Assembly (NCBI GenBank): GCA_020854145.1
Contig: JADZFZ010001118.1
Coordinates: 14,067-78,066 of the forward strand
Length of the DNA: 64,000 nt
Source: Deltaproteobacteria bacterium
Lineage (GTDB): Bacteria; Myxococcota_A; Polyangia; Polyangiales; JADZFZ01
Direction: 5' to 3'
In this document: positions 1 through 64,000 of the stretch, one piece after another
Layout: every line of letters starts with the position of its first letter
Position numbering within the stretch: the stretch's first letter is position 1
Position numbers and translations under genes: made by a program
The notes under the pieces: model-generated
What the model saw: the letters and a program-made list of their open reading frames with translations, nothing else
Database searches by the model: none
Told to the model about the DNA's origin: nothing

Positions 1-164
1 GCCACTCCGGCTGCGCGCGCGCGATCGTACGCCTCGACGAGAATTTCGTCGCGAAACTGCTCGCCCGAGAACGGTCCGTCGGTGCGATAACGCGCGCCCG
101 GGGTGCGCGTGAAATCCAGGACTCGAACTCGGACCGCGGAGGTGGAGATGTTCGGAGCAGCCAT
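1..164 (-). CDS. STAS-like (DUF4325-type) protein, first 54 codons only; gene runs off the left edge
   Basis: ATG at 164 lies 2 nt after the stop of 167..1306. Translation MAAPNISTSAVRVRVLDFTRTPGARYRTDGPFSGEQFRDEILVEAYDRARAAGV resembles the start of STAS-like partners of GHKL ATPases. Confidence 0.45.
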   Translation of the reverse strand, partial: MAAPNISTSAVRVRVLDFTRTPGARYRTDGPFSGEQFRDEILVEAYDRARAAGV

Positions 165-166
165 GT

Positions 167-1306
167 TCAATTCTCGCGCGGGTGCAGTTCCCAGTAGACC
201 AGCGTGCCGTGTAGGGGTTTCTTCAGCTTTCGATACACGCCGGGCTCGACGTCGGCGTGGGCGTCATTAGCAACAACCACGAGTCTCCGCACCTGCCCAC
301 TTCGGCAGGTCTTGACCATGCCTGGTAAGCCTCGGCCGCGGTATGGCAACTCGGTACGAGAAGGAATCTCACCCGTGAGCACCTCGCGCAGCAGGTCGGC
401 CGGCGTCGCGATCCCTAGTTTCAGCCACAACTTACGGGCCATTCGAATGTTGGCGCTCTTGAGGATGCCGACGCCGAAGTCCAGAAACGAAAACGCCGAG
501 ATGTTCGTCTCAGGATCGAAGTGCACCGCCACCCACCACGGTTGCCGGCCACCGAATTGCTCCGTCGCGTGGTTTCGGGTGTTCGCCATGCACTCCAGAA
601 GGCATCGGTACGACGGCTTGTGCTCGGGCCTGCTGATGCTCCGTGATGAGGCGAAGTTCACGAAGGTATCGACGAGCGTCGGGTCGGCGAGGCCTTCATC
701 GTTTCGGCGCCGACGAATTTGTCCGAGGTCGCCGCGCACGGGGGCGGGAGGAACCATCGGCGTCACATGCTCGAAGAAGCCCGATCGCACCAGCAGCGCT
801 CGAGCGGCCTCGGCGCGTGGTGACGTTCCTCGCACGATCAACTTCTTGCGCCGGAACATTTCCATCACCGCTGCGAGCATCGCGCACGTCTCGGGTGTGA
901 GCTGCTCCACGGGCCGCATGTCCAGCGCAACCCCCTGGCCGCGGCGCCGATAGTCCTCGAGCACCGCAAAGAAGGCTGTCGCCGGGTCGGGATCGTCTCG
1001 GAGCGACAGACGCGCCGGCGCTGTGATCGGGACCAGCGAGCTGGGAAGCACCGAGCGGGCGGGAGACGGCTCTTGACGTCGGAACCGCTTCCACATGCGA
1101 TGCCTCTGAGCTCGCAGGAACCGACGGTGGGCAGCGTTCGCGATGGCGCGCTGCCGCTTCGCTGATGGCCTGAAACGCTTCACGACGAGAAGGGGCCGGC
1201 AGTCTGGTCCGAGCCTGGCTCGACGTCCACGCCGCTCGACGACAGGCGTACGCGCTTCGCGTCGGCGGCGAGCCCCTCCCGAAGGAGGGAACGATTCTTC
1301 GGGCAA
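167..1306 (-). CDS. GHKL-type ATP-binding protein (histidine-kinase-like ATPase fold); start uncertain
   Basis: The C-terminal half has an N-box-like LLECMANTRNHA and a G1-box-like FSFLDFGVGIL. The first ~70 codons are Arg-rich, so the true start may be internal (ATG at 1096, MWKRF). Confidence 0.6.
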   Translation of the reverse strand: MPEESFPPSGGARRRREARTPVVERRGRRARLGPDCRPLLVVKRFRPSAKRQRAIANAAHRRFLRAQRHRMWKRFRRQEPSPARSVLPSSLVPITAPARLSLRDDPDPATAFFAVLEDYRRRGQGVALDMRPVEQLTPETCAMLAAVMEMFRRKKLIVRGTSPRAEAARALLVRSGFFEHVTPMVPPAPVRGDLGQIRRRRNDEGLADPTLVDTFVNFASSRSISRPEHKPSYRCLLECMANTRNHATEQFGGRQPWWVAVHFDPETNISAFSFLDFGVGILKSANIRMARKLWLKLGIATPADLLREVLTGEIPSRTELPYRGRGLPGMVKTCRSGQVRRLVVVANDAHADVEPGVYRKLKKPLHGTLVYWELHPREN

Positions 1307-1371
1307 TCCTGGCCTACCCGGGCCTTTCTGCGCTTCCCCGGTGCCGGGGTTCTCGGGCGCGATCCGAATTC

Positions 1372-1593
1372 TTAGGGCTTCGCGAGCTTCGCTCTGACCG
1401 CTGCGTCCTTCGCCTCGAGCAGCTTGCGGAGCGCGACGGTACGCTCGGGGTTGCGCGGCAGCGTCGCGAGGATGGTCGTCGCGAGCTCGGCGAACGGGCG
1501 TGAGACCTCCTGCAGCGCCGGCGGGAGGTGCGCGTAGGCGAAGAACTGCGCGATGTGCTCGAGTTGGTCGGTGGGCTTCGTGGTCTGGTCCAT
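1372..1593 (-). CDS. Small helical phage-type protein (73 aa), function unknown
   Basis: GAGGAG RBS 5 nt upstream of ATG 1593. Translation MDQTTKPTDQLEHIAQFFAYAHLPPALQ...LRKLLEAKDAAVRAKLAKP. The ORF track offers an alternative GTG start at 1614. Confidence 0.6.
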   Translation of the reverse strand: MDQTTKPTDQLEHIAQFFAYAHLPPALQEVSRPFAELATTILATLPRNPERTVALRKLLEAKDAAVRAKLAKP

Positions 1594-1827
1594 GGGTCTC
1601 CTCAGGTCGAGCACGAGCGTCGCGATGCGGGCGACCCGATGACGTGCGGTGATGCCGTTGCCAGCGGCGGCGTCGCGGCGCGCGGCGAAGGCCTCGGCCT
1701 CAATGGCTGCAGCAGCTCGTCGGCGGTCACGGCTTGACGTTGGGGTGCCCGAGCGCCGACCCTCGTCGTGCGCTGGGGGACGCTCGTGACGGGTGCCGGA
1801 GCGCGGAACCGCTTGGGGAGGACCAGG

Positions 1828-2193
1828 ATGCGAGCGCTCGGTAGGGCCTGGGTGTTGCTTTCGGTGACGACAGTGGGCGCGTGTTGTTGCCCGCCGCCGT
1901 CCGGCGCATCGTTGACGTCGCCGGGCGCATCGCTGCGATTCCAGGAAGGCGATCGACGTCCCGAGGGATCGAACGGCCAGTGGTGCTACGTGAACGTGAC
2001 CGCAACGGCCGGTGAGCCGATCACGCGCTTCACGCTGGTCAGCGCCTACGCTCAGGACACGGCGGGCACCGTGCTCGACACATCGACCGAGTCGATCACA
2101 TCACTCGGTGCAGGACAGTCGCAGGTGTTGGAGTTCCACTTCATGCGCACACCTTGCTCGCAGATCCAAACCGTGCGCGTCGAGAGCCGCTAG
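1828..2193 (+). CDS. Small secreted lipoprotein
   Basis: GGGGAGG RBS before ATG 1828. Signal peptide MRALGRAWVLLSVTTVGAC with lipobox VGAC; beta-rich mature part. The track ORF starts earlier (1768). Confidence 0.6.
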   Translation: MRALGRAWVLLSVTTVGACCCPPPSGASLTSPGASLRFQEGDRRPEGSNGQWCYVNVTATAGEPITRFTLVSAYAQDTAGTVLDTSTESITSLGAGQSQVLEFHFMRTPCSQIQTVRVESR

Positions 2194-2201
2194 CGCGGCA
2201 C

Positions 2202-2378
2202 CTACCCCGGCAGGCGTGCCATCAGCTCGCGAATCCGCCGGTACCTCGCGCGCGCCGTGGCCGCGTCGCCCTCTCGCAGATCCCTCCGCGACGCGAACGC
2301 CTCGGCCTCGATGCGCTCGAGAACGTCGATCTCGTCGAGCGGTCGCGTGGGCGCGCAGGTCGGAGGGTCGAGCCTCAC
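2202..2378 (-). CDS. Small hypothetical protein (58 aa)
   Basis: GTG start overlaps the stop of the upstream gene (GTGA). Protein-like C-terminus RPLDEIDVLERIEAEAFASRRDLREGDAATARARYRRIRELMARLPG. Confidence 0.4.
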   Translation of the reverse strand: MRLDPPTCAPTRPLDEIDVLERIEAEAFASRRDLREGDAATARARYRRIRELMARLPG

Positions 2379-2569
2379 GTGACCCTCACGCTCACGCGGA
2401 GGGCCGCGATGTCGAGCTCCTTGGAGATCTCCTTGTCGGGGTGCACGACGCTCTCCGCAAGCGCGCTCGTAATCAGCTCGCGCACAGCGACGAGCCCGGC
2501 TGGGTCCCCCGCAAGCTCGAGGCGCTCGGGCTGCCACGGGTGCGAGCGGCGGCGGGCGACGAGCTTCAC
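2375..2569 (-). CDS. Small hypothetical protein (64 aa)
   Basis: GTGA start/stop overlap with 2566..3387. Translation VKLVARRRSHPWQPERLELAGDPAGLVAVRELITSALAESVVHPDKEISKELDIAALRVSVRVT. Confidence 0.4.
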   Translation of the reverse strand: MKLVARRRSHPWQPERLELAGDPAGLVAVRELITSALAESVVHPDKEISKELDIAALRVSVRVT

Positions 2570-3387
2570 GCGGCGAGCTCCGGGTGTGCCTCGAGCTCCG
2601 CGTGGATCTCCTCGTCGGTGAGCGTGACCATGCGATGGCGCGGAGCGGCCGGGCCCTCGACGGTCAGGTACCGCTGCCACCGACGCCGGCGCGGCGACGA
2701 GGGCGCGACGACGTAGTAGCCGCCGGTCCCGGCGAGCCGATCGCCGCCGCCGACCATCGCGCGGAGCAGCCAGTTCCGTGTCGCGTGACCTCGCGTCGAA
2801 TGCGCGAGGATACGGATCCAGACGAGCCCGCGCGCGACGAGCATGTCGCGGAGCACGTCAGCGATGCCGCCGTCGCCACCCGGAGCGTCGTTTCGCCAGC
2901 CGTCCTTCGCCCGCGGGCCACCGGTCCAGCACGCAGCCAGAAAGACGCAGGCATGTGGCGACAGAATGCGGGCCAGCTCATCGGCGAGCTCGTCGAGGGT
3001 CTCGAGGTCATGCCCGGTCTGCAGCCACCGTACGCCACCGTGCATGCACAGTTCGAGGGCGTCGACGGGCCCGTTCTGGGCGCGGAGCCACTCGATCACC
3101 GTTGCGCGCCGGCGAGGCTTGGGCAGGTTCTGGTCGAAGAGGAAGAGCTCGGAAGGCGGCTGCCGCAGCCAGGCGCCGAGCGGTGGGCCGTCGGCCCACC
3201 CGCCGCGCGACCACACGTACCGATCGCCCTGCTGCACGAGCCGGCGAGCGTTCGGACGAGCGCCGGGAACCCACACGCGACGGCCGATGCCCTCGACCCC
3301 GAACGTCGCAAGGAAGTCGCGCGCCTCCGGCCGGAAGACGTGCAGGCCGTTGCCTCCCTGTGGCGCGATCGCGAGGACGCGCGTCAC
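2566..3387 (-). CDS. Hypothetical 273-aa protein with His-Gly / Ala-Cys dyad (possible cysteine-peptidase-like fold)
   Basis: GTGA overlap with the upstream small gene. Motifs ELCMHGG and VFLAACWTGG. The Arg-rich N-terminal extension of the 347-aa track ORF is excluded. Confidence 0.55.
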   Translation of the reverse strand: MTRVLAIAPQGGNGLHVFRPEARDFLATFGVEGIGRRVWVPGARPNARRLVQQGDRYVWSRGGWADGPPLGAWLRQPPSELFLFDQNLPKPRRRATVIEWLRAQNGPVDALELCMHGGVRWLQTGHDLETLDELADELARILSPHACVFLAACWTGGPRAKDGWRNDAPGGDGGIADVLRDMLVARGLVWIRILAHSTRGHATRNWLLRAMVGGGDRLAGTGGYYVVAPSSPRRRRWQRYLTVEGPAAPRHRMVTLTDEEIHAELEAHPELAA

Positions 3388-3596
3388 GTGCCGCCTCCGA
3401 CCCGACGCCGGGCGCGATCCTCCTCGAGCTCGGTCTCGGTTGGCTCGGCGACGCTCTTCGTCACCTCCGCGGCGAGCTCGCGGAACGCGGTCGACTTCGC
3501 CGCCTTCGACGCGAGCAGTGCCGGCGCGATGATCTTCGCCGCCTCGATGACGGCGAGAGCGCCGTCGATGAGCAGCTCCATGACCTTGGGGTTCAC
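3384..3596 (-). CDS. Small hypothetical protein (70 aa; alternative ATG at 3581)
   Basis: GTGA overlap with the lipoprotein gene stop. Helical translation VNPKVMELLIDGALAVIEAAKIIAPALLASKAAKSTAFRELAAEV... Confidence 0.4.
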   Translation of the reverse strand: MNPKVMELLIDGALAVIEAAKIIAPALLASKAAKSTAFRELAAEVTKSVAEPTETELEEDRARRRVGGGT

Positions 3597-4270
3597 GACG
3601 CACCTCCATCGGCCCAGGGGTCGCGCGCGCCGGCGTCGGTGCCGGCGTCGCGCGTCGGGGTCGGGGCCGGCGTCTCGCCTCGAGGCGGGCCCGTGGCGAC
3701 GTCGTCGACGCCGGGGCACTCCCCGAGAGCGAACGCCCGGGCGGTGCCGCCGTAGGGCACGAGCGCGGTCAACGCTTGCTCGGCGACGACGGGCAACTCG
3801 AGCTCGAGCTCGCGGAAGGCCTGCGCGAGGACCTGCAGGGCGGTCGCGGCGCATGACAGCCGCTCGCGTAGGTCTCGCGGCGCGTCGCCTTCCTCGGCCG
3901 CCCAGAGGGCGAGCACCGCGGCGGCCGCGGTGTCCCTCGTCACGCGGACGGCGCGAGCGAGCGAGATGTACCGCGTGTGCCCGGCGTCGAGCGGGATCAG
4001 CCGGGTCAGGCGCTCGAGGCGCACGCGACACTCGGCGAGCTGCTGCGACGTGTACGGAGCGCCCGAGGTCGGGCAGATCGTCTCGTACTGCGTGTGCGCG
4101 ACGTCGTCCGCGATCTCCGCAGCCGACCACGTGAGGCGAGCGGCCGCGTAGCGCGTCGAGGTGTCGCAGCCCGAGATCGCCGTCACGACGATCGCCGCGA
4201 GCACGATGGCGCCCACGGTCCAGAGGGCGGCCTCGAGCACGACGGGGAGCCACCATGCTCGGCGCATCAC
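3593..4270 (-). CDS. Lipoprotein (225 aa), possible spanin-like lysis accessory
   Basis: N-terminus MMRRAWWLPVVLEAALWTVGAIVLAAIVVTAISGC (signal/TM plus lipobox ISGC). Start overlaps the holin stop. Confidence 0.6.
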   Translation of the reverse strand: MMRRAWWLPVVLEAALWTVGAIVLAAIVVTAISGCDTSTRYAAARLTWSAAEIADDVAHTQYETICPTSGAPYTSQQLAECRVRLERLTRLIPLDAGHTRYISLARAVRVTRDTAAAAVLALWAAEEGDAPRDLRERLSCAATALQVLAQAFRELELELPVVAEQALTALVPYGGTARAFALGECPGVDDVATGPPRGETPAPTPTRDAGTDAGARDPWADGGAS

Positions 4271-4695
4271 GACTCACCTCCGGTCGGCACCGGCGTCGTT
4301 CGCTCGCTCGCCCCGTTGCTCGTCGGGCTCGGTCGCAGCGCGTTCTCGTGGCCGAGCCTCGACTCGATGAGCCGCACGAGCTCGTCGCGCCCGAGCTCCG
4401 GCAGCCGCCGCCGGCGGATCTCGGCCTGCGCGTACTCGAGCGACGCCTCGAGCAACGCGTTGCCCACCGGCCGCGGCCGAGCCTCGCGGACCGCCTTCCG
4501 CCCGAGTTGCTCCGCATACGCCACTGCATCCTGCGCGACGCCGTCGAGGGCGCGCTCGGTGCGTTCCGGGATGTCGATGCGCAACCGGCGCTCCAGGTAC
4601 CGCACGGCCAGCGCGAGCAGCGCGGTGAGAGCACCGCCCGCGATCGTCACGAGCGACGGGATCACCCATTCGGACACGATGTCGTTCCAGGTCAC
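4267..4695 (-). CDS. Phage holin, LL-H-like family
   Basis: N-terminal TM (WVIPSLVTIAGGALTALLALAV) followed by the AVAYAEQLGRK...LIESRL pattern typical of LL-H-type holins. Confidence 0.7.
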   Translation of the reverse strand: MTWNDIVSEWVIPSLVTIAGGALTALLALAVRYLERRLRIDIPERTERALDGVAQDAVAYAEQLGRKAVREARPRPVGNALLEASLEYAQAEIRRRRLPELGRDELVRLIESRLGHENALRPSPTSNGASERTTPVPTGGES

Positions 4696-4697
4696 GG

Positions 4698-5111
4698 TTA
4701 CCTCTCTCGTCGGTTCTGGCGCTCCTCGAGCTGCCGAAGCCGGGTCTGCATGTCGGTCAGGACCTCGCGCGTGCGGCGCGCTTCGGCGCGCAGCTCCGTG
4801 AGGCCATCGCGGATCTCCACCACGAGCTGATCGCTGCCGGTGTGGCGCGGCGCCGCCGCGTGCTCGTGGTACTCACGCGCCGTCGTGGCGGTTGCGCTCT
4901 CGGTGCGGATCGTCGTCACCGTGAGCCACGCGGCCCACGCGATGACCGCTGCGATGCTCGCGCCGGCGATCCACCGCAGGACCGCCAGGCTCGACGCCAT
5001 ACGCGCGATGTCACGCTGCACGCCGCCGAGCTCCTCTCGGATGCGCGCGACGTCGTCTGGCGAGGGCGCGATTGGGCAGGCGGCCGCGTGACGGCCGGTG
5101 TCGTCGGACAT
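4698..5111 (-). CDS. Membrane protein with flanking coiled coils (XhlA-like topology), lysis-associated
   Basis: GAGGTG RBS before ATG 5111 (MSDDTGRH). Central TM (VLRWIAGASIAAVIAWAAWLTV). The track start at 5150 is a GTG inside the palindrome. Confidence 0.55.
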   Translation of the reverse strand: MSDDTGRHAAACPIAPSPDDVARIREELGGVQRDIARMASSLAVLRWIAGASIAAVIAWAAWLTVTTIRTESATATTAREYHEHAAAPRHTGSDQLVVEIRDGLTELRAEARRTREVLTDMQTRLRQLEERQNRRER

Positions 5112-5133
5112 CGAATCACCTCGCGCGGTAGGT

Positions 5134-5151
5134 CGTGCAGACGTCTGCACG
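5134..5151. repeat. Palindrome copy 1: CGTGCAGACGTCTGCACG (intergenic, fibre / lysis-side junction)
   Basis: Perfect 18-bp palindrome, 22 nt upstream of ATG 5111. Confidence 0.95.
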
Positions 5152-5162
5152 CGTGGCAGGCG

Positions 5163-7109
5163 TCAGGCGGGCGCTACCCAGGTCGCGCCGTTGATGGTGC
5201 CGGTGTTCGCCGGGCTCGCGGCCCAGCCCGAGATCGTGGCGGCGTCGTCGGCGATGCTCGTGCCCGTGCCCTCGTCGAGCTTCCAGAGCGACGTCAGTCC
5301 GCGGATGACGCGACGACGTTGGTAGTTCTGCGCGGCCTCCGAAGCCGTGAGCGAGAACGCGTACCAGGCGATCTCGTTCAGGTCGCCATTCCAGTAACCG
5401 CTGGGCCCCGCCCATCGGCCGAGCTCGACGGCTTGCGCGACGTCCGGGAGCGTCGCCGGGATCGTGCCGGTGAACGCGAGCACCTGCGCGACGCCGTCGA
5501 CGTACACCTGCAGCTTGTCGGCGTCCGTCGCGCCGCCGCCCTGGTAGACGACGCAGAGGTGGTGCCAGACGCCCGTCGAGGGCGCCGTGCATTCCCCGTA
5601 GATCGTCGTCGTCGAGAGGCGAACCTGCAGAACGGGGCCCGTGTCCATGCAGACCACGAACGCGCTCGCGGGGTCGGGCCCGTGCGACGCAATGCAGCGG
5701 AAACCCGAGCTCGCGTCCTGCTTGAACCAACAGTCGAAGGAGAATGCGACCGCGTTGCTCAGCGACGACGCATCGGGAATCGAGACGTAATCGTCGGTGC
5801 CGTCGAATGAGAGGCACCAATCGCCGAACCCGTAGAGATCTGGGAGGCGCGATTGTCCGACCGGCTCGGTCGCCTCGACGAAGCCGGTCACGTAGCGCGT
5901 GCCACCGGCGTCGTTCCGCACGTACAGAGCTCCGTCGCTCGAGTCGGCGAAGAGAGCGACCTTCTTCGCGGCGTCGAGGAAGACGGCGTGATTCGGGGCC
6001 GCGACGACGTAGCCGGTCGGCGCGCCACCCGAGAATGTCATCGACGCAACCCGCGGCGCGCGAAGCCCGGGCCCGGTGAATCCCGCCGCATCCCAGCTCG
6101 AGGCGCCGTTGTGATTCATGTCGCCCGCCTCGCCCGGACGAATCTCCGACGTGTGCACGCGTCCCATGCCGGAGAGGAATCGCTGACGCCAATCGATTGA
6201 CGAATCGACCAGGCGCTCGACGCCATTCGCGAGCGTCGCGCCGAAGAATCGCTTGTGACTGCCGACGAGGGCCTGCCGTTGCTCGCGAGCGACGAACGCT
6301 CCGAGCGTCGCGCTCCAATCGTTCGTGCGGCGCGTGCCGGTCGCGGGAATCGCCGGGCCCACGAGACCACGATCCGGACGCGCCTGCGGGCCGAGCGGAA
6401 TGCAATCGCTGTCGAGCCACGAACCCGCGACGACCGCATTGCCGCCGCGGAGCTGCACGAGCATCGCGGGATCCTGCAGCAGGTTCAGGTCGGCGGGCGC
6501 GATGGTCTGCCCGTCGCTCGCGAGGAGCGCGGGCACGGCCGACGGTGCCGTGTAGCGGATGCCCAGCCGCTCGCTCGCCCAGATCACGAGACCGATCGTC
6601 ATCCGCTCGTGGCCGGCGGTCGGCGCGACCTCGAGCGCAAGCGCACCCTCTTTCGCATCCGGCGCCGCAGTGCCCACCGCGAAGAGGTGCACGCCCGTCG
6701 CGAGTCGAATGTGTTGCGCCGCGACCGACTGTCCGATGTTCACGCCGTCGCGCGTGTAGCCGACGAACCAACCGAGCGACTCGAAGTCCGCGTCGTTCGG
6801 GTGACCGGGCCATGCCGCCGGTCCGGTCGCGAGCACCGGATGATGGAAGGCCGCGACGACGAGCAGCCGATCGCGCCACTCGGTCGACGCGTCGAGGATG
6901 CACGTATCGGCCGACGCACCCGGACGCGTCATGACGCGCGTGAGGCCGAAGCGTCGGAGCCCCCCGATTCCCGCGTACGACGCCCACGCATCGACGCCCG
7001 CGCCCGCCGCTTTGCGGAGCGATGCCCGATCGCGGAGCGACGTCGCGAACGACGCCGAGAGCTGCGTCAGCGGGCCAGCCTCGGGAAACTGATAGAGGTA
7101 GCCGGGCAC
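5163..7109 (-). CDS. Tail fibre / receptor-binding protein with C-terminal LamG (concanavalin-like lectin) domain
   Basis: 648 aa. The C-terminal ~200 aa (DWCLSFDGTDDYVSIPD...WHHLCVVYQGG...LQVYVDG...GDLNEIAWYAFSLTASEA) match the LamG/Laminin_G_3 pattern. Confidence 0.8.
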   Translation of the reverse strand: MPGYLYQFPEAGPLTQLSASFATSLRDRASLRKAAGAGVDAWASYAGIGGLRRFGLTRVMTRPGASADTCILDASTEWRDRLLVVAAFHHPVLATGPAAWPGHPNDADFESLGWFVGYTRDGVNIGQSVAAQHIRLATGVHLFAVGTAAPDAKEGALALEVAPTAGHERMTIGLVIWASERLGIRYTAPSAVPALLASDGQTIAPADLNLLQDPAMLVQLRGGNAVVAGSWLDSDCIPLGPQARPDRGLVGPAIPATGTRRTNDWSATLGAFVAREQRQALVGSHKRFFGATLANGVERLVDSSIDWRQRFLSGMGRVHTSEIRPGEAGDMNHNGASSWDAAGFTGPGLRAPRVASMTFSGGAPTGYVVAAPNHAVFLDAAKKVALFADSSDGALYVRNDAGGTRYVTGFVEATEPVGQSRLPDLYGFGDWCLSFDGTDDYVSIPDASSLSNAVAFSFDCWFKQDASSGFRCIASHGPDPASAFVVCMDTGPVLQVRLSTTTIYGECTAPSTGVWHHLCVVYQGGGATDADKLQVYVDGVAQVLAFTGTIPATLPDVAQAVELGRWAGPSGYWNGDLNEIAWYAFSLTASEAAQNYQRRRVIRGLTSLWKLDEGTGTSIADDAATISGWAASPANTGTINGATWVAPA

Positions 7110-7112
7110 GTC

Positions 7113-8288
7113 TCACCGCTTCCCGAGGTCGGTCGAGCCGAGGAGCATTCCCGCCACGCGACGCGTGCCGCCGGTCGTGTTGATCACGCGGACGCCGTAC
7201 GGTGCTCCGCTGTTGACCTGAGCGACGAGATTCGCCTCGAGCACGAGCTCGTACGACGCGCCACCCGTGCCGGTGTACCAGAGAGCGCGGGTCTGGGCGG
7301 CCACGGCCGCATCGTTGAACGAGGTGTCGGCGGCCTGGCCCGGGCGGATGTCGGTGTCGTCGACGGCGAGCGCCACCACGACGAGCCGGTCTCGCCAATC
7401 GACCGAGGAATCGACCTCGGCGGTCGCGCCGTTCGCCACCGAGAGCGCGAAGGCGACCTCGTCCATTCCGACCATGCCGCCGAACGTGGTGACGTCCGCG
7501 TGTACGCCGTTGACGCTGCACGCGAGCAGTCGAGCCTGGATCTCGTTCAGGTCGCGCGAGCGGAGCTTCGAGAGGTTCCCGAAGTCGACCAAGCGCGCCG
7601 GCGGATGCGTCGGCGCCGTCACCGCGCTCGCACCACCGCGAGACGCTCGAAGCGCGTCGCGGTCGAGTAGGTGTGTCGCCTCTGCCCAGATCGCTCCGAC
7701 GGTGCCGACGACCGGATCCTCGACGCCCGACGCTACCGCGGGCTGCCCGTAGCGCGCGGGGAGCATCCGCCGCGCGAGCTGCCCGATTGCGCGCCGGACG
7801 TAGGGCGATCCGTAGTCCGCGAGCGAGAGCTGCAGCGCGACGAGGAAGATCGCGGCATCGGCCGTCTTCTCGTCGGCGACGACCGTTCGAAGCACGCTCG
7901 TCGCCTCGGCCGTGACGTCGGTCAGCAGGCGGATGCTCGCCTCGACGTGGGCCTCATCGGCGCCGGCGTTCGCACGCTCGAGCGCCGCGAGCCGGAGTTG
8001 CCTCTCTTGGTCGTCGCGTGCCGCGTCGTTCGGGAGGTAGACCTCACGCTCGAGCTCGTCGAGCATGTCGGTCGCCAGCGAAACGAACCCCTGTTGCCCG
8101 GCGCGTTCGATCATCGCGCCGCCCGTCGCGAGCGCGGTCGCGTACGCCTCGAGCTCGCGCGACCAATTCGAGTCGTCGTCGGTCGGATAGCCGCCCTCGC
8201 CGTGGAGTCGGCGCAAGAGCGCGTGCACACGCTCGACGGTCGAGCCGGCCCCGAACGGGTTGAGGCCGAGCGGCGAGGGCAGGGTCAC
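7113..8288 (-). CDS. Baseplate/tail protein, Mu gp48 (DUF2313/YmfQ)-like N-terminus with extra C-terminal domain
   Basis: The N-terminal 100 aa follow the DUF2313 pattern (NWSRELEAYATALA...ATDMLDELEREVYLP...ERQLRLAA). The C-terminus shares the VDSSVDWRDR...DIRPGQAAD module with 5163..7109. Confidence 0.7.
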   Translation of the reverse strand: MTLPSPLGLNPFGAGSTVERVHALLRRLHGEGGYPTDDDSNWSRELEAYATALATGGAMIERAGQQGFVSLATDMLDELEREVYLPNDAARDDQERQLRLAALERANAGADEAHVEASIRLLTDVTAEATSVLRTVVADEKTADAAIFLVALQLSLADYGSPYVRRAIGQLARRMLPARYGQPAVASGVEDPVVGTVGAIWAEATHLLDRDALRASRGGASAVTAPTHPPARLVDFGNLSKLRSRDLNEIQARLLACSVNGVHADVTTFGGMVGMDEVAFALSVANGATAEVDSSVDWRDRLVVVALAVDDTDIRPGQAADTSFNDAAVAAQTRALWYTGTGGASYELVLEANLVAQVNSGAPYGVRVINTTGGTRRVAGMLLGSTDLGKR

Positions 8289-8298
8289 GGGCTACGCC

Positions 8299-8580
8299 TC
8301 ACGCAGTCGCCGCGTCGCGCTCGACAACGTCGCGGGCGAGCTCGTCGGCGGCGGCCGACTCGACGAGGGCGCGGCGGCGCTCGAGGGCGGCCTCGACGAG
8401 CCGCTGGCGCGTCGCGGTGAGGGCCTGCCCCAGATCGACGACGGCGCGTTGCGCGATTGCCGCCGCAAGCTGCGCCTCGCGGGCCCGCGTCTCGGCTAGC
8501 GCGAGCTCGAGCTGCTCTTCTCGGGTCAGCTCCGACTGTTGGATCTCGATGGGGCCCGCGGCCCCGGTCGTCGGTGTCAT
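8299..8580 (-). CDS. Small coiled-coil protein (93 aa), fibre-associated
   Basis: ATG 8580 overlaps the upstream stop. Translation MTPTTGAAGPIEIQQSELTREEQLELALAETRAREAQLAAAIAQRAV... Confidence 0.45.
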   Translation of the reverse strand: MTPTTGAAGPIEIQQSELTREEQLELALAETRAREAQLAAAIAQRAVVDLGQALTATRQRLVEAALERRRALVESAAADELARDVVERDAATA

Positions 8581-9005
8581 CGGATGCGTCTCTCTTCCTC
8601 GGCCGGCGCGGCCGGTCGGTCCTCGTCTCGTGCCAGTTCGGTCGCCGAGACGCGCGCCGCTGCGGCGACCTCGACCCACGCCTCGGCGCGCCGCTCCCAG
8701 CGACGACGGCCGCCCTCGGCCGTGAGCACCACCGCGCCCAGGCCCGCGGCGTCCGCTGCAGCGATCCCCGCCCGTGCGCCGGCCTCGGCACCCCGGTCGT
8801 ACAGGTCGCGCGCGGTGACGGCGACCTCGCGCGCACCGGGCGACACGGCGGTCGGCGACACGTCGCCGTGATCGAGCACGACGACGGTCTCGCCGCGCTG
8901 CCGTGCCGCACGCCACGCCGAGGCGATGGTCTCGACCTCGGCGCGCACGTCGGACTCTGCCGAGTCGATGCCGCCCGCGTGGCGTCGCTCTACACGGAAC
9001 CGCAT
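8577..9005 (-). CDS. Hypothetical protein (142 aa), possible fibre assembly factor
   Basis: ATG 9005 overlaps the stop of the large fibre gene (ATGA). Only the last 142 codons of the 317-aa track ORF look protein-like. Confidence 0.45.
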   Translation of the reverse strand: MRFRVERRHAGGIDSAESDVRAEVETIASAWRAARQRGETVVVLDHGDVSPTAVSPGAREVAVTARDLYDRGAEAGARAGIAAADAAGLGAVVLTAEGGRRRWERRAEAWVEVAAAARVSATELARDEDRPAAPAEEERRIR

Positions 9006-12000
9006 CAGACGCTCTCTTTCAGCGCGATGTCTCCCAGCATGTATCGGGTCACGGTGTCGACCTCGGCCTGCGTGAGCTCCGACGTGTAGACGACCGCGTC
9101 GGAGATGTCGGCGCCGCCGTACGCGTAGCCCGCGTGCGACATCGACACGCCGACGCAGAATCGGCCGTTCGTCACCCCGTCGGGCAGCGTGAGCGCGCCC
9201 GACGTCCCCATCAGCACACCGTCGCGGTAGACCTTGACCACGCCCCCGCTGGAACGGGTGAACCCGAGCACGAAGCCCCTGCCAACGGCCTGGCAAAGCT
9301 CCGTCGTCTCGAATCGCCGCTGTGTCGGGCCCGCGCCCGAATACCACTCGACGATCACGCTCGCCGAGTAGCCGAACATCATGCGCCAAGCGGTGTTGTT
9401 CGCGCCGCCGGCCGCGTCGCTCGCACCACACTCCATGAGCACGCGATTGACCTGGTCGACCGTCGCGCGAACATCGGTGATCGGATTCACCCGGCAGAAC
9501 GCGGACATCGCGCCCGTGAGCTGGGCCCACCCCGAGTTACCCGACGTGAGCTGTAGGCCGTCGCCGTATGCGGTGACGAGCGTGCGCCACGCGCGTTTGC
9601 TCGGCGTCGGGCCCTGGCAGTAGCGATTCGTCGCGCCGCCCGCGAGCGCCAAGGTCGTGCGGCCCGAGCCCGACGAGTCCGCCAGGGAATTGTCGAGCGA
9701 ATAGAGGGCCGTCGGCGTAGGGGACGACAGCGGCGGTGAACGAGGTAGCAGGGCGTCGGCGTGCAGCGGGCACACGAACGCCCAGATCGTCGTGTTGCTC
9801 GACGCCGCGCCGAGGGCGATCCCCAGCGGCGCCCCACGGAGCGTGGCCGATCCGGTGAGGCCCCACGCATTCGCCGCCGTCGTGCTCGTGATAAGCGTGT
9901 CGCCGCGCGCGATGTTCACGTTGTCGGTCGTGCGGACGTTGACCTTGCAGACGCCGAATTGGCAGACCCAGACCGTCGCCTCGGCGGCACCCCCAATCAC
10001 CACGACGCCGAGAGGGCGCACGCCTGCGGTCGTCGTCGTCGTGCAGGCCTGGTCTGTCGCGCTCGTGTAGGGCACGACGACGTCGCCGGGATTGAGCGTG
10101 CCCCCCGACTTGTTCACGTAGGGCACGCAGATCGGGGCCGAGCGCGAAACAGCCGCGCCGAACTTCACCGCTCCCTGACGCCCCGTGCCCGTCGGAGTGC
10201 CAAGCAAGACCTCGATGTCGGATGCGTCGACGTTCCCGCCCGTGCCGGCGTTCTGCGTCTCGATCCGCACGCCACCGGCCGCCCCACCCGTGCTCGAGCC
10301 ATTGCCGCCCGCTCCGCTTTTCAGGATCGCCTGTCCGCCCGCGCCGCCCGTCGCCCCAGAGGCGCCGTTGCCGGCCACCGTCTGCCCCACGCCACCGGCG
10401 CCACCGGTGCCGGACGACGAAGCGCCGCCGGCACCACCCAGGACGCTCGCTTGACCGCCGATGCCCCCCGTGCCGGCGCCCGACGTGGCGCCTCCGGCGC
10501 CACCATTCACGGCGCCCGAGGCGCCAGCACCACCGGCGCCCGACGATGTGTTAGCCCCCCCCGGTCCGGCGGTGACAGCCGCGGTGCCGCCCGTGCCGGC
10601 GGTCTGCGAGGTGTTGGACGCACCCCCGTTGCCGCCAAAGTAGGAGACCGAACCCCCGTTGCCTCCGGACGCCGAGGCGCCAGCGGCGCCACCGGTGCCG
10701 CCGCTGACAATGAGCACTCCGCCCTGCCGACCGGCCTGCGTACCGGCCGCTGCGGCGCCATCGCCGCCGACCCACGTCAGTCCCCCGCCGATGCCGCCTG
10801 CTCGGTTATTGCCAGCGTCCCCCGCGCCCCCGGCTCCCTGCGTGACGACGATCCCGCCCCCGGCGCCACCACTTTGGGCCGAACTCGCCGCGCCTCCGAT
10901 GCCGGTCACGATCGCCAATTGACCGCCCGCGCCCCCCGCTGCGCCCGCGGTCGCCGCTCCCCCCGCGCTGGTCGTGAGGGTCAGCGGCGCACCGGCCGTC
11001 GCTGCCGCTCCCGCCCCGCCCGTCAGAGCGACCGCGGCGAGGCTCGAGACAACCAGCGCGGCAGTGCCCGACGGGCTCACACGCAGCAGATCGCCCGTCG
11101 CACCGGCCGACGACTCGATCTCGACGGCGCGTCCGGTCGTCGTCGCGCCCATCGACACATAGAGGGCGCGACCCGCGCCGGCGAACGTGCGATAGAGCTG
11201 CAGCAGATCGGTCGCGTCTGCGCTGTTGCGGAGGATGATGGCGCCGTCGGCTGACGTGATCGGCACGTCGTTGTCGCCGCCGTCCTCGTAGACCGATTGC
11301 AGCGACGGGGCGGCCGCGCCCGCTCCGCTCGTGCCCGCGATGCGCGTCCACGCGGTAGACGGGCTGTCGGCGCTCTTGACCCACAGTCGCCCCTGGCGAT
11401 CGAGCGCGAGGGATCCCGCGTTGGGGCCAGCGATCCCGTTCGGGTCGCCGTCCACGATCATCACGTCGACGGAACCCGTCACGAGCGACGCGGGATTGAT
11501 GCGGTAGCCGATCCCGTAGTTGCCGCCCTGCGCCGGGTCGACCATCGCGGGCACGGCCTGATAGACCGCCGGGCGTGCAGTGCCCGCAGCCGTCGCCGTC
11601 ACCGCGGGCGCCGTCGCCGTCGCGAGCGAGCTACCACCGACCGAGAGGAGCGAGAGCGCGTCGCTCGCGGCCGTGTAGGCGCTGTCGTTGATCTCGACCG
11701 GCCCGTCGGCGTCGGTCGCCGCGATTACTTCGCCAGCGTCGTAGGCGGTCTGCAGCGTAGCGCCGCCGCTGTCGACGCGATTCCAGACCGTCGACGGGCT
11801 GTCGCCAGCCTTGATGTAGAGCCGCTTGTTCGTGAGGTCGGCGGCGAGCGAGCCTGCGGTCGCAGCGGCAAGCTGCCCGTTCGGGTCGCCCTCGACGAGG
11901 ATGAGCGACCACGGCACCACCGCGCTCGCGGGCGACACCGAGAGCACCGTCGCGACGTCGCGCGTGCCCTCCGTGCCTCCGGGCGGGATGAGCGAGAGCG

Positions 12001-13024
12001 CGTCCGACTGCACCTGGACGAGCGTCGTCGCAGAGCTACCGGCGATGATCTGCCGAGCCGTCGACGCTCCGAGGTAGATGCGGCCCGCGAGCCCGGAGCC
12101 GCTCTTCGCGCCTGCGTCGAGCGTGAGATCCGCGCCAGCGGTGTTGCCCGTGCCACCCGCGCCCGCCGTGATCGCCACGGGCTCGCCAGGGAGTCCCGCA
12201 CCGCCCGTGCCGCCGACGAGCGTGATCTGCCCGTCGGTGTCGATGTCGAGCACGTTGACCGCGCCAATCGTCACGCGCGGCCGGTGCTCGTGGTCGGCCC
12301 GTGCGGGCCCGGTCGCTGCGCCTGCGGCCGATGCGCCCGCGCCGAGCTGCGCGGGCGACGCGGGAGCTGCGACCGAGTGTGTGTGATCGGCGCGCGCGAA
12401 CGATGTCGAGGCGCCCTCCGCGGCGCTGTCCCCGATCAGGATCGCGCCCGCCGCCGCTGCCGCAATCGCGTGCCGGTGATCGACGCGCGAGGCCTCGGCG
12501 CTGACGCCGGCGCTCGCCGTGGCGTCCGGCTCGATCGTGACCGGCAGGGTCGCGCCGACCGAGGCGCCGCCCGCCGCGCCGGTGATCGTGACGTCGACCT
12601 CACCGCCAGCCCCGTCGTCGGCCACCGTGAGCGTGATGTTGGCTCCCTCGATGAGGTTCAGCCGTCGACGCGTTCCGACGTCCGCCCCGTTCTTCCGCAC
12701 CGTGAGGCCGAGCCAGTCGACCGTGATGTCGACTTCGTTGTCGGCGGGGTCGTCGACGACCGTGAAGTCGATCCCGGAGCCCTCGATCAGATTCAGCCGC
12801 GGGCGCGACCCGACGTTCGCGCCTCCATTGACGCGGATCGCGACGGTCGAGCTGCCCCCGATGATGGCCGCCTGCAGCTCGAGGATCGCCGTGACGACGT
12901 TGTTCCAGACGTACGCCGGCACCTCATAATCAGGCGACGGCACCCCGCGACCCGGCGCGTTTTGCTTGATGCGCCCGAGCCCCTTCGCGAGGTCGTCGCT
13001 CCGCTCCCATTGTCCGAGCGTCAT
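9005..13024 (-). CDS. Large tail fibre (1339 aa) with Gly-rich central block and C-terminal LamG domain
   Basis: Repeated N-terminal fibre modules (RPRLNLIEGSGIDFTV / RRRLNLIEGANITLTV) and DH-x-H motifs (SRVDHRHA, ARADHTHS, ARADHEHR). Gly/Ala-rich ~260 aa. LamG-like C-terminus (AFCRVNP...KVYRDGVLMG...AVVYTSELTQAEV). Confidence 0.85.
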   Translation of the reverse strand: MTLGQWERSDDLAKGLGRIKQNAPGRGVPSPDYEVPAYVWNNVVTAILELQAAIIGGSSTVAIRVNGGANVGSRPRLNLIEGSGIDFTVVDDPADNEVDITVDWLGLTVRKNGADVGTRRRLNLIEGANITLTVADDGAGGEVDVTITGAAGGASVGATLPVTIEPDATASAGVSAEASRVDHRHAIAAAAAGAILIGDSAAEGASTSFARADHTHSVAAPASPAQLGAGASAAGAATGPARADHEHRPRVTIGAVNVLDIDTDGQITLVGGTGGAGLPGEPVAITAGAGGTGNTAGADLTLDAGAKSGSGLAGRIYLGASTARQIIAGSSATTLVQVQSDALSLIPPGGTEGTRDVATVLSVSPASAVVPWSLILVEGDPNGQLAAATAGSLAADLTNKRLYIKAGDSPSTVWNRVDSGGATLQTAYDAGEVIAATDADGPVEINDSAYTAASDALSLLSVGGSSLATATAPAVTATAAGTARPAVYQAVPAMVDPAQGGNYGIGYRINPASLVTGSVDVMIVDGDPNGIAGPNAGSLALDRQGRLWVKSADSPSTAWTRIAGTSGAGAAAPSLQSVYEDGGDNDVPITSADGAIILRNSADATDLLQLYRTFAGAGRALYVSMGATTTGRAVEIESSAGATGDLLRVSPSGTAALVVSSLAAVALTGGAGAAATAGAPLTLTTSAGGAATAGAAGGAGGQLAIVTGIGGAASSAQSGGAGGGIVVTQGAGGAGDAGNNRAGGIGGGLTWVGGDGAAAAGTQAGRQGGVLIVSGGTGGAAGASASGGNGGSVSYFGGNGGASNTSQTAGTGGTAAVTAGPGGANTSSGAGGAGASGAVNGGAGGATSGAGTGGIGGQASVLGGAGGASSSGTGGAGGVGQTVAGNGASGATGGAGGQAILKSGAGGNGSSTGGAAGGVRIETQNAGTGGNVDASDIEVLLGTPTGTGRQGAVKFGAAVSRSAPICVPYVNKSGGTLNPGDVVVPYTSATDQACTTTTTAGVRPLGVVVIGGAAEATVWVCQFGVCKVNVRTTDNVNIARGDTLITSTTAANAWGLTGSATLRGAPLGIALGAASSNTTIWAFVCPLHADALLPRSPPLSSPTPTALYSLDNSLADSSGSGRTTLALAGGATNRYCQGPTPSKRAWRTLVTAYGDGLQLTSGNSGWAQLTGAMSAFCRVNPITDVRATVDQVNRVLMECGASDAAGGANNTAWRMMFGYSASVIVEWYSGAGPTQRRFETTELCQAVGRGFVLGFTRSSGGVVKVYRDGVLMGTSGALTLPDGVTNGRFCVGVSMSHAGYAYGGADISDAVVYTSELTQAEVDTVTRYMLGDIALKESV

Positions 13025-14634
13025 GACGTCACGTGCTCGATGGTGAGGCGGCCCAGCACGAGGATCTCCTGTGCCGCGGGCTCGTCGCCGCTCGAGCTCG
13101 GCGCGACGACGACGACCTTCGCGGCGCCCTCGAGCGACGCGAGCGCGTTGTAGACGTGCGACGGATAGAGCTTGTGGTCTGGCCCGGTGCTCGGGTGCCG
13201 CGCGTACGTGACGCCACCCGTCGTAATGCCCGGCGTGAGCGCGTCGAAGAGCCCCTCGACGGCCTCGATGACGTCATCGCAGAGAGGCCCGCCCGGATGG
13301 ATCGTCAGCGGCGAGACGGGCGCAGCCGCCATCGCGACGACGTCGAGGTAGTACGGAGCCGCGCTCGCGTTGACCGCGAGCACCTCGACGTGTGCGAGAC
13401 GCGCGCGGCCCGCGACCGTGAGAGGCACGAGCACGCGGTCTCCGATCTCCACGGAGCTCGGCGCGGTCACGAGATAGATGCGGCTCGCCGTGCTCGCCGG
13501 CGCCGCTGCTATCGCGTTCGCCGACCAGGCACCGTCGGGCTCGTAGCCGACGCGCGGCAGGAGCTGCAGCGTGATCGGGGTCGGAGTCGCCTTGTACGTC
13601 GGCACCTTGACGGTGACGTCGTCGGCGAAGCCCGCGACCGTCGCGAGGTGCGTCGCCACCGCGGCCCGCGTCGTCTCGGTCGGCTGCCGTTCGCCCGTCG
13701 GCCCCCAGAGCACGACGTCGACGGTGCCCAGGCCGCGGAAGCCGGCGTACACGAACGCGTCGGCGATGCGCACGCCGGGCGTCTCCCGAGCCCACGAGCG
13801 GAAGTCCTCGGGGTTGCCCGAGCCGGGTCGGTTCGCCATGTAGGCGCGGACGCGGTCGCGGAGCTCGTCGTCGGTCTCGAGATCGCCACCGCCTGACAGC
13901 TCCTGCACGTAGGTCGCGGCCTGGAAGTCGTTCGGTGACGCGCCCGCGGGCGACGCGAGCGTCAGCGTGTCGCCGACGACCTTGTTGCCCGCAGCCTCCG
14001 CATCGTCGGCCTGCACAAGCGCGACGACTCCCCGACGCGCGGTGATCGCGGCGCCGGGGAGCGGGGACTGATTCAGGGGGTGATAGAGGTCGATCGCGTT
14101 GACGCTGCTGATCACCTCTCGAATGGCACGGGGCACGCCCGAGATGTCGAGCACGTCGCCGGCCGCCATCGTCGAGACGTCGGGATTGACGACGATGCGC
14201 GTCGGCGTCGAGCCGTAACCGACCGTCTTGCCGGTCCACGCCGGTTTCGCGCTCGTCGCGTCGGCCGTCGTGGTGTAGCCGCGACCGTCAGCGTGCGTGA
14301 GCACGGAGCCCGACGATTGCGTCGTGTTGGCGTTCGATGCTGGCGTCTCGTCGAAGACGAGCAGCACGCGACCCGAGGCGCGCGTCGGCTGCAATCGGCT
14401 CAGCCCGCGGATGGCTGCGTGCAGCTCGAGGAAGGCGGCCTCGGCCGTGCTCGGGAGCACCTGGTCGGCGATGTACAGGCCTCGACGTTGCGAGCCTTGT
14501 GCGACGATCGCGACCGCGCGCGCGAGCAGGTCATAGTCGCTCCCGGGCGAGACGTCCGCGCCGGTGATCCGGGTACGAATCCCGTCGAGCACGAGCGCGT
14601 GCAGCTCGTCGAACGTGAGCGTCTCGAGAGCCAT
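13021..14634 (-). CDS. Baseplate J-like protein (Mu gp47 / P2 gpJ family)
   Basis: The N-terminus MALETLTFDELHALVLDGIRTRITGADVSPGSDYDLLARAVA... is typical of Baseplate_J. Position follows the gp46-like gene. Confidence 0.85.
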   Translation of the reverse strand: MALETLTFDELHALVLDGIRTRITGADVSPGSDYDLLARAVAIVAQGSQRRGLYIADQVLPSTAEAAFLELHAAIRGLSRLQPTRASGRVLLVFDETPASNANTTQSSGSVLTHADGRGYTTTADATSAKPAWTGKTVGYGSTPTRIVVNPDVSTMAAGDVLDISGVPRAIREVISSVNAIDLYHPLNQSPLPGAAITARRGVVALVQADDAEAAGNKVVGDTLTLASPAGASPNDFQAATYVQELSGGGDLETDDELRDRVRAYMANRPGSGNPEDFRSWARETPGVRIADAFVYAGFRGLGTVDVVLWGPTGERQPTETTRAAVATHLATVAGFADDVTVKVPTYKATPTPITLQLLPRVGYEPDGAWSANAIAAAPASTASRIYLVTAPSSVEIGDRVLVPLTVAGRARLAHVEVLAVNASAAPYYLDVVAMAAAPVSPLTIHPGGPLCDDVIEAVEGLFDALTPGITTGGVTYARHPSTGPDHKLYPSHVYNALASLEGAAKVVVVAPSSSGDEPAAQEILVLGRLTIEHVTS

Positions 14635-14635
14635 G

Positions 14636-15010
14636 TCACCTCACGCGATGCGTGTAACGGACGGTCTGCGTCGAGCCACCGCGGTCGCGGAAGCTGGCCT
14701 CGACGAGGAGCGCGCCGCGAGACCGATCGGCCGTCGCCTTCGAGGCGAGGTCGCGGATGCGACGCGATGCGACGAGATCGGCGAGGGCCTCGCGGATGTA
14801 GTGGGCGGCCTGACGCTCGACGCCGCGGCCGAGCTTGCGGATCGTGTGAAGGCGCGAGCCGAAGGTGGTGAGGGTGGGGATCGAGCCGCGGCGCGTCGCG
14901 ATCCGTCGGAGCACGTCGGTCGCGAGCGTCGGGTCGCCCTTCGGCGCGCCATGCTCGAGCACGAAGTCGAGCGTCTCGGGATCGGCGTAGCGGCGAATCG
15001 CGAGCGCCAT
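14636..15010 (-). CDS. Baseplate protein, Mu gp46-like
   Basis: 124 aa with the GP46 pattern (DFVLEHG...DVLRRIATRRGS...GSRLHTIRK). Synteny between the gp45-like and gp47-like genes. Confidence 0.8.
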   Translation of the reverse strand: MALAIRRYADPETLDFVLEHGAPKGDPTLATDVLRRIATRRGSIPTLTTFGSRLHTIRKLGRGVERQAAHYIREALADLVASRRIRDLASKATADRSRGALLVEASFRDRGGSTQTVRYTHRVR

Positions 15011-15594
15011 CAGGTAGGTACTCCGAGCTTGCTCGAGCCGGCCGTCGCCATGGTCGCGATCGAAGCTGCGTCGGGAGGCGCCCCTGCACTCGCGTGGGTG
15101 TGCGCGTTGAACGCGTCGCGGACCTTCTCCCAGATCGCCGCAGAGAACCCACCTGGCTCGACGCGCACGAAGCTGGACGCATCGAGGAGCACCTGCGTCG
15201 CTTCGATCTTCACGACGCCCGAGGGCTGCAGCCGGATCACCGCCTGCGTCGCACCGTCGCGACCGAGCGCGTGCACTGCGACCTCACCCTCGATGACCGA
15301 CACTTGGAAGCGCAGGTCGCGCGACGCGACGCCGACGAGCTCGTCGCCCGGACGCAGGATGAGGACCTCGGCACTCCTAGTCTGACCGCCGCTCGCCGTC
15401 GGCGCTTTCGGCCGCGATTGCAGGCCGGCGACGCCCCAGACCTCGCAGTCAGGCGCTTCCTCGTTGCCCTCGCTCCCCTCGGTGCCGCGCAGCGTCGCGA
15501 GCACGGAGTTGCCCGAGGTGAGCCGGCTCGAACGCACGCGCGCGAAGTCGAAGAGCCCCCCGAACGCGCGCTCGACGTCGGACCATCCCAGCAT
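15010..15594 (-). CDS. Baseplate assembly/spike protein, Mu gp45 / gpV-like
   Basis: 194 aa. Pattern EVWGVAGLQSRP...EVLILRPGDELVGV. Synteny. Confidence 0.7.
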   Translation of the reverse strand: MLGWSDVERAFGGLFDFARVRSSRLTSGNSVLATLRGTEGSEGNEEAPDCEVWGVAGLQSRPKAPTASGGQTRSAEVLILRPGDELVGVASRDLRFQVSVIEGEVAVHALGRDGATQAVIRLQPSGVVKIEATQVLLDASSFVRVEPGGFSAAIWEKVRDAFNAHTHASAGAPPDAASIATMATAGSSKLGVPT

Positions 15595-15606
15595 GGCGCC
15601 TCGCTC

Positions 15607-16944
15607 TCACAGGACGATCGAGCCCTTCTCGACGAGCCCGAGCTCCGTGCGCGTGCCGTGCTCGCGGCTCTTCGTGAAGGTCCGGTCGGTGATGAAGTAC
15701 TCGCCTCGAATGCCGGCGATCTCGTCGTCCACAGCTGCGATCCGGTGCGTCGCATAGAGGGGGCCGGTGCCATCGCGCCGGCCCTGCCCGTGGTGAGAGA
15801 CCGTGTATCGGAGCACCAGCGCGTTCGCGCGGCCCTTCGCGAGCTCGCGCTTCGCTCGTCGCTCGGCCTCGGCCTGCGTGCGGATCTGATTGTCGTGCAC
15901 GATGAGCGGACGGTGGAGCCCGAGAGCGGTCATCTCGGGATCTTCGACGCTTGCCTGCACGGACGCGCGCTCGAGGTCATCGCCTCGCGTGCGTCCGTAG
16001 ACCGTGACCTTCGAGACGCGGTCGGCTGCGTTTCGTACGACCTCGCCAGAGAGGATGTTGTTCGGGTCGTTCGGGTCGCTGCGCTCCCGACGCACGAGTC
16101 GATAGAGCGCCTCCTGGTCGTAGCGGATCGAACCGAGAACGAGGCGCCCATCAGGCGCCATCCACATCAGGACGCCGAGCCGGCGCGCGTGCCGATCGAG
16201 GTACTCCCACACGCTCTCGCCGGCGCGCGGACGCGCCTCGCGCGTCGTGAGCCTCGCGATGTCGTCGGCGACGAGCCCCGACGCGCTCCCCGCTCGCGTG
16301 CGCGCATCGACCTCGGCCAGCGCGTACTCGGAGATCGGCGCTCGAGCGGCCTCCGCTGCGAGGCGCGCTCGACGCGAGAAGCGGTCCGACGGCAATCCGT
16401 GGGCGCGCGCCTGGCGCCCGCGTCGCCGCCCTGCATCGGTACCATCGCCCCGGCCCGTGAGAATGTCGCGCCCCACGGTGTCATCCGTCGCGACCGTCGT
16501 GAGTCGGTATGGGTCACCACTCCACGGTGAGATCGCAGCAGCGACGAGATCGACCAATCGAGTGCCCGCGCTGCGCAGGAGATCGACGGGAACGCTCGCA
16601 TCGACGAGCGCGCTCGCGAGGTCCCTGCCCTCGACCGAGAGCACCGTTCCGCCGCCGCGTTCGCCCGTGATCTTGAGGTCGTCGATGATCCCGGTGAGCT
16701 GCAGGCTCCCACGCTGGCGGATCGTCGCGCCGGTGCCGACGTCCGGCGAGCCGACGAAGAGCTCGATGCGCTTGCCGGGCGTGAGCCGGCGGCGCATGTC
16801 GTCGCGATCGAGGCGCGTCGATGCGCCCACCGACATGCGGAAGCCGTCCGCCGGTGTGAGCAGCTTCGAGTCGATCGAGTACTCGAGCCAGGTCCGGAGC
16901 GTGACGCCGTCGGCGACGAGCTCGACCTGGTCGCTGAAGCGCAT
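15607..16944 (-). CDS. Baseplate hub protein, Mu gp44 / P2 gpD-like (late control D family)
   Basis: 445 aa. The N-terminus MRFSDQVELVADGVTLRTWLEYSIDSKLLTPADGFRMSV fits the gpD family. Synteny. Confidence 0.8.
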   Translation of the reverse strand: MRFSDQVELVADGVTLRTWLEYSIDSKLLTPADGFRMSVGASTRLDRDDMRRRLTPGKRIELFVGSPDVGTGATIRQRGSLQLTGIIDDLKITGERGGGTVLSVEGRDLASALVDASVPVDLLRSAGTRLVDLVAAAISPWSGDPYRLTTVATDDTVGRDILTGRGDGTDAGRRRGRQARAHGLPSDRFSRRARLAAEAARAPISEYALAEVDARTRAGSASGLVADDIARLTTREARPRAGESVWEYLDRHARRLGVLMWMAPDGRLVLGSIRYDQEALYRLVRRERSDPNDPNNILSGEVVRNAADRVSKVTVYGRTRGDDLERASVQASVEDPEMTALGLHRPLIVHDNQIRTQAEAERRAKRELAKGRANALVLRYTVSHHGQGRRDGTGPLYATHRIAAVDDEIAGIRGEYFITDRTFTKSREHGTRTELGLVEKGSIVL

Positions 16945-17903
16945 CAGTCCTCGCGCACCACCCGGAGCACCGTGCCTCGCGGGATGAAGAGCGGATCCGG
17001 CACCACGTTGCGCGTGAGGATCTCCTCGGCGCGGAGGCTCGTGCGGTAGAGCTCGGCCGAGATCTCGTAGATGCTCATCATGTCGCGCACGTAGTAGTCG
17101 CCGATGGGCGGCGCCGTCCTGCGTGCAGCTTCGGCGACGTCGGTGACCGACGCGATGAGTCGCTCGGCCGAGTAGAGCAGCGACCAGTTTCTCGGCGACT
17201 GCGTCTCGGGGAGCGAGCGCACTGCGTCAATCCGGGAGCGGATCTCGTCGAGACGTGCCGCGACCTCGTCCTGCATGAGCGCGCCCTCGTCGAGCGCGCC
17301 GGTGAAGTCCGTCACGAGCGACGCAAAGACGTTGCCCGCGCTGAGATCGACGGGATCGGTGTCAGCCAACGGCACGCCGTAGGCCTCGAGCGTTGTGGCG
17401 ATGTCGTCCCCGTCGAGGCCTGCGTCGATGAGCGCGCTGTCGAGTTGCGTGGCGAGACGCGCCGAGGTGCCTTGCGCGTCGCTGTCGCGCATCGCGAGCG
17501 TGCCCTCGTCGAGCTCGGCCCGCTCGATCGTCAGCCGGAGTCGGCCCCCGTCTCGTTCGTCGGCCGTGGTCTCCCACGACCAGTCAGGGACGATGCACTG
17601 GATCGGACCGAACTCCGGGTCATCGAACTCGAAGTGGCCGCTCGACTCGGTGTCCTCGAGGAGCAGTCGAAGCGCATCCCACGTAGCGGGCCAGAGCTCG
17701 GTCGGCCACTCGACGCCGTTGAAGATCGGTGCCTCGATCTCGATGACGACGGGCTCCAGGCCCGTGTTCTCTCCAGCCTGACCGTCGCGGTACGCGTAGC
17801 GGTGGCGACCGTATGCGCGGCCGCCAGCAACGCGACGCGACGAGACCGGGAAGGTGATGCCATCGAGCGCGGCCTCCTGCAGCTCCTCCTCGAAGGTCGG
17901 CAC
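16944..17903 (-). CDS. DNA circulation protein-like tail protein (Mu gp43 family)
   Basis: The N-terminus LDGITFPVSSRRVAGGRAYGRHRYAYRDGQAGENTG matches the DNA_circ_N pattern. Follows the tape measure gene. Confidence 0.75.
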   Translation of the reverse strand: MPTFEEELQEAALDGITFPVSSRRVAGGRAYGRHRYAYRDGQAGENTGLEPVVIEIEAPIFNGVEWPTELWPATWDALRLLLEDTESSGHFEFDDPEFGPIQCIVPDWSWETTADERDGGRLRLTIERAELDEGTLAMRDSDAQGTSARLATQLDSALIDAGLDGDDIATTLEAYGVPLADTDPVDLSAGNVFASLVTDFTGALDEGALMQDEVAARLDEIRSRIDAVRSLPETQSPRNWSLLYSAERLIASVTDVAEAARRTAPPIGDYYVRDMMSIYEISAELYRTSLRAEEILTRNVVPDPLFIPRGTVLRVVRED

Positions 17904-17906
17904 AGG

Positions 17907-19958
17907 TCACCCCCGCGGGCCACGACGGCCACCCGAGCCGGCGGTCGGCGCAGGGGCGACGCGGGCCGTTCCAGCGCCAGACCCAGGCTCGCCCGGCATC
18001 TGGACGACCAGGTTAGAGAGGCCCTGCAGGGCGCCCTCACGCACCGCCTGCTGCATCGCACGCAGCTGCTCGGCCGGCAGCTCCGCCCGAACCGGCTCGA
18101 GCGAGCCGCCCGCGCTCGGGATGGACCCACGAGCACGCGTGAGGGCGCGATTGGCCTCCTCTGTCCGGTACGCGTCGGCTGTCGTCACGTCCATCGTGCC
18201 GAGCTCCTTGCGGTCCATGTAGAGGCCACCGAGCCCCGCGACCAGAAAGCCCGCCCCGACGATGCCTCCGAGCGCCGCGGCGCCCAACGCGCCGGCACCC
18301 GCCGCAGAGGCGATGCCGGCGCCGCCCGCTGTCCCTGCTCCACCAGCACCGAGCGCGCCGAGTACGCCGGTCCCTCCGGCGCCGCCGCCCTTCAGCGCGC
18401 CGCCGAGCAGGCCGCCGGCGCCCGCACCGCCTAGCGTGTCGGTCAACGCGCCGAGTGCCTCCGTGAGGAGCGGGAACTGCGTCTCAATCGACGTCTTGAG
18501 CTCGACGGCCGGCATCATCGCGTCGAAGAGACCCTGCGCGTTGCGCTGAAAGTTGACCTCGGCGTCCACGATAGCGCGATCGACGCGCCCGACGATCGGG
18601 TCGGCGTCGAGGCGTTGGTTGATGTCCCCGATGAGGCGCTGACCCGCTTCGGGATCCGAACCTTGCAGCCGCCGCACTGAACCCGGCTGAACGCGCTCCA
18701 TCTGCAGCAGCGCGCCGACTGCCGATCGGGCGCGCTCTTCCTTGAAGATCCGTTGCAGCGCGGCGGGCGTGGACGCACGCGGGTTGGCGATGAGCTGATC
18801 CACGATGTCGGCGAGCGGCAGAATCTCCCCACCGAAGCGGGCATTCCGAAGCGCGCGGCGACCGCGCAGCTGGCGAGCCTGCCCTCGGGTAGGGCCTTCG
18901 CCCGTCCCTTCGCGAACGATTCTCACGCCGGCTGCGGCTGCCGAGACCTGCGTATTGACGTCGTTCAGCTCAGTCAGCAGACGGCGAACGCGCGTCGCGG
19001 TCTCCTCTGCTCCGAAGTGCCCCGTCGCTGTGACCTCCGAGATGCCGACCGCCTGCCTCGCGCCCTCCATTCCGCGGAGCGGGGACTCGCGACCGAATGC
19101 GGCGACCACGGATCCGAAGGCATTCGCGAAGTCGGCGAACTCTACAGCCCCGTCGGCAGCTGCTTGTGAGACCAGGCCCAGGAATTCGGGCAATTGGTCA
19201 TCGCGGAGCTGCAGTTGCTGTCGCGCGATGCCCCATGTTGCAACGACGTCCGCGATCTCGGCGTTCGCAGCACGGGCAGCGGCCGCGATCGCAGCGAGCC
19301 CCTCGCCACCATTCGCCACGAGCCCAGGAACTGCCTCGGGCGTTCGCGCCTGCGCGGCCTCGAGCCCACCCAGCAAAGCCGTCGGTGATGTGCGCGTGTC
19401 CGTGGCGACGTTGCGGATGGTCGAACCGAGTCCACTGCGGCCCGACTGGCGCTCGAGTCGAATCAGTCCGCGCTGAAATGCGATCGAGCGGCCGACGAGC
19501 TCGTCGCGCGATGGGATGCCGGCGGCGGACGCGAAGCCGCTCGTGCGGTTGACCGCCGTCGCACCCAGAGCGAGCGCACCGCCACCGAGAGCGCCGAGAA
19601 GAGCGCCGCGGCGGCCTCCTCCACCCGAAGATCGACGCTGCTCGCGACGCGCCTGCTGGTCTGACCGCCGCTGCGCGCGGTAACTCTGCTCGGCCTCGCG
19701 GAGCGTGTCCCGGATGGCCCTCTGCTTCCGGCGCTCCGCTTCGACGAATCGCTTTGCGACCGCTTCGATCGCCGTCGTCGCGACGTTGCGCTGCTGCTGC
19801 GCGGATGCTGCCGTGTCGCTCGCCGTGCGCCTCTGCTCGCTCCGAATCTTCGACTGCGCGCCCCGAGCATCCGAGACGGTGCCGTTCAGGACGGCGCGGA
19901 CGCGCTCACGGCCGACGGCGCGGAGCTCGATGCGAGCTAGCGCGCTTCGATTTGCCAT
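17907..19958 (-). CDS. Tail tape measure protein
   Basis: 683 aa, helical and Ala/Gly-rich with a C-terminal Gly-rich hydrophobic stretch. Lies between the chaperone and baseplate genes. Confidence 0.8.
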   Translation of the reverse strand: MANRSALARIELRAVGRERVRAVLNGTVSDARGAQSKIRSEQRRTASDTAASAQQQRNVATTAIEAVAKRFVEAERRKQRAIRDTLREAEQSYRAQRRSDQQARREQRRSSGGGGRRGALLGALGGGALALGATAVNRTSGFASAAGIPSRDELVGRSIAFQRGLIRLERQSGRSGLGSTIRNVATDTRTSPTALLGGLEAAQARTPEAVPGLVANGGEGLAAIAAAARAANAEIADVVATWGIARQQLQLRDDQLPEFLGLVSQAAADGAVEFADFANAFGSVVAAFGRESPLRGMEGARQAVGISEVTATGHFGAEETATRVRRLLTELNDVNTQVSAAAAGVRIVREGTGEGPTRGQARQLRGRRALRNARFGGEILPLADIVDQLIANPRASTPAALQRIFKEERARSAVGALLQMERVQPGSVRRLQGSDPEAGQRLIGDINQRLDADPIVGRVDRAIVDAEVNFQRNAQGLFDAMMPAVELKTSIETQFPLLTEALGALTDTLGGAGAGGLLGGALKGGGAGGTGVLGALGAGGAGTAGGAGIASAAGAGALGAAALGGIVGAGFLVAGLGGLYMDRKELGTMDVTTADAYRTEEANRALTRARGSIPSAGGSLEPVRAELPAEQLRAMQQAVREGALQGLSNLVVQMPGEPGSGAGTARVAPAPTAGSGGRRGPRG

Positions 19959-19970
19959 CGGCCTTCCGAT

Positions 19971-20531
19971 TCAGCTCGGCGAGGGCGAGCCCGAAGAAGA
20001 GGACTTGCTCGTTGGTGCATTCGCGCGCAGTTGCGACGCCATAGAAAGACACAAGCGCCGGAGCGTGTTGGCATCGAAGGCCGAGAAGGTTGCCTCCGGC
20101 TCGAGCCCTTTTCCCAGGGCGTCGATCAGCGCCTTCTGCCCTCCTTCATCGAGCGCTACGAGCGGTGAGACCCACTCCTGGTGCTCGCGGTAGACGTTGA
20201 AGAGCGCCCGCACCGTCACGCTGTCGAGCACGCGGACGTCGCGGTCGGACGGGAAGAACGGGGGCAGCTCCGGATCGTCGGGCACCACGAACGCGCGCCA
20301 GATCACCTGTCGCTCGATCTCGCGATCGAGGAGCTCGGGATCCACGTCGAGGTCGGCGCCGAGCTTCTTCACGTATCGCTGCGCCTCGATGCGTGCGTGA
20401 TCGAGGTCCACGTCGAGGAGGATCCGAACGCCGAGCGCGACGCTATCGGCCCCCGGGAACGGAACGCGACGCACGTCGCGACGGCCGCGGAGGATCGCCT
20501 GCAGACGCTCGTCGGTGAAGTCCGGGGGCAT
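19971..20531 (-). CDS. Tail assembly chaperone (positional call)
   Basis: 186-aa acidic protein between the tube and tape measure genes. No frameshift signal examined. Confidence 0.5.
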   Translation of the reverse strand: MPPDFTDERLQAILRGRRDVRRVPFPGADSVALGVRILLDVDLDHARIEAQRYVKKLGADLDVDPELLDREIERQVIWRAFVVPDDPELPPFFPSDRDVRVLDSVTVRALFNVYREHQEWVSPLVALDEGGQKALIDALGKGLEPEATFSAFDANTLRRLCLSMASQLRANAPTSKSSSSGSPSPS

Positions 20532-20908
20532 CAGGTTGAGCCGCGCGGTTTGCCGACGAACGAGAGGTTGGCCGACGCTGCGTCATCGACGCTGTTCGAT
20601 GCCTCGTACTGCGTGAATCGCCCGACGTGCGTACGACGCTTGCCCCCGTGCACGACGACGAGGCGGATCGGCGTGCGCGCGATGGTGATCTCCTCCCAAT
20701 CGACGGGGAAGCCAGCCTTCGGCACCGCTTGCTCGATGCTGGCCTCGCTCCTCGTGGGCCCCTTGGAGAAGCCCGCGAGGCCCTTCGTCATGGTGGTGAC
20801 CTCGCGGTCGTTCGTCGTGGTGGTCACACGGACGTTGCGCGCCTCGGCGATGAGGCGCCCGTTCGCGTAGACCTCGCCCGGGCCCTCGTAGTTGTCCAAG
20901 TCGGCCAT
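20531..20908 (-). CDS. Tail tube protein (positional call)
   Basis: 125-aa beta-rich protein immediately after the sheath gene. Its stop overlaps the next start. Confidence 0.6.
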   Translation of the reverse strand: MADLDNYEGPGEVYANGRLIAEARNVRVTTTTNDREVTTMTKGLAGFSKGPTRSEASIEQAVPKAGFPVDWEEITIARTPIRLVVVHGGKRRTHVGRFTQYEASNSVDDAASANLSFVGKPRGST

Positions 20909-20921
20909 TCGATGCCTCCGC

Positions 20922-22436
20922 TCACGCCACCTGGCGAACGTCGATCGCGAACTGGTGCGCGCCCTCGATCACGTCGAGCGGCACCGAGCAGTTGAATCGC
21001 CCCGCCGGAGCCGGCGCGAGCTCGACCACGATCTCGCTCTTGCGCAGCTCGACCGAACCGGGCTCCAGGAGCCCAGCGGCCTCGTGCCCGAGGAGCCGTG
21101 CATACATCCAGTCCTTCAGCATCAGCGGGGTGACGACGCCGTCGGGCGGCGGGTCGCCGTCCGGATCGTCGGCGCCAGCCTTGAAGCCGGGCGTCGTGCC
21201 ATGCGCCCCGAACTCGGCGGGCACTCCCACCGCGAAGTCGTCGGCGACGAAATCCGGCACCGTCACCTTCGTGGTGTCGAGCACCGAGTACGACGGGTTT
21301 GCAGCGGCGTCCTGCGAGCGCGTCGTGATCGAGCGCGTCAGCAGCTGCTCGCCCGCCGACACGCGCAGCGGAGTGATGCCGTTGTTGAGCGCGCTCTTGA
21401 GATTCGCGCCCGTCGGCCAATCCGCTGGGCTGTAGCTCGGCGCGATCCCCGACACGATGAGGTCGTCGAGGTTCACTCCCGGATCGCTCGACTCGTGTCG
21501 CGCACGGAGCGCGGCGGCCGCCGCGGCGATCTGCAACGGGAGCTGCTCGGGCTTCTTCTGCCACACGCACTGCATGCGCGCGGCGTTCATCCCCGTCGCG
21601 ACCGTCGTGGCATCCGCGAGCGTGCCCCCGAAGCCGAAGATCACCACCTGGCGCTTGCCGTGATCGGGCCCGGCGTACGTGTTGACGTGCGTCCGGTACC
21701 GCGTGAGGTCGGCCGTGTCCGGCGTCGCGCTCGCACCCTCGCCATCGCTCGCCGCGACGATGTAGTGATGCCGGAGCGCCGCCACTGCATCGAGTGCGTT
21801 CTGCGAGTTGTCGGGAGTCGCGCCGCCGGTCAGGTAGCCCGTCGCGGGACCCGTGATCGTGATGCCTGGCGTGTTGCTCACGACGCGCAAGCTCGCGCGG
21901 TTGCCGCGAGGGCCTTTGTGGATGAACGTAACCGTGCAGTTGGCCGCTGCCGCCATCGCGGTGCCCTTGTCGAGCGGCCAATCGGTCATGTCCTCGAGGG
22001 CGGCCTCGAGCGCGACCGCAACGTTCGCGGCCGTCGTGCCCGACGCGATGGGCACGTTGATAGTCTGACCGCAGTAGCTGACGTCGATGGTGCCATCGGC
22101 AGTCGCGGTACCGGAGGCGGCCAGCACTCCCGTTGCGGCCGTGCCGCCGCTCTCGGCGACCGCAATCGCGTACAACGGCACGCCCGGCCAGACTGCGAAT
22201 GCTGCCTGGCAGCCGAGCAGCAGCTCGGAGCCCGCCCCGAAGAGCGTCCGAGCGTCGTCTTCCGACGTGACCGCGTAGCGGGTCGCTACCGTCGCGGTCC
22301 CCGCCGCCGTCTTGTTGCCGCAGAGCAGCACGAGGCGCGGTGCATCGGCAGCGCTCGTGGCTCCGACGCCGAGCGTCACCTGCAGGAAGGTTCCCGGCCG
22401 CTTGTCGTCGGCCGAGAGGATGCTCGCGAGGGTCAT
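20922..22436 (-). CDS. Contractile tail sheath protein
   Basis: 504 aa. The N-terminus RPGTFLQVTLGVGATSA...LVLLCGNKT is typical of sheath proteins. Synteny. Confidence 0.8.
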   Translation of the reverse strand: MTLASILSADDKRPGTFLQVTLGVGATSAADAPRLVLLCGNKTAAGTATVATRYAVTSEDDARTLFGAGSELLLGCQAAFAVWPGVPLYAIAVAESGGTAATGVLAASGTATADGTIDVSYCGQTINVPIASGTTAANVAVALEAALEDMTDWPLDKGTAMAAAANCTVTFIHKGPRGNRASLRVVSNTPGITITGPATGYLTGGATPDNSQNALDAVAALRHHYIVAASDGEGASATPDTADLTRYRTHVNTYAGPDHGKRQVVIFGFGGTLADATTVATGMNAARMQCVWQKKPEQLPLQIAAAAAALRARHESSDPGVNLDDLIVSGIAPSYSPADWPTGANLKSALNNGITPLRVSAGEQLLTRSITTRSQDAAANPSYSVLDTTKVTVPDFVADDFAVGVPAEFGAHGTTPGFKAGADDPDGDPPPDGVVTPLMLKDWMYARLLGHEAAGLLEPGSVELRKSEIVVELAPAPAGRFNCSVPLDVIEGAHQFAIDVRQVA

Positions 22437-22723
22437 CCGGTCCGCTCCTCACGTCCGCCGCGCGCGGACTTGGCGGGCGCCGTGGGCGCCAGCGCGAGAT
22501 CTCCGTCGGTCAGTGCCTGACGGATCTCGCGCGTGTTGGGCAGCTCCTGCGGCCCGTCGTCGACGTACTGGTCGCCGCCCGGCACCGCGTACACGACGGG
22601 CGGCGTACCCGCCTCGAGCTCGCGCGCGAGCGCGCGCCGCACGCCGACGAAGCGTCTGCCGGGACGAGGGTCCGGATAGACCTTCCCCGGCACCCGCACG
22701 ACGCGGATGGTCTCGTTGCTCAT
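22433..22723 (-). CDS. Small tail-associated protein, FluMu gp38 (DUF2635)-like
   Basis: GGAGAGGA RBS before ATG 22723. Translation MSNETIRVVRVPGKVYPDPRPGRRF...REIRQALTDGDLALAP. The track ORF start at 22798 is rejected. Confidence 0.55.
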   Translation of the reverse strand: MSNETIRVVRVPGKVYPDPRPGRRFVGVRRALARELEAGTPPVVYAVPGGDQYVDDGPQELPNTREIRQALTDGDLALAPTAPAKSARGGREERTG

Positions 22724-22742
22724 GGTGTCCTCTCCTCGTCGG

Positions 22743-23462
22743 TCAGAGCGCGACGAGCAGCAGCTCGACGCCGGCGACGACATGCGCGGCCCCGCCATCG
22801 GAGATCGCGCGGAACATGATGTCAGTCTTCTGCGTGAACGCCTCGAGCGCGCGTGCGTTCGAGCCTCCGTGCGGCGACGTCGTGCGATGCTCGCGCCGCA
22901 TCTGCCGTGCGGATGTCGCGCCCGATGCCCGACGGTAGAGGCGACCGGTCGCTGCGCTCGAGCTCTCGATCCACTCGCGCAGCAGCAGTGCCTGGTAGCC
23001 GGCCGGCACCGTCCAGAGCGCCTGGGGCGACTCGCCGAGGCCCGCGGGGATGTGCGCCTGCAGTGAGCCGCCGATCGACACGGAGATCGCGCCGGCGTTC
23101 ACCTCGCCGCTGCCCGCCTCCTTCACCCGCACGCGCTGCACGCGGAGTCCGAGCTCGGTCGTCACAACGGGCGTCGCACCCGCCAGCGCGACGACCTTCG
23201 TCTGCTCGAGGTAGTCGCCGTCGAGGTAGTCGATCTCGACGCTGCGCGCGCCCGTGCCGGCTGCTGCGTCGTCCGCCGAGCTCGACACGATCGACATCGC
23301 GCCCGCGCTCGAGGGCACTGCGCGCGTGGTCGTGCCGCCGCTCTCGCCGCCCGTCCAGACGTCGTGCTCCGACGTCGAGAGGTCGGTGCGGCGCCCGACG
23401 ATCGTCACCGTGCGGTGACCGATGACCGAGCCCTTTGCGACGTCGATGAGCGATGCCGTCAT
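22743..23462 (-). CDS. Virion structural protein of unknown role (239 aa)
   Basis: Protein-like beta-rich translation (MSIVSSSADDAAAGTGARSVEIDYLDGDYLEQTKVVALAGATPV...). 4-nt overlap with the upstream gene. Confidence 0.55.
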   Translation of the reverse strand: MTASLIDVAKGSVIGHRTVTIVGRRTDLSTSEHDVWTGGESGGTTTRAVPSSAGAMSIVSSSADDAAAGTGARSVEIDYLDGDYLEQTKVVALAGATPVVTTELGLRVQRVRVKEAGSGEVNAGAISVSIGGSLQAHIPAGLGESPQALWTVPAGYQALLLREWIESSSAATGRLYRRASGATSARQMRREHRTTSPHGGSNARALEAFTQKTDIMFRAISDGGAAHVVAGVELLLVAL

Positions 23463-24154
23463 GTGTCCTCGTCGAGCTCGTCGTCGGTCTGCTCATCGGA
23501 ATCGACGAGCGAGCCGTGAAGCGGAATGCGGTCGTGCACGATGGGCTGCTCACCAGCCGGATGCGCCGGATCCTCGCGGTTCAGGTACCGGACCTCGACC
23601 GACAGCAGGTCCGAGAACGCCGATAGGTCCGCGGGTGGGCGCACGCGGAGCACGAACGCGCCCCGGAAGCCCGGATAGGCGACTCCCGGCGCGCCGGTGC
23701 GCTCGTAGTCGTAACGAACGTCCTCGTGATCGAGCGTGGGGTCGCCCATCGAGGTGGCAACGACGCCGACGAGCTGGAGCAACGGCGCATCGGAGCTCGC
23801 CGCTGGATGCCGGCCTCTGGCGAGGATCTCGATGAGGTGCTCCCAGACCATCGAGAGCAGGTCCCATCGCGGCGCGACCTTGTTGTGCCCGCGCATCGGC
23901 GACACGAAGTCGAGCCCGAGGATGATCTCCTGCTCGCGGCGCAGTCCTCGGCGCACCGACTGCTGTCGAGCCCGGTAGACCGAGAGCGCCGGCATGTCCG
24001 TGTCGGCGAGACCGAACTCGAGCGGGCGCGGGTGCCCGAAGACGGTCCGGATCGCATCGGTGCCGAGCGACGACGCTAGCTCGGCATTGACCCCGAGCTT
24101 CGCCAGCGTCGCGACGGCCGCAACGACGACATCGCTCGCAGCGTCGAGGCCCAT
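23459..24154 (-). CDS. Neck / tail-completion protein (positional call)
   Basis: 231 aa with an acidic C-terminal tail. Lies between the gp10-like head-tail gene and the tail genes. Confidence 0.5.
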   Translation of the reverse strand: MGLDAASDVVVAAVATLAKLGVNAELASSLGTDAIRTVFGHPRPLEFGLADTDMPALSVYRARQQSVRRGLRREQEIILGLDFVSPMRGHNKVAPRWDLLSMVWEHLIEILARGRHPAASSDAPLLQLVGVVATSMGDPTLDHEDVRYDYERTGAPGVAYPGFRGAFVLRVRPPADLSAFSDLLSVEVRYLNREDPAHPAGEQPIVHDRIPLHGSLVDSDEQTDDELDEDT

Positions 24155-24534
24155 CAGAAGCCCGAGCGCTCGAGCATGTCGTCGAGCTTTCCGACCATCG
24201 CGTCGGTCGCACGGCCAAGCTCCTGCTCGATCGCCGGCGCGAGGAACGGTCTCGGCGCAACATGCTTCGTGCCGCCCTCGAGGAACAGCGCGTGCCCCGC
24301 GTCGGCCGTCACGAAGCCCGATGCACCGAACGCGGTCTCACGGACATCGTCCACGGCCTGGATCGATGCACGCAGTCGGCCAGTGCGGTCGTGAAACGCG
24401 GTGGTCGCGCGAGCGTTCTCGGCGACGGGCTCGAGACCGGCTTCGATGCCGTCCACGATGGCGCCGTCGAGCTCGCGGGCGGCCTCGTGAGCGGCCCGCT
24501 CGATTCCGGAGACATCGATCGAAAATTCGAGCAT
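24154..24534 (-). CDS. Head-tail joining protein, HK97 gp10-like
   Basis: 126 aa from ATG 24534 (MLEFSIDVSG...FHDRTGRLRASI...ALFLEGGTKHVAPRPFLAPA), which fits the HK97 gp10 pattern. Confidence 0.65.
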   Translation of the reverse strand: MLEFSIDVSGIERAAHEAARELDGAIVDGIEAGLEPVAENARATTAFHDRTGRLRASIQAVDDVRETAFGASGFVTADAGHALFLEGGTKHVAPRPFLAPAIEQELGRATDAMVGKLDDMLERSGF

Positions 24535-24545
24535 CGAAGCCTCCG

Positions 24546-24857
24546 TTACGCGACCAGTGGACCCGCCGGGATCGTCTTCCGGAGGCGCTCCCACTCGGCG
24601 AGGTAGGTCGACGTCGTCGGGGGCTCTCCGTTGACGTCGGTCGTCATCCGCGCCTTCTCGCCGAACGACGAGATCGCGAGTGCGTGAGCTGCCCGCAGGC
24701 GCACCGAATAGGCGAGCTTCGCGGCGCTGTAGAGCTCGGCTGAGTGCCAGAGCTCGGCGTCTGCGAGAGCGGCCTCGACGGCGGCCTGCGGGAACTCCTC
24801 GACCTTGGCGAACTCGGGGTGCTTCGTGACGAAGTCGGCGTACGTGACGACGGCCAT
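24546..24857 (-). CDS. Head-tail connector protein (DUF4054-like)
   Basis: 103 aa. Translation MAVVTYADFVTKHPEFAKVEEFPQAAVEAALADAE... GAGGTG RBS. Confidence 0.65.
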   Translation of the reverse strand: MAVVTYADFVTKHPEFAKVEEFPQAAVEAALADAELWHSAELYSAAKLAYSVRLRAAHALAISSFGEKARMTTDVNGEPPTTSTYLAEWERLRKTIPAGPLVA

Positions 24858-24874
24858 CGGAGCACCTCATCGAG

Positions 24875-24896
24875 CGCGTGCAGACGTCTGCACGCG
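24875..24896. repeat. Palindrome copy 2: CGCGTGCAGACGTCTGCACGCG (intergenic, head / neck junction)
   Basis: Perfect 22-bp palindrome between stop 24907 and ATG 24857. Confidence 0.95.
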
Positions 24897-24906
24897 GGTT
24901 GGGCGG

Positions 24907-25254
24907 TCAGCGACCGCGGGGACCGCTGGTGCGGCGCGGAGACGACGGCTGCGTGCGCTCACCAGCCGGCTCCTCCGGCTCCGGAGCCCTGACGACGATC
25001 GGCGCCGGTGGCCCGATGACGACGGGTGCCGACCTGGCGCCGCGTGACGGCTTCGGCGCCTGAATCCCATCGACCGCCACCATCTTGCCGGCAACGTAGA
25101 TTCGCAGGCCGGGATTCTCGAGCATCTTCGCGGCCGACTCCTCGTCGATCTCGACCGACGCGCCGGGCTGCAACGTGTAGCCGGACGCGTGTTGCGTGTC
25201 TGGCACACCAGGCAGACCGACATCGGCGGTGTGCACGTTCGTGAAGGTGACCAT
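24907..25254 (-). CDS. Hypothetical head-associated protein (115 aa)
   Basis: ATGA overlap with the capsid gene stop. Folded N-terminal ~65 aa, then a Pro-rich tail. Confidence 0.5.
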   Translation of the reverse strand: MVTFTNVHTADVGLPGVPDTQHASGYTLQPGASVEIDEESAAKMLENPGLRIYVAGKMVAVDGIQAPKPSRGARSAPVVIGPPAPIVVRAPEPEEPAGERTQPSSPRRTSGPRGR

Positions 25255-26318
25255 CAGAGACCGTCCATGTACGCGGCGGCCTTCGGCCGGATGAAGTCCA
25301 CACCTCCCAGCCGCATCTCACAGGGGATGACGAACTGGAAGTTGCGAAGCTGTGGCGGCATCGCGACGAACTCGAGCGTCACGTGCCAGAAGAGGACCTT
25401 CGGATCCTTCACGTAGGCGACCGCGCGAGGTCCGTCGTTCTCCGCGTCGGCCAGGTCGGCAGCGACCCACGACGTGATCATGAGGTCACGACCCGTCGCC
25501 GCCCTCCACTGGTCCTTCAGCGCCTGCAAGACCGTGATGCGGTTCGTGGTGTCGACCTCCTTGACCGCGGCGAGGTTGTACTCGTCGGTGCCGAGGATGA
25601 GCGCGTTCGGGTAGTGGATGTTCTTCGTCGCTGCCGGAATCGAGTTGAGGAGCTTCGTGAGATCGCCCAGCATCTGCGCCGAGGTGGTGCTCGCCGTCCA
25701 GGTCCCCGTGACAGGCGAGACCGTCGGCACGTTGCTGTTCTTGAAGAGGCCGACGAGGCCGAACTCCGAGTCGCCGACGGCTGCGACATCGTCGGCGGTT
25801 CGCTCCATGATCTCGCGACACGCGTCGCCGCGCATGCGATCGATCGGACGGCCCGTCATCACCGCTTCACGCAGCTCGTCGGTGTCGTAGGCGTACCCCA
25901 GACGCAGGCCGACGATGGGCGAGCTGGCCTCCGCTCCCGTGGTTTGCACGAGCGGAATGTCGTCGCCCTTCGCGTTGCCGAGCCGCGCCTTTCCCTGAAC
26001 GTTCCAGATCTGGTGCGTCACGGTACGAGCACCGGGACCAGCTTCGCCGTTGATCGGGATGAGCTGGCGCGCCTTCAGCTCCGGGTACTCCTGCATGTAG
26101 AGCGTCCGGAGCACATGTTCGAGCTCGCGGGAGAACGTGGACGTATCGCCAGCGTCGTTGCGCCCTTCTCCCCCGATGATGCCCCCCTGCATGCCGAGCA
26201 TGCGGAGGACCTCGCGATGACGCTTGGGAGAGAAGATCTGCGGCGGCGCCTCGTCCTTGCGAATGAGGCGGCGTGCCGGCTTCTCGCCGACGAGCGGCGT
26301 GGCGTTCTGAGTCTGCAT
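25254..26318 (-). CDS. Major capsid protein (DUF2184-type)
   Basis: 354 aa. Sits in the typical portal / DUF2213 / capsid trio. Translation FSRELEHVLRTLYMQEYPELKARQLIPI... Confidence 0.8.
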   Translation of the reverse strand: MQTQNATPLVGEKPARRLIRKDEAPPQIFSPKRHREVLRMLGMQGGIIGGEGRNDAGDTSTFSRELEHVLRTLYMQEYPELKARQLIPINGEAGPGARTVTHQIWNVQGKARLGNAKGDDIPLVQTTGAEASSPIVGLRLGYAYDTDELREAVMTGRPIDRMRGDACREIMERTADDVAAVGDSEFGLVGLFKNSNVPTVSPVTGTWTASTTSAQMLGDLTKLLNSIPAATKNIHYPNALILGTDEYNLAAVKEVDTTNRITVLQALKDQWRAATGRDLMITSWVAADLADAENDGPRAVAYVKDPKVLFWHVTLEFVAMPPQLRNFQFVIPCEMRLGGVDFIRPKAAAYMDGL

Positions 26319-26336
26319 GATCGTCTGTCCCTTTCC

Positions 26337-27173
26337 TCAGCCCGCCGCCAGGTCGAGCTCGATCTCGCTGACGCCCGCTGCAGTGATCGTCCGAGCCCAG
26401 CGCGCGCCCCTCAGGAGACATGCGTCGGGCGCACCCGCCGAGCCGTCCGCGTCCTTTCGGAACGCACCGCGAACCTCGGCACCGCCGGCCACGAAGCGCA
26501 CCCAGACGGGCTCGCCCTTGGTCGTGACCGTCTCGCTCGTTACGAAGAGGTTCCCCTTCCGGCGCACCGAAACGACATCGTCCTCGGCGTAGTCCGTCTG
26601 TGTGACCTTGCCCGAGTCGTACATCGACGCGCCCACGACGTCGCGGCCGCTGATGGGCCCCATGTCGGTGCCGATGCCGATCGTCACCGCGCCACCCACG
26701 CCAGCCATCGGCGAGAGGCGCGCCTCGAGGAAGTACTCGAAGCACACCTTCCCGACGAGGGTCGTGTTGCCGGCATCGGGCACGTAGAGCGTCTCCTCGA
26801 CGACGTCACCCGCGGGCGTGATGCCCTTCAGGAGGAGCGTGCCGGCATCGACGTCGGCGTGGCTCGAGAACGTCGCGGTCAGGTTGCGAGGGGGCCAGAT
26901 CCTCGTCGCTCCGATGGCGCCGTTCGCGTCCGCCGTGCCCTTCGTGACTGCGGTCGCGGCCGTCGCGAAGCCCGACGCGATGATCGCCGTCGCGGACGCG
27001 GCCGCGGGAGCGGCCGGCTGTTTGACCTGCTCTTCGGCGGTACCGCGCACGACGGCGATACCGACGGGGACGGTACCCTCGGCTGCGAGAGCGAGGTCCT
27101 TCTTGATCCCGCAATCGGCCGGCGAACCGTTGAGCCCGATCGCGGGAGCGGTGAGGTAGCTCGTCTGCGGCAT
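26337..27173 (-). CDS. Head structural/decoration protein (278 aa)
   Basis: Lies between the protease/scaffold and capsid genes. Beta-rich, protein-like translation. Confidence 0.6.
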   Translation of the reverse strand: MPQTSYLTAPAIGLNGSPADCGIKKDLALAAEGTVPVGIAVVRGTAEEQVKQPAAPAAASATAIIASGFATAATAVTKGTADANGAIGATRIWPPRNLTATFSSHADVDAGTLLLKGITPAGDVVEETLYVPDAGNTTLVGKVCFEYFLEARLSPMAGVGGAVTIGIGTDMGPISGRDVVGASMYDSGKVTQTDYAEDDVVSVRRKGNLFVTSETVTTKGEPVWVRFVAGGAEVRGAFRKDADGSAGAPDACLLRGARWARTITAAGVSEIELDLAAG

Positions 27174-27175
27174 GG

Positions 27176-28336
27176 TCAGTTCCCCTTCTGCGCGTCGTAG
27201 CGCGCTGCGCGCTCGCGGATCGCATCGGCGCGAACCTGTTCGATCGATGGCTCGGCGTCGCGCTGCCCGACTCCCTCGGAGCCGGCATCGAACGTCACCG
27301 ATCGAGCGTGGTGGCGATGAGCGCGGACGCTGGCCTCGTACGCGCCGACCAGGAAGTCACCGCTCTTGCCGTCGAGCTTCGCCTCCGGATCGACTGCGAG
27401 GATCACCTGACGGCGTACCTCGTCGTCGGAGAGAGCATCGAACGTCGGTTCCTTGCCCGTGTCGTCGGGCCCGATGACCCGGGCTGCGTCCCGCTCGAGC
27501 TGCACGCGCGCACGCACGCGGCCGTCGAATCGCTTCGGGTCGCTCGCCTCAGCGAGCGCGGCCTCGGCCTTGTCGGCGCGCGCCTTTTCCGCGGCCGCCG
27601 TGCCCTCGGCCTTGTCGGCGCGGGCCGTGGCGCCGTCCGCCCTCTTCGTCTGCTCGTCCAGGTCCGCGAGCACACGCTCGATGAGCGGTGCGACGGACAC
27701 GGCGAGCTCGACGTCGACACCGTCCACGCGGACGGCCTTCGTCTTGTCGCTCATGTCGATCTCCTTGCCGTCGCGGTGCGCGGCCGGTTGCTCGATCGCG
27801 TCTCTCGCGTCGAGATGCATTCGGACCTCGGGTCCAGCGCGTCCCCACTCGCGCGGCCCGACCGCGACGTGGTTGTGGACGATGCCGCGCTGGATCGCGT
27901 CGTACTCCTCACCGTCGGCCGTCACGCCTGGCGTCGGATCGACGGTGCACGTGTAGCCACACGACACCTCAACGCGGTCACCGCGGAGGACCGCTGCACG
28001 CGTCGTCTCGGCGTGAATGACCAGGCTCGCCGCGACGTACTTCTCATCCCGGCGTGGATTCTCCACGTGCCCGACCGCGTACTGCTTCCAGTTAGTCGGC
28101 GAGACGAGCTCGTCGGGGTGGAGGTCGGTCACCGACACGCCACGAAGCGACTTCACCGCATCGTCCGCGAAGACCTCTTCGGGCAGTCGCAGCTCGCGCA
28201 CCTTCGAGTTGTCACCGCGCGTGTAGGTGAAGACACCCGTGCGCGTCAGGAACGCAGGGACGCGGATCCCCCCGTCCGCCATCGTCTCGACCTTGCCCGT
28301 CGAGCCGCGGTCGTAGCGGTTCACCCGCTCGGTCAT
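27176..28336 (-). CDS. Prohead protease/scaffold protein (DUF2213-type)
   Basis: The N-terminal half (GIRVPAFLTRTGVFTYTRGDNSKVRELRLPEEVF...VSCGYTC...HNHVAVGP) fits DUF2213. The C-terminal half is coiled-coil and scaffold-like. Confidence 0.75.
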   Translation of the reverse strand: MTERVNRYDRGSTGKVETMADGGIRVPAFLTRTGVFTYTRGDNSKVRELRLPEEVFADDAVKSLRGVSVTDLHPDELVSPTNWKQYAVGHVENPRRDEKYVAASLVIHAETTRAAVLRGDRVEVSCGYTCTVDPTPGVTADGEEYDAIQRGIVHNHVAVGPREWGRAGPEVRMHLDARDAIEQPAAHRDGKEIDMSDKTKAVRVDGVDVELAVSVAPLIERVLADLDEQTKRADGATARADKAEGTAAAEKARADKAEAALAEASDPKRFDGRVRARVQLERDAARVIGPDDTGKEPTFDALSDDEVRRQVILAVDPEAKLDGKSGDFLVGAYEASVRAHRHHARSVTFDAGSEGVGQRDAEPSIEQVRADAIRERAARYDAQKGN

Positions 28337-28347
28337 GTGTGCTCCTC

Positions 28348-29898
28348 TCAGGGAGTGACCCGGCCAGGCGTGCTGCCGTCGCTGGGCTCCGACGTCCCGG
28401 CGTCGGGTGATTGCGGACGTTCTGCCGCGCCCGTAGGAGCGACGGGCGGCGCGGGCGGATTGCGGGCCACCTCGAGACGCCGTTTCATGTCGAGCTCCCG
28501 GAGCTCGTGCCGAGCGTGGCGATCGATTGTCGTCTCCGGACTCCAGCCGTGATCGGTGAACCGGGACAGCGCGACCTCGTGCGGGGAGAGAATCTGTGCC
28601 TGGACGTACAGGGCATCTCTCTTCGCGATCGCCTCTTGCTCTGCCGCCCTGTCCTTCGGCGTACCCGTCCAGAGCGGGGGAAACGCGATCGACAGGCGCC
28701 GCGGCACACGGCCACCGGTCGGCCCATCTTGGGCGAGCAGGAGAATCGAGATTGCTCGCTTGATCGGTCGGCGCAGCCGTTGCCGTTGGTACTGTCCGAC
28801 GGTGTCGTACCAGACGGTTTGATCGCTCGTACCCGTAGCGTCGAACCCCGTCGGCGATTGACCCATGAGCACAGTCACCGGCATCTCGAATGCCGCCGCG
28901 AGCCGGAGCCAGGTCTTGTCGGCGAGCTTGTCGGCGCCGCTCATCTCCGAGCTGCGGCGCTCGAAGCTCTCATGCTCCTTGTCGACCGCGATGGCCCGAT
29001 TCGACGCCCGATTCTTGTCGAGGAACTCGAGCCGCTTCTGCACGACGGCCTCCTGGCCGCTGCGGATGAGCTCGACGAGGTCTTTCAGGCCGAAGACGCC
29101 CTGCGAGAAGTCGTGCATCAGGTGGCAGATCGATTGCCAGTTTGCGCTGCACGAAACGAGGGTGGCGTACACCCTCACGAGAACCGAGTCGTCCCATCCA
29201 CCGTTCTGCCAGAAGCGGAAACGCGTCGTCGCAGCACCACCGAAGACGACGAGCCTCGACTCGTGAATGACGCCGACCCGACCTTCCTCCTCGGCAATCG
29301 GATGGTGCCAGTAGGTCTCGGCCTGTCCGGCCTTCTGGTGAGGGGCGCGGTACCGCGACCTGACCGTGAACGAGCGCCGGTCATATGCGTGGATCCCGTC
29401 GATCGCGCGGATGCTCGACTCATCGAGCGGTTCGTGTGGATAGCGGCCGTCGTCGCAGTCGAAGTACAGAATCCCGCCGCCGAACAATCGACCCCATCCG
29501 GCACAATCGACGAACTTCGTATCGAGGTCCCACTCGTCGAGGTCCTCGATGATGTCACCGGCGAGCTCCTGTGCCTCCCCCGGATCGTCCTCGCTCTTCG
29601 CCGTGCTCGGGCGCACGACAACGTTGTAACCGAGCTTGAAGGCCTCTTTGACGATGGCGCCGACCCCACGATGCGCGAAGTCGTCCTCGGAGTAGAGCGC
29701 ATCGAGCTGGTAATCGGTGAGATAGAGGCCCGGCGCGAACTCGTGATAGGTCGCCTTGTCCCGAGACGTGCCGAGGCCGGTGACGAGGTTCTGCCAGCCG
29801 TCGCGGCGCGACGGATGCATCGACGCCGCGTAAGCCTCGCCGGGGCGCAGCCGGGCCGCATCCTCGACGAGTCGCAGGCTGGCTCTCGACATGCTCAA
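28348..29898 (-). CDS. Portal protein (DUF1073-type)
   Basis: 516 aa. Translation RRDGWQNLVTGLGTSRDKATY...LDALYSEDDFAHRGVGAIV. Follows terL with a 4-nt overlap. Confidence 0.85.
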   Translation of the reverse strand: MSMSRASLRLVEDAARLRPGEAYAASMHPSRRDGWQNLVTGLGTSRDKATYHEFAPGLYLTDYQLDALYSEDDFAHRGVGAIVKEAFKLGYNVVVRPSTAKSEDDPGEAQELAGDIIEDLDEWDLDTKFVDCAGWGRLFGGGILYFDCDDGRYPHEPLDESSIRAIDGIHAYDRRSFTVRSRYRAPHQKAGQAETYWHHPIAEEEGRVGVIHESRLVVFGGAATTRFRFWQNGGWDDSVLVRVYATLVSCSANWQSICHLMHDFSQGVFGLKDLVELIRSGQEAVVQKRLEFLDKNRASNRAIAVDKEHESFERRSSEMSGADKLADKTWLRLAAAFEMPVTVLMGQSPTGFDATGTSDQTVWYDTVGQYQRQRLRRPIKRAISILLLAQDGPTGGRVPRRLSIAFPPLWTGTPKDRAAEQEAIAKRDALYVQAQILSPHEVALSRFTDHGWSPETTIDRHARHELRELDMKRRLEVARNPPAPPVAPTGAAERPQSPDAGTSEPSDGSTPGRVTP

Positions 29899-31355
29899 CC
29901 TGCTTTCCTACCAGTCAGGCGCTCGACGAACTCGACATAGCGAGAGATGTCCGCCGGCGCGAGCTCGACGATGCCATGACATGCAGAGTCGACGCGGTCG
30001 TCGAGCTTCAGCCGCGGCCAGCCCACATGCTCGTCGATGAAGGCCTGATTCCAGGATCCGCGCAGCAGGTAGCCGTTGCCCGCTTGCCAGATTGCCGACG
30101 ACGAATGGGCGCGGGTGGCCTTGTTTCCATTCTCGACAGCTACGAATCCCGGAACCTTCCGCCGCATCGTCTGCACGCACGCCGCGCCGTTGGCCTGCCG
30201 CTCGACTGCCGACTTGAGAACCTTCGGCCACTTCTGTCGGGCGCGCGCCATTCGCACGAGCGTCTCATCGAATGTCGAGCGGCCCCAATCCACGTCAACG
30301 ACGTAGATGTCCGACTCGATGAGAACGAGAGTGGTGCCGACAACGGGATCCCGCTTGTCCGGATCGTCTTTGTCGCCGAAGTTGCAGTCCCACGCCTGGA
30401 TCCACACCCCCGGCTTGTTGGGCAGCTCATCGACGATCTTGAACCAGGCGCGCTGGAAGACTCCCCCGCTCTTTGCCTGAGGTCTCTGCTGTAGCTGAGC
30501 GGCGACGTTCGCCGGCGTGCGTAGCTTCCGCTTCAGGCGCTCGACAGCCTCTCGATCGAGACGCTCGGGACAGAGCAGCTCATAGGGGTCGCGCCGCCAG
30601 TCCTCGCCCCAGGGCGTCGCGCTGTGCTCCTCCGGGTCGTACTCCATCGGCAGCACGAGCTGCACGGTGTCTTCGTCTTCGATGACGACGCCCGTCAGGT
30701 CCATCTCATGGACGCGCTGTTGGACGATCACCGAAGTGACGTGCGAGGGCTCGCCGCGCGTGCCCCACGTGCCCGACCACGCATCCGCGGTCGCCTCTAG
30801 CGCCTTCTTGGTGACTCCCTTGGTCGCGTCCGCTTCCTTCGGCGGATTGGGGTCGTCAGCGACCTTGAAGTCTGGGTGCCAGCCGGTGACCTGACCGACC
30901 ATGGTCGTTGCGAAGCGCAACCCCCCGGCCGTCGTCGAGTACTCCTGCCCGCTCTCGGTCGTGTCGTGATCCAGCCGCGCAGACCAGCGAGCTCGGTACC
31001 ACTCCGAGCTAACGAGCTTGTGTGTGCGTTTCGAGTCGCGTCGGCTGAGACGCTCGCTGTAACTGCCGAATATCCACTTGGCGGATGGGTCGATCTCGGC
31101 CCAATGCCAGGCCGTCCACGCCCTGCAGATCAGCGACGACTTGCCGAGACCCGGGGGGATGTTGATGACGAGCGTCCGGCCCCGGAGCTCGCCCCGGGAA
31201 GCGGCCTCGAGGTGCCGGCAGATCAGCTCGAGGTGTCGCGCTCCGACGAAGGGCCGACCTTGCTCGATGATCGGCCAACACAGCCGGAGGAACGCGTAGA
31301 GCCCGCCGCGCCGGACCTCGTCGCGGTCGAGCTCGACTTGACTCGGCAGTCGCAC
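29895..31355 (-). CDS. terL: Terminase large subunit
   Basis: 486 aa. Walker A-like VINIPPGLGKSS and a nuclease-type C-terminal half. Position between the terS-like and portal genes. Confidence 0.9.
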   Translation of the reverse strand: MRLPSQVELDRDEVRRGGLYAFLRLCWPIIEQGRPFVGARHLELICRHLEAASRGELRGRTLVINIPPGLGKSSLICRAWTAWHWAEIDPSAKWIFGSYSERLSRRDSKRTHKLVSSEWYRARWSARLDHDTTESGQEYSTTAGGLRFATTMVGQVTGWHPDFKVADDPNPPKEADATKGVTKKALEATADAWSGTWGTRGEPSHVTSVIVQQRVHEMDLTGVVIEDEDTVQLVLPMEYDPEEHSATPWGEDWRRDPYELLCPERLDREAVERLKRKLRTPANVAAQLQQRPQAKSGGVFQRAWFKIVDELPNKPGVWIQAWDCNFGDKDDPDKRDPVVGTTLVLIESDIYVVDVDWGRSTFDETLVRMARARQKWPKVLKSAVERQANGAACVQTMRRKVPGFVAVENGNKATRAHSSSAIWQAGNGYLLRGSWNQAFIDEHVGWPRLKLDDRVDSACHGIVELAPADISRYVEFVERLTGRKAG

Positions 31356-31356
31356 G

Positions 31357-32013
31357 TCACGCCACCTGCGGCTTCGCTATCCGCGCCTTCGCGCAAAGCG
31401 CTCGGAGCGTCGCGGCTTCCTCGTCGGTCAGACGAGAGAGGTCGTACTCGACGTGCGCGTCGGCTATCTCTCGCTCGCGACGCTGGCGCGCGACGTCGGT
31501 CGCCGTCGCTGCGATCTTCTGCAGCTCGTTTGCCGTGTACGCGCCCTCGCGGCCGAGCTCGCGGCGAAGTGTCGTCTCGACGACCTCGAGCAGGTCACCT
31601 GTGCAGACGTCTGCACGCACGCGCGTGGCGTCGTCATTCGCTGCGCTCGCGGAAGTCAGCCCCGCAGACCCGCTCGCTTCGTCGGGGGTACTAACCGTAG
31701 TGGTGGCCCCCCCCGCAGGTCCGCCGTGCAGCGGGATGACGGCCGCCAGCGTCTGTTGCGGGGACCTCGGGCGGCCGTCCTCCGCGTCGATCCTCGCCTG
31801 CCAGCGCCATCGCAGCGACATCCGCTTCAGTGTCGTGATCGAGCGGCCGTCGCGAACGAGCCGCTTCAGCGATCGCGAGCTCGGCGGCAGTGCCGCGTAC
31901 TCCCGAAACGCGTCCCACGCGTCGCCGGGCTCCGACGGATCGCGCGTGGTCACTGGTACCAGCGTCCCTGGTACTGGTACCTGGTACCGGAATCGGCTCG
32001 GTACCAGAAACAC
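31357..32013 (-). CDS. Terminase small subunit-like DNA-binding protein; start uncertain (GTG 32013 or GTG 31953)
   Basis: Lies immediately upstream of terL. HTH-like SLKRLVRDGRSITTLKRMSLRWRWQARI. The first 20 codons of the long form are translated GGTACC repeats. Confidence 0.55.
   Translation of the reverse strand: MFLVPSRFRYQVPVPGTLVPVTTRDPSEPGDAWDAFREYAALPPSSRSLKRLVRDGRSITTLKRMSLRWRWQARIDAEDGRPRSPQQTLAAVIPLHGGPAGGATTTVSTPDEASGSAGLTSASAANDDATRVRADVCTGDLLEVVETTLRRELGREGAYTANELQKIAATATDVARQRREREIADAHVEYDLSRLTDEEAATLRALCAKARIAKPQVA
31601..31616. repeat. Palindrome copy 3: GTGCAGACGTCTGCAC (inside the terS-like gene)
   Basis: Perfect 16-bp palindrome. Translated RADVCT. Confidence 0.95.
31953..32005. 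repeat. Cluster of five GGTAC(C) motifs, including the 10-bp palindrome CTGGTACCAG
   Basis: TGGTACC at 31954, 31975 and 31982; TGGTAC at 31969; GGTACC at 32000. All read directly from the sequence. Confidence 0.95.
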
Positions 32014-32659
32014 GCTTGATCCACGGCACGAGCACTATTCGAGGAAGGCATTTTGATTGTCATGTCGATCACTTCCGACATGCCCCGTGTGCCACTCTAC
32101 CTATCGTGCACCGTGGTCGCTCCCCGCGCGATGGGCCACGCGGGGAGCACGGTATCGATGCAGCGTCTCGCGACAGCGGCACCCGTGCTCTGCATCGGGG
32201 TAACAGCCCGACCGGGCTGGTGCTCGTCCTCAAGGAGCTCGCGTCGATGTCCGATCTCCCGCTCCATGGGAGCTGCCCACCCTGCGGGGCCGACAGTCCG
32301 GACTTTGTAGGTAGCGGCGCCGAGAGTCGCACTCGCAGCCCGAGGGTATGAACCTCAGTGGGGCACTCGCCCCTGCACCGCAGTAGTCCCCAGCGTCGAG
32401 CGGGCCGTGGGATGCACGGACACCGCTCGACGCCAGGAGGGCCGAACCGAACCGCTCACGAAGGAGGTTGCGAGGAGGGCACCGAGCTGACGCCCACGTC
32501 TCGCGAGAATGAGCAGGTGATAGCCCTGTTCCGGGTGCGCGCAACTGGCCCGGACGCGCGGAACCCCGTGGAACCGGGCAATGCCCCGTGGTTCCCCGTG
32601 GTTCGGCGCGGAAATTCGACTGTCAGAGAGCATCGGGGCCCTGTACCGGGCTGCCCGAC
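32014..32659 (-). other. ~650-bp non-coding, hairpin-rich leader between the regulator genes and terS (candidate structured RNA / pac region)
   Basis: No protein-like ORF in any frame. Stems include 32061..32082, 32119..32148 (10 bp), 32156..32197 (8 bp) and 32394..32432 (10+5 bp). Confidence 0.5.
32564..32603. repeat. Three direct CCCCGTGG(A/T)(A/T)C repeats at 20- and 10-bp spacing
   Basis: CCCCGTGG occurs at 32564, 32584 and 32594, just downstream of the 32660..32920 HTH gene. Confidence 0.9.
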
Positions 32660-32920
32660 CTACCGATTCTGCTCGTGGTGCGTCGTCAGCCAGGCCGCCA
32701 GCTCGGTGCTGTAGGCCACGGCCATGCGGCTATCGCCTTCACGATAGACCGGAAGCGGGTGCTTTCGCTTCCTCGATTGCTTCACGCACCACCACTCGGA
32801 ACGCCCGAGGAACGCCGCGATTGCCGGCCAGCCCTTCAGGTCGCGCACGCCGACGTCGCGGCCGACGATGAGCCGCCGAGGTGCGCCGGCGTCCGGCGTG
32901 GGCTGCTCGGGCGCGGCCAT
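32660..32920 (-). CDS. Small HTH DNA-binding protein (86 aa)
   Basis: ATGA overlap with the upstream stop. Translation LKGWPAIAAFLGRSEWWCVKQSRKRKHPLPVYREGDSRMAVAYSTELAAWL (excisionase/MerR-like HTH pattern). Confidence 0.55.
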   Translation of the reverse strand: MAAPEQPTPDAGAPRRLIVGRDVGVRDLKGWPAIAAFLGRSEWWCVKQSRKRKHPLPVYREGDSRMAVAYSTELAAWLTTHHEQNR

Positions 32921-33684
32921 CACTCGCCGTGCTCCCGCAGCTCGTCGGCACGAGCCCGGATTGCCTGCAGCAGCCCCGTTCGCGGGTCTGGCATCGGCAG
33001 CAGGTCGCGCGCGGCGAGCTCGACGACGACGACGCGTCGGCCATGCTCGACGACGGCATGCACGGCGTGCTCTGCGAGGCCGTGCACGGCCGCGAGCTCG
33101 CGCAGCTTCACCACACGTCGATAGCTGCGCTTCGTGACCTCGGGCAGCCCGCAGACGGCCTCGACGAGCAGCTCGACGCACTTCTCGTAGCGCAGTCCCT
33201 GACGGGCTTCGTAGGTCGGCGCGGCCGGTCGGTACGCCTCGAGGAGCGCACGCTCGATGGGTGTGCTGGACATGCCACGCACGAGCGCCGTCTCGGTCCC
33301 GTCGCTCCGGTGCGATCCGCAACCGACGGTACCGCCCTCGAGCGCGGCGAGCTGACGACCGAGCGCGCTCGCAGAGGGGTCGTAGCTCCGACGCGCGGCG
33401 AACGTCAGGAGGGCAGCGTGCAGCGACGGCCACCCACGCTCGACGCCCTGACAGCGCGGCCCCCTCCACTCACCGAGGACCTCGTCGCAGAGCCCCTCGA
33501 GGACCTCGCGCCACAGGGCAGCCTGGCGCGGCGCCAGGGGCTCGTGCAGCGACCGCGGCCACCGCAGATCGTCGGGCTCCGGAAAGCGGTCGCGGGCGCG
33601 CGGAGTGCCGCGCGCCTTCCGCTTCGCCGGCTTCCTGGGCGCCTCGATCCCGAGGACGTCGAGCAGCTCTTCTTGCGTCGGCAT
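32920..33684 (-). CDS. Hypothetical protein (254 aa), possible late-gene regulator
   Basis: ATG 33684 overlaps the primase stop. C-terminal HTH-like RSYRRVVKLRELAAVHGLAEHAVHAVVEHG. Confidence 0.5.
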   Translation of the reverse strand: MPTQEELLDVLGIEAPRKPAKRKARGTPRARDRFPEPDDLRWPRSLHEPLAPRQAALWREVLEGLCDEVLGEWRGPRCQGVERGWPSLHAALLTFAARRSYDPSASALGRQLAALEGGTVGCGSHRSDGTETALVRGMSSTPIERALLEAYRPAAPTYEARQGLRYEKCVELLVEAVCGLPEVTKRSYRRVVKLRELAAVHGLAEHAVHAVVEHGRRVVVVELAARDLLPMPDPRTGLLQAIRARADELREHGE

Positions 33685-36600
33685 CAGCGGCCCTCCTTCG
33701 GTGGCTCGGCGAGCACGGCGAGCACGAGCTCGGCGCGGTGCGTCGCGATGTGTGCGCGCAGCTCGGCGTCGACGACGCCCTCGACGACCAAGCACTTGTC
33801 ACGGTCGCGCACCCAGACGCGGAGCCCGAGCACCCGCAGCTCCTCGAGGAGCACGGCACCGTTGCCGACTTCCTCGGGATCCTCTTCGGCCTCGCCGCGC
33901 CCGAAGAAGTGCTCCCCGCTTTGCGGGGTTGCGGGTGTTTGCGGAGTCTGTTCCCCCTCGCGTGCGCGTGTGTCTATCTCAGTCTGCGCCACTGCCGCTG
34001 GCAGTGGCCCTGATTGAATCTCTCGCGCGTGGGGGTTTGGAGACTCCGCAAGACCCCGCACCCCCGCAATCGTCCCTCCGGTGCCGGCCGCCCTGACGTT
34101 CTCCTCGGTCGCCTCGACGACCTGCCACTGCAGGATCTTCTCGTGGCTCTCGTAGACCGAGGAAAGGACAAGACCGGCAACAACCCGTCCGCGGAGCTTC
34201 TTGAGCGCCTGGCCGACGCGCGTCGAGCTCGGGACCTGGCCACTCTTGAGCCGACACAGCTCCTCGACGCTCTCTCGCAGGCCCGCGAAGTCCGCCGGCG
34301 GCGACCCTTCGGGGAAGAGGACCTCGATGGCGCGCTTCGCGCTGATGGCCGGCTCCTTGAGCCGTTCCTGCAGGCGCGCCCAACCCTCGAAGAGGCGTGC
34401 ATGCGTGGCCCCGCGCGAATCGGCCGAGGCCCGTAGACCTGGGCGCGTCTTGCCAGGGTCGTCGAGACCAGCCCACACAACCGCTTCGCGTACGAGCGCG
34501 CCCCAATCCTCGTACGTGTTCCACCCATCGAGCCCTTGCGACGGGCGTCCAGCGACGTGGTAGCCGCGGAGGATGGTGAGCGCGGCGCAGAGCAGCTCGG
34601 CTCTCTTGGCGCGCACGTAGGGCATCAGGGGGAAGTGCTTGAAGTCCGTGCGCTCCTCGGGTCGCTCCACCTTCGACAGCAGGCGCACGTGGCAGACACG
34701 GCGGTGCATGTCGTCGCTGATCGAGACGTTGTTTCCGGTCGCGTACCAGGTCACGACGAGCGGGCCCGTCCAGCTCGTGTTGCCGCCGAGGACTCGACCC
34801 CCGTACGCGGTTGCCGTGAGGGCGTTCTCGAAGCTGGCGCCCCCCATCGTCGTGTTGACGTTGTCGAGCAGGATCACCCGTTCGCCCGCCATGGCCCACG
34901 AGAGGATCCGCTTGTCCATCTCGTCGTCCTCTTCCGCGAACTTCGAGCGCGCCGGCGGGCGCGCGAGCGCGATGAGACCGACGACGTCGGCGAGCAGGCC
35001 CTTGCCCGTGCCCGGCGTAGTTGCGTCGATGAGGAACAGCGGCGAAGGCCCCCGAAACGCGAATCGTGCGATCGGCGTCAGGACACTGGCGACCCACGCG
35101 GCCAGGTGCGCGGAGCTCTCGAAGATGAAGTCGCACACGACCTCGCAGAGCAGCTCGACGGCCGCGAGGACCTGCGCGCGCGTCGGCGCCTCCGGTACCG
35201 GAGGCATCCGATCGTCGAGCAGGAACAGCCCCGTGGTGGCGTCGTAGCCCTTGGTCGCGAGCACGCTCCCATCGGGGCGCAGCACGGGACACTCGACGAT
35301 CGCCTCGAGGTGCCGGAGGTTGGGCCAGTCTCCGCGCGCCATGATCTCCTGCACGGTCCACTCGGGCACGTGCGCGGCGCGGTCCCATACCTCGCCATCG
35401 CGCGTCATGCGCTCCTCGACGAACCTGGCGACGCTCGAGAGGATCTCGCGCACGCGGGCCTGCGGAGCAGCGACGATCGACGGCGCGTCAGGGTCGCGAA
35501 TGAGCCCGCGCGGGAGCTTGCGGGGCTTGTGGATCGTGACGAGCGCCGAGCCACGCCGAAACAGTGGACGCGCTCTAACGAGCGCGCCGAGGGCTTCTTC
35601 GGTGACTTCGTCCTCTTCCGTTCGCACGACGATGCGGGTGCGTTCATCGGGCGCGGGCCCGTTTCCGTCGCCCGACGAGCTCGGCGGCGGCGCACCAGTG
35701 CCACCGCTCGCGCCCTGGCTGCCCGCTGGCTCGCGACCCTTTCCTGCGCGCGTGCGCAGCGATACGGGAGCGCGACGCGGCTGCTTCATTCCCGCCTCGA
35801 GCGCGCGGCCGAGCAGGTCCTCGAGCTTCTTCGCGGGCCACGCGCCCTGGCGATTCGCAGCGTCGCGCAGCGTCGCCCGCGCTTCCTCGAGATCGATCTC
35901 GTCGCCGGCGACGAGCTGTCCGATCGCGAACGCTTGCTCGTTCACCGTGTCATTGCGCGTTCCCTCATCGGCTCGCACGACGATCGCGAAGGCACGCTCG
36001 AGCGCGCCGCGGCCGTACTTCGTCGTGCGCTCGGACGCCGCTGGCGTGGTGCGAGCTCGCGGTGTGTCGGCGCCGACGCCGACCATCAGATCGTACAGCC
36101 AGCGCGGTAGCTCCGCGATCTCGGCCTCGACCGTCCACGCGTACCGGCCGCCGCTCTTGTGCACCGACGGCGCAACGACGATCTGCCCACCCTGCGCGCG
36201 CGCGTCGAGACCCCGCCCGATCTTGCCGGCGCGATTCTTCACGTGCGGCAGCTCGAGCGCCTCGGGACATCGGAAGATCCGGTGCTCGCCCCCATCGGCG
36301 CGGCCGCTCCGCGAGGTCAGCGTGACCGGCAACGGGCCGTGCGCCGCCTCGAGCGCGGCGAGGCTCTCGCGTCCGGGCGCACCGTCGACGTCGAGCGCCA
36401 CGAGACGCTCGTCGCCGCCCATCGCCATCCCGACGTTGCTGCCTGGCCATCGCGCCCACCACGCGCGGACGGTCTTCCGATCGCGTGACGCGTGCTTCTG
36501 CCACTCCTTGATCCGCGGATGCTTCCCCGCCGCGTCGTGCACCTTCTGATTGCACTGACAGCGCCCGGACGGCACGTTTGCAATCCCAAAGAGCGGCAAC

Positions 36601-37247
36601 ACGCGGAACCCGATGTGCGCGTAGTACTCGGCGGCCTTCGCGACCTCGAAGTCGTTCGCGCGGGTGATGCGGACCACGCAGGGCGCACCTGACCCGGGCC
36701 GGGCGGGTGACGGATTCGGTGACGGGTTCGCACCCCCGGAATCCGTCACCGGTGACGCATTCTCACCCTCGGGTGACGGATTCGCACCCCCAGATACCGT
36801 CACCGGTGACGCATTCTCACCCTCGGGTGACGGATTCGCACCCCCAGATACCGTCACCGGTGACGCATTCTCACCCTCGGGTGACGGATTCGCACCCCCG
36901 GATACCGTCACCGGTGACGCATTCGCACCCCCGGAATCCGTCACCGGTGACGCATTCTCACCCCCGGAATCCGTCACCGGTGACGCATTCTCACTCGGAC
37001 CCACGGAATCCGTCACCCGGAAGCGGATCCCCTGCCGGAGGGCGCCGTGCTTGGTACGCACCGGCGGGCCGACGACGACCGTAAGCGCGCGCGCGAGGGC
37101 GTTGTCGCTCAGCTCGACGCGGCCGTCCCAGCACCGCCACAGCGCGAGCAGGGCTGATGTCGAGACGCTCGACTCGGGGTCACGCTCGCAGCACTCGGCC
37201 ACGAATCGGGACACCACGACCTCGATGTCGTCGACGGAGCTCGACAT
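33684..37247 (-). CDS. Replicative primase-helicase: N-terminal small domain, repeat linker, PrimPol domain, P4/D5-type NTPase
   Basis: PrimPol-like GFRVLPLF...GKHPRIKEW...LVALDVDG...HRIFR...VVAPSVH. Walker A DATTPGTGKG. 1187 aa continuous. Confidence 0.85.
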   Translation of the reverse strand: MSSSVDDIEVVVSRFVAECCERDPESSVSTSALLALWRCWDGRVELSDNALARALTVVVGPPVRTKHGALRQGIRFRVTDSVGPSENASPVTDSGGENASPVTDSGGANASPVTVSGGANPSPEGENASPVTVSGGANPSPEGENASPVTVSGGANPSPEGENASPVTDSGGANPSPNPSPARPGSGAPCVVRITRANDFEVAKAAEYYAHIGFRVLPLFGIANVPSGRCQCNQKVHDAAGKHPRIKEWQKHASRDRKTVRAWWARWPGSNVGMAMGGDERLVALDVDGAPGRESLAALEAAHGPLPVTLTSRSGRADGGEHRIFRCPEALELPHVKNRAGKIGRGLDARAQGGQIVVAPSVHKSGGRYAWTVEAEIAELPRWLYDLMVGVGADTPRARTTPAASERTTKYGRGALERAFAIVVRADEGTRNDTVNEQAFAIGQLVAGDEIDLEEARATLRDAANRQGAWPAKKLEDLLGRALEAGMKQPRRAPVSLRTRAGKGREPAGSQGASGGTGAPPPSSSGDGNGPAPDERTRIVVRTEEDEVTEEALGALVRARPLFRRGSALVTIHKPRKLPRGLIRDPDAPSIVAAPQARVREILSSVARFVEERMTRDGEVWDRAAHVPEWTVQEIMARGDWPNLRHLEAIVECPVLRPDGSVLATKGYDATTGLFLLDDRMPPVPEAPTRAQVLAAVELLCEVVCDFIFESSAHLAAWVASVLTPIARFAFRGPSPLFLIDATTPGTGKGLLADVVGLIALARPPARSKFAEEDDEMDKRILSWAMAGERVILLDNVNTTMGGASFENALTATAYGGRVLGGNTSWTGPLVVTWYATGNNVSISDDMHRRVCHVRLLSKVERPEERTDFKHFPLMPYVRAKRAELLCAALTILRGYHVAGRPSQGLDGWNTYEDWGALVREAVVWAGLDDPGKTRPGLRASADSRGATHARLFEGWARLQERLKEPAISAKRAIEVLFPEGSPPADFAGLRESVEELCRLKSGQVPSSTRVGQALKKLRGRVVAGLVLSSVYESHEKILQWQVVEATEENVRAAGTGGTIAGVRGLAESPNPHAREIQSGPLPAAVAQTEIDTRAREGEQTPQTPATPQSGEHFFGRGEAEEDPEEVGNGAVLLEELRVLGLRVWVRDRDKCLVVEGVVDAELRAHIATHRAELVLAVLAEPPKEGR
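36706..37020. repeat. Nested tandem repeats (54-bp x3, then 33-bp units) inside the primase gene, each carrying the palindrome GTCACCGGTGAC
   Basis: GTCACCGGTGAC occurs at 36745, 36799, 36853, 36907, 36940 and 36973. In frame it encodes ENASPVT(D/V)SGGAN(A/P)SPEG repeats. Confidence 0.95.
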
Positions 37248-37323
37248 GGGCGCCTACGCGCTTCCCGCCGACGACGAGCAGCAGCTCGGGATCTCGACCA
37301 CGTCGAGCTCGCGGGCCTGCGTC

Positions 37324-38163
37324 CTACTTCCCGCCGACGACGAGCAAGAGACCCGCCGGGACCTCGAGCTGCTTCGCGATCACGAAGCCAGCCAGCTCGA
37401 GGACCTCGATCGCGGGATGACGACCACGCGGCAGATCGGCGACGGTGGCGACCGCGGGGCGCGCGGGCGCGCGACGACGGCGCGGCGGCTTCTCGGCCGA
37501 CGACGCCGGACGACCCGATGCGCTGCGCGGTGCGAGGATCTCGGCTGGCGGCTTCCCCCGCGACAGCCGGTAGTGGATCAGCGATTCACCGAGCCCCTTG
37601 ATCTTCGCCCACTCGGCCACGGTGTGCGTCTGTCCCTCGTGGGTGATCGTCGCTGGCTTTTTCGACATCGGCTCCTCCTCCGGTTGCGGTTCCATCGGGT
37701 CCGTTCGGTTCCAGTCGTCGGGGTTCGCCAGGGACGTCGTCAGGCGGCGCGCGGGCACGGGCGGCGGCGGCGCGATGCCGGAGTCCTCGGAGTCGTCCTC
37801 GACGAGAGGCAGGTAGACGCGCGGGGGGTCGGGGCGGCGGACGCCCTTGAGCTCATCCGCGTGAATCGCTCCGACCGGGCATCCGCGGCAGGCGGCGAAC
37901 TTCAGGGCGCCTGCGGCGCGACCGTGCGCCGACTCGAGCGCCGCTGACACGAGGCCGCGATCGCTGGTGCGCAGCGCGCCCGCCTGACGCCAGCGGGTGG
38001 CGCAGTCGAAGCGCGTCAGCTTGCACCGCAGGTCCTCGCAGACGAACCGTTCGACGCCGGCGACGACGTCGAGGGTGGTCGGTCGCTCGCGCATCAGGCG
38101 CGGCGGGGTCACCGATGCGGGCGGAGCAGCGATCCCGCTGCGCGTGCGGCCGAAGGTCGGCAT
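37324..38163 (-). CDS. Hypothetical protein (279 aa) with Cys cluster and small HTH-like motif
   Basis: Motifs FVCEDLRCKLTRFDC...KFAACRGCP and HTVAEWAKIKGLGESLIHYRLSRG. Confidence 0.5.
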   Translation of the reverse strand: MPTFGRTRSGIAAPPASVTPPRLMRERPTTLDVVAGVERFVCEDLRCKLTRFDCATRWRQAGALRTSDRGLVSAALESAHGRAAGALKFAACRGCPVGAIHADELKGVRRPDPPRVYLPLVEDDSEDSGIAPPPPVPARRLTTSLANPDDWNRTDPMEPQPEEEPMSKKPATITHEGQTHTVAEWAKIKGLGESLIHYRLSRGKPPAEILAPRSASGRPASSAEKPPRRRRAPARPAVATVADLPRGRHPAIEVLELAGFVIAKQLEVPAGLLLVVGGK

Positions 38164-38166
38164 CGC

Positions 38167-38799
38167 TCACCACCACTCGACCTTCGGGCGATCGGCCTCG
38201 CCTGGCGCGCGCGGGAGCGGGCGAGACGAGAGCTCGAAGACCGCGAAGTCGCTCAGCGGGGAGCCCGACACGGGGCCCTCGAAGCGCGGCCGCTCCGCGA
38301 GCTCGACGACGCGGAGCAGCTCGGCCCATCGCCACACCTGGTTACGGCGACGAGCACCGTGGCGGAACGCGGAGCGCAGCAGCGCGACGACGCGCGGTGC
38401 GTGCTCGAGCGCGTGGAGCACGAAGCCGATGTCGCGGTCGTCCTCGTACGGCGGATTCTGCAGCGCCAGGTCGCAGCGGCCGACGTCGGTCGCGAGGAAG
38501 TCGCAGTGTCGAACGTCCACGTTCAACCCGTGGTAGCGGGCCCGCAGGACCTCGACGTTGGCCTCGTCGAGCTCGCACGCGACGACTTCGATCGCACGCG
38601 ACTCGAGGAGCGGCACGAGCGGGTCGATGAGCGCACCCCGCCCGGCGGCGGGCTCGAGGATACGCATCCCGATCGCCGGCAGCGACCACCGCACGATCCG
38701 TCGAGCGAGCTCGGGCGCCGTGTACCACTGCGAGAGCTCGGCGCACGGATGGTGCTCCGGCTCGAGCCCGCCAAGGAACGGCTGCGTCATGCTGGGCAC
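38167..38799 (-). CDS. DNA methyltransferase, N6-adenine type (orphan)
   Basis: SAM motif ILEPAAGRGAL and catalytic LQNPPY. No adjacent endonuclease. Confidence 0.8.
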   Translation of the reverse strand: MPSMTQPFLGGLEPEHHPCAELSQWYTAPELARRIVRWSLPAIGMRILEPAAGRGALIDPLVPLLESRAIEVVACELDEANVEVLRARYHGLNVDVRHCDFLATDVGRCDLALQNPPYEDDRDIGFVLHALEHAPRVVALLRSAFRHGARRRNQVWRWAELLRVVELAERPRFEGPVSGSPLSDFAVFELSSRPLPRAPGEADRPKVEWW

Positions 38800-39008
38800 G
38801 TCCCCCCCCGGCGGGGTGCACGAGCACCTGGGCGTCGCGGAGCGACGCGCGAACGGCCCCGTTCGGTCTCGATGGTCTCGATGAGCCTGAGCACGACCGC
38901 TGCCGGCAGCACGGCCATGGCAGGGCCGTCACCGGAATGCTCGCGCAGCTCGCACTCGATGTTGCTGCGGAGCTCCGCGAGCTCGACATCGGTGAGGACG
39001 GCGCTCAT
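38787..39008 (-). CDS. Small hypothetical protein (73 aa)
   Basis: ATGA overlap with the upstream stop. The N-terminal 50 aa are protein-like (MSAVLTDVELAELRSNIECELREHSGDG...). Confidence 0.4.
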   Translation of the reverse strand: MSAVLTDVELAELRSNIECELREHSGDGPAMAVLPAAVVLRLIETIETERGRSRVAPRRPGARAPRRGGTCPA

Positions 39009-39556
39009 CGCGCCTTCCGGGGGCCGCCGCGGCCGACGTCCAGCTCGGCCACGCGCGCCGTCAGCCGGCGCTCCATCACGACGCCGGCGGCGATGCTCTC
39101 GCGCACCTGGCGACGCGCCTCGAGGAGCGCGCTGCGATCCGTCGTGCGCAGCGTCGAGCCGAAGTGCGAGACCGCCTCACCGTACTCCTTCGCCCCGCTG
39201 CCGAGCGTGTCGACGTCGTCGTCGCCGCTGGCCACGTGCGGCAGCTGCGCGACGATCGCCCGCCCTTCCATCGCGAGCTCGCCCATGAGCCCGAGCCCGA
39301 GCGCACGGAGCCGCGGCACCTCCGATCGGAGCAACGCCAGGAGCGCGAAGGTCGGCAGCGTCTCGGTCTCGGCATCGCTGGCCCACCGCGAGACACGCGA
39401 TTGCTCGACGCCGACGCACGTGGCGAGCTCGAGCTGATGGACCTCGTGCAGGTGCAGCTGCGACCGGAGCAGCTGCGAGCTCCAGCGCTGCAGCTCGCGT
39501 CGTGGCGCGTCGTCCGGGCTGATCTCTCGTGCAGCGATTCCCGTCGGTGCCCTCAT
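39005..39556 (-). CDS. HTH (XRE-like) DNA-binding protein (183 aa)
   Basis: ATG 39556. Translation LHEVHQLELATCVGVEQSRVSRWAS. The Arg-rich upstream part of the 431-aa track ORF is rejected. Confidence 0.6.
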   Translation of the reverse strand: MRAPTGIAAREISPDDAPRRELQRWSSQLLRSQLHLHEVHQLELATCVGVEQSRVSRWASDAETETLPTFALLALLRSEVPRLRALGLGLMGELAMEGRAIVAQLPHVASGDDDVDTLGSGAKEYGEAVSHFGSTLRTTDRSALLEARRQVRESIAAGVVMERRLTARVAELDVGRGGPRKAR

Positions 39557-39963
39557 GCCTGGTCTCCACTCGGTTTCCGCGTGACGCTCGGCGTGTGGCC
39601 GAGCAGCTCGAGCAGGCCCTCCAGCAGGTCGGCCTCGGTGGACCAGGTCGCGCTCGCGGCCTCGTGCGCGACGCGATCGAGGCCTCCGGTGCTCGCCGCG
39701 CGCGTTCGGTGCCCGGCGGCGACGTTGCGCGCGTAGTCGCGCTGGACTGCGATCCGGACCGGAGCGGGGCGCCCGTCGTGCGCGCTCCGGTCGCTCGCTG
39801 CGAGCTGGCGCATCGCCCGCACGCGCAGCACCACGTCGAGGTCCTCGTCGTCGAGGCCGAGCACGAGGAGCGCGGCCCGTCGCTGCGAGAGCACGATGCG
39901 ATCGCACTCGTCGCAGCCCTCGCGGGCGCGGTCGTGGACGCAGTGCCGCACGCGACCGCTCAC
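39553..39963 (-). CDS. Hypothetical protein (136 aa)
   Basis: GTG 39963 overlaps the upstream stop. Its stop overlaps the next ATG. Confidence 0.45.
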   Translation of the reverse strand: MSGRVRHCVHDRAREGCDECDRIVLSQRRAALLVLGLDDEDLDVVLRVRAMRQLAASDRSAHDGRPAPVRIAVQRDYARNVAAGHRTRAASTGGLDRVAHEAASATWSTEADLLEGLLELLGHTPSVTRKPSGDQA

Positions 39964-40136
39964 GACGCGTCTCCATCGATCGGCGCGAGCAGCTCGCGCC
40001 CGCGCGCGCGGAGAACCTCGACGAGCTCGACGAGCTCGCACGCGATGACGGTCGTCGGCGCCACGACGCACCAGCCGAACGTCGCGATCCCGACGATGGT
40101 GCAGTCGATGACGAGCTCGCGGAGAGGGCGGCGCAT
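39960..40136 (-). CDS. Small membrane protein (58 aa)
   Basis: Translation MRRPLRELVIDCTIVGIATFGWCVVAPTTVIACELVEL... Hydrophobic core. Confidence 0.4.
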   Translation of the reverse strand: MRRPLRELVIDCTIVGIATFGWCVVAPTTVIACELVELVEVLRARGRELLAPIDGDAS

Positions 40137-40137
40137 G

Positions 40138-40305
40138 TCAGCCCTCCCCACCGAAGTCGACGAGGACCTCGTCGAGATCCGGAGCAGCCGACGCGGACAC
40201 CGCGACGCGCTCGAGCACGATGTACTCGTGCGACCACGGCGCGTCCGCGCGCACGTCGGCCGCAAGGTCGAACAGCCACTCGCCCAGGTCCTCGGAGCAC
40301 CCCAT
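40138..40305 (-). CDS. Small acidic protein (55 aa; below track cutoff)
   Basis: Hand translation MGCSEDLGEWLFDLAADVRADAPWSHEYIVLERVAVSASAAPDLDEVLVDFGGEG. Fills the gap between flanking genes. Confidence 0.35.
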   Translation of the reverse strand: MGCSEDLGEWLFDLAADVRADAPWSHEYIVLERVAVSASAAPDLDEVLVDFGGEG

Positions 40306-40308
40306 CTC

Positions 40309-40653
40309 TCAGCCCTCCTCGAGGACGAGCTGCGACTGCCCGATGAGCGCGCGCGTTCGGCGCGCCTCGACGGACGACACGCTGGACGCCGCGGAGGCGA
40401 TGGCCGCGGGCGCACCCGGGCGCCCGGGAGCGACGTCGCGCAGGCCTCCGCGCAGCGTCTCGACGCGCCTCGCCTCGGTGATACGCGCCTTCGCGGAATC
40501 GAGCGCCGCCTGCTCACGCAGCGCGCGCTCGATCCAGTGCCGCCAGCAGCGGCGGTCACCGGCCTCGAGCGCATGGCGTGCGCGCGAGTCGTAGAGAGCC
40601 ATCCGTGCAGCGATGGCATTGGCGGCGGTGACGAGCTGCTCGACGGTCGCCAT
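40309..40653 (-). CDS. Hypothetical helical protein (114 aa)
   Basis: Protein-like translation. Second gene of the leftward early operon. Confidence 0.5.
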   Translation of the reverse strand: MATVEQLVTAANAIAARMALYDSRARHALEAGDRRCWRHWIERALREQAALDSAKARITEARRVETLRGGLRDVAPGRPGAPAAIASAASSVSSVEARRTRALIGQSQLVLEEG

Positions 40654-40656
40654 GGG

Positions 40657-40878
40657 TCAGCTCGCGGCTCGCTGCTCGACGGCCTCTGCAGGCTCGCAGA
40701 GCTCGGCGATGCTGACCGCCCCCCCGGTGGCTTCCGAGATTCGCTTGGCGGTCGCGTACTCGCCGATCAGCTCGCCGCGGCGGGCCCGCATCAGCGTCGT
40801 GTAACCGACGCCGGTGTCCCGCTGGATCCGGGTCATTACGCCGTGGCCCTGACTGTCCACCCACTCCGGAAAGCGCAT
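40657..40878 (-). CDS. Cro-like HTH regulator (YdaS/Cro family)
   Basis: 73 aa. Translation VMTRIQRDTGVGYTTLMRARRG...ISEATGGAVSIAEL. Divergent from the cI-like gene. Confidence 0.7.
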   Translation of the reverse strand: MRFPEWVDSQGHGVMTRIQRDTGVGYTTLMRARRGELIGEYATAKRISEATGGAVSIAELCEPAEAVEQRAAS

Positions 40879-40906
40879 CTCTCACCTACCGCAAGCGGTC
40901 TACCGA

Positions 40907-40947
40907 ATAGGGTCCACCGTGTCAAGCATTGCTGAGATAGACCCTAT
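40907..40947. promoter_or_regulatory. Candidate operator: inverted repeat ATAGGGTC (40907..40914) / GACCCTAT (40940..40947) in the cro/cI divergent region
   Basis: Read directly from the sequence. A third related half-site, ATGGGGTC, follows at 40946..40953. Confidence 0.4.
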
Positions 40948-41548
40948 GGGGTCGATTGCTCGCGGTCGGCCGCCTTGGGATGGTGCCCTCGTGGGTCGCT
41001 CCGACGTTGACCAGGCTCGCGGTGTTCGGCTGCGCGACGCGCGGGAAGCCGCCGGCAAGACCATTGCCCAAGCTGCCGATGCGATCGGAGCCCGGTGGCA
41101 CACGGTCAAGCGGTACGAGCAGGGAATGGCACCGTCGCCCGAGCGCCTGGTGTTGCTGGCGCAGTTCTACGGCACGACCGCCGAGCGCCTAATGGGTCAG
41201 GACGGCGCAGCGGGTGCGCCGGCAGTCGCCCACGTCGAGGCCGAGCTCCCGGTGATTTTCGCAGCGTTCTACGCATCACCCATCGGGGCCGACACGACCG
41301 ACGAGGAAAAGCAGCGACTGCAAGATCGGCGGTGGCGCGAAGGTCTCGAGCTCACACTCGAGGACCTCTTCTCGTTCCGCACGATGATCCGGAACGCGAA
41401 GAAACGCGGGCTCCCTCCCCTCACCGAGCAGGAGCAGGAGCTCGAGCGCACCCGCATCGCGAAGGGCCGCCCCCGCAACGTGCTCGTCGGCGACGGGAAG
41501 TCACCGCCGCCGCCCCGACCTCGCACGAAGCCCCGTCCCAAACGCTGA
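40919..41548 (+). CDS. cI-like repressor, XRE-family HTH (start uncertain)
   Basis: Translation GVRLRDAREAAGKTIAQAADAIGARWHTVKRYEQGMAPSPERLVLLAQFYGTTAERLMG. Basic C-terminal tail. Confidence 0.75.
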   Translation: MSSIAEIDPMGSIARGRPPWDGALVGRSDVDQARGVRLRDAREAAGKTIAQAADAIGARWHTVKRYEQGMAPSPERLVLLAQFYGTTAERLMGQDGAAGAPAVAHVEAELPVIFAAFYASPIGADTTDEEKQRLQDRRWREGLELTLEDLFSFRTMIRNAKKRGLPPLTEQEQELERTRIAKGRPRNVLVGDGKSPPPPRPRTKPRPKR

Positions 41549-41552
41549 CCGC

Positions 41553-41840
41553 TTGCAGCACGCCCCACGCGCGGGCCATGCTGCCAGGGTGACCACCGCC
41601 GCCGAGCGAGTCCGCGCCGAGACGATGCTCTTCAGAGCCGCGCTCCCTGGTCTGTTGACGACGCACGCCGGCAAGTGGGTCGTGTTCCGCGACGGACACA
41701 TCCAGAGCGTCCACGACGACGAAGGCGATGCCTACAGCGCTGGCATCGATGCGTTCGGTGTCGATGGCGGCTTCGTCGTGGCACCTGTCGTGCCGATCAA
41801 GCCGACTCTCATGACGGCTGCGCTCGCCTTCGGTCGGTGA
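41553..41840 (+). CDS. DUF5678-like small protein (start may be GTG 41589 or ATG 41625)
   Basis: Translation HAGKWVVFRDGHIQSVHDDEGDAYSAGIDAFG. Its stop overlaps the start of the protease gene. Confidence 0.55.
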   Translation: MQHAPRAGHAARVTTAAERVRAETMLFRAALPGLLTTHAGKWVVFRDGHIQSVHDDEGDAYSAGIDAFGVDGGFVVAPVVPIKPTLMTAALAFGR

Positions 41841-42385
41841 CTCGAATCGCGCACTGGGGCGCCGTCAACGATCCTCCCCACGGGCTCGTCGCGATCGGGC
41901 CGCTCGTCAACGTCAGGCTGGTGGCGCATCCCAAACATCGCGCTTCGGTGCCCGACGTCGGCCCGGTCCGCCTGATGATCGACACAGGCGCACAGCGCAC
42001 CCTCGTCGACGACGCGTTGTGCGTGAAACTCGGGCTGCCACCGATTCGGTTCGACGAGATCGTTGGTGTCTCTGGCAAACCCGAGAGCTGGCCTGTGTAT
42101 CTGTTGGGCGTTCGTCTCGGTCTGAGCTCCCATCCCAAGGCGCAGGAGAACGCGTTCGCGGTATTTGGCGCGGAAGTGATCGGCATGCCCGTCGGGCCCC
42201 ACGACCAGCACCGCGGGTTGCTGGGGCGCGATTTCCTCGCGAATTTCGAGCTCGGGTACGATGGCCCCAACGGGAGCTTCGCGATCATGGTACCGGCGAC
42301 GCGAGCCGCTGCCCTCGCGGGCCCGACCGCCACGCCAAATCGCGCAGAGCGACGACGATTGGCGCGGCAGAAGACGGGCCCCTAG
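41837..42385 (+). CDS. Retropepsin-like (clan AA) aspartic protease
   Basis: GTGA overlap start. Motifs VRLMIDTGAQRTLVD (D-T-G-A) and GLLGRDFLANFEL, typical of bacterial retropepsin-like domains. Confidence 0.7.
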   Translation: MTRIAHWGAVNDPPHGLVAIGPLVNVRLVAHPKHRASVPDVGPVRLMIDTGAQRTLVDDALCVKLGLPPIRFDEIVGVSGKPESWPVYLLGVRLGLSSHPKAQENAFAVFGAEVIGMPVGPHDQHRGLLGRDFLANFELGYDGPNGSFAIMVPATRAAALAGPTATPNRAERRRLARQKTGP

Positions 42386-42428
42386 GGGACGGCTTGACCG
42401 AACGGCCGCCTCCTGGCTCGATCGGGCG

Positions 42429-43142
42429 GTGCGCCATCGGGGGACCCGCGGACATCTCGCGACCGACGAGGCGCACCTCGAGGCGATCGCCGAGCGCTGG
42501 CGCGCCGAGACCCACTGCGAGCCTCCGGTCTCCGGTGCCGAGGAGCTCTGGATCGCCGGCGTGCGCGTGATCCCCGACGCGGCGCGGGCCGCTGGGCGCG
42601 CCTGCCTCGACGGCGGCGTCGTCTACTACCACCCGGGATGGCCCCCCGACGTCGTCAACTTCGCTCTGCTCCACGAGCTCGGCCACCTGCTCGCCCAGCG
42701 CGATCGCTGCGACGGCGAGGCGGCTGCCAGCTACGTCGCGGCCGCCCTTGCGATGCCCCGTGCGCAGGTCCTCCGCGTCGTGCGTCGGGTCGGGCGCGAC
42801 ATCCCAATGGTCCGCTGGGCCTTCGGTGACTCCGTTAGCCACGAGGTCGTCGGACGCCGGCTCGTGGACGTGTACCCCGAGCTCGTGCTGTCCGTGTGGC
42901 CGGAGGGACGACTCCTGGTCCGCTACGAGCGCGGCATCGCGGCACCGCTGTCGGTGACCGAGCGGGACGCCGTTGCACAGGGCGTGACGGCCGGCGAGCC
43001 CGGTTGGCGCGACGACATCGGCGCCGGAGCGTGGGTCGTCGAGGAGCGACGCGGGCGCGTCACCTACGTCCTCGTCGACCGCGAGCAGCTCGACTCACGC
43101 GGGGCGCGCGCTGCATACGACGAGGCCGTCGGCGAGGGCTAG
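42429..43142 (+). CDS. ImmA/IrrE-family zinc metallopeptidase (start approximate)
   Basis: HEXXH in FALLHELGHLLAQ. The in-frame GTG at 42429 is chosen because the track ORF start (42261) overlaps the protease gene. Confidence 0.7.
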   Translation: MRHRGTRGHLATDEAHLEAIAERWRAETHCEPPVSGAEELWIAGVRVIPDAARAAGRACLDGGVVYYHPGWPPDVVNFALLHELGHLLAQRDRCDGEAAASYVAAALAMPRAQVLRVVRRVGRDIPMVRWAFGDSVSHEVVGRRLVDVYPELVLSVWPEGRLLVRYERGIAAPLSVTERDAVAQGVTAGEPGWRDDIGAGAWVVEERRGRVTYVLVDREQLDSRGARAAYDEAVGEG

Positions 43143-43429
43143 CGATAGACGGCCGGCGCCCGGCTGCTGCGTTCGAAGGTGTTGCACGCGCCCATCCCGC
43201 ACGCCGTGCACGAGCCCATCACGAGACCCGCCATCGCGAACACGGGGATCAGCTTGAAGGCTAGACCGATGCTGGACCCGAAGCTGATGTCCACGTCCGT
43301 CACGGTGACCTTCACGACGTTGTTCGAGTCACGCGGAACGGCGAGATCGACCACGGGCGGGCCGACCGGTGGAGGCGCAGACGGGCGCGGTGGCTGGTCT
43401 CCGAAACCCTGGCGATCCCCCGTTTCCAT
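43139..43429 (-). CDS. Small membrane protein (96 aa), antisense to the flanking operons
   Basis: ATG 43429. C-terminal TM region IGLAFKLIPVFAMAGLVMGSCTACGMGAC. Only the tail of the 333-aa track ORF is protein-like. Confidence 0.5.
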   Translation of the reverse strand: METGDRQGFGDQPPRPSAPPPVGPPVVDLAVPRDSNNVVKVTVTDVDISFGSSIGLAFKLIPVFAMAGLVMGSCTACGMGACNTFERSSRAPAVYR

Positions 43430-43534
43430 GTTTGCACGGTCGCCGGTCCACCGCGGCTGATCAATCGACCCGTCGAGGTGTACCCTTGACGGTATACCGT
43501 TACGGGGATACTCATCGGGCCTGGAGGTGCACAC

Positions 43535-44035
43535 ATGCCCAGGCCCGCTTCGTCCCCGTCCATCTCGCGCGCTGAGCGCGTGCTCCGCGCGATCGACCAA
43601 GGCTCTGGTCACGAGCTCTCGGTACTCGCGGCGGTCGTCGTCTGCGCGCCCGACGCGCGATCCGTCATCGTCGAGCAGCACACGTCGTGGAGCAGCGCCC
43701 TCGCCGACGCGGGCGCGATCGCCGTCGAGCTCGCGCTCGCGGGGGAGCGCAACGCCGGCGTCGTCGTGATCTCGACGCTGTTCCGCGCGTCCACGTCGGA
43801 AGGCTGGCCGACTCGCGCCGATCGCCAGGTCCTCGTCGCCGACGTCGCCGCGGTGATCGCGTTCGCGCGCTTCATCGCGTGGCTCGTCGAGCAGCTCCAG
43901 ATTCGCGCGATGCAGGCGGGCGCTTACGACCACCCCCGCGCGCAGACGAGCAACCTCGAGCTCTTCGGCCAGCTGATCGGCCGTGGCTTCCCCGCTGACG
44001 CGGCCGCTGCGATCGCGACGGGGAGGGTCCAGTGA
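43535..44035 (+). CDS. Hypothetical protein (166 aa), first gene of the rightward early operon
   Basis: GGAGG RBS 8 nt before ATG 43535. Protein-like translation. Confidence 0.5.
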   Translation: MPRPASSPSISRAERVLRAIDQGSGHELSVLAAVVVCAPDARSVIVEQHTSWSSALADAGAIAVELALAGERNAGVVVISTLFRASTSEGWPTRADRQVLVADVAAVIAFARFIAWLVEQLQIRAMQAGAYDHPRAQTSNLELFGQLIGRGFPADAAAAIATGRVQ

Positions 44036-45771
44036 ACGCGCTCGCGCCCCCGGAGACGGCGGTGGCTGGAGCGACGACGACGCCATTGCCAACCTCATCG
44101 GTGGCGTCGTCAACGAAGCCCTCGACGAGCTCGTCATCACCGGGCGAGTACATCGAGCGCTTCCCTCTCAAGCGCCTGCGCGAGAGCGCGACGAACCCGC
44201 GACGCATCTTCGGCAAGCTCGACGAGCTCGCCGTCAGCATCAAGCGACACGGCGTGCTCGAGCCGCTGCTCGTGCGCCCGGTGCCGGGCAAGCCCGACAC
44301 CGAGATCGTCGCAGGACACCGGCGGTTCCGCGCGGCCACCATCGCCGGCGTCGAGCACGTGCGCGTCATCCTGCGCGAGCTCTCCGACTCCGACGCTCTC
44401 GAGATCCAGCTCATCGAGAACGTGCAGCGCGAGGACCTCCACGAGCTCGACGAGGCCGACGGCTACGCGCAGCTCATCGAGCGGTGCGGCTACACGCCGG
44501 CGACGCTCGCCGAGAAGGTCGGCGTCTCGAAGGCGACGATCCACGCGCGCCTCAAGCTGCGCTCTCTCGGGCAAGCGTGTCGTGACGCATGGCTGAACGG
44601 CGAGCTCGACGCGAGCCGTGCGCTGTACCTCGCGCGCATCCCGACGCAGGCGTTGCAGGAGCAGGCGCTCGAAGAGATCACCAAGGGCACTTTCAACGAT
44701 GGCCCAATGAGCGCGCGCGAGGCGCAAGCTCACATCGCGCACCACTACACCATCGCGCTCGATGAGCGCGCTCGCTTCGACACTGCAGACGAAACGCTGG
44801 ATCCCGTCGCTGGGCCCTGCATCACGTGCCCGAAGCTGTCGGGGAACGCGCGCGACCTGTTCCCCGAGATCCAGCGTGCAGACGTCTGCACGGACCCCGA
44901 GTGCTTCAAGGGCAAGAGCCAAGCGCACTGGAATCGCACCGCCGAGAAGGCGGCCAGGACCGGGTTGCGCGTGCTGAGTGCGAAGGAAGCCAAGAACGCG
45001 ATCGACCCATATGGCCCCACCGGACGCCCCAAGGAGACCTCGGGATATGCCGCCCTCGACCAACAGGCCCCGTGGGTCATCGGCAGAGGCAAGACCTGGA
45101 AGCAGCTGCTCGGGAAGAAGGCCCCCGCTCCGACTGTGATCGCGAGAGACCCTCGCACCGGCGACGCCGTGCAGCTCATCGAACGCAACAGACTCGAGGC
45201 GGTCGCTAAGGAGCACGGCATCGGTCAACCGACCGAAGAAGAGCGGCGAGCGCGAGACGAGGCCAAGGCCAACCTAGAGCGCGCGAACAAGAAGGCTGAG
45301 GCCGACCAGCGAGCACAGCGCGACGTTGCGCTCGCCCTGGTCGCTGCGGCAGAGGCGGGGGGCGGCGAGCAGCTCTGGCCGCTGGTCGCGGCACACCTGA
45401 TCACGATCGAGCGCGAGGGCTACTCCGACAACCTCGACGAGACCGAGATGGCGCAGCGGCGAGGCCTCGACGGCGCGGAAGACGCCTCTGCGCTGCTGCG
45501 TGCTCTGCCGACGATGAAGTCGGCCATCGCGCGTGGGGTCGCCGTCGAGGTCCTCGCGCTCACTGACTACACGGGCGCGATGCGGAGCGAGCTCTGCAAG
45601 CTGCTGGGCGTCGACCCCAAGCGGCCCAAGACGCCAGCGAAGAAGTCGACGGCGAAGGCCGCCAAGAAGACGCCAGCGAAGAAGTCGACGGCGAAGGCCG
45701 CCAAGAAGACGCCAGCGAAGAAGTCGACGGCGAAGGCCGCCAAGAAGACGCCAGCGAAGAAGGGCCGCTGA
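44032..45771 (+). CDS. ParB/Spo0J-like protein with Cys cluster and Lys/Ala-rich repeat tail
   Basis: ParB N-domain (LEPLLVRP...IVAGHRRFRAA; IENVQREDL), HTH (ATLAEKVGVSKATIHARLKL), Cys cluster PCITCP...CTDPECF, and TPAKKSTAKAAKK x3.5. Confidence 0.85.
   Translation: MNALAPPETAVAGATTTPLPTSSVASSTKPSTSSSSPGEYIERFPLKRLRESATNPRRIFGKLDELAVSIKRHGVLEPLLVRPVPGKPDTEIVAGHRRFRAATIAGVEHVRVILRELSDSDALEIQLIENVQREDLHELDEADGYAQLIERCGYTPATLAEKVGVSKATIHARLKLRSLGQACRDAWLNGELDASRALYLARIPTQALQEQALEEITKGTFNDGPMSAREAQAHIAHHYTIALDERARFDTADETLDPVAGPCITCPKLSGNARDLFPEIQRADVCTDPECFKGKSQAHWNRTAEKAARTGLRVLSAKEAKNAIDPYGPTGRPKETSGYAALDQQAPWVIGRGKTWKQLLGKKAPAPTVIARDPRTGDAVQLIERNRLEAVAKEHGIGQPTEEERRARDEAKANLERANKKAEADQRAQRDVALALVAAAEAGGGEQLWPLVAAHLITIEREGYSDNLDETEMAQRRGLDGAEDASALLRALPTMKSAIARGVAVEVLALTDYTGAMRSELCKLLGVDPKRPKTPAKKSTAKAAKKTPAKKSTAKAAKKTPAKKSTAKAAKKTPAKKGR
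44875..44892. repeat. Palindrome copy 4: CGTGCAGACGTCTGCACG (inside the ParB-like gene)
   Basis: Perfect 18-bp palindrome. Translated RADVCT and overlaps the CTDPECF Cys motif. Confidence 0.95.
45631..45765. repeat. 39-bp perfect tandem repeat x3.5 (encodes the TPAKKSTAKAAKK tail of the ParB-like protein)
   Basis: Units at 45631..45669, 45670..45708 and 45709..45747, plus a partial copy. Confidence 0.95.
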
Positions 45772-45772
45772 C

Positions 45773-46345
45773 GTGGGCGCAGCGGCCGCTCCGCGCGTCC
45801 CGCTCGTGCGGGCGCGCACCATCGCCGAGCAGCTCGTGCGCATCCTCGCGCCGGCCTGCGAGCGCATCGTCATCGCCGGCGCGATCCGTCGGCGCAAGCT
45901 CGAGGTCGCCGACATCGACATCGTCGCGCTGCCGAGGGTCCGACGCGACCTCGCGGGCCTCGTGCTCGACGACGATCTCGAGCCGCTCGTGACGCGGCTC
46001 CGAGCAGCCGGCACGCTGCGATGGCGACGCCGAGGCGACGGCGGCTACATGGCGACGGGCCCTCGCCGCTATGCCCTCGTGCACGAGGACAGCTGGATCC
46101 CGATTGACCTGTTCAGCGTCCGCCCGCCCGCGCAGTGGGGGGCAATCCTGGCAATTCGCACCGGCCCCGCGGAGTACTCCCAGGCGCTCGTAGTCGGCGC
46201 ACGCAAGCGGGGCCTCCGGTGCGAAGACGGCCGGCTCATCCGGAACGACGACAGTGTCCCTCCCGTCGAGCGTGCGACGCCGGAGGAACGCGACTTCATT
46301 GCAGCCTGCGGATTCCCGTGGGCCGACCCCGAATGGAGGCGATGA
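45773..46345 (+). CDS. Pol X (DNA polymerase beta)-like nucleotidyltransferase, minimal palm/thumb
   Basis: Motifs RIVIAGAIRRRKLEVADIDIVAL (GS-x-RRG-x-x-x-x-D-x-D pattern) and IPIDLFSV...RTGPAEYSQALVVGARKRGL. Confidence 0.7.
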   Translation: MGAAAAPRVPLVRARTIAEQLVRILAPACERIVIAGAIRRRKLEVADIDIVALPRVRRDLAGLVLDDDLEPLVTRLRAAGTLRWRRRGDGGYMATGPRRYALVHEDSWIPIDLFSVRPPAQWGAILAIRTGPAEYSQALVVGARKRGLRCEDGRLIRNDDSVPPVERATPEERDFIAACGFPWADPEWRR

Positions 46346-46602
46346 CAATGGCTCGACCCCGATTGACCAATCGAGTGATGGATGGCCTCGCCCGCCTGGC
46401 GCGGGAGGTCGATGCGAAGCGCGACGAGCTGCTGCAGCAGATCGAGGAGATCCGGGATCCCCGTGAACGTCGCGAGGCGAGGCGCGAATACGCGTCGATG
46501 GAGCACGCGCGCAATTGGATCGAGCGGATGCGCGTCGCTCGCGCAGAGGGCTGCGCCTACGACGAGATTGGCGCGGAACACCAGGCGGCGGCGCATGGGT
46601 AA
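46342..46602 (+). CDS. Small hypothetical protein (86 aa)
   Basis: GGAGG RBS. Helical translation MTMARPRLTNRVMDGLARLAREVDAKRDELLQQIEEI... Confidence 0.45.
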   Translation: MTMARPRLTNRVMDGLARLAREVDAKRDELLQQIEEIRDPRERREARREYASMEHARNWIERMRVARAEGCAYDEIGAEHQAAAHG

Positions 46603-46831
46603 GCGGCGCAAGCGCCGACGATTGCACGTCGTCGAGCACGGCACGATTCGCATCCGGGCCTATCCCGTCATCGAGCGCGCCGTGAATGAGGGCCTCTCCG
46701 CTGGCTGGCGTCGGGCGCACAAGCACACGGACACACCAACCGTCGAGGCGATCCTCGAGCAGCTCGAGCGCGACGTGCTCGCGTGCCTCGACGGAGTCGT
46801 CGCCTTCGATCCGCACGAGCCCGCACCGTGA
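46595..46831 (+). CDS. Small hypothetical protein (78 aa)
   Basis: ATG 46595, in frame with the track ORF 46382..46831. Only the last 78 codons are protein-like. Confidence 0.45.
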   Translation: MGKRRKRRRLHVVEHGTIRIRAYPVIERAVNEGLSAGWRRAHKHTDTPTVEAILEQLERDVLACLDGVVAFDPHEPAP

Positions 46832-47241
46832 CGCGCCAGCTCCCGGCCATCCTCGTGGAGCCCGACGTGCTCGATCACCTCGAGGAGAAAGTTGTCGTCG
46901 TCTCACGTCGAGCACGGCCACATCCGAGCGGCACACGGGTCGTCTACATCGGACGACCCAGCGCGCTCGGCAATCCCTACCGCATCGCCCCCGGATACGA
47001 CGTCGCGCGGGATCCCGACGATGTCCTCGGGCGGTACGCCCGATGGCTCGAGCGGCAGCTCGACACGGACACGGCGGCGAGGCGCGCCATCCTCGAGATC
47101 ATCGCGGCCGTCTGTATCGGCGAGACGATCGCCCTCGAGTGCTGGTGCGCTCCGGCGCGATGCCACGGCGACGTCGTACGCAGCCTGGTGCTCGACACCA
47201 TTCGAGGCGCGATGCACGACGTGCTCGCGCTCGAGCAATGA
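46828..47241 (+). CDS. DUF4326-domain protein
   Basis: Translation VVYIGRPSALGNPYRI...LGRYARWL...ALECWCAPARCHGDVV. GTGA overlap start. Confidence 0.7.
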   Translation: MTRQLPAILVEPDVLDHLEEKVVVVSRRARPHPSGTRVVYIGRPSALGNPYRIAPGYDVARDPDDVLGRYARWLERQLDTDTAARRAILEIIAAVCIGETIALECWCAPARCHGDVVRSLVLDTIRGAMHDVLALEQ

Positions 47242-47711
47242 CCGCCGACCTCCCGCGGTGGCTCACGGCCGACGAGGTCGCGACGATGTTGCACTACCGG
47301 TCGCGCGCCGGCGTGCACATGGCCGTGAGGCGCGGCGAGCTCGTCGGCTATCGCCGCGGCCGCCGCGTGCTGTTCCTGCTCGAGGACGTCGATCGTATGC
47401 TCCGGGGCCGTCCGGTCGTGCGCCCCAGAGGAGAGGACTCCAATGGGCACCACGACGAAACCGAACCGACGAATCGCACCGGGTCTCTGGCAATTGGATA
47501 CGGAGAGGTGGCTCATTCGCGTCAAGGCGCGGAGCCGCAAGACGGGGAGAATCGGGGAGCGCCTCGAGCAGTTTCGGGGGACGCGAGCGGAGGCGATTGC
47601 CACGCGCGAGCAGTGGCGACTCGAGCTCGTCGGCGACGTCGTCCAGCGCGAGAGGCAGACGCTCGAAGCTGTCGCGAAATCGTGGCTGCAGCTCAAGATC
47701 GCACGCGGTGA
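47238..47711 (+). CDS. xis: Excisionase-like HTH protein; ORF tail overlaps int out of frame
   Basis: Translation WLTADEVATMLHYRSRAGVHMAVRRGELVGYRRGRRVLFLLEDVDRML. No stop until 47711, 269 nt into int. Confidence 0.6.
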   Translation: MTADLPRWLTADEVATMLHYRSRAGVHMAVRRGELVGYRRGRRVLFLLEDVDRMLRGRPVVRPRGEDSNGHHDETEPTNRTGSLAIGYGEVAHSRQGAEPQDGENRGAPRAVSGDASGGDCHARAVATRARRRRRPAREADARSCREIVAAAQDRTR

Positions 47712-48606
47712 TCTCGCGACGAGCACCGCCGACCGATACGCGCGCGCTCTCGACGATCACATCCTGCCCGCCCTCGGTGACGTCTTCCTCGAGGAGCTCA
47801 CGCGTGCGGATGTCGATCGATGGCTCGCCGGCGTCGGCCAGGAGCCGAGCACGTGCAATGGGTACCTGCGAGTACTTCGCTCCGTGCTCGAGGGCGCCGT
47901 CGCCGACGAGCTCGTGCCCGCAAACGTCGCGACGCGCGTCGCACCGCTGAAGGAACGCACGCGCGACGAGCCGAACGCGCTCACGGCCGACGAGCTCCGG
48001 CGCGTGCTCGAGCACTGGCGCGCGACGCGGCCGGAGCAGTATCCGCTCGTGCTCGCGCTCGCGCTCACGGGAGCGCGGTGGGGCGAGATCACGGCGCTGC
48101 GATGGAGCGACATCGACGCCGCGGCCGCGGAAGGCGCGCTGACGATCCGTCGCGCCCACCATCGCGGAGAGGTGAAGGAACCGAAGACGGGCGTGCGGCG
48201 CATCGTGCCCTTCCCTCGCGTGCTCGCGCGCGTCCTCGAGGAGCACCGCAAGCGGTGCCTCCGGGAGCAGCGACCGGGCTTCGAGGACGGTTGGGTGTTC
48301 ACCTCGAGCGAGGGGACGCTCCTCGACAATGGTCGATTGTCGAAGCCCTGGCGCGAGGTCCTCGGCGAGCTCGAGATCGCGAAGCGAGTCACCATGCACG
48401 GGCTCCGACACACGATGACCGACCTGCTGCGGCACGCGCGCGTCGACCAGGTGACCTCGGCCGCTCTCATCGGCCACACCACCGAGCAAATGCGGCGACG
48501 CTACTCCACCGTTCTGCCCGCCGAGGCGCGCGCTGCCGGCGACCAGGTCGTGAGAATGGCCGGGCTCGCGGGTGGGAGAATCGGTGGGAGCCGGCGACGG
48601 AAATGA
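47443..48606 (+). CDS. int: Tyrosine integrase
   Basis: GGAGAGGA RBS. Motifs ALALTGARWGEITALRWSDID, HGLRHTMTDLL and IGHTTEQMRRRY (R..HxxR..Y). Confidence 0.9.
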   Translation: MGTTTKPNRRIAPGLWQLDTERWLIRVKARSRKTGRIGERLEQFRGTRAEAIATREQWRLELVGDVVQRERQTLEAVAKSWLQLKIARGDLATSTADRYARALDDHILPALGDVFLEELTRADVDRWLAGVGQEPSTCNGYLRVLRSVLEGAVADELVPANVATRVAPLKERTRDEPNALTADELRRVLEHWRATRPEQYPLVLALALTGARWGEITALRWSDIDAAAAEGALTIRRAHHRGEVKEPKTGVRRIVPFPRVLARVLEEHRKRCLREQRPGFEDGWVFTSSEGTLLDNGRLSKPWREVLGELEIAKRVTMHGLRHTMTDLLRHARVDQVTSAALIGHTTEQMRRRYSTVLPAEARAAGDQVVRMAGLAGGRIGGSRRRK

Positions 48607-48610
48607 AAAA

Positions 48611-48648
48611 GGCCCCCGAGACCCTAATGGTCTCGGAGGCCTACTTTT
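48611..48648 (+). terminator. Intrinsic terminator-like hairpin (A-run upstream, T-run downstream: possibly bidirectional)
   Basis: aaaaa-GGCCCCCGAGACC-ctaat-GGTCTCGGAGGCC-tactttt, immediately after the int stop. Confidence 0.6.
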
Positions 48649-48666
48649 CCGGGGCGATCACGCCGG

Positions 48667-48732
48667 AGCGGGAGAAGGGATTTGAACCCTCGACTTCAAC
48701 CTTGGCAAGGTTGAGCCCGTTTCCACTGAGCA
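48667..48732 (-). pseudogene. tRNA-Gly(GCC) remnant lacking the 5' acceptor strand (att-site fragment)
   Basis: Minus strand reads D arm GCTC-AGTGGAAAC-GGGC, anticodon arm CAACC-TTGCCAA-GGTTG, T arm GAGGG-TTCAAAT-CCCTT and 3' acceptor CTCCCGC-T. The 7 nt 5' of the D arm (TGTAGAA) cannot pair. Confidence 0.7.
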
Positions 48733-48751
48733 CTTCTACACATTCTTGAAA

Positions 48752-50068
48752 TCACTTCGCTTCTTGAGCCATGTCGTGCCGGCGCGCCTCGGCGTCTTCG
48801 CCTCGGTGGACACCGGAGTGGACACCTCCGGGGATGAGCCGCAGCGCTTGCTCGCCTGCGGCGCGAGCTTCGTCGGGCCGCACCTTCGAGTACCGCCTCT
48901 GCATCGCGTCGCTCTCGTGCCCGACGATGGACTGTCGGATGAACGAGTCGACTCCCGCCTGCCGCAGCAGGTCGACCATCGTGTGCCGCAGTCCGTGGAA
49001 CGTGACGCGCCGCTCGATGCCCACGGCCTTCAGGACGTCACGCCACTCCTTTGACAGGCTCCCGTTGACGAGCAGCGTGCCTTTCTCCGTCGTGAAGAGG
49101 TAACCCGCCGCGATGCCGGGATGCTCGACGGCAACCATCCACCGCCGGTACTCGCGGAACAGCTCGGAGAGCGCGTGGGGCCATGGAACCGAGCGCCGCC
49201 GCCGCCCCTTGGTGCCCTTGAGCTGACCTCGATAGTGCGCGCGCCGAACCAAGAGCGCCCCCTCTCGCTCCGCCTTGTCGAGATCGGCAGGTTGCAGCGC
49301 GGTGACCTCCCCCCACCGCATACCGGTGACGGCCGCGGCAAGCACTATCAGGAAGCCCTGCACCTTGAGATCACGGCGGTGCCGCCCGTGGAATCGAGGG
49401 TGGAGGTACTCCGGCGCGTCGGGCCACACGAGAGCGCATCGCCGTCGCCACTCCTCGATGATCGCACCCAGCTCCTCGGGCTCGAACGTGTTGTCGCCGT
49501 CGTCGGGGTGCTCGTCCTCGGGGATCGGCTTGACCAGGGCGGCCACGTTGCGGGCGATGAGTTTGTCGCCCACGGCGTCGTTCAGCAGGCTTACCAGCAC
49601 CCGCAGCCAGCCGTTGCACGACGTGGCTTGCCATCGCTCTGCTTCTGCCTTGAACCACGCCACCACGTCGGCCTTCTCGAGCCTGGCTAGGATCATCTGC
49701 CCGAGCGCCGGCCTAATCTGTCCGTCGAGCCCGACCGTGTTCAGGATGTGCTGGTCCAACGCGGTGGTGTAGCGGTCCACCGTGCTCGGCGACCATCTTC
49801 GAAGTGCGAGCCCGGTGCTCATCCACGACCGCGCGAATGACTCCACGGTTTCGCGGCTCTGTACTTTCACCGGCTCGTTTGCCGCCAGTTCGGCCCGCAC
49901 CTTCTCGCGTTCGATCAGCGCCTCCGCCTTCGTTCCGTCGAACTGCTGCCACCGGCTTCCGACGAGGCCGGTCTTCGAGCTGCGCGCCTTCACGCGAAAC
50001 TCGAACTTGTCCTTCTCCAATTGCCAAAGACCCGGCGCTACGCGCCTCTTCTTGCTTGTGCGTGCCAT
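48752..50068 (-). CDS. int: Tyrosine integrase (paralogue of 47443..48606)
   Basis: N-terminus RRVAPGLWQLEKDKFEFRVKARSSKTG versus RRIAPGLWQLDTERWLIRVKARSRKTG in int1. Motifs HGLRHTMVDLL and VGHESDAMQRRY. Confidence 0.9.
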   Translation of the reverse strand: MARTSKKRRVAPGLWQLEKDKFEFRVKARSSKTGLVGSRWQQFDGTKAEALIEREKVRAELAANEPVKVQSRETVESFARSWMSTGLALRRWSPSTVDRYTTALDQHILNTVGLDGQIRPALGQMILARLEKADVVAWFKAEAERWQATSCNGWLRVLVSLLNDAVGDKLIARNVAALVKPIPEDEHPDDGDNTFEPEELGAIIEEWRRRCALVWPDAPEYLHPRFHGRHRRDLKVQGFLIVLAAAVTGMRWGEVTALQPADLDKAEREGALLVRRAHYRGQLKGTKGRRRRSVPWPHALSELFREYRRWMVAVEHPGIAAGYLFTTEKGTLLVNGSLSKEWRDVLKAVGIERRVTFHGLRHTMVDLLRQAGVDSFIRQSIVGHESDAMQRRYSKVRPDEARAAGEQALRLIPGGVHSGVHRGEDAEARRHDMAQEAK

Positions 50069-50294
50069 CGATCAACTCCCCGGCGCGCACGACCGATCGA
50101 GGACGAATCATAGCGTCCAAATCCTCGCGCCGAAACAGCAAGATGCGTCCACGCTTGCCGACCGCTTTGAGGGCGCCGCGGCGAACGGCCATGAGCACGC
50201 CCCCGCGCGATTGGTAGCGGAGGTAGAGCGCCGCCTCGGCCGTCGTCAAGAACGGCGAAGTTGTCGGCGAAGCCTGCGAGTCGGAGAGAAGCAC
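49713..50294 (-). CDS. xis: Excisionase-like HTH protein (paralogue of 47238..47711); tail overlaps int out of frame
   Basis: Translation FLTTAEAALYLRYQSRGGVLMAVRRGALKAVGKRGRILLFRREDLDAMI. The int ATG (50068) lies inside this ORF. Confidence 0.55.
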   Translation of the reverse strand: MLLSDSQASPTTSPFLTTAEAALYLRYQSRGGVLMAVRRGALKAVGKRGRILLFRREDLDAMIRPRSVVRAGELIDGTHKQEEARSAGSLAIGEGQVRVSREGAQLEDRPRRKPVAAVRRNEGGGADRTREGAGRTGGKRAGESTEPRNRGVIRAVVDEHRARTSKMVAEHGGPLHHRVGPAHPEHGRARRTD

Positions 50295-50743
50295 CGAGAC
50301 GCAGATTTGTGCGGATCCACGACCGAGTCTTCAGACACAATTCAACGTCCGAGGTCCGGTCCAGAATGCGGCCCCAAATCAGATCCTCGAGAGACCCGCG
50401 GCGAGGCCACTGAACGCCTGTTTACCCACCCAGACCGCACTTGAACAACGCAACATCACCGCGGCGGGTCGCCCGCGGCCCGCCCTCCTAGGGGACCCTG
50501 GGGTCACTTTTCTCCAGCCGTTTCGCGCCGTTACCAGGGCCACGGCCAGTGCCCGGGGGGATCCCTTCCAACGTAGAAGGGGGGCCGCGGTGGCTAGATT
50601 CTTAACTCGAAAGGCTCCCCAGCCGGATGCCCCAAGGGCCTCAAGCTGGCGTGGAGCCCAGGGCGGCTTCTGAACGGCAGCGCGCGGCGGTCCTCGAAGT
50701 CGCCAGCGACATGCGAGAAGGCAGTCCAAGAGTATTCCACTCC

Positions 50744-50759
50744 TCTCTAGATCTAGAGA
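50744..50759. repeat. 16-bp perfect palindrome TCTCTAGATCTAGAGA
   Basis: Read directly from the sequence. Overlaps the stop codon of 50753..51943. Confidence 0.95.
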
Positions 50760-51943
50760 CCCGGTGGACGGAATCGCCAGCTCGCACAGGGGAGTTGCCT
50801 CCGAACGAAAGGCACAAGCCCACGCTGAGTGGCCAACACCTCCTGGTGGGCGTCACACGCCCAGCCGACGCGCTCGATTGGGCCCAATTGGGCGCCCAGG
50901 TAGGGACTCCCGGCGGCGCGTCGAGACCGACCACGCCGAAAGCCAAAGATGCACTCGTGCGAACAGACTGCACCGCAGATCTCGCAGTGTGCATGGGGAC
51001 CCGGTGGCAGAGCGTCAGGGTCAGAGGACACCGGAGGGCAGCAATTCGGCCACGCCGCCGGCATACCCATCACCGGCAAGGAGGGCGCGCGCCTGGGGCG
51101 ATGAAGCGCGATACCGCCCCTGTCCAAACGCCCCTTTGGGTCCGAATCACCTTGCCCAACGGCCCCATTCGATGGGCCGGCAGACGGCCGACTGTCCGTC
51201 CAACTGCCAGCAGGGGTGCGCCCGCCTCGGTCCGACTGCGATTGCTCGGCACTCGGCTCGACCTCTCGAAACGGTCTGCTGAGACGGTCCTTTGCCTTCT
51301 GTAGCTTAAACGCGGTCGTACGCAGCGCCCGAGCTAGCGCAGCCGCCTCCGGGCTCTCGCGAACACCGTCGGCGCGTCGCCGAACACTGGTCTTGCGCGA
51401 GGCCTCGTGGTCCCAATAATCGTCAAGGCCACCAAGCAGCGTCGTGATGCTCCGAAAGTGGTTTCCCCGGCCCGACGACGTCCGAGTGGCCTCCAGCCAA
51501 GCCAGTGCACGATCGAGTTCTCCGCGAAGCCCGGGATACTCGCGACGGACGATAGCGACGGACAGCCTAGCAATTACCATCACTCCTGTGTCCGCGCCCT
51601 CGCCCCACAACTCCTCCACCAGCCTCCACACATCCACAAGTTGCTGTCCAGGCTTGGGCCCTCTGGCGCTCTCGAGGGGCGCGCCGGGAACCTCCATCGT
51701 GTAGGCCACCCGGATCGCGGGCGTCTCTGGTCTCGCTGCGAACCTCCAGGCAACTCCAACGAACGTGCCTATCGCACCCGCGATACTCCAGTTTCCAGAA
51801 CGGCGCACAAAGGGCACGATCCCACCGGAACTAGCCTCCGCGCCCTCCTCCGCGGTGGTCCCAGCGTGCGGCGCGCCGCTATCGCCTCCCCCACCGGCCT
51901 TAGCGACAAATGTGTCTGTTGAACAATCGTCTGACTTCGACAT
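50753..51943 (-). CDS. Hypothetical protein (396 aa) with one hydrophobic segment and a C-terminal Cys/His cluster
   Basis: Long ORF in a lower-G+C stretch. Motifs WSIAGAIGTFVGVAW and HAHCEICGAVCSHEC...WACDAH. The C-terminal third is less protein-like. Confidence 0.45.
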   Translation of the reverse strand: MSKSDDCSTDTFVAKAGGGGDSGAPHAGTTAEEGAEASSGGIVPFVRRSGNWSIAGAIGTFVGVAWRFAARPETPAIRVAYTMEVPGAPLESARGPKPGQQLVDVWRLVEELWGEGADTGVMVIARLSVAIVRREYPGLRGELDRALAWLEATRTSSGRGNHFRSITTLLGGLDDYWDHEASRKTSVRRRADGVRESPEAAALARALRTTAFKLQKAKDRLSRPFREVEPSAEQSQSDRGGRTPAGSWTDSRPSAGPSNGAVGQGDSDPKGRLDRGGIALHRPRRAPSLPVMGMPAAWPNCCPPVSSDPDALPPGPHAHCEICGAVCSHECIFGFRRGRSRRAAGSPYLGAQLGPIERVGWACDAHQEVLATQRGLVPFVRRQLPCASWRFRPPGL

Positions 51944-52011
51944 TGTGCTCTCCTACAGCGCCATTGCGAGCAACGTATGTTGTTGCTTCTTTTGGCGTGT
52001 AAGGAGACAAT

Positions 52012-52233
52012 ATGACAACAAACGCGAAGCAATGCCAATCCATGCTAAGAGTAGTCGAGGCCGCCGCCCGAACCGGGCTGTCGCCCGCAACTATCTACCG
52101 GATGATGAGGAGTGGACAGCTGCGTGCTTGGACCGTCGCTGGACGAGCGCGTATCGCAGCGGAAGACCTGGACGAGCTGTTCACACCAGTCCTGCGACCC
52201 GCAAACGACGGGCGGAAGGGTGCGGCGGAGTGA
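52012..52233 (+). CDS. AlpA/excisionase-family HTH regulator
   Basis: AAGGAG RBS. Translation MLRVVEAAARTGLSPATIYRMMRSGQLRAWTVAGRARIAAEDLDELF. Confidence 0.7.
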   Translation: MTTNAKQCQSMLRVVEAAARTGLSPATIYRMMRSGQLRAWTVAGRARIAAEDLDELFTPVLRPANDGRKGAAE

Positions 52234-52361
52234 GGGGGCCTGGCGCGTCTCTTCGCGAATAACGCTGCACTGAACGGTGCGGCGAGAGACTGGGCTCCAA
52301 AAACTGCGCGAGCCGGGGCACCGCCCGACCCGCGCTGCACAACCCCTACTGCTGAGGGATC

Positions 52362-53021
52362 ATGTACACCTACTCTGTTTCTCATGTCGAAAATGCGCAA
52401 CCACATGCCAGTCCGGCTCCGACGGCGAACGCCGCCGTGTCGTCCGCCCCGCTCCTGTCCGCAGATCACCTAGCGTTCCTCGCGGCTCGGGGCATCTCGC
52501 CGGACCTCTCGGCGAGCGCCGAGCTGTACTCGGTCGACCCGCAGCAAGCCTCGGAGCTACTGGGGGACACCGTCGCGTCCTGGGGCATCGCCGTCGCATG
52601 CTGGATCTCCGACGCGTCAGGACTGGGGCACCGGGAGATCTGCTGTGTCCGGCTGGACCACGTCGCGCCGGGAGAGGCGCACTGCGCGCGCCCGCGTGGG
52701 AGGCCTCGTCCCACCTACCTCCCGACCGTCGTGACCCGAGAGACATGGCGCGATCCCACTGCTGAGCTGGTCGTGGTCGACTCGCCCATCGCAGCGCTAG
52801 CCCTGGCAGCCGCCGGAATCGCGGCTCTCGACATTGGCGACGACGGTGCGCCGAGCGTCGAGTGGCGCGGGCGGCGCGCCACTCTCCTCTACAGCGGCCG
52901 CCGGGCGTGGAACGCGGACGTCGCTCTGCGTGAGGTGCGGGTCGCCCGCGACCTCCTGGGACGCGGCGCCAAGGTGCTAGTCGCGGAGCTGCCAACCCTG
53001 GAGCGAGGAGGTGCGCTGTGA
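52362..53021 (+). CDS. DUF3854/Toprim-like domain protein (primase-associated)
   Basis: Motifs LSADHLAFLAARGISPD and LVVVDSPIAALALAAAGIAALDIG. 4-nt overlap with the helicase gene. Confidence 0.6.
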   Translation: MYTYSVSHVENAQPHASPAPTANAAVSSAPLLSADHLAFLAARGISPDLSASAELYSVDPQQASELLGDTVASWGIAVACWISDASGLGHREICCVRLDHVAPGEAHCARPRGRPRPTYLPTVVTRETWRDPTAELVVVDSPIAALALAAAGIAALDIGDDGAPSVEWRGRRATLLYSGRRAWNADVALREVRVARDLLGRGAKVLVAELPTLERGGAL

Positions 53022-55267
53022 GTAAGCCCATCCCGTCGCTTCCGGTTGCCTGGTCGCCGCGCGGTCGAGACGATCTCTGCCCCGATGACCTGGTCGCCCA
53101 GTCCAGCGTGGAGCGAGTCCGAGGGCTCCTGGCGGTAGCTCGTCCCGCCACGGCGCGGGAGCACGCCGTGGCGGTCCTCGAGCGCGAAACCGATCACGAG
53201 CGCAGGAGCGCGCGTGCGCGCGAATTGCTAGATGATCTGCCGTACGTGGCAGCGCTCGCCCTCGAGGACCGCGCCGAACGCGAACGCGCCATCAAACTGC
53301 TGACGAAGAGAACGAGCGTCACCAAGGCTGCAGTCGAGGAGCGCCTACAGGCGTTCGAGCGCGCGACCGAGGGCCAAGACTCGGACGAGGGACAGGGACA
53401 GGACGGGAGCACCCACCCCGCCGTCGACAGCGTCAGCCTCGAGGCCGGCTGGCTCTGCGCGACAGGCCACCGCGGGAAACCACTGCGGCTGGCTAACTTC
53501 GACGCGCGGATTGAGGCGGAGGTCACGCACGACGATGGTGTTGACCGTCGGAAGCGCTACCGCATCACAGGCAGCCTCCTCGCGACGGGCGAGGCACTCG
53601 AGGCAGTAGAGGTGCCCGCCGCAGACTTTTCTGCGATGAAATGGGTACACCCAGCCTGGGGCGCACGTGCGGTGGTCGGTGCTGGTCCTGGCGTCGGAGA
53701 CAGGCTGCGCGAGACGATCCAGCTCCGCTCCACCCCGACCCGCGAGACAGTCTACTCGCATCTCGGCTTCCGGAAGGTCGATGGCGTCTGGACCTATCTC
53801 GATGTCGGGGGCAGCGCCTCGAGCGTAGCGGCGCGTGTCGAGGTGCCGCACGATCTACGTCGGTTCCAGCTGATCCGCTCCACTGCTACCGCGGCCGATG
53901 CGCTGCGTGCGTCGATAGGGATCCTGGCGTGCGCACCGCTGGCGATCACTGTCCCGCTGCTCGGTGCTGTGTACGCTGCACTCCTCGCGTCCATCCTCCC
54001 GATCGACGTGGTGCTCTGGCTGTTTGGGCAGTCGGGCACTCGGAAAAGCAGTCTCGCAGCGATCGCACAGGCGCACTACGGCTCGGCGATGATTGACCGC
54101 CGTAACCTCCCGTGCTCCTGGACGTCGACGGCCAACGCGCTCGAGGAGACCACGTTCCTCGCGAAGGACGCGCTGGTCGTGTGTGACGACTATGCGCCGG
54201 CCTCGAGCGCAGCTGCGCGCCAAGAGCAAGACGCGAAGGTGGAGCGCATCGTGAGGAACGCGGGCAACCGGGCTGGACGACAGCGCATGCTCGCAGACCT
54301 GAGCCTCGCACCGGCACATCCACCACGATGTCTCCTCCTCTCGACCGGGGAGGATGCGCCGAGGATTGCCTCGATCCGCGCGCGCACCTTGCTGGTCGAG
54401 GTGCAGGATGTCGACCTGAATGCCCTGTCTGCGGTGCAGCGGTACCCCGAACTCCTCCCGCACGCCCTCGCCGAAGTCGTCGCCTCGATCTGCGGTCACT
54501 ACGATGCGTGGGTGGCGTACGCGCGAAGCCAGCAGGCCGAGGCCACCAGGAACCTATCGGCGCGGCTCGGCCCCAAGGCGCACTCCCGCACCGCGGGCAA
54601 CGTCGCGCAGTTGTACGTCGGCATCCTCTTGGTGAGCGACGTCGCCAACCAGGCGGGTGCTCTCGATGCCGCCGAGAGAGACCGACTCCGGAACGATGCG
54701 TTCGAGGCGCTCGTCGCTGTCGGCCGGCGACAAGCCTCGCTCGCCGAGGACGAGTCGCCCGCGGAGCAGTACGTCCGGACGCTCAGCGGCCTACTTGCAT
54801 CGGGTGCTCTCTGGCTCGCCCCACGGAGCGCGAGCGTGGCGGCGGAGCCTCCCCGCGGCGCCAGGACGGTTGGGTGGCGTGACGACGAGTGGGGGTACGT
54901 GCTGCCTACGGTCGCTTGGGAGGAAGTCAGTCGCGCGCTGAAGGTCAGTGGCGCCGGCCTCCCGGTCTCGCCTCGCATGCTCTATCAGGAGATGCTCGCC
55001 CGAGAATGGCTGGTAGCCGATCCCGACGGCAAGCACCAGGGCCGTGTCCTGAACGTCGGAGGCAAGTCGAAGCGTGTGTTGAAGCTCCCGATCGAGGTGC
55101 TTGAGGGTGCTCCTGGGAGCGACGCCGAACGCATCGAACCCGGGCCGAGTACCACAAGTACCAGTTCCACAGTGGAGGGGAGATCTACCGACCAATGCGA
55201 TGTACGAGACGATGCCGTGAGAACTCGTTGGCAGCGATGCCTTGCGCGAGACTCTCCTACCTCTTGA
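53018..55267 (+). CDS. DUF927-type replicative helicase/initiator
   Basis: 749 aa. Walker A LFGQSGTRKSS and Walker B-like ALVVCDDY. Confidence 0.8.
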   Translation: MSKPIPSLPVAWSPRGRDDLCPDDLVAQSSVERVRGLLAVARPATAREHAVAVLERETDHERRSARARELLDDLPYVAALALEDRAERERAIKLLTKRTSVTKAAVEERLQAFERATEGQDSDEGQGQDGSTHPAVDSVSLEAGWLCATGHRGKPLRLANFDARIEAEVTHDDGVDRRKRYRITGSLLATGEALEAVEVPAADFSAMKWVHPAWGARAVVGAGPGVGDRLRETIQLRSTPTRETVYSHLGFRKVDGVWTYLDVGGSASSVAARVEVPHDLRRFQLIRSTATAADALRASIGILACAPLAITVPLLGAVYAALLASILPIDVVLWLFGQSGTRKSSLAAIAQAHYGSAMIDRRNLPCSWTSTANALEETTFLAKDALVVCDDYAPASSAAARQEQDAKVERIVRNAGNRAGRQRMLADLSLAPAHPPRCLLLSTGEDAPRIASIRARTLLVEVQDVDLNALSAVQRYPELLPHALAEVVASICGHYDAWVAYARSQQAEATRNLSARLGPKAHSRTAGNVAQLYVGILLVSDVANQAGALDAAERDRLRNDAFEALVAVGRRQASLAEDESPAEQYVRTLSGLLASGALWLAPRSASVAAEPPRGARTVGWRDDEWGYVLPTVAWEEVSRALKVSGAGLPVSPRMLYQEMLAREWLVADPDGKHQGRVLNVGGKSKRVLKLPIEVLEGAPGSDAERIEPGPSTTSTSSTVEGRSTDQCDVRDDAVRTRWQRCLARDSPTS

Positions 55268-55270
55268 GAA

Positions 55271-55302
55271 GTGGTAATGAGGTAATGGTAGTAATGGTAA
55301 GA
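55271..55302. repeat. Iteron-like GTAATGG repeats just after the helicase stop
   Basis: The sequence gtGGTAATGaGGTAATGGTAGTAATGGTAAGag carries copies at 55273, 55281 and 55291. It is locally A/T-rich. Confidence 0.9.
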
Positions 55303-55429
55303 GTCCCGACGCGGGGGAACATGCACGAGCGGGTGACCAATTGCCAGGAAAGCCGGGGCTCGGGACACCGTCCCGGCCCGTGACACCCACGACACCTCCC
55401 AACTTGCGTCACAGAGCGCGAGGCGACCG

Positions 55430-55753
55430 ATGGAACCGGAACCACATCAGCACGGAAGCCGCCGATCCAACACGGCGAATGAAACGCTCGGAACATTGGA
55501 TAGGCGTGATCCCCGAATCCTTGGCGCCATGGCGGCGCTTGCCGCAGCTGCAAGGCGACTCACAGCGCTGAAGCGGAAGGGAGCCAAGGCGCAGCACCTC
55601 GTGGACGAAGCCGTCGGGTGCCTTCGCACGTTGGGTGTGCCGTGGCGCCGGATTACCCACGCTGTGGCCCGGGCAACGGGCCAGCCTGCCGACCAGGAAC
55701 TGCGACAGTGCCTACGTAAGCGCGAGTCCCGTCGCCGGCACAGACGCCGCTGA
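55430..55753 (+). CDS. Possible small basic protein (start uncertain)
   Basis: The C-terminal 75 aa are moderately protein-like (MAALAAAARRLTALKRKGAKAQHLVDEAVGCLRTLGVPWRRITHAV). Weak support. Confidence 0.3.
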   Translation: MEPEPHQHGSRRSNTANETLGTLDRRDPRILGAMAALAAAARRLTALKRKGAKAQHLVDEAVGCLRTLGVPWRRITHAVARATGQPADQELRQCLRKRESRRRHRRR

Positions 55754-56057
55754 CAGTGGTGGGATGTGAGCCCGGAGTCGGGGTGGAAGCCGCCGTCTGC
55801 CCGCGTCACCGGGTGCGCGGAGGCCAATAACCGGCTGACCACCCGAGAGGCGTTCCTCGTTCCCCCATCGAGACTATCACATCAAGAGTACGCACTCAGC
55901 GCGAGGAGTCTCATTGCGACGGCGTGGCTCGCATCAGGACGCAAGTCGAACCAGCCAAGAATTCGGTGACAGCCGTCACGCAATTCCACTCGACCCGACC
56001 CGTGGACGCTGGCCAATCGGACGGCGGGGCGATATTGACTCCTTCATAGGAGGCACA

Positions 56058-56222
56058 ATGCCAAGGATTATCCGCCGGAAGACAACGACTGTCGAGTGGT
56101 TCGAGAAGAACGTCGACGAGGACGACGACGTGAGCGAGGCTGAGGCCGACGGCGACGACGACGATCTCGACGACGACGATCTCGACGACGATCTCGAGGA
56201 CGACGAGGAAGACGACGAGTGA
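56058..56222 (+). CDS. Hyper-acidic 54-aa protein
   Basis: AGGAGG RBS 5 nt before ATG 56058. Translation MPRIIRRKTTTVEWFEKNVDEDDDVSEAEADGDDDDLDDDDLDDDLEDDEEDDE. Confidence 0.6.
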   Translation: MPRIIRRKTTTVEWFEKNVDEDDDVSEAEADGDDDDLDDDDLDDDLEDDEEDDE

Positions 56223-56225
56223 TCG

Positions 56226-57023
56226 ATGTTGCCGTGCTTCGCTCGAGCGGGACCGCGCCCGTCGGCCGAGACCGATGAAGTGACGGTGGTGCTAGAGCGC
56301 CTGGACCCCCGATCGTCGAGGCGCACGATGGCGTCGGCGATGGATCTCATCGCCCGAACGCTGAGCAATGATCAGTTGCTTACAAGGCACTCACTCGCGT
56401 GGGCGCGGATCAGCTCGCCGGTCGGCAACTACGTTCTACGTAGGCTTGCAGATCAGGGGTACTCCCGAACTACCGTCGCACGCTGCGCATATGCGCTGCG
56501 TTCCATGCGACGGCTGTACCCCGATCTACCGCCGCTCGAGTTGGAGCCGCTTCCCGTCACGCAGCCGGCAAGCCGTGTCGTTCAGCCCGTCGGCTACGCT
56601 ACGCTTGGCCGGCTGCGTGACGGCTGCGACGACGGGACCCCTCTGGGGTGCCGGGATGGTCTGGTGGTCGAGTTGCTGCGCGAGAAACTGAGCGCAGGCC
56701 AGATCGTCCGCCTCCGACTCGGCGATTGGGAGGACCGGAAACTCGTTGTCCGGCTGCCGAAGTCAGTGCGTCGCATTCGGCTCGCGGACCCGACGATCGA
56801 CGCGATGGAGGCGTGGGTCGCGCACCGCGGCCCGGAGGACGGTCCGCTGATCGCGCCGGTCCGTCGCCACACCGGCGCGCCGGTGCTTCGCGCCCTCCGA
56901 CCGGAGGCGGTCGGCGAGATCCTTCGACGTCGCGCACGCCTCGCCGGGCTCGCGCGGGTGCCCAGGGTGGTAGACGTCCGCGGTCCAGCTCTTCGAGCCG
57001 GTTGCCACGATGGGCAAGGCTAG
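56226..57023 (+). CDS. Tyrosine-recombinase-like protein lacking the C-terminal HxxR/Tyr region
   Basis: SAM-like N-domain (YSRTTVARCAYALRSMRRL) and the first half of the catalytic domain (LSAGQIVRLRLGDWED...VRLPKSVRRIRL). Ends before any HxxR...Y. Confidence 0.6.
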   Translation: MLPCFARAGPRPSAETDEVTVVLERLDPRSSRRTMASAMDLIARTLSNDQLLTRHSLAWARISSPVGNYVLRRLADQGYSRTTVARCAYALRSMRRLYPDLPPLELEPLPVTQPASRVVQPVGYATLGRLRDGCDDGTPLGCRDGLVVELLREKLSAGQIVRLRLGDWEDRKLVVRLPKSVRRIRLADPTIDAMEAWVAHRGPEDGPLIAPVRRHTGAPVLRALRPEAVGEILRRRARLAGLARVPRVVDVRGPALRAGCHDGQG

Positions 57024-57112
57024 GCGCAAGGTCGCGCACAGCCTCGGATGTTTCCTTTCGACGCCAGGGCGTCAAACCCAGGAAGGCGCGGCGCGCCAGA
57101 GCGGAATGCCAA

Positions 57113-57991
57113 ATGACTGCACTGCGTATTGCACTGGTACAGGCGGACGCCGGAGGGGATTGGTCCCTGAGGATAATGCCTACGTATCTGAAGGTTGCCG
57201 CCGACCTCAAGGCTGATGTCGTCGTGTTCCCCGAGACTTTCCCCTTCTGGCGCGACAAGTGTCTGGCCCCGAGCACGGCAGAAGCGCACAAGGCGCTCGC
57301 GTCGGTCGATTGCCCGCCAGGCGTCGCTTTCGTTGCGGGTGGGTACGTGTCCTTCTCTGACGGATTGGGTAATGCGGTGTTCCACGTTCACGGGGGGGTC
57401 GTGTCGTACACATACAGCAAGCGAACGCCGTGGCGAGGCTTGGGGAGGGATGAGAACTCTTGGCCTTACTTGACTATCCCGGGGGTGGACCGCTCCACCA
57501 TTTGGAGCTGGCCATCTGGGTCTTGCGTGCCGCTGATCGGCGCTGACATCTACGGGTCCGAAGACGCCGCCTATGGTGCGCACCTGGACTGGGTGCGACG
57601 TGCGCTCCAATGCGCGGTGCCGTCGAAGCCGGACGTCTTCCTCGTGTCGGCAAGGGCGAACTACCCGAGCGACGGGAGGTGGCCGAGCCGCCTCCTCGAG
57701 GTGGCCGGAAAGGCACAGATTCCGGTCGTGTTCTGTAACGCGGTTGGGCCCGCCGAGCAGGGCTTCGGCGGCGGGGGCAGCGCGGCCTATTTCCCGGACG
57801 GCACGACGGATCCTCCGACTCCGCCGGCTGGTCCCGGGGTCTTCGTTGTCGAAGTTCCGAAGCGAAACTGGGGCTCTCCGGCGGAGGGCTGGTGTTGGCG
57901 CCCGGAATTTCCCAATCCGCAGGATCAGTGGGCGGGCGCTCCTAAGCCACCCCCCCGCGGCAATCGGGAACTGCCCCCCAAACGGCCGTGA
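57113..57991 (+). CDS. Carbon-nitrogen hydrolase (nitrilase superfamily)-like protein, catalytic Cys position apparently Gly
   Basis: Translation MTALRIALVQ...VVVFPETF (Glu), YSKRTPW (Lys). PLIGADIY sits where the family has l-I-C-y-D. Confidence 0.7.
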   Translation: MTALRIALVQADAGGDWSLRIMPTYLKVAADLKADVVVFPETFPFWRDKCLAPSTAEAHKALASVDCPPGVAFVAGGYVSFSDGLGNAVFHVHGGVVSYTYSKRTPWRGLGRDENSWPYLTIPGVDRSTIWSWPSGSCVPLIGADIYGSEDAAYGAHLDWVRRALQCAVPSKPDVFLVSARANYPSDGRWPSRLLEVAGKAQIPVVFCNAVGPAEQGFGGGGSAAYFPDGTTDPPTPPAGPGVFVVEVPKRNWGSPAEGWCWRPEFPNPQDQWAGAPKPPPRGNRELPPKRP

Positions 57992-58257
57992 CGCAGACGG
58001 CGCGCGAGTCAGCGCGCCTGGGTGGCCTCCGCAGATCCGCATGCAAGCCGCTCGATGTCGTCGGGCGGAGGAGCACCTGTCACGGTAAACAGAAGCCTAC
58101 CGTGGTCGTTGCCGAGATCTCTGTCGTTGACGCCGACGAGGAGCTGGCCGTGGAGGTGTGCGAGGAATTCCAGCAGGGCTCCGGCGGGGCGCCGTCCGTT
58201 ACGCTGATCGCCCGCACGCCCGGACCGGAGCCGGGTAATACGACGGCGGAGCCGTGA
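57988..58257 (+). CDS. Small hypothetical protein (89 aa), coupled to the nitrilase-like gene
   Basis: GTG overlaps the upstream TGA. Translation KPTVVVAEISVVDADEELAVEVCEEFQQG. Third-position G/C bias is shared with a mirror minus-strand ORF, so the call is uncertain. Confidence 0.4.
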   Translation: MTQTARESARLGGLRRSACKPLDVVGRRSTCHGKQKPTVVVAEISVVDADEELAVEVCEEFQQGSGGAPSVTLIARTPGPEPGNTTAEP

Positions 58258-58904
58258 GGTGCACCTTGCAGCTCGCGGTGCTCGAGCCCAGCAGGGGCCA
58301 GGGAATCGGGGGAGGCGTAGGAAGCGAATGTCCAGTTCGGCCGCACGGTGTCGAACAACACGGACGACTCCACGGCCGGGGTCGCGCCTGATGAGTCCAA
58401 CGTCATGCGAACGAAGGGCGTGGCCGGTGCGTCGGCGGGCGCTGGAGAGGACGAAAGCGCCGAGAACGCCGAGAGCGCCGAGAAGAGTGGGCCGAGAGCG
58501 GGATGCGCCAGGCCCAGCAGCCCGGCAATCGCCTCGGTCGATTAGGCGTCTCGCTCCGCGGTGGCCGCGGAAGGATCCTGGTTCCAGGTTCCTCCGGACA
58601 AGAGCGTCTCCGAAATACGGGCCGACTCTATGCTGACGAGCACCCAGCGATTCGACATTCCACCGGCGGTAGAGCATCCCGAAGGAACGACGGCCAGCGC
58701 CCATCCGCACGCGCTCCTCACTGCCGCCCCAGTCCCCCCGACGATACCACGACCCGCCGGCCGGCTCAGAAGTGTCAGTGGTGCCGTCGCCGACGATCGT
58801 GTCGGGGTTTCTTCATGCAAGTCGGACGGGCGCCGAGGCGTCCAGCCCGGGCGATCGTTCCCAATCGGCACCCGAGGGTCGCAGGCAGCTCCGACGCAAC
58901 GACC

Positions 58905-59864
58905 TCACTTCTTCTCGTATTCGTCGACCAAGAGACGGGCGGCCGCATCTCCGACTTCGCGGGCGGCATCGTCGTAAAGTTCGGTCGACCGACTGCTCTT
59001 GTGGCGTCCGAAGTGCTGCGCCGTTCGGAGGTTCCCAGTGGCGTTGAGCACTGCCGTAATCGCGGAGTGGCGAAACGAATGCGGGTGCACGACGACGCCG
59101 ACGCGCGCGCCAGCCTCGCGAATGATCTGGAAGATCGCGCTGCCAGTCAGCCGCTTGCCTTTGCTGGCGGAATGAACGCCGCAGAACACCGGTCCGGGCG
59201 CGTCACCGCGGATCCGAAGCCACGCGACGAGCGCCGCCTCGGTCGCGGCAGGCAAGGACCAAGTCTCAAACTCGCCCTCTCGCTGACCTTTGAGGCGCAT
59301 GGACACTTCGTGTTTCGCGAGGTTGACGCGCTCCCGGTCGAGGGACATCACGGAACCCCGTCGGACGCCGAGATCGCTGAGCAGCCTGAGAATCGCGAAA
59401 TTGCGCACGTCCCGCGGCGCGCCGGCAGCCGCTGCTTCTCGAGCCTTGTTGAGCATGTCACGCACGACGCCGAACGCCGGTCCCTTCGTGTTGTAACGGA
59501 CGCGAGTCCCGGGGACTTGCGCCACGTCGAGATGCCAGTCCACGACGCCCAATTCCCTTCCCACGCCGACGACCGAACGGATTGACGCCAATCGCCGATT
59601 GACCGTCGGGGGACTCAACCCGCGCGCGATCATCGCGTCTCGGTAGTCGCCCACGGCGGCGTTGGCGTCGCCACGCGCGAGCGACAAGAGTCGCATGACG
59701 GCTCGTGTCGAATCTCGCTCCCCCATGAAGGCGGCGAAGTGCTGAAGGTCTTTCCGGTAGGCGCTAATCGTCTCGCGGCTCTTCTCAGTCTCGAGGCGCG
59801 CCATGAGTTGCCCCAGCCGCGACTGGGAGTCCGGCGGCTCCCACCGACTGATTGAATCCGCCAT
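58905..59864 (-). CDS. Tyrosine recombinase, XerC/D-like, apparently intact
   Basis: SAM-like N-domain (ETISAYRKDLQHFAAFM). Motifs ILRLLSDLGVRRGSVMSLDRE, HPHSFRHSAIT and GRHKSSRSTELY. Confidence 0.85.
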   Translation of the reverse strand: MADSISRWEPPDSQSRLGQLMARLETEKSRETISAYRKDLQHFAAFMGERDSTRAVMRLLSLARGDANAAVGDYRDAMIARGLSPPTVNRRLASIRSVVGVGRELGVVDWHLDVAQVPGTRVRYNTKGPAFGVVRDMLNKAREAAAAGAPRDVRNFAILRLLSDLGVRRGSVMSLDRERVNLAKHEVSMRLKGQREGEFETWSLPAATEAALVAWLRIRGDAPGPVFCGVHSASKGKRLTGSAIFQIIREAGARVGVVVHPHSFRHSAITAVLNATGNLRTAQHFGRHKSSRSTELYDDAAREVGDAAARLLVDEYEKK

Positions 59865-60312
59865 TGTCGAAGATTGTCACGGAATTCAATTGTGGCACGC
59901 CGGATCGGCTTCGGAGCCACCGCCAAAGTGCCCCGATCGGCCCCCGAAATTGTTGACCCTGTTTCCCGGCGTGACCCGTGTCAGCTTGCAGAAATGACCT
60001 ATTGACGACAGCTCCCGAATCGCGGTTTGGCCTGGGGTCAACAGGGTCCAAGGCGATCGGCGGCCCCTCCGCTTCGGGGTCCTGTGCGGGGATGGGAAGC
60101 GGGTCATCGAGCACGGGAGCGGCCCGCCGTTCGAGTTGCGAACTCGCCGTCGGGCGCCGGGCCACTGGCCGCGCGCAGCCGTCGGGAACGCCGCCCGCCC
60201 ACGGGCCGCTGTCGCGTTGCGACTCGGAGCGACGCTCGTGCAACGCCGTGCCTCCATGGTCCCCGGATGTAACGCAGGAGACTTCGGCGACGGACACCGC
60301 GCCGCCAGTCGT

Positions 60313-61122
60313 TCAGATGTCGTCTTCGTCACCGCGATCGTCGTCGTCCCTGCCACCCGCGTCGCCGATATCGTCCACATGGCGACGCGGGTACTCGTCA
60401 CGCGGACGAGGGGGCCACTCGTAGACGCCGACTCGGAGCCTGCCAGAAAGGTAGCTGGTGAGCGTGTGCTCGGCGTCTTTGAGCCGTACCTCCCTCGACT
60501 GTCGCGGCTTCGCGTCGATGTCTGCGCGATCTTCTACGATGGCACCATCCGTCGGATGGGGGCACGGCCTGTGAAAGGTGTAGCCGCCGCCCGAAAGCAA
60601 CTCGGCGTAGTTTCCATCGAGGAAGCGATGATATCCGGCATGCTGGAGCACACCATCAGTGACGAGGTGATGTAGCGCCTGGGCCTTCAAGGCGTAGAGC
60701 GACTCCTTCCTTCGCTTCGACGATGACGCGAACTGATGCGCACGCTTGTTGTACTGCCCTCGCGCGGCGTTGCGCCAGCGCTTCGCGGAACGGTTCGCGG
60801 CCCAGAGGGCAGCCAGCAAGTCGACGGTCTTGGCGGGGCTGTGCTTCCGCTGAGCCTTGGGGAGCACCTGATCGTCGCGGTAGACGTGCCACGACCTCGT
60901 CTTGCCGCCGGCCGCGCCGCCAACGTGACCGGTCAGGGTGGCGTGAGGCTCGGCGTCATCGCGAACCCGGCAGCCCTTCTCGCCCCACGCAGTGGCGGAG
61001 AGCGCGGCCTTCGGGTCTCGCGCAAGCAGCTGTCCTTTCAGGGTGATCTGCTCCCCTCCGTACTCGCCTTTGCGTAGCTCCCGAAACCCAGCGCTCTTGG
61101 CAGCTTTGATGGTGCGAAACAT
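60313..61122 (-). CDS. Hypothetical protein (269 aa) with acidic C-terminal tail; distant paralogue of 63070..63999
   Basis: Shares NR-x-AK...(E/S)(I/L)Y-x-LK...L-x-x-L and F-x-(W/F)-H-(Q/R)-P motifs with 63070..63999. Tail DDIGDAGGRDDDDRGDEDDI. Confidence 0.6.
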   Translation of the reverse strand: MFRTIKAAKSAGFRELRKGEYGGEQITLKGQLLARDPKAALSATAWGEKGCRVRDDAEPHATLTGHVGGAAGGKTRSWHVYRDDQVLPKAQRKHSPAKTVDLLAALWAANRSAKRWRNAARGQYNKRAHQFASSSKRRKESLYALKAQALHHLVTDGVLQHAGYHRFLDGNYAELLSGGGYTFHRPCPHPTDGAIVEDRADIDAKPRQSREVRLKDAEHTLTSYLSGRLRVGVYEWPPRPRDEYPRRHVDDIGDAGGRDDDDRGDEDDI

Positions 61123-61673
61123 GAGTCCTCCGCGGTTACGAGCCTACCTCTGCCGTCGTCACGAAGCATCCGGCTTTGACCTGAACCACGTTCGCCGTTG
61201 TATGGCCGGTGTCTCGGTGTCGAGTGCCCGAAACCGCGCTGCCACGATCGAGGGCATTCGGGGGTAGAGAATCCAACCAGCAGGCCAAAGGCGCCGTCGC
61301 CGTCGGGTGCCAGTGCGGACCGAACCGTCGGATCAACGTGACGTGCTCCGTCCGTAGCGACGCTTCGGTGCCGGTCGTCGCCCGCGTCTCCGCGAGGGCG
61401 GAGAGCGGCACGCTCGGCGTCAACAGTCGTGGTTCCGGCAGCGTCTGGGTGGGGCCCCGGTCGAGCACGCTCGTCTCCGTGAGCACGAGGCTGGGTTGGC
61501 TGCTGCCGGTCGCCAACTGCGCGAGCGCCACGAACTGCCGCTGCTCACTCGCGGGAGCTGATGTCGCGGAGTGACGGCCGCAGCGCCAGCTCCTGTCCGT
61601 TGGGGTCGGGCTCGCTCGAGGCTGCTGGTGACGTTCGGCTTTGCCATCGCGCTCGGCGAGCACCGGCTGTAGC

Positions 61674-62597
61674 TCATTCAGGCGCGACGGTTGATGCAGC
61701 ACCGGTTCGCCGCCGAACGACTCTTGCGGGAGCGCATCGCGCGTGAATGAGCTTCCAACCATTGCGCGCGCCACTCGCTTCTTCGACAATCGCCCCGAGT
61801 TGATTCAGATCGACGTGGTGTTCGGAGATGCCGGGGTCTCTGCGATACTCGGCCCCAAGGGCGAGGCGTTCCTTCGGCGACCTCGCCCGCTCTACAATTC
61901 GCGAGAACGCCTCGCACGAATAGGCGAATAGTTCTCGTTTTCGGTACTCGATATCGAGCAGCCACTGGCGACGTCGCGTCTCCTTGAGCCCGACCGTGCC
62001 GCGCTTGCAGTTGTGGAAGATGTGGGCGACCTCGTGAACGAGGAAATCAGCGAAGGGATCGTCGTCCTCGAAGTACTCGGCCGACACGTAGCAGGTCGTC
62101 TCCGGATCGTCGTCCTCGAAGTACTCGGCCGACACGTAGCAGGTCGTCTCCTCGGAGAGACCGACAAGTCGTGGCGCGTCGTCGCCAAGCACGTCGGCGC
62201 CAATGCTGACCAGGAAGAGATTCGCGAGGACCCAGCTCGAATGAAGCCAATGGGAATCTCGCAAGAGCCGACCGATGTTCTCCCTGGTGAGGAAGACGAC
62301 CGACTTCTCCAACACGGCCAGCACGGGGTCTTGCTCGGCCCGCGGGAATAGCCCGCGAACCATGGGGGCGACCTTCCGTCGTGTGAGCGCGACGGTGTCG
62401 ATGCTGGGTATCGTGCGCAACCGCGGTGCCGCATCAGCGCGACGTTCCACCTCGGCCGCCAGCGCGTCGGTGAGATCGTCGTGGGCGCGCTTCGAGCCTT
62501 CGAAGAAGCCTCCCGGCCACGCAGCGTGATGCGTCTCGTACTTGCCGGTGCGGATGTACCGCTCGATCTCGTCGGCGATCGTCGGCCGCTGCGTCAT
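61674..62597 (-). CDS. HEXXH-motif protein (putative zinc metallopeptidase), contains a 16-aa perfect tandem duplication
   Basis: Motif FLVHEVAHIFHN. ATG 62597 (MTQRPTIADEIERY) is preferred over the track start 62702, which overlaps the upstream gene. Confidence 0.65.
   Translation of the reverse strand: MTQRPTIADEIERYIRTGKYETHHAAWPGGFFEGSKRAHDDLTDALAAEVERRADAAPRLRTIPSIDTVALTRRKVAPMVRGLFPRAEQDPVLAVLEKSVVFLTRENIGRLLRDSHWLHSSWVLANLFLVSIGADVLGDDAPRLVGLSEETTCYVSAEYFEDDDPETTCYVSAEYFEDDDPFADFLVHEVAHIFHNCKRGTVGLKETRRRQWLLDIEYRKRELFAYSCEAFSRIVERARSPKERLALGAEYRRDPGISEHHVDLNQLGAIVEEASGARNGWKLIHARCAPARVVRRRTGAASTVAPE
62056..62151. repeat. Perfect 48-bp tandem duplication (2 copies)
   Basis: 62056..62103 equals 62104..62151. 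Encodes ETTCYVSAEYFEDDDP twice, just N-terminal of the HEXXH motif. Confidence 0.95.
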
Positions 62598-62677
62598 GGT
62601 CGGCGATGGTACACGCGGCGTGACCCCCCTGCGTAAGCCCCCGTGCGAGACGCTCGGCTCGGCATCACGAAGCCCGC

Positions 62678-63073
62678 TCACCGGCGTCGTCTGGGTCCCC
62701 ATTTGTCACCGTACTGGGGAGGATCAGGAATCCGCTGAACAGGCTCGCTCGCTCGTTCCGCGATGAAAGTGCTGCCGTCGCCATTCGTGATCTTGATGCG
62801 ACCGCGGAGCCTGCCGTCCTTGCCGAGCCTGACGCTGCCCGTGCCGGTCATCTCGTCGTACTCCCAGGCGCCCTCCCAGGTGAACGACGCCCCAGTCTTC
62901 GTGGGTGTCACGTTCACGTACGCGAGCAAGCAATGCATCCGAAGTCGGTCCGCGCCGCCAGTGATGGAGATCATCGCCGGGCCCAGGTCGTCGAGCCCGT
63001 CGTTCACCCAGGTTGAGGTGTCCGTGATTCGCCACCAGCCGCACAGACCCGGATCCAAGCCCTTGCTCGTCAT
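62678..63073 (-). CDS. Small beta-rich hypothetical protein (131 aa)
   Basis: ATGA overlap with the upstream stop. Translation CGWWRITDTSTWVNDG...ASFTWEGAWEYDEMTGTGSVRLGKDGRLRGRIKITNGDGSTFIAER. Confidence 0.55.
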   Translation of the reverse strand: MTSKGLDPGLCGWWRITDTSTWVNDGLDDLGPAMISITGGADRLRMHCLLAYVNVTPTKTGASFTWEGAWEYDEMTGTGSVRLGKDGRLRGRIKITNGDGSTFIAERASEPVQRIPDPPQYGDKWGPRRRR

Positions 63074-63999
63074 GACGGGGGATTGCTGCGCGCCCGACGC
63101 GATTCACCGATGACCCAACCGACGAGGTCCTTCGCCTCCGCGAACCTCCTCCTCGGCATCGGAGTGGGCTTCCCGCCTGGTTCGGGCGTCCACTCCGAAG
63201 ACTCGGTCGGCTGGGGATACTCCCAGCCGACCTCGATCGAGGGCTGGTGCCACGCGAACCGCCGACCATCCACCACGAACCTGAACGCCACGTAGCGCAC
63301 GATTCGAGGTGGAAGGTACCAACCGGTACCTGCGCACCGTCGGCACGACGAATGGCCGGCCGAGCCGTCATCCTCCACCCCGTCGGGATTGCACGCCCGA
63401 CACGACTTGCCGGCCTGATGCTGATCGTGGTGCTTCACCTCCACGACCATCCCTTCCTCGCAGAGGAGGTGGAGCAGACCTGACTTGAGGCTGTAGATCT
63501 CGTCCCGGTGTTCTGGGCGACAACTGGCGTGCTTCGCGTACCGATTCAGCGAGAACATCGCCTCGGCGGCGTCCCGAAGGGCAGTGCGCCAATCGCCGTA
63601 GCGCTCCCGGAACTCTGCTCGACGCTTCTCAGGCTTGAGTGCTCGAGCCTCTTTGGCCCGCCGCGATCGCTCAAGGACCGCGGTTACCTCGGGACCAGCC
63701 ACGAGCGCCGCGATGGGCTCGGGAGGCCAGAGCGGGCATTCGGGACCCGTGAGATGGTTTGGATTCCGATACCAGCTTTCCGGCTTCAGGGCGAGGTCGG
63801 TGGCGAGCTTGCGGAACTGGGACGCTGTCAGGCCCAGCCGTTCGGCCGCTACCGGTGTGGGGAGCAGGAGCTTGCGTCGCTGCCACTGCCGCTCCTCTTC
63901 CGCTTTCTGCGATTCTCGCTCGGCTGCCTTCTGCTCGGCCTTCTGCTTCTCACGTCGGACCTTCTGCTTCTCACGTTCCGCGAGGCTCGCCCGTGCCAT
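63070..63999 (-). CDS. Hypothetical protein (309 aa): Lys/Glu coil, HTH-like segment, CxxC..CxxC insert
   Basis: ATG at 63999; could start beyond the window edge. Motifs AAERLGLTASQFRKLA, SLNRYAKH...EIYSLKSGLLHLL and CRACNPDG...CRRCAGTGWY. Confidence 0.6.
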   Translation of the reverse strand: MARASLAEREKQKVRREKQKAEQKAAERESQKAEEERQWQRRKLLLPTPVAAERLGLTASQFRKLATDLALKPESWYRNPNHLTGPECPLWPPEPIAALVAGPEVTAVLERSRRAKEARALKPEKRRAEFRERYGDWRTALRDAAEAMFSLNRYAKHASCRPEHRDEIYSLKSGLLHLLCEEGMVVEVKHHDQHQAGKSCRACNPDGVEDDGSAGHSSCRRCAGTGWYLPPRIVRYVAFRFVVDGRRFAWHQPSIEVGWEYPQPTESSEWTPEPGGKPTPMPRRRFAEAKDLVGWVIGESRRARSNPPS

Positions 64000-64000
64000 G

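Follow-up and report, generated by a model that had tools for sequence, protein, structure and literature searches.

Elements integrated in tandem or back to back at a remnant of a tRNA-Gly gene are a known and fairly common arrangement. For islands in tRNA genes, the Islander database records 125 tandems and 2083 anticodon-centred sites among 3919, and a 5' tDNA fragment is displaced by 159 of the 3919 islands (Hudson, Lau and Williams 2015, PMC4383910). Here, we compare the closest known systems with a junction between two convergent integrase genes, int1 and int2, in a 64-kb window (the whole stretch of 64,000 nt that was analysed). Like the Islander tandems, this locus combines tyrosine integrases with a tRNA target and a putative crossover centred on the anticodon loop; a tDNA fragment lies at the junction, and each unit has its own integrase gene. 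It differs in that the integrase genes converge on the junction, whereas in the Islander tandems each lies at the same end of its island. Furthermore, the fragment resembles a tRNA to an unusual degree on its 5' side, and the internal junction alone is visible here.

Lambda- and L5-type integrases bind core and arm sites together with an excisionase, and mycobacteriophage L5 integrates at a tRNA-Gly gene. The integrases described here resemble them in size (about 390-440 aa) and in having an N-terminal extension followed by SAM-like and catalytic domains, and a small HTH excisionase adjoins each of them. Paired direct repeats, to which the integrases would presumably bind, are found about 100-135 bp from the core in both arms. 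Among cultured phages, they match tyrosine integrases of actinobacteriophages best, at 26-34% identity. Unlike the Lambda and L5 systems, the integrases matched no arm-binding domain family in a domain search, and the host is a high-G+C 'Deltaproteobacteria' MAG.

The ICE/CIME arrays of Streptococcus thermophilus and the SXT/R391 tandem arrays are cases of accretion and cis-mobilisation at a shared att site. The present locus would likewise place elements with related integrases in tandem at one att site, with an internal hybrid att, but a tailed prophage is one of the partners here, and the window shows no conjugation genes. An order of int, xis, HTH regulator and P-loop protein is known from PICI and P4-type satellites. 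The right side of our locus shares with them the int gene, small HTH regulator(s) and P-loop replication-type protein at one end, the location at a tRNA gene and a visible part without virion genes. In contrast to these satellites, it has no hijacking or packaging genes, its HTH protein is HTH_17 rather than AlpA family, and xis-int is all that it has in common with the neighbouring phage.

Myxophage Mx8 intP/attP, cited in the Islander paper (PMC4383910), resembles our locus in its high-G+C, former-Deltaproteobacteria host, in its tRNA target and in having parts of the att site within the 3' end of the integrase gene. In Mx8, crossing over takes place within int, and integration thereby changes the protein. 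In our locus, by contrast, only the candidate arm repeats lie within ORFs, and the core lies 38 nt past the int2 stop and about 90 nt past that of int1.

Two convergent xis-int modules and the sequence between them

The tyrosine integrase of the prophage, int1 (47443..48606, plus strand), matches Phage_integrase, SAM_3 and a central domain, as well as phrog_1 (2.5e-62). The integrase of the right-hand element, int2 (48752..50068, minus strand), also matches Pfam Phage_integrase, in both cases with E about 5e-17. The two proteins are 43% identical over 421 columns. When int2 was used as the query against 1.84 billion representative proteins (a search run from the int2 side only), its best non-self match was int1, at 289 bits; the next scored 201. 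Nucleotide identity between the modules is mostly 50-75% and roughly even along their length, with a low-identity stretch around an indel. At 43-48% amino acid identity, int1 and int2 are old paralogues.

Each module also encodes an excisionase-type HTH protein: xis1 (47238..47711, plus strand; Pfam HTH_17, 34.9 bits, domain at residues 8-58) and xis2 (49713..50294, minus strand; HTH_17, 35.2 bits), against an HTH_17 cut-off of 27 bits. xis2 scores 23.6 bits on TIGR01764, under its cut-off of 28.8. An earlier note on this DNA had described near-identical integrase N-termini and homologous Xis proteins. Both descriptions hold: the N-termini read RRIAPGLWQL...VKARSRKTG in int1 and RRVAPGLWQL...VKARSSKTG in int2, and the Xis proteins are 48% identical over 113 aa. 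Its suggestion that the xis ORFs run on into int through a mere G+C effect is likewise borne out, as overlaps of this kind are expected by chance; they measure 269 nt (xis1) and 356 nt (xis2), and the xis1/int1 overlap has coding periodicity in the int frame only. The convergent ends, with a hairpin and a tRNA-Gly copy between them, are also as stated there, but the stop codons are separated by 145 nt, not 146.

Within this gap, ARAGORN and Rfam each call one full-length tRNA-Gly(GCC) on the minus strand (48665-48739). Just beyond its 3' end and the int1 stop is a terminator-like hairpin (48610..48642); its stem measures 14 bp and lies between runs of A and T, the T run coming after the stem. 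The same hairpin layout is found at loci L095, L086 and L044 in other genomes. The presumed crossover region, or core, is the anticodon stem-loop (48696..48714), a 19-nt near-perfect palindrome, TCAACCTTG-G-CAAGGTTGA. int1 has the common geometry, also seen at 13 related loci, and points to the 3' end of the tRNA-like sequence. int2 points to its 5' side, a geometry that is in the minority in our census (2 of 15 int-adjacent sites).

From the anticodon loop TTGCCAA (48702-48708) to the discriminator, the minus-strand segment 48667..48708 agrees at every position with the 3' half of the tRNA-Gly genes that are intact in L105, L107 and L047, and the CAACC/GGTTG stem is also present in the intact gene beside the integrase relative of L159. 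This segment is the genuine tRNA-derived part of the att site. The remaining 43 nt (48709..48751, minus strand) form a pseudo 5' half, interpreted here as the P arm, on the element side, of the right-hand element. Two motifs are found in this region: GAAACGGGCT (48714-48723), as part of a D-arm-like hairpin, and ATTTCAAGAA (48743-48752), which begins at the final base of the int2 stop codon.

In about 90 intact tRNA-Gly genes that share this 3' end, the anticodon stem is preceded by GCGGGAGTAACTCAG[TC]GGTAGAGTG, where the window has GTAGAAGTG-CTCAGTGGAAACGGGCT. This difference indicates that the native sequence begins at the anticodon stem-loop (48697-48713) and not at position 8; the earlier claim of a copy that is intact from the D arm onwards therefore does not hold. 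We find GAAACGGGCT six times in 914 kb, and four of these copies (the window, L050, L064 and L091) precede the anticodon loop in an att fragment by no more than 19 nt; the spacing to the loop varies from 5 to 19 nt, in arms that are clearly not tRNA. On the Rfam tRNA model, the junction sequence scores 35.8 bits and intact relatives 69.9, while 20 control att fragments of this tRNA from elsewhere all score below 29 bits, none at threshold. The 5' side of the junction is thus more tRNA-like than all 20 controls, which a plain displaced-fragment reading does not need.

The flanking elements, their repeats and related loci

The left element is a myovirus-type prophage, with its body at 3593..47241 (minus strand) by PHROGs matches. 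Structural and replication genes occupy the minus strand from about 3.6 to 38.9 kb, and a plus-strand block at about 40.9-47.2 kb carries ParB and, just upstream of xis1, a DUF4326 protein (46783-47241, plus strand). The PHROGs matches comprise the small and large terminase subunits, portal and major head protein; tail sheath, tape measure, and baseplate hub and wedge; and primase-polymerase, methyltransferase and ParB. Three plus-strand genes of the right element likely form a replication module (52012..55267). They encode another HTH_17 regulator (52012-52233), a protein of 219 aa that matches no family (52362-53021) and a P-loop protein of the DUF927 type (52934-55267), and PHROG, PADLOC and NCBIfam searches gave no matches in this module. 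A third tyrosine recombinase, XerC/D-like (58905..59876, minus strand), is a candidate member of the right element, and no structural genes were detected in the visible 15 kb. G+C is about 0.70 and GC3 about 0.85 to the left of the junction, against about 0.66 and 0.76 to the right, and comparison of the two elements finds xis-int alone in common, in both DNA and protein.

The 3' end of each integrase gene contains a pair of direct repeats, one pair on each side of the core: GGTGGGAG twice in int1 (48571..48590, plus strand) and GTGGACACC twice in int2 (48806..48826, plus strand), both with 12-nt spacing. Each pair is unique in the window, which contains no second cluster of either motif. They are candidate arm-type Int binding sites of the prophage and of the right-hand element, respectively. 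Analogous pairs are found in L086 (GTGGGGAGG) and L044 (GGTGATGCA), and single att sites have one motif in both arms (L003, TTACCACCC; L086/L091, CTCCCCAC). The different repeats, the composition and the sharing of xis-int alone agree with the earlier proposal that two distinct elements meet at one tRNA-Gly att site.

The closest relative of int2 (L152; 76-77% aa and 81.6% nt identity) lies at tRNA-Val(CAC), in the common geometry. The GTGGACACC pair is kept there, with nucleotide homology ending just past the second repeat, which suggests that the pair travels with the int2 lineage. Other clade relatives are found at tRNA-Gly(GCC) in L044 (35% identity) and L159 (38%), the latter serving a conjugative-type element with a relaxase; the L152 and L159 elements are integrated beside host genes. 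L091, whose P arm has GAAACGGGCT and ATTTCAAGAA in common with the 5' side in the window, is the far end of a ~35-kb element with an intact tRNA and an int1-like integrase at its other end, L086. One other genome, L095, has a convergent integrase pair around such a tRNA-Gly fragment; this pair is independent (36% identical), with the same hairpin-and-repeats layout. In a viral contig (L003), int is upstream of and co-oriented with the tRNA-like core, on the same side as int2. Neither L095 nor L003, both with int2-like geometry, regenerates a tRNA. Across the 20 att fragments, identity to the intact tRNA mostly starts at the anticodon loop, and in a few it reaches into the stem.

Readings of the junction

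We consider it moderately probable that the gap is a hybrid att junction of two integrative elements sharing the tRNA-Gly(GCC) anticodon stem-loop as core. The tRNA 3' half, hairpin and GGTGGGAG pair would form the int-proximal arm of the int1 prophage, in the usual layout whereby an element regenerates the 3' end of a tRNA gene and a terminator. The 43-nt pseudo 5' half and the GTGGACACC pair would be an arm of the int2 element, with the int2 gene on the other side of its own att site. One element would have entered tRNA-Gly and the second a resulting att site, in an order that we infer. Crossover in the anticodon loop during tandem integration would have left an internal junction consisting of an arm of the right-hand element, the core and an arm of the prophage.

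This reading is favoured by the confirmed anatomy of the locus, by the 20 fragments, which mostly start at the anticodon loop and fall under the tRNA threshold, whereas intact genes score 69.9 bits, and by the motifs shared with the element-side arm of L091. It is also favoured by arms with different repeat pairs, where single att sites have one motif, and by the movement of the GTGGACACC pair with the int2 lineage. The independent convergent pair of L095, the int2-like geometry of L003, the shift in composition and gene content across the junction and the clade relatives at tRNA-Gly(GCC) point the same way, and both tandem tRNA islands and anticodon-centred crossover are documented (PMC4383910). 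Counting against it are the minority geometry of int2, the score of the 5' side above all controls, and a 64-kb window in which we found no second att copy, intact tRNA-Gly or further repeat cluster. We recognised no host gene in the window, and chromosomal integration is therefore still a reading. Furthermore, since the int2 relative is at tRNA-Val(CAC) and homology breaks after the repeats, the link between int2 and the present tRNA-Gly arm could be a later rearrangement.

The lack of recognised host genes and of an outer att site in the window also suits a cointegrate: att x att recombination between the prophage genome and the other element would have given a fused replicon or composite island. 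The hybrid junction would then be one of two internal att sites, and the 94-kb contig would hold perhaps little or no host DNA. The junction is two-armed like a full phage att site (compare L003), and the contig is just 93,982 bp long. However, a chromosomal tandem array fits the same data, the related elements of L152 and L159 are integrated beside host genes, and there is no sign of circularity; we regard a cointegrate as unlikely. The genome-bin origin of the contig is neutral between a cointegrate and a chromosomal tandem.

The full-length tRNA calls, and a score that tops every control, would be accommodated if both halves of a single tRNA-Gly locus had been replaced, with the prophage regenerating the 3' half and the right element, from the 5' side, giving an imperfect 5' half. 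A displaced 5' fragment, not an intact tRNA, would then lie at the far right. The 4-bp D stem, the perfectly paired anticodon stem, the palindromic core, the position of int2 beside the tRNA 5' side as a mirror image of int1, and the 5' displacements in Islander (PMC4383910) are consistent with this. However, the acceptor stem has five of seven pairs, with two A.C mismatches, and one base is absent between the acceptor and D stems. Positions 2:71 and 3:70, which we take to be glycine identity elements, are U.G and A.C. The supposed D arm holds GAAACGGGCT, known from non-tRNA arms; an ARAGORN call can be false, since the program reports a tRNA at the L091 att fragment too; and L095 and L003 regenerate none. 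The copy is probably not a working tRNA, and the evidence supports an att remnant rather than a host gene. We consider replacement of both halves quite improbable.

The earlier note had proposed a helper/satellite pair, in which a capsid-less right element would have its att site and integrase family in common with its myovirus helper and depend on it for mobilisation and packaging. The right element does open with int, xis, an HTH_17 regulator and a DUF927 P-loop protein, a PICI/P4-like order. Its visible 15 kb has no structural genes, the two elements directly adjoin, and by the int2-query search int1 is the closest full-length relative of int2. However, profile searches of the right element gave neither a small terminase nor any protein of the Sid/Psu/Delta, capsid-size or packaging-redirection kind, and nothing is common to the two elements beyond xis-int, which leaves no visible packaging site or regulator that they share. 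The third recombinase, the clade relative in a conjugative-type element (L159) and the old divergence of int1 and int2 also argue against a satellite. The proposal reduces to adjacency and integrase homology, with no capsid-redirecting, small-terminase or packaging-signal homology, and we think it rather improbable.

A single inherited unit with an internally duplicated and inverted xis-int module would fit int1 as the best full-length relative of int2 (int2 as query) and the lack of outer att sites in the window, but it is disfavoured, and very improbable, given the old, roughly even divergence, the int2 relative at tRNA-Val, the repeat motifs that differ between arms, the composition shift and the unrelated convergent pair in L095.

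If the junction is a hybrid att site of two elements, an intact or regenerated tRNA-Gly is expected past position 64000 and a second 3' fragment beyond position 1. Each integrase would bind its own repeat pair via its N-terminal domain and the arms of the anticodon stem via its core-binding domain, and each Xis would direct excision of its own element. The internal hybrid att could allow the two elements to excise separately or jointly.

A tRNA-Gly-like junction with a probably element-derived 5′ side

We consider it fairly likely that the gap between int1 and int2 is a hybrid att junction, in which a prophage of myovirus type would be tandemly integrated with a second element at tRNA-Gly(GCC) by crossover in the anticodon loop. 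The gap holds a terminator-like hairpin with a 14-bp stem (48610–48642) and a tRNA-Gly(GCC)-like sequence on the minus strand (48665–48739), the latter called by both ARAGORN and Rfam. Its Rfam score is 35.8 bits, where the gathering score is 29; at the comparison loci, two intact tRNA-Gly genes score 69.9 bits and none of 20 att fragments reaches 29 bits. The junction copy is thus intermediate: it is clearly no native gene, yet its 5′ side is more tRNA-like than that of ordinary fragments. Its acceptor strands, GUAGAAG and CUCCCGC, are not fully paired (U2.G71, A3.C70 and A5.C68, the last two being A.C mismatches), and the acceptor and D stems are separated by one base too few. The identity pairs of tRNA-Gly are G1:C72, C2:G71, and G3:C70. 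The acceptor stem of the junction copy does not show this set, as that of a functional tRNA-Gly(GCC) gene would.

We scanned public genomes with the 3′-terminal 20-mer of the tRNA, which gave a comparative set of at least 120 loci, many of them from Polyangiaceae and other Myxococcota. Upstream of the anticodon stem, at least about 90 intact genes read GCGGGAGTAACTCAG[TC]GGTAGAGTG; the window reads GTAGAAGTG-CTCAGTGGAAACGGGCT. Identity of the junction sequence to the intact genes starts at the anticodon stem-loop. Att-type fragments are present at at least 20 loci, and their tRNA identity mostly begins at the anticodon loop TTGCCAA, with a few extending into the stem. By this comparison, the crossover would fall in the anticodon loop, which Islander recognizes, like the T loop, as a tRNA sublocation for crossover. 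The CAACC/GGTTG stem variant is also found in the intact tRNA-Gly of L159, beside a 38% identical integrase, and the 3′ part of the window's copy is thus compatible with such a host gene.

The earlier note had set the breakpoint at tRNA position 8. It is better placed at the anticodon stem-loop, as the apparent D arm contains a motif that recurs in element arms. This motif, GAAACGGGCT (48714–48723), has six copies in 914 kb (window plus loci), and in four cases (the window, L050, L064, and L091) an att fragment follows, its anticodon loop 5–19 nt downstream of the motif. A second motif, ATTTCAAGAA, is common to the 5′ side of the window's copy and the arm at L091. An element of roughly 35 kb has its far end at this locus; its other end (L086, same contig) has an intact tRNA followed by an int1-like integrase. 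These shared motifs make the apparent D arm a member of an element-side arm family. At L091 itself (5339–5413), the element arm plus the tRNA-Gly 3′ half is called tRNA-Gly by ARAGORN but stays below the Rfam threshold, so such tRNA calls can be false. The L091 arm also contains GCGGGAA, near the true acceptor strand GCGGGAG. Element-side arms may be decayed tRNA 5′ halves.

Candidate arm-type repeats flank the junction: two copies of GGTGGGAG in the 3′ end of int1 (48571–48590) and two of GTGGACACC in the 3′ end of int2 (48806–48826), each pair with 12-nt spacing and about 100–135 bp from the loop center. No further pair of either motif occurs elsewhere in the 64-kb window. Comparable pairs are found in the int 3′ ends of L044, L086, L095, and L003, and other island integrases have paired arm motifs at a fixed distance from the crossover (PMC10111431). 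Where a single att site or both ends of an element are visible, the same motif is in both arms (TTACCACCC at L003, CTCCCCAC at L086/L091). The window's two arms carry different motifs, as expected of a two-element junction. Int1 and int2 share the tyrosine recombinase catalytic domain with Lambda/L5-type integrases; here there is one candidate repeat pair per arm, and binding to it is putative.

Only the central base breaks the symmetry of the core (48696–48714), a near-perfect palindrome of 19 nt, TCAACCTTG-G-CAAGGTTGA. We rejected inverted integration of an ordinary element into this core, because it would put a reverse-complemented tRNA 3′ half upstream of the loop; what the window has instead is an arm that matches the P arm of L091 without inversion. 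In Mx8-type att sites the core lies inside the int ORF, whereas here it lies outside both (int1 ends at 48606 and int2 at 48752), and only the repeat pairs are inside the ORFs.

Two integrase modules and the elements they serve

The earlier note's coordinates agree with the sequence: int1 occupies 47443–48606 (plus strand) and int2 48752–50068 (minus strand), with stop codons 145 nt apart. Both are tyrosine integrases according to Pfam Phage_integrase (PF00589; 62.5 and 62.9 bits, E about 5e-17), and both match phrog_1 (E 2.5e-62 and 6.3e-53). They share 43–48% amino acid identity, and the catalytic motifs ARWGE/MRWGE, HGLRHT, and GH...RRY are present in their alignment. The N-terminus is strongly conserved, with about 35 residues also retained in two further proteins (P0003 and P0004). 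Int1 and int2 matched no arm-binding domain family. The deposited int1 (370 amino acids) begins at an internal TTG, residue 18 of the ORF defined here, and omits 47443–47493. The deposited int2 (342 amino acids) lacks 96 residues, starting at residue 97 and omitting 49781–50068. The run-on of the upstream xis ORF is probably the reason why both are short. The RRxAPGLWQL N-terminus, conserved even in distant relatives and in P0003 and P0004, shows the longer ORFs to be correct.

Upstream of each integrase lies a predicted excisionase-type gene, encoding a MerR-type winged-helix domain. The xis1 and xis2 products match HTH_17 (34.9 and 35.2 bits; cut-off 27) and are 48% identical over 113 amino acids. 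Their scores against TIGR01764 are 19.8 and 23.6 bits, under the cut-off of 28.8. The suspicion that the out-of-frame run-on of xis over int is a by-product of high G+C proved sound: at the stop rate of that frame in the window's genes (0.0081 per codon), a stretch of 90 codons would lack a stop with probability 0.48, and one of 119 codons with probability 0.38. A functional role is unsupported, given this chance length, coding periodicity in the int frame only, and an overlap that is present in L044 but absent from L095.

Left of the junction lie genes for terminase subunits, portal, major head protein, tail sheath, tape measure, and baseplate proteins, together with those for a primase-polymerase, a methyltransferase, and ParB. 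This gene content identifies the left element as a predicted myovirus-type prophage. The phages found in a viral-sequence scan with ParB had neither int1-like genes nor a tRNA-Gly site. The ParB-like protein of the window ends in a lysine- and alanine-rich C-terminal PAKKSTAKAAKKT tail, encoded by a perfect 39-nt tandem repeat (45628–45762; 3.5 copies). Between the baseplate and tail-fiber genes, a 1422-amino acid ORF without a PHROG match (9005–13273) presumably encodes a large tail or fiber protein. At 1–3600, G+C is lower (0.67–0.70) and the ORFs at 167–1306 and 2566–3609 have no family match; neither an att fragment nor a repeat cluster marks a prophage end there, so the left boundary is either past the window or degraded.

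On the right are genes for a second HTH_17 protein, a DUF927 P-loop protein (25.5 bits; cut-off 22.6), and a third tyrosine recombinase. The remaining ORFs there matched no family in the libraries used for them (Pfam, PHROGs, PADLOC, or NCBIfam). The recombinase (58905–59876) is XerC/D-like and lies 9 kb right of int2, with a TIGR02224 score of 91 bits, far under the cut-off. No att-like repeat was found near it, and it could signal a further element or a role in resolution. In the approximately 1.7 kb that separate xis2 from the following HTH gene (50295–52011), G+C is lower (about 0.65) and shows no codon-position periodicity, the longest ORF has no family match, and no Rfam family reaches its gathering threshold. 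This stretch looks noncoding; a regulatory region, an origin, or an RNA are possibilities. A perfect 48-nt tandem duplication (62056–62151) lies inside a 343-amino acid ORF without a family match (61674–62705).

Relatives of int2 and comparable junctions

With int2 as the query, HMMER was run exhaustively over 1.84 billion representative proteins; after int2 itself came int1 (P0002, 289 bits, 48% identity), followed by proteins of at most 38% identity (201 bits). The 90% cluster of int2 has one NCBI member, encoded on a contig of 93,982 bp. Scanning metagenomes with the int1 and int2 alignment gave relatives of only 21–35% identity over long matches and up to 52% over short stretches, and a viral-sequence scan with int2 gave a single match at 30%. 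Two short int2-like fragments with 76–77% amino acid identity both lie on one 1.6-kb contig, L152 (ENA ERZ27258482 k141_237479, 2–1212), the closest int2 relative. Its DNA is 81.6% identical to window 48804–49281 and keeps the repeat pair GGTGTCCAC. The homologue is split into three ORFs and is thus likely a pseudogene. Next to it, on the opposite strand, comes an intact tRNA-Val(CAC), beyond which the genes appear to be those of a host. Homology to the window ends directly past the second repeat; the similarity farther on is insignificant, its score being reached by 130 of 500 shuffles. A hidden tRNA-Val site for int2 was rejected, there being no tRNA-Val fragment in the window.

The L152 site indicates that the clade uses both tRNA-Gly and tRNA-Val. 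Across these loci, the clade has switched its tRNA target and its int/att geometry, and the present link of int2 to a tRNA-Gly arm may come from an older rearrangement. At L159 (JGI 3300063430, 1–5330), the 38% int2 relative has a CPGLWQL N-terminus and adjoins the intact tRNA-Gly(GCC). The element encodes a relaxase, NikA, and ParA; thus the integrase clade also serves conjugative or mobilizable elements.

At least 13 related loci have the orientation of int1, with the integrase gene directed at the 3′ end of the tRNA or fragment. The int2-like arrangement, an upstream and co-oriented integrase, is seen in two loci among the matches listed (L095 and L003). On the viral contig L003 (IMG/VR UViG_3300045836_000153, 8330–8560), a two-armed att site surrounds a tRNA-Gly 3′-half core; of the repeat T[TA]ACCACCC, two copies lie upstream, within the 3′ end of int, and three lie downstream. 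The L003 site has the appearance of an intact phage att site whose int gene lies on the 5′ side, and the int2-type geometry is therefore real, though a minority.

At L095, the last 3.9 kb of a 3.98-Mb contig (CAVXQZ010000003.1), convergent integrases flank a tRNA-Gly 3′ fragment. They are 36% identical to each other and 26–30% to those of the window. On one flank are a terminator-like hairpin and three GCTGTCCAC repeats, and on the opposite flank two GGTGTGAA repeats. By its layout, L095 is an independent instance of the whole convergent hairpin-and-repeats arrangement. A further tandem array is found on contig JANYHK010000027.1 (L033/L082).

Probable tandem integration and its alternatives

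Tandem islands at tRNA genes and anticodon-centered crossover are both well documented (PMC4383910). Islander expects each island of a tandem to have its own tyrosine integrase, and int1 and int2 provide these. It also expects each to have its own tDNA fragment, oriented like an intact tDNA that ends the array; one fragment is seen within the 64-kb window. A second att copy (up to three mismatches, short-word BLAST), an intact tRNA-Gly, and a second repeat cluster are all absent from the window. G+C and GC3 fall from left to right over the junction, and the two sides have only xis-int in common. A cointegrate or composite with no flanking host DNA is improbable. Slightly less probable still is a single tRNA gene with both halves replaced.

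A true helper/satellite pair, on top of the tandem reading, is similarly doubtful. P4-like/PICI satellites combine an integrase, an AlpA-type regulator, and a primase or replicase, against which the right element has int2, the HTH_17 protein (unmatched by the AlpA family), and the DUF927 protein. PADLOC, PHROG, and NCBIfam matched no gene of the right element to a defense or satellite function. Among the ORFs scanned at 50–64 kb, each against at least part of Pfam, PHROG, PADLOC, and NCBIfam, no Sid/Psu/Delta, capsid-size, packaging-redirection, or small terminase gene was found. Phage satellites are mobilized by a helper and span roughly 7–20 kb between att repeats, and the right boundary of this element is beyond the window. 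Internal duplication is scarcely credible: nucleotide identity between the xis-int modules is mostly 50–75% along their length with no near-identical stretch anywhere, which rules out recent duplication or gene conversion and makes the modules old paralogues.

For two elements in tandem, a mechanism can be proposed, although we regard it as a long shot. The palindromic core may let related integrases dock on either side; docking from opposite sides, one element would regenerate the tRNA 3′ half and another would replace the 5′ half. The two-armed hybrid att might then allow co-excision, releasing the prophage and the nonviral element as one circle that could be carried in a phage particle. Such joint excision would be cis-mobilization by accretion, unlike classical satellite hijacking.

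The practical value of the junction is modest but real, as a warning that hybrid att junctions can pass for tRNA genes in ARAGORN and Rfam. It also offers a clean set of candidate core and arm-type sites for a clade of tRNA-Gly/tRNA-Val integrases that has seen little study. If the tandem reading is true, this would be one more case of mobile elements stacked at a tRNA gene, from a high-G+C lineage within the former Deltaproteobacteria that is poorly sampled, and it would matter more if both elements proved to excise or travel together.

What the first reader, a model, noticed from the sequence alone, without database searches (positions are those of the whole stretch)
52012..55302. Element 2 replication core (AlpA-like HTH, DUF3854-like, DUF927-like helicase, iteron-like repeats) with no virion genes: satellite/IME architecture
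The gene order is int/xis, one cargo gene, an AlpA-like regulator with a strong AAGGAG RBS, a Toprim-like DUF3854 protein, then a 749-aa DUF927-type NTPase (GQSGTRKSS). This mirrors P4-like and PICI-like satellites (int - alpA - primase/helicase). Composition changes visibly at about 50.3 kb. Nothing from here to the window end encodes capsid, tail or terminase functions.
Basis: partly seen in the sequence, partly recalled or inferred. Interest (0 to 1): 0.55.

Follow-up and report, generated by a model that had tools for sequence, protein, structure and literature searches.

The report
Self-replicating genomic island beside a prophage
This stretch is the replication core of a small integrated mobile element, related to the replication machinery of staphylococcal pathogenicity islands and SCCmec, sitting next to a complete prophage. 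Nothing shows that it hijacks a phage, so it is a fairly ordinary new member of a known kind.

Summary
The genes are real and lie at the stated coordinates. There is a 73-aa HTH_17 (excisionase-type) protein. There is a 219-aa protein of the DnaG/Toprim (DUF3854) type. There is a 749-aa DUF927 protein whose predicted fold matches SCCmec Cch and SaPIbov1 Rep, both self-loading initiator helicases. Three GTAATGR repeats start 7 nt after the rep stop codon.

Distant relatives (41% identity or less) occur in 335 species genomes across many phyla. Three of them are bounded by tRNA-derived direct repeats and measure 10-12.5 kb, with integrase, HTH_17, rep and restriction-modification cargo. Others sit in an ICE-like locus or beside terminase genes. 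The module is therefore a generic replication cassette of mobile elements, not a satellite marker.

No hijacking, virion or conjugation gene was detected from 48.7 to 64 kb. The element shares no DNA with the neighbouring myovirus-like prophage apart from homology between the two integrase genes. The right end of the element lies beyond the window.

Two new points emerged. The primase-like subunit has lost three residues that are near-invariant in its own clade. The 'tRNA-Gly' between the two elements looks like a hybrid attachment site.

Verdict: integrative, probably self-replicating island; satellite status unproven.

The parts
48665..48739 (-). tRNA-Gly(GCC)-like sequence. It is probably a hybrid attachment site or pseudo-tRNA shared by element 2 (to the right) and the prophage (to the left).
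   Evidence: ARAGORN calls tRNA-Gly. Rfam RF00005 gives only 35.8 bits, against 54-73 bits for six tRNAs in related loci. The 5' acceptor strand GTAGAAG faces the 3' strand CTCCCGC with 2 mismatches and 1 G-U. The minimum-free-energy fold has no acceptor stem.
48752..50068 (-). int2, the tyrosine integrase of element 2. It ends 12 nt before the tRNA-like sequence on the same strand.
   Evidence: Pfam Phage_integrase 4.3e-17. It is 43% identical to the prophage integrase int1. GC3 is 0.83.
50069..50294 (-). xis2, an excisionase-type HTH_17 domain directly upstream of int2. The ORF runs on into int2 in another frame, as far as 49713.
   Evidence: Pfam HTH_17 7.2e-9.
50753..51943 (-). It is a doubtful gene; at most the part covering about residues 60-150 looks coding.
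   Evidence: GC1/2/3 are 0.68/0.61/0.68. There are no Pfam, PHROG, NCBIfam or PADLOC hits.
52012..52233 (+). 73-aa HTH_17 protein. It is the regulator or second excisionase at the head of the replication operon.
   Evidence: Pfam HTH_17 6.5e-11; TIGR01764 3.4e-9; phrog_66 2.1e-9. AAGGAG lies at 52001-52006. An HTH_17-like ORF lies directly upstream of rep in at least 12 of 39 related loci.
52362..53021 (+). p219, a DnaG/Toprim (DUF3854)-type primase-like subunit. Three residues of its conserved Toprim motifs (active-site residues by analogy with DnaG) are substituted: D140 for E, A144 for K, S178 for D.
   Evidence: Profile match. It is collinear with the N-terminal domains of fused proteins in L022, L057 and P0063 (E about 1e-12). 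Fold hit to Aquifex DnaG 2au3, E 3.4e-5. Among its 78 nearest relatives these positions are E in 74/75, K in 74/75 and D in 66/68 aligned segments.
53018..55267 (+). Rep, a DUF927 initiator helicase of the Cch/SaPIbov1-Rep fold. It is translationally coupled to p219 (GTGA overlap, AGGAGG at 53006-53011). Its first ~26 residues carry the last Toprim motif (CPDDLV).
   Evidence: Pfam DUF927 25.6 bits. AF2 model has pLDDT 84.5. Foldseek hits 5dgk at E 1.5e-14 and 8tch at E 9e-13. All 12 invariant family columns are kept, including K343, D390 and R456, and 77 of 90 highly conserved columns.
55274..55297 (+). Three GTAATGR repeats (start-to-start spacing 8 and 9 nt), starting 7 nt after the rep stop codon in a low-G+C patch. 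They are the putative origin iterons.
   Evidence: In the family, an exact 7-mer repeated at least 3 times in the first 70 nt after the rep stop occurs in 8/77 loci against 6/799 control ORFs (odds ratio 15, p 4.9e-6).
56226..57023 (+). 265-aa integrase-like fragment with no Phage_integrase domain hit. It may be a remnant of a former element end.
   Evidence: BLASTP against the Xer-like recombinase gives E 5e-4. No Pfam hit. In L007 a Xer-like recombinase follows rep and abuts the att repeat.
58905..59864 (-). Xer-like tyrosine recombinase inside the lower-G+C tract to the right of the core. Whether it belongs to element 2 is not settled.
   Evidence: Pfam Phage_integrase 2.6e-17 and Phage_int_SAM_1.

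Best explanation
Element 2 is an integrative, autonomously replicating genomic island. It is not demonstrably a phage satellite. It is inserted in tandem with a myovirus-like prophage at a tRNA-Gly site.

Proposed working, step by step:

1. Int2 with Xis2 excises the element (inferred).
2. The HTH_17 protein heads a three-gene operon, HTH-p219-Rep (gene order shown; regulation inferred).
3. Rep is a hexameric self-loading initiator helicase of the Cch/SaPIbov1-Rep fold with intact ATPase motifs (fold and motifs shown).
4. Rep binds the three GTAATGR repeats just after its own stop codon, melts the adjoining low-G+C DNA and unwinds it for host replication proteins (inferred by analogy with SaPI and SCC elements).
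5. p219 is a DnaG-type Toprim subunit made by translational coupling with Rep. It has lost three residues that are near-invariant in its clade. It is therefore probably not an active primase, and priming would fall to the host DnaG (inferred).

How the excised circle reaches new cells is unknown.
For: - Domains and motifs.
- Rep fold: Cch 5dgk at E 1.5e-14 and SaPIbov1 Rep 8tch at E 9e-13, on a model with pLDDT 84.5.
- p219 fold: DnaG. p219 and Rep together are collinear with single fused proteins in two Myxococcota genomes.
- The same split, with overlapping stop and start, occurs in an unrelated contig: L086 has a 202-aa DUF3854 protein followed by a 706-aa DUF927 protein.
- Repeats immediately after rep are enriched in the family (8/77 against 6/799, p 4.9e-6).
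- Three relatives are bounded by 45-59-bp tRNA-derived repeats and are 10.2-12.5 kb. They carry int, HTH_17, rep and restriction-modification, ParB or FtsK cargo and have no room for a virion module.
- 26 of 39 long related loci have a tyrosine integrase within 10 kb.
- The family is rare in virus collections: 2 small records among 50,697 phages and 18 loci among 2.9 million IMG/VR contigs, against 335 in 185,579 species genomes.
- No virion, conjugation or defence profile hits any ORF from 48.7 to 64 kb.
- Literature: DUF927 Cch is related to SaPIbov1 Rep, and SaPI origins lie just downstream of rep (PMC7581432). Thermus ICETh2 elements combine PrimPol, helicase and an integrase (PMC7693054).
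Against: - The right boundary is not in the window, and no tRNA-derived repeat was found. The element is at least 15.3 kb, and its content beyond 64 kb is unknown.
- Seven or more ORFs to the right of rep have no recognisable function, so a novel hijacking or transfer gene cannot be excluded.
- Some IMG/VR relatives lie within 10 kb of terminase genes.
- The nearest homologue of Rep is only 41% identical, so no close relative shows conservation of the repeats or of the gene set.
- The primase-like subunit looks degenerate, and Rep keeps 86% of highly conserved columns against a family median of 94%. The module could be decaying.
Confidence: 0.6

Rival explanations
1. It is a phage satellite. 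The element is induced by, and packaged in capsids of, a helper phage, perhaps the myovirus-like prophage integrated on the other side of the same tRNA-Gly site. It would use a minimal gene set like the PICMI elements.
For: - The int, HTH regulator and pri-rep order and the SaPIbov1-Rep-like helicase fit.
- Repeats follow rep as in SaPI origins (PMC7581432).
- It lies in tandem with a complete prophage whose integrase is a 43% identical paralogue.
- Delimited relatives are 10-12.5 kb, a size typical of satellites.
- Minimalist satellites without capsid-remodelling genes exist (PMC10803314 abstract).
Against: - No Psu/Sid/Delta, TerS, Ppi, Cpm or capsid homologue was found.
- No cos- or pac-like DNA is shared with the prophage. 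The only significant nucleotide matches are between the two integrase genes, plus one 38-nt match of doubtful meaning.
- int + AlpA + primase alone is classed as 'Type C' and judged unreliable by the SatelliteFinder authors.
- The same Rep family also occurs in an ICE-like locus and in an element with an FtsK/SpoIIIE gene.
Confidence: 0.12
2. It is the early (integration and replication) arm of a larger prophage or ICE whose late or transfer genes lie beyond 64 kb.
For: - int-xis-regulator-replication is also the usual left arm of temperate phages.
- The right att site is missing from the window.
- The contig continues for up to 30 kb more.
- Among eight IMG/VR loci with this Rep, three ORFs matched the commonest large-terminase family and others matched small-terminase and endolysin families. 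One genomic relative sits among TraG/TraF/TraH/TraI genes.
Against: - The 8.7 kb to the right of rep contains no PHROG hit of any virion or lysis category and no conjugation domain.
- That tract instead holds a CN-hydrolase-like gene, an integrase fragment and a Xer-like recombinase, which is more like an accreted island.
- The Rep family is very rare in phage collections.
Confidence: 0.13
3. It is a decaying, immobile remnant. The replication module is no longer functional and the region is a fossil island.
For: - p219 has lost E, K and D residues that are kept by 97-99% of its relatives.
- Rep retains fewer conserved columns than most relatives (86% against a median of 94%).
- About 1.6 kb (50.3-51.95 kb) lacks a clear coding signal.
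- An integrase fragment lies at 56226-57023.
- No close relative of Rep was found among 5.8 billion protein clusters.
Against: - Rep keeps all 12 invariant residues, including the Walker A and B motifs.
- Both ORFs are uninterrupted, with a coding-type GC3 of 0.77-0.79, and have good ribosome-binding sites.
- The split itself is a recurrent natural arrangement, not a lesion.
- int2 is full length and conserved against int1.
Confidence: 0.15

Closest known systems
SaPIbov1 pri-rep-ori module (staphylococcal pathogenicity islands)
   Same: The Rep fold matches (8tch, E 9e-13, target TM-score 0.68). A primase-type gene lies directly upstream of rep. Short direct repeats lie directly downstream of rep. 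The module sits in an integrase-bearing island without virion genes.
   Different: Sequence identity is only 10-12%. The upstream gene here is a DnaG/Toprim (DUF3854) domain that lacks three conserved active-site residues. No Stl-type repressor, TerS, Ppi or Cpm genes are present. The host is a high-G+C 'Deltaproteobacteria' MAG. Dependence on a helper phage is not shown.
SCCmec Cch (DUF927) helicase operon
   Same: It is the best fold match (5dgk, E 1.5e-14). It belongs to the same Pfam family. It sits in a site-specifically integrated, non-viral element thought to replicate after excision (PMC7581432).
   Different: SCC elements use serine recombinases (CcrAB or CcrC) and pair Cch with a small ssDNA-binding protein. 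Here there is a tyrosine integrase with Xis and a Toprim-type partner.
Thermus ICETh2-type elements (PrimPol + helicase + Int2; fused PrimPol-DUF927 in Meiothermus)
   Same: They are small (7.5-12 kb) integrative elements with a primase-type gene, a DUF927-related helicase and a tyrosine recombinase. Split and fused versions both exist (PMC7693054).
   Different: The primase there is an archaeo-eukaryotic PrimPol, not a Toprim domain. There is no sequence-level relationship closer than the family.
Cyanobacterial plasmid Rep proteins CyRepA1/CyRepA2 (DUF3854 + helicase domain)
   Same: They have an N-terminal DUF3854 (Toprim-related) domain joined to a helicase, and they are shown to support autonomous replication (PMC10079941).
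   Different: Their helicase part is a DEXDc domain, not DUF927. They are plasmid-borne and fused, not integrated and split.
P4-like and PICI satellites as defined by SatelliteFinder
   Same: Integrase, a small HTH regulator and a primase/helicase occur in the same order.
   Different: None of the hijacking components was found. The regulator is HTH_17, not the AlpA family PF05930. The helicase is DUF927, not the P4 alpha/D5 type. At best the element is 'Type C', which the authors exclude.

Membership tests
DUF927 / Cch-SaPIbov1 Rep initiator helicases | Match to Pfam PF06048 above the gathering score | tested here: met
   25.6 bits against a cut-off of 22.6, E 1.2e-5. NCBI names the protein a DUF927 domain-containing protein.
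DUF927 / Cch-SaPIbov1 Rep initiator helicases | Overall fold of Cch/SaPIbov1 Rep | tested here: met
   AF2 model has pLDDT 84.5 and pTM 0.76. Foldseek hits 5dgk at E 1.5e-14 and 8tch at E 9e-13, aligned over about 580-600 columns.
DUF927 / Cch-SaPIbov1 Rep initiator helicases | Intact P-loop ATPase motifs (Walker A Lys, Walker B acidic pair, conserved Arg) | tested here: met
   K343, D390/D391, R413, R423 and R456 fall in invariant or nearly invariant columns across 71 sequences.
DUF927 / Cch-SaPIbov1 Rep initiator helicases | Origin with iterons next to rep, bound by the C-terminal domain | tested here: inconclusive
   Three GTAATGR repeats start 7 nt after the stop codon. Such repeats are enriched at this position in the family. 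Binding was not tested, and no close relative exists to test conservation.
DUF3854 / DnaG-type Toprim primase domain | Match to Pfam PF12965 | tested here: not met
   No Pfam hit at E<=0.01. However, a profile of the N-terminal domains of 27 homologues that carry a precomputed PF12965 annotation matches residues 21-214. The relative P0122 is annotated with PF12965.
DUF3854 / DnaG-type Toprim primase domain | Toprim / DnaG RNA-polymerase-domain fold | tested here: met
   The top Foldseek hit is Aquifex DnaG 2au3 (E 3.4e-5, probability 1.00). T7 gp4 and RecR score lower. The model is of moderate quality (pLDDT 64.8 overall; 78-92 in the C-terminal half).
DUF3854 / DnaG-type Toprim primase domain | Conserved Toprim glutamate, lysine and aspartate residues (active-site residues by analogy with DnaG) | tested here: not met
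   The window protein has D140, A144 and S178. Its 78 nearest relatives have E in 74/75, K in 74/75 and D in 66/68 aligned segments. The final GxDD[FY] motif lies on the Rep polypeptide.
AlpA family regulators (PF05930) | Match to the AlpA family profile | tested here: not met
   Only HTH_17 (PF12728), TIGR01764 'excisionase' and phrog_66 match.
Phage satellites (P4-like, PICI, cfPICI, PLE) | Integrase, regulator and primase/replicase in one compact locus | tested here: met
   int2, xis2, the HTH_17 protein, p219 and Rep all lie within 6.5 kb.
Phage satellites (P4-like, PICI, cfPICI, PLE) | A helper-hijacking module (Psu/Delta/Sid, TerS/Ppi/Cpm/Rpp, or capsid genes) | tested here: not met
   No PHROG, Pfam or NCBIfam hit of these kinds in any ORF from 48.7 to 64 kb. 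Unknown ORFs remain.
Phage satellites (P4-like, PICI, cfPICI, PLE) | Helper-dependent induction and packaging | not testable with these tools
   This needs experiments or read-level data. No cos- or pac-like DNA is shared with the adjacent prophage.
Integrative conjugative or mobilizable elements | Relaxase, coupling protein, type IV secretion genes or FtsK-like translocase | tested here: not met
   None was found in the window ORFs. An oriT cannot be recognised with these tools. Relatives L007 (FtsK_SpoIIIE) and one GTDB locus (TraG/TraF/TraH/TraI) do carry such genes.
tRNA-integrated island bounded by att repeats | Direct repeat of the tRNA 3' part at the far end | tested here: inconclusive
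   No repeat was found within the window. The tRNA-like sequence next to int2 is defective, which fits a distal or hybrid att site. Three relatives do show 45-59-bp repeats.

The most novel reading that the evidence does not exclude
Element 2 is a working phage satellite of a so far undescribed family that spans several phyla. The family would be defined by an HTH_17 gene, a DnaG-type Toprim subunit (often split from the helicase at one fixed point) and a Cch/SaPIbov1-type Rep with iterons starting a few bases after its stop codon. The element would exploit the myovirus-like prophage integrated in tandem at the same tRNA-Gly site. The catalytically degenerate Toprim subunit would be kept as a structural partner of the helicase.
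Probability: 0.1. Interest if true: 0.65.

Novelty: new member of a known kind. Interest (0 to 1): 0.3.

Why it matters
Islands that replicate after excision, such as SaPIs, SCCmec and ICETh2, are well studied in Firmicutes and Thermus. They are hardly described in Myxococcota-like and other environmental phyla.

This locus and its 335 distant relatives show that the same Rep fold, with repeats placed just after the gene, is a widespread replication cassette of small tRNA-integrated islands that often carry restriction-modification cargo. That helps to annotate many 'DUF927/DUF3854 hypothetical' genes in MAGs.

The locus also offers a natural case of a split, probably inactive Toprim subunit.

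It does not by itself reveal a new mechanism.

Tried and rejected
1. Extending past 64 kb failed. Exact look-ups of both NCBI proteins found no contig on record. A GTDB scan with the last ORF found nothing. An exact 66-mer scan of JGI metagenomes found nothing.
2. A search for tRNA-derived att repeats in the window found none.
3. Pairwise BLASTP of p219 against fused homologues was non-significant. Only profile, phmmer and fold comparisons resolved it.
4. A homologue search with int2 returned only the protein itself, because the word prefilter saturates for integrases.
5. I first read the p219/Rep split as a frameshift lesion or assembly error. I rejected this after finding the same split, with overlapping stop and start, in L086, and several relatives that end at the same 'LP' point. 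Programmed -1 frameshifting was considered and rejected, because there is no slippery heptamer before the stop codon.
6. A shared cos or pac site with the prophage was looked for and not found.
7. PADLOC found no defence system in the element.
8. Rfam found no RNA family other than the tRNA.
9. The first iteron control contained over-long windows caused by a coordinate bug. Two reruns timed out. The corrected test is.


Full report
**Source and setting.** The window comes from an NCBI MAG labelled 'Deltaproteobacteria bacterium', from a contig of 93,982 bp. The 219-aa ORF is MCC7542396.1 (IT379_39625). The next gene is MCC7542397.1, named 'DUF927 domain-containing protein'.

The left 48.6 kb is a complete myovirus-like prophage. 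It encodes large terminase, portal, protease, major head protein, sheath, tape measure, baseplate, primase-polymerase, ParB, an HTH_17 excisionase and integrase int1. ARAGORN calls one tRNA, tRNA-Gly(GCC), at 48665-48739 on the minus strand. The finding lies to its right. G+C is 0.699 to the left of the tRNA and 0.661 from there to the window end. The composition shift is therefore real but modest, and it starts at the tRNA rather than at 50.3 kb.

**Checking the observation.**

- The 73-aa ORF (52012-52233) has AAGGAG 5 nt upstream of its ATG. It matches HTH_17 (6.5e-11), the TIGR01764 excisionase domain and phrog_66. It does not match the AlpA family profile.
- The 219-aa ORF (p219, 52362-53021) has no Pfam, PHROG, NCBIfam or PADLOC hit.
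- The 749-aa ORF (53018-55267) matches DUF927 just above the gathering score and carries GQSGTRKSS.
- The 'iteron-like repeats' are three GTAATGR copies at 55274-55297, starting 7 nt after the stop codon. There is only one other copy in the 64 kb.
- No ORF from 48.7 to 64 kb hits a virion, lysis, conjugation or defence profile.
- The '396-aa cargo gene' has a poor coding signature (GC1/2/3 0.68/0.61/0.68) and no hits, so it is doubtful.

**What the helicase is.** A search of 5.8 billion protein clusters found 72 homologues, none above 41% identity. Most of them carry an N-terminal primase-type domain (DUF3854, zf-CHC2, Toprim_2 or Prim-Pol) fused to the part that aligns with residues ~158-700 of the window protein.

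An AlphaFold model built on 71 sequences is confident (pLDDT 84.5, pTM 0.76). Its best structural matches are SCCmec Cch (5dgk, E 1.5e-14) and SaPIbov1 Rep (8tch, E 9e-13). PriRep1, NrS-1, the SaPI5 primase-helicase and poxvirus D5/E5 follow far behind.

All 12 invariant alignment columns are kept, including the Walker A Lys343, the Walker B residue D390 and R456. The protein keeps 77 of 90 highly conserved columns, against a family median of 94% and a minimum of 80%. Cch is a DUF927 helicase related to SaPIbov1 Rep, a self-loading initiator. SaPI origins lie just downstream of rep and consist of iterons (PMC7581432).

**What p219 is.** A profile built from the N-terminal DUF3854 domains of 27 fused homologues matches p219 over residues 21-214 (19.9 bits, E 1.7e-8 for one target). 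p219 and the 749-aa protein together are collinear with single fused proteins in a Myxococcales MAG (L022), in Polyangium jinanense (L057) and in P0063. For example, p219 residues 32-211 align with L022 41-225 at E 8e-13, and the helicase follows immediately. A moderate-quality model of p219 (pLDDT 64.8 overall; 78-92 in the Toprim half) has Aquifex DnaG primase as its only strong fold hit (E 3.4e-5).

Two further points emerged.

- *The split is a natural arrangement.* The two ORFs overlap in GTGA, with AGGAGG 6 nt upstream. The break falls between the last Toprim strand (…VLVAELP) and the conserved GxDD[FY] motif. That motif sits at residues 21-26 (CPDDLV) of the helicase ORF, with a 20-residue insertion relative to the fused proteins. 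An exhaustive phmmer search found 78 relatives of p219, of which 25 are short. Several of these end right after the same 'LP'. One of them, P0122, is followed with a TGATG overlap by a 706-aa DUF927 protein that starts MKTDPDEYL. The split is therefore recurrent and not an assembly error.
- *p219 has lost conserved active-site residues.* It alone lacks three residues that are near-invariant in its clade. Position 140 is E in 74/75 aligned relatives and D here. Position 144 is K in 74/75 and A here. Position 178 is D in 66/68 and S here. By analogy with DnaG-type Toprim domains, these are active-site positions. I infer that p219 is not an active primase.

**The repeats.** No close relative exists, so conservation of the repeat sequence cannot be tested. 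I asked instead whether the position is typical of the family. In the first 70 nt after the rep stop codon, an exact 7-mer occurs at least three times in 8 of 77 related loci. The figure for other long ORFs in the same loci is 6 of 799 (odds ratio 15, Fisher p 4.9e-6). Examples that start 4-13 nt after the stop codon are TGTCACCAG x3 plus an inverted copy (L007), TGGACCACTT x4 (L008), CTTACGG x3 plus an inverted copy (L051) and CCTTACAC x3 plus an inverted copy (L056). The window's GTAATGR x3 fits this pattern and lies in a local G+C minimum (0.56). This supports an origin next to rep, but it remains an inference.

**What kind of element carries this module.** A scan of one genome per species found 335 loci in many phyla, including Chloroflexota, Planctomycetota, Myxococcota, Acidobacteriota, Bacillota and Proteobacteria.

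- Among 39 loci of at least 15 kb, 26 have a tyrosine integrase, 22 have an HTH_17-like ORF (directly upstream of rep in at least 12) and 16 have a tRNA.
- Three elements are bounded by tRNA-derived direct repeats:
  - L005 is 12.4 kb (47-bp repeat, tRNA-Arg), with rep, ParB and integrase.
  - L007 is 12.5 kb (45-bp repeat, tRNA-Lys), with an FtsK/SpoIIIE gene and a Xer-like recombinase abutting the repeat.
  - L078, from a Myxococcales MAG, is 10.2 kb (59-bp repeat, tRNA-Cys), with int, HTH_17, an unknown gene, rep and a methylase-Mrr fusion.
- Other contexts carry type I restriction-modification, patatin and Eco57I-like genes.
- One locus carries TraG/TraF/TraH/TraI/AcaB.
- The family is rare in virus collections: 2 small metagenomic records among 50,697 phage genomes and 18 loci among 2.9 million IMG/VR contigs. 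Some of those 18 lie within 10 kb of terminase and endolysin genes.

The module is thus a general replication cassette of mobile elements. It is most often seen in small integrase-bearing islands, and it does not identify the transfer route.

**Satellite or not.** SatelliteFinder's P4 model requires Psu, Delta, Sid, a regulator, epsilon and alpha besides the integrase. Elements with only integrase, AlpA and primase/replicase are 'Type C PICI'. The authors set these aside as possibly defective elements, other mobile elements or chance aggregates (PMC10085698). Element 2 reaches at most that level.

Element 2 shares no DNA with the prophage other than homology between the two integrase genes. 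There is one additional 38-nt match (87% identity) inside the Xer-like gene, which I regard as chance. Minimalist satellites exist (PMC10803314), so the satellite reading cannot be excluded. Nothing here argues for it beyond architecture and neighbourhood.

**Geometry at the tRNA.**

- int2 (48752-50068) ends 12 nt before the 5' end of the tRNA-like sequence on the same strand. int1 converges on its 3' end from the other side. The two integrases are 43% identical.
- The tRNA-like sequence scores only 35.8 bits with RF00005. Six tRNAs in related loci score 54-73 bits.
- Its 5' acceptor strand (GTAGAAG) mispairs with the canonical tRNA-Gly 3' strand (CTCCCGC). The minimum-free-energy fold lacks the acceptor stem.
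- There is no room for a tRNA promoter between int2 and the tRNA.

My inference is that this is a hybrid attachment site in a tandem array: intact tRNA-Gly beyond 64 kb, then element 2, then the hybrid att, then the prophage, then the distal att beyond the left end. This would explain why neither element has its second att site in the window. It means element 2, or a stack of elements, is at least 15.3 kb. An integrase-like fragment (56226-57023) and a Xer-like recombinase (58905-59864) to the right of rep suggest accretion of more than one element.

**Verdict.** This is the integration and replication core of a genomic island whose Rep belongs to the Cch/SaPIbov1-Rep kind. It has a probably inactive Toprim partner and a likely origin next to rep. 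'Satellite' is one of several open transfer modes and has no positive evidence. It is a new member of a known kind. It has some value for annotating a large set of DUF927/DUF3854 genes in environmental genomes and is of modest interest otherwise.

Noticed in passing
window 1-48606: There is a complete myovirus-like prophage. It carries TerL (29895-31355), portal, protease, major head protein (25254-26318), sheath, tape measure, baseplate, a 1187-aa primase-polymerase (33684-37247), ParB (43999-45771), a DUF4326 protein, an excisionase and int1. Its far att site is not in the window.
   Followed up: partly
window 48665-48739: The only tRNA call in the window, tRNA-Gly(GCC), is a weak one: 35.8 bits in Rfam against 54-73 bits for tRNAs in related loci. 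Its acceptor stem is mismatched. It is probably a hybrid att site between two elements inserted in tandem.
   Followed up: partly
window 49713-50294 (-) and 46686-47711 (+): In both elements the excisionase ORF has no stop codon at the start of int. It runs 356 nt (element 2) and 269 nt (prophage) into the integrase gene, in the same relative frame (+1). Codon-position G+C shows that the int frame is the selected one (GC3 0.80-0.81 against 0.49-0.52). One relative (L016) has a fused HTH_17-integrase ORF. Whether a Xis-Int fusion or a long-tailed Xis is made is unknown.
   Followed up: partly
window 45628-45762: There is a perfect 39-bp tandem repeat (3.5 copies, 100% matches) inside the C-terminal part of the prophage ParB-like gene. 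It encodes a lysine- and alanine-rich tail.
   Followed up: no
window 62056-62151: There is a perfect 48-bp tandem duplication inside the 342-aa ORF (61674-62702, minus strand). It duplicates ETTCYVSAEYFEDDDP. The protein also has an HEVAH (HExxH) motif but no family hit.
   Followed up: no
window 56058-56222: A 54-aa, extremely acidic ORF (a run of D and E in its C-terminal two thirds) has AGGAGG 4 nt upstream of its ATG. It lies about 0.8 kb after rep. It has no family hit. Its size and charge recall DNA-mimic anti-restriction proteins, but this was not tested.
   Followed up: no
window 52306-52335: A G+C-rich 12-bp-stem hairpin lies between the HTH_17 gene and p219. It scores as a terminator only on the minus strand. 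It may be a regulatory element inside the operon.
   Followed up: no
window 60313-61122 and 63070-63999 (both minus strand): Two ORFs of unknown function share a short segment (E 3e-4). One of them matches the YkyB-like family weakly, below the cut-off. They may be paralogues within the lower-G+C tract.
   Followed up: partly
plasmid collection hits H4-H17: The nearest plasmid relatives of the Rep ATPase core (about 29% identity over residues 229-576) are annotated 'telomere-binding protein' on Rhodococcus plasmids.
   Followed up: no
L086 241-2969; relatives P0083, P0122, P0136: Several DUF3854 proteins from unrelated contigs end right after the same 'LP' strand. In L086 a DUF927 helicase follows with an overlapping stop and start, and it begins with the missing D-x-D-E-Y-L motif. 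The Toprim domain is thus repeatedly split at one fixed point.
   Followed up: partly
L022 6803-11635 and L057 9221-14266: The two Myxococcota relatives with a fused Toprim-helicase have open reading frames of about 1600-1680 codons. About 700 residues after the helicase part are of unknown nature.
   Followed up: no

Follow-up and report, generated by a model that had tools for sequence, protein, structure and literature searches.

Four neighbouring open reading frames (ORFs) in the cargo region of an integrative element raise the question whether they act together or have merely come to lie side by side. Such a cluster, in which an extremely acidic peptide, a recombinase-like protein, a nitrilase-like protein and a small orphan protein are encoded one after the other, was found in the stretch of DNA analysed here (64,000 nt, referred to as the window). 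A preliminary description had considered it plausible that they form a novel four-gene operon for defence, anti-defence or interference. We followed up this proposal by examining each ORF, its relatives and their genomic surroundings.

Organization of the gene cluster and its host element

The four ORFs were read from the sequence as an acidic ORF of 54 aa (56058..56222), a recombinase-like ORF of 265 aa (56226..57023), a nitrilase-like ORF (57113-57991) and ORF4 with 89 aa (57988..58257). As had been claimed, they are co-oriented, all residing on the plus strand in one cluster, and the recombinase-like ORF starts 3 nt past the stop codon of the acidic ORF. The second junction is an 89-nt gap, and at the third one the GTG start of ORF4 overlaps the TGA of the nitrilase-like ORF in a 4-nt GTGA sequence. 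Hence, two junctions (the 3-nt gap and the 4-nt overlap) agree with the minimal spacing ascribed to the cluster, but the one of 89 nt does not. The antisense ORFs 55976-56368, 57020-58042, 58009-58710 and 58080-58406 were ruled out as genes by their codon usage. A scan for promoters and terminators around the cluster revealed nothing informative.

Upstream of the cluster, profile searches identified an integrase gene (PF00589; 48752..50068, minus strand) that abuts a tRNA-Gly gene (48665-48739, minus strand) and a gene for an HTH_17 protein (52012-52233). About 790 bp in front of the cluster, a DUF927-type replicative helicase (PF06048) is encoded on the plus strand at 53018..55267. Distant relatives of this helicase were detected in two small contigs labelled 'Bacteriophage sp.' and in actinobacterial plasmids. 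On the other side, an intact XerC/D-like tyrosine recombinase gene (58905..59864, minus strand; PF00589 at 2.6e-17, and PF02899) is convergent with the cluster; its product possesses all of the residues R, HxxR, H and Y. The element thus contains an integrase, an AlpA/Xis-type HTH protein and a replicative helicase, a trio that is also common to many non-satellite integrative elements. No gene for capsid remodelling or redirection of packaging was recognised when the ORFs were scanned with PHROGs; the element extends past the end of the window. Searches of IMG/VR with the helicase and the recombinase-like ORF did not retrieve relatives of the element, neither the surroundings of the cluster nor a comparison with the tRNA revealed att-like direct repeats, and the tRNA was the sole Rfam match above threshold between 48000 and 64000. 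The stretch comprising the four ORFs is best explained as cargo of a tRNA-Gly-linked integrative element.

A degenerate relative of tyrosine recombinases

The product of the recombinase-like ORF turned out to be related to XerC/D-type tyrosine recombinases, but degenerate and truncated at its C-terminus. It did not match any Pfam or NCBIfam profile at E <= 0.1 or any PDB entry by phmmer, and gave a weak PHROGs match to integrase phrog_216 (E 0.062). A search of a database of 5.8 billion protein clusters yielded the protein itself and four homologues (E 2.7e-8 to 6.7e-6), all of which are full-length PF00589 proteins of 315-345 aa; truncated relatives were not among them. Identity to the full-length PF00589 proteins P0002-P0005 was 31% over approximately 250 aa. 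A further homologue, encoded at L003:7052-7981 and itself matching PF00589 at 4.3e-31, showed 26% identity over 246 aa (pairwise E 5e-11). Residues 17-95 align with the part of the L003 protein that matches PF02899, a match which the window protein itself lacks. The conserved region includes the N-terminal core-binding part with the motif 'L.P.S.RRTM' as well as the initial portion of the catalytic domain. It begins at residue 17, whereas the GenBank entry of this gene (MCC7542398.1) starts at M35 (window position 56328), which means that the public annotation is too short and that its start can be corrected.

In the alignment, the protein ends approximately 55 aa short of the RYD motif of the family, just past the place of HxxR. 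The region of the last His and the nucleophilic Tyr are absent, Arg-I is lost (GLRRSE to KLSAGQ), the Lys hairpin GKGNK is replaced by PK--S, and PHDLRR reads VVDVR, so that the His is gone, with one Arg possibly retained. The preliminary description had rightly regarded the protein as a Tyr-less recombinase relative, but it is more degenerate than stated, because Arg-I and the GKGNK hairpin have been lost as well. Out of 70 family-invariant positions only 27 are retained, the losses including non-catalytic ones, and a stretch of seven residues is missing in comparison with full-length relatives. The codon score of 0.07 falls into the lowest tenth of coding windows. Having lost the C-terminal catalytic segment and nearly all catalytic residues, this copy can neither cleave nor rejoin DNA. 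A continuation in another frame was discounted, as HxxR...Y was not encountered in any frame after position 57023. Nor is the ORF a duplicate of the intact recombinase gene at 58905-59864, with which it shares only 26.6 bits; it is closer to P0002-P0005 and to the L003 protein.

A nitrilase-like protein lacking the catalytic cysteine

The nitrilase-like ORF consists of a CN hydrolase core (57113..57868) belonging to an unnamed clade of the nitrilase superfamily, and of a Pro-rich tail of 41 codons (57869..57991), both on the plus strand. Against PF00795 the protein scored 24.9 bits (cut-off 23.2), over residues 22-76 only. An exhaustive HMMER search disclosed 39 representatives, the best of them with 44% identity, and the profile of the clade matched CN hydrolases of the PDB with an E-value of 6.7e-13. 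Neither phmmer against the PDB with the ORF itself nor tblastn of the core against phage or plasmid records gave a match. A word-indexed protein search retrieved no match at all, not even the protein itself. Since the neighbouring recombinase-like protein did find itself, the amidase gene is apparently unannotated in the source record. As a single-sequence AlphaFold prediction reached a pLDDT of only 42, a model based on the alignment of 45 sequences was used (pLDDT 80.6, pTM 0.81). The top 50 PDB matches of this model obtained with Foldseek were without exception nitrilase-superfamily proteins (E 1e-12 to 8e-11), and the model possesses the four-layer alpha-beta-beta-alpha sandwich fold.

The alignments confirmed the Glu and Lys contexts and the Gly at the Cys position that had been noticed previously. 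Glu41 (VVFPETF; 57233-57235) and Lys103 (YSKR; 57419-57421) occupy columns which are invariant in both the 28- and the 45-sequence alignment. Codon 143 (57539..57541, plus strand) is GGC for Gly, one base away from TGC. In this column all 71 relatives examined carry a Cys (27/27 and 44/44), a Cys-less relative not occurring among them, and Gly is confined to the window copy. In CN hydrolases of solved structure, this column corresponds to the catalytic Cys (LICeD of 5kha, MICfD of 3ivz). C138, which lies five residues upstream, was rejected as a relocated nucleophile, because it is an ordinary semi-conserved residue of the family (consensus SCVPLICAD). Without the nucleophilic Cys, the thioacyl-enzyme intermediate on which all chemistry of the nitrilase superfamily depends should not form, and the protein has presumably lost its ancestral activity. 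Cys-to-Ala variants of related enzymes serve as inactive forms in the PDB entries 6ypa, 4izs and 5ny7.

The tail is missing from all relatives, its codon score of -0.06 is non-coding-like, and it is disordered in the model (pLDDT 41-56). Probably it is a product of read-through and not a part of the ancestral protein.

Relatives of the amidase gene and their neighbourhoods

The clade comprises small CN hydrolases of approximately 250 aa with the motifs FPE, Y-K-R, PLICAD and GGGGS. PF00795 was matched by 18 of 28 members (best E 1.3e-22). The clade does not bear a name among the Pfam subfamilies, NCBIfam or PADLOC, and none of the 28 members had a PADLOC match. As a whole it is housed by defence islands and mobile elements, not by metabolic operons, and its members stand alone in variable regions. 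A 4-nt overlap with a GmrSD type IV restriction gene was seen for one copy; others lie within an Mrr/AbiJ island, adjoin YjiT/YjiV, or are neighboured by BREX, serine recombinase and ParB genes or by MobA relaxases and HxsD. As nitrilase domains are known effectors of the defence systems DRT1 and UG5, intact clade members are reasonable anti-phage candidates.

The searches placed two of the four proteins of the cluster, the recombinase relative and the nitrilase-superfamily protein, whereas the acidic ORF and ORF4 were left without a homologue. PADLOC-DB 2.0 did not give a match for the four ORFs or six neighbouring ones. When other genomes were inspected for synteny, solely the adjacency of the recombinase and amidase genes recurred. 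In L003 an intact amidase relative is preceded, at a distance of 26 nt, by a complete PF00589 recombinase gene of the same subfamily as that of the cluster, and the same order exists in L004, L026, L028 and L030, all of one methanotroph island lineage in which both genes are intact. The complete four-gene composition was seen nowhere else in approximately 46 loci. Both recognisable proteins of the cluster are singletons in a disabled form, and the closest relatives of each gene do not neighbour the other. Together with the lack of PADLOC matches and of significant PHROGs ones, this leaves the proposed operon for defence, anti-defence or interference unsupported.

Decay of the amidase gene is a recurrent event. 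Only the first 100 codons are left in L031, L033, L034 and L035, and in L025 the gene is frameshifted.

The cluster as probable decaying cargo

Taken together, we give somewhat better than even chances to the locus being a decaying cargo remnant with dead copies of a recombinase and an amidase gene, accompanied by orphan ORFs. The two copies would be relics of a gene pair, whose intact version persists in the mobile islands of methanotrophs. The recombinase would have been inactivated long ago and the amidase recently, neither relic would still do its ancestral job, and the pair would be on its way out. Because the nearest relatives of the two genes are not each other's neighbours and adjacency was seen in only one other lineage, an ancestral pair is suggested by these comparisons, not more.

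The stop codon of the amidase gene was apparently lost as well, which may have generated the disordered tail of about 40 residues running into ORF4. This bears on the earlier statement that ORF4 is coupled by the GTGA overlap. The overlap exists, but as the tail is non-coding-like, disordered and absent from relatives, the coupling may be an accident of read-through. ORF4 itself is an orphan. It did not match Pfam, NCBIfam, PHROGs, PADLOC, the PDB (phmmer) or plasmids, and a counterpart was not present beside the amidase relatives in approximately 46 loci. Its codon score of 0.195, which was reached by 3.7% of off-frame windows, suggests that it is probably translated; ORFs antisense to it showed negative scores.

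Several observations do not fit decay easily. The reading frames are free of stops and frameshifts over both homologous spans (amidase 252 aa, recombinase-like 246 aa). The amidase retains 17 of 18 invariant residues, scores 190 bits on the family HMM compared to 202-285 bits of the 38 other members, and its codon usage is like that of control genes. Moreover, the 3-nt gap between the acidic and the recombinase-like ORF resembles translational coupling. Given an amidase which is otherwise typical of its family, decay would imply that inactivation took place very recently, unless a non-catalytic role has preserved the protein.

The acidic ORF and alternative explanations

The acidic ORF encodes a basic N-terminus (MPRIIRRKTTTVEWFEK) followed by an acidic tail of 36 residues. 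Asp and Glu make up 29 of the 54 residues and 27 of the last 36, in agreement with the initial characterization, and the net charge is approximately -24. Whether this ORF is a gene at all can be questioned. At the DNA level it forms, in addition, a tandem repeat based on GAC, with periods of 12, 15 and 27 over 56110-56219, and in such DNA all six frames are open, so that the openness of the ORF is no evidence of coding. A Shine-Dalgarno-like AGGAGG hexamer (56048..56053, plus strand) precedes the ATG start (56058) by 4 nt. The strong ribosome binding site reported before is thus well placed, but taken by itself it is weak evidence, because the window contains 36 copies of AGGAGG, 11 of which are followed, after 3-9 nt, by an ATG or GTG. 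Homologues were not detected in Pfam, NCBIfam, PHROGs, PADLOC or by tblastn against phages. About 46 fetched loci with amidase relatives contained neither a homologue nor any ORF with at least 70% Asp/Glu over 25 residues. Upstream, the region 55268-56057 between the helicase and the acidic ORF contains no convincing gene. The repeat might accordingly be a non-coding sequence, a simple repeat or iteron-like sites downstream of the helicase gene, an explanation that we regard as unlikely. What argues for a gene is codon usage. GC contents at the three codon positions are 0.75/0.24/0.82, and the codon score amounts to 0.6 bits/codon for the entire ORF. In the non-repetitive first 20 codons it is 0.41, a value reached by 1.5% of off-frame windows. 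Furthermore, the repeat copies are 63-83% alike and keep a 3-nt phase, which fits a coding Asp/Glu run and not iterons. Judged by codon usage, the acidic ORF is probably translated. Together with ORF4 it is best explained as a lineage-specific orphan, whose juxtaposition with the relics is incidental and not the sign of a conserved operon.

Alternatively, the dead enzymes may have been exapted to a working non-catalytic module. The truncated recombinase would bind or bend DNA in a sequence-specific manner, the amidase would act as a ligand-binding pseudoenzyme or decoy, and the polyanionic peptide would modulate one of them, for instance by covering the surface with which the recombinase relative contacts DNA. 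This reading draws on the features listed above as being at odds with decay (the intact frames over the homologous spans, the invariant residues of the amidase and the 3-nt spacing), as well as on the conserved amidase fold and the positive codon scores of all four ORFs. There is also a precedent in TnsF, an inactivated tyrosine recombinase that selects targets for Tn7 (PMC10293859). However, a conserved truncated or Cys-less family does not exist among the relatives, the composition is unique to the window, the recombinase copy has given up most of its invariant positions, and the tail of the amidase resembles read-through. For these reasons we consider such a module rather improbable.

Slightly less credit can be given to the assumption that the amidase is really active, Gly143 being due to a faulty consensus or assembly, or to a variant carried by a minority strain, in an ordinary clade member. 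A single base separates GGC from TGC, the remainder of the protein is family-typical, and the source is a 93,982-bp contig of a metagenome-assembled genome ('Deltaproteobacteria bacterium'). On the other hand, a consensus that is wrong by a single base is uncommon in assembled contigs, and the aberrant tail of 40 residues and the degenerate neighbour both fit decay.

It is more doubtful still that the acidic peptide alone, independently of its neighbours, serves the element as an anti-restriction or anti-defence DNA mimic. Its charge and its location among the cargo of this integrative element are compatible with such a role, and the acidic mimics Ocr and ArdA are known anti-restriction proteins. 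Known mimics are, however, folded and copy the geometry of DNA by their charge pattern (PMC2731889, PMC3439906), whereas a run of 36 nearly pure Asp/Glu residues is expected from its composition to be disordered, and neither sequence similarity to known mimics nor conservation was found. Least credible of all, and very improbable in our view, is the notion that the four ORFs constitute a functional non-enzymatic module in which a Tyr-less DNA-binding protein, regulated by the co-translated polyanionic peptide, stands beside a nucleophile-null amidase that serves as ligand sensor or decoy and derives from a CN-hydrolase clade which would itself be a mobile-island effector of defence or anti-defence.

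Decaying cargo remains the preferred explanation, and as such the locus itself is of little import; it illustrates how cargo decays inside an integrative element. The intact amidase clade is a by-product worth following, for which the window copy provides a natural Cys-null control.

Comparison with known systems

In its fold, the nitrilase-like protein resembles amidases of the nitrilase superfamily (PF00795), e.g., those of Nesterenkonia AN1 (3HKX), PH0642 of Pyrococcus horikoshii (1J31/6YPA) and the glutaminase domain of NAD+ synthetase (5KHA), with TM values of 0.6-0.68. Its Glu and Lys even occupy almost the same numbering as in the Nesterenkonia enzyme (E41/C145). Unlike these proteins, the window copy has a Gly for the Cys and an extra tail of 40 residues, and its clade possesses a GGGGS motif of its own. 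The recombinase-like protein is homologous over approximately 245 residues to XerC/D-type island recombinases (PF00589 and PF02899; P0002-P0005, L003:7052-7981), and in islands of the L003 type the recombinase gene occupies the same position as in the window, directly upstream of the amidase gene. In contrast to these enzymes, the window copy is approximately 55 aa shorter and lacks Arg-I, the Lys hairpin, His-II, His-III and Tyr.

With TnsF of the Tn6022-like Tn7 transposons (PMC10293859), the recombinase relative shares the loss of the catalytic pocket and the carriage by a mobile element. TnsF, however, forms a conserved family, is equipped with zinc fingers and is accompanied by Tn7 partner genes, while a single degenerate copy without Tn7 genes nearby is present here. 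The acidic peptide has its extreme negative charge and its mobile-element carriage in common with Ocr and ArdA, but it is without homology to them, has less than half their size and consists of one low-complexity run instead of a patterned folded surface. Finally, the defence reverse transcriptases DRT1 and UG5/DRT11 contain nitrilase effector domains, demonstrating that CN-hydrolase domains can be anti-phage effectors, and a Cys-to-Ala exchange in UG5 (C876A) abolished defence (PMC13275509, PMC13436386). Like these domains, the amidase clade is found in defence neighbourhoods. At the window locus no reverse transcriptase is encoded, and its amidase corresponds to a natural equivalent of the UG5 null mutant.

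Genetic environment of the cluster

The G+C content of the window amounts to about 65-74%. It is slightly lower (0.63-0.68) in the region harboring the cluster, which begins at a tRNA-Gly gene (48665-48739, - strand). This region carries the genes of an integrase (48752-50068, -) and of a DUF927 helicase (53018-55267); HTH_17 proteins are encoded twice, within 49713-50294 (-) and at 52012-52233 (+), and the ORF 52362-53021 matched no family. On the far side of the cluster and convergent with it, an intact XerC/D-like recombinase gene is located (58905-59864, -). The region represents an integrative element equipped with a replication module of its own; the label "satellite" used in the preliminary description is a guess. 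The helicase gene and the first ORF of the cluster are separated by approximately 790 bp (55268-56057) showing the lowest G+C content of the neighborhood (0.634). Neither an ORF with coding-like codon usage nor an Rfam match was found in this stretch, which could be the site of the element's origin or promoters.

A second integrase gene (47443-48606, +), the product of which is 43% identical to that of the first one, converges on the same tRNA-Gly(GCC) from the other side, and behind each of the two (47443-50294) an HTH_17 excisionase-like ORF is situated. This arrangement suggests two related integrative elements flanking one tRNA gene, the right-hand element occupying the 5′ side of the tRNA gene, an unusual placement. 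The left-hand element encodes a ParB-like protein (44032-45771; ParB_N and HTH_ParB) ending in a tandem Lys/Ala/Pro-rich repeat, (TPAKKSTAKAAKK)n. Downstream of the cluster, the ORF 61674-62702 (-) contains a perfect 48-bp tandem duplication (62056-62151) that doubles the peptide ETTCYVSAEYFEDDDP. The products of two ORFs of the element, 60313-61122 (-), which gave a weak YkyB-like match, and 63070-63999 (-), have a short similar segment with the motif Y-LK---LH-L---G (E 3e-4; 28% identity over 50 aa) and may be distant paralogues.

Coding potential of the four ORFs

Since long ORFs arise in every frame of such G+C-rich DNA, codon usage was scored with a model built from 19 reliably identified genes of the window, the wrong frames of which provided the background. 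The ORF encoding an acidic 54-aa peptide (56058-56222) scored 0.61 bits per codon as a whole and 0.41 bits for its first 20 non-repetitive codons, values reached by 0.1% and 1.5% of the off-frame windows, respectively. For the core of the nitrilase-like (amidase) ORF (57113-57868) 0.19 bits (2.5%) and for ORF4 (57988-58257; 89 aa) 0.195 bits (3.7%) were determined, followed by the recombinase-like ORF (56226-57023) with 0.07 bits (9.7%) and the 3′-terminal 41 codons of the amidase ORF (57869-57991) with -0.06 bits (22%). The latter two were outscored by about 90% of length-matched coding windows. All antisense ORF candidates gave negative scores. The ORF calls on the + strand are thus upheld, being weak for the recombinase-like ORF and for the tail of the amidase ORF.

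The AGGAGG ribosome binding site emphasized for the acidic ORF is indeed present, but not rare, as the window contains 36 such sequences, 11 of them followed by a start codon. The DNA of the acidic run is a GAC-based tandem repeat, in which every frame is open; the ORF may encode a disordered polyanionic peptide, or else it may be non-coding repeat DNA. The likeness of the peptide to Ocr and ArdA is one of charge alone.

The recombinase-like protein

A stretch of 231 residues in the product of the second ORF is identical to the GenBank protein MCC7542398.1 (locus tag IT379_39635), which is encoded on a 93,982-bp contig of a metagenome-assembled "Deltaproteobacteria bacterium". The product did not match any Pfam or NCBIfam family, and among 5.8 billion clusters only the protein itself and four full-length PF00589 recombinases (315-345 aa, approximately 31% identity) were recovered. 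As homology to full-length recombinases already sets in at residue 17 and the GenBank entry starts only at M35 (window position 56328), 56226 is the better start, and the annotated protein, which omits 56226-56327, is probably 34 codons too short.

The protein was aligned with ten full-length relatives. GLRRSE is changed to KLSAGQ, by which Arg-I is lost, GKGNK is replaced by PK--S, a stretch of seven residues is deleted and PHDLRR reads VVDVR. Fifteen residues past VVDVR the ORF stops, about 55 residues short of the usual C-terminus, and therefore lacks the second His as well as the Tyr; none of the other frames contains a continuation. Of 70 positions invariant in the relatives, the protein kept 27. 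Its origin as a copy of the neighboring intact recombinase was rejected by comparison.

The nitrilase-like protein

With the amidase ORF, Pfam gave only a marginal CN_hydrolase match (residues 22-76) and a word-indexed protein search no match, while 39 relatives with a top identity of 44% emerged when 1.84 billion representatives were scanned exhaustively with HMMER. Their alignment revealed a compact clade, the members of which comprise about 250 residues and share the invariant motifs FPE, Y-K-R, P-L-I-C-A-D and GGGGS; 18 of 28 members matched PF00795. The clade profile detected solved CN hydrolases (E 6.7e-13), PLICaD being aligned to the catalytic Cys of 5kha (LICeD) and 3ivz (MICfD). AlphaFold, supplied with an alignment of 45 sequences, predicted residues 1-254 with a pLDDT of 80.6 and a pTM of 0.81 and residues 255-292 as disordered; the top 50 PDB matches of the model were all nitrilase-superfamily enzymes.

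In the nucleophile column, all relatives (27 and 44 in two sets) contain Cys and the window protein alone Gly (Gly143, 57539-57541). The Gly noted at the catalytic Cys position was therefore correctly recognized. The Cys located five positions before it is nothing unusual in the clade (consensus SCVPLICAD). The GGC codon is a single base away from TGC. Seventeen of 18 invariant columns are kept, the nucleophile being the sole loss, and a family HMM from which the protein was excluded gave it 190 bits, just below the 202-285 bits of 38 independent members; with Cys restored, the score rises by 8 bits. The exchange looks like a single recent hit on a gene that is otherwise well preserved, or else like an artifact of base calling or strain variation in the metagenome-assembled genome.

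No self-match was obtained for the ORF 57113-57991 in the protein search by which the GenBank protein of its neighbor had been retrieved. The ORF seems to lack a protein annotation in the public entry; it may have been classed as a pseudogene or overlooked.

Conservation of the gene order

Thirty-six loci encoding amidase relatives were fetched from genomes, metagenomes and IMG/VR, and ten more were obtained by exact look-ups. When all four window proteins were compared with the fetched loci by tblastn, no counterparts of the acidic ORF and ORF4 were found, and a scan for ORFs with at least 70% Asp/Glu over 25 residues returned the window's own only. The proposed four-gene operon with a role in defence, anti-defence or interference was not borne out, though the underlying sequence observation was confirmed.

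A recombinase gene immediately upstream of the amidase gene occurs in one methanotroph-type island lineage (L003, L004, L026, L028, L030, L031, L033-35) with the order DUF2787, RadC, PcfJ, recombinase, amidase, small protein. The island recombinase has the full length, matches PF00589 at 4e-31 and is a member of the subfamily that also includes the relic in the window (E 5e-11; common N-terminal L.P.S.RRTM motif). An ancestral recombinase-amidase module is plausible but not more than that, because the nearest relatives of either window gene lack the partner gene and recombinases are commonplace in islands anyway. In L031, L033, L034 and L035 the amidase gene is cut to its first 100 codons (about 300 nt) and in L025 it is frameshifted (3395-3992), indicating that decay of this gene is recurrent. 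The small conserved protein of the islands (about 100 aa; L003 8852-9163, L004 5802-6092, L034 4480-4773) carries the motif PLF-LGQ-VATPGA ... GDWGDL and exhibited neither a Pfam match nor similarity to ORF4 of the window.

The recombinase-like and the nitrilase-like protein are degenerate members of two known superfamilies. We lean, by a modest degree, towards the pair being a decaying remnant within the cargo of the element, since both disabled forms are singletons, the recombinase is heavily eroded, the amidase has a probable read-through tail and the flanking orphan ORFs are not conserved along with them. The main alternative is that the disabled proteins may have been exapted into a non-catalytic module. 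In its favor are the uninterrupted reading frames, an amidase that is almost perfectly preserved and the gap of only 3 nt between the acidic and the recombinase-like ORF; it has a precedent in TnsF, an inactivated recombinase serving as target selector of Tn7 (PMC10293859). More trivially, Gly143 may not be real in the population.

Genomic context of the amidase clade

The useful lead is the amidase clade itself, an uncharacterized group of CN hydrolases carried by mobile elements and defence islands. The gene of P0010, an intact member (L043 466-2855, Logan SRR13723387_18407), and a type IV restriction gene for GmrSD (DUF262/DUF1524) overlap by 4 nt at the end of the latter, and the two look like an operon. 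P0013 adjoins BrxR/BrxA/BrxB, a serine recombinase and two ParB/RepB genes, P0008 resides in an island with Mrr_cat, AbiJ_NTD3 and DUF429, P0083 adjoins YjiT/YjiV-like genes, and P0020 lies among MobA/MobL relaxases, an IS481 transposase and HxsD/radical-SAM genes. In two IMG/VR loci (L037, L038) an integrase gene is located about 3 kb upstream. The surroundings of P0045 and several further members are unremarkable. PADLOC models did not match any of 28 clade members and NCBIfam gave generic amidohydrolase matches only.

Nitrilase domains are established effectors of the DRT1 and UG5/DRT11 defence systems, in which a Cys-to-Ala exchange abolishes protection (PMC13275509, PMC13436386). A defence-related or anti-defence role of the intact clade is a fair hypothesis, the window copy representing a natural null.
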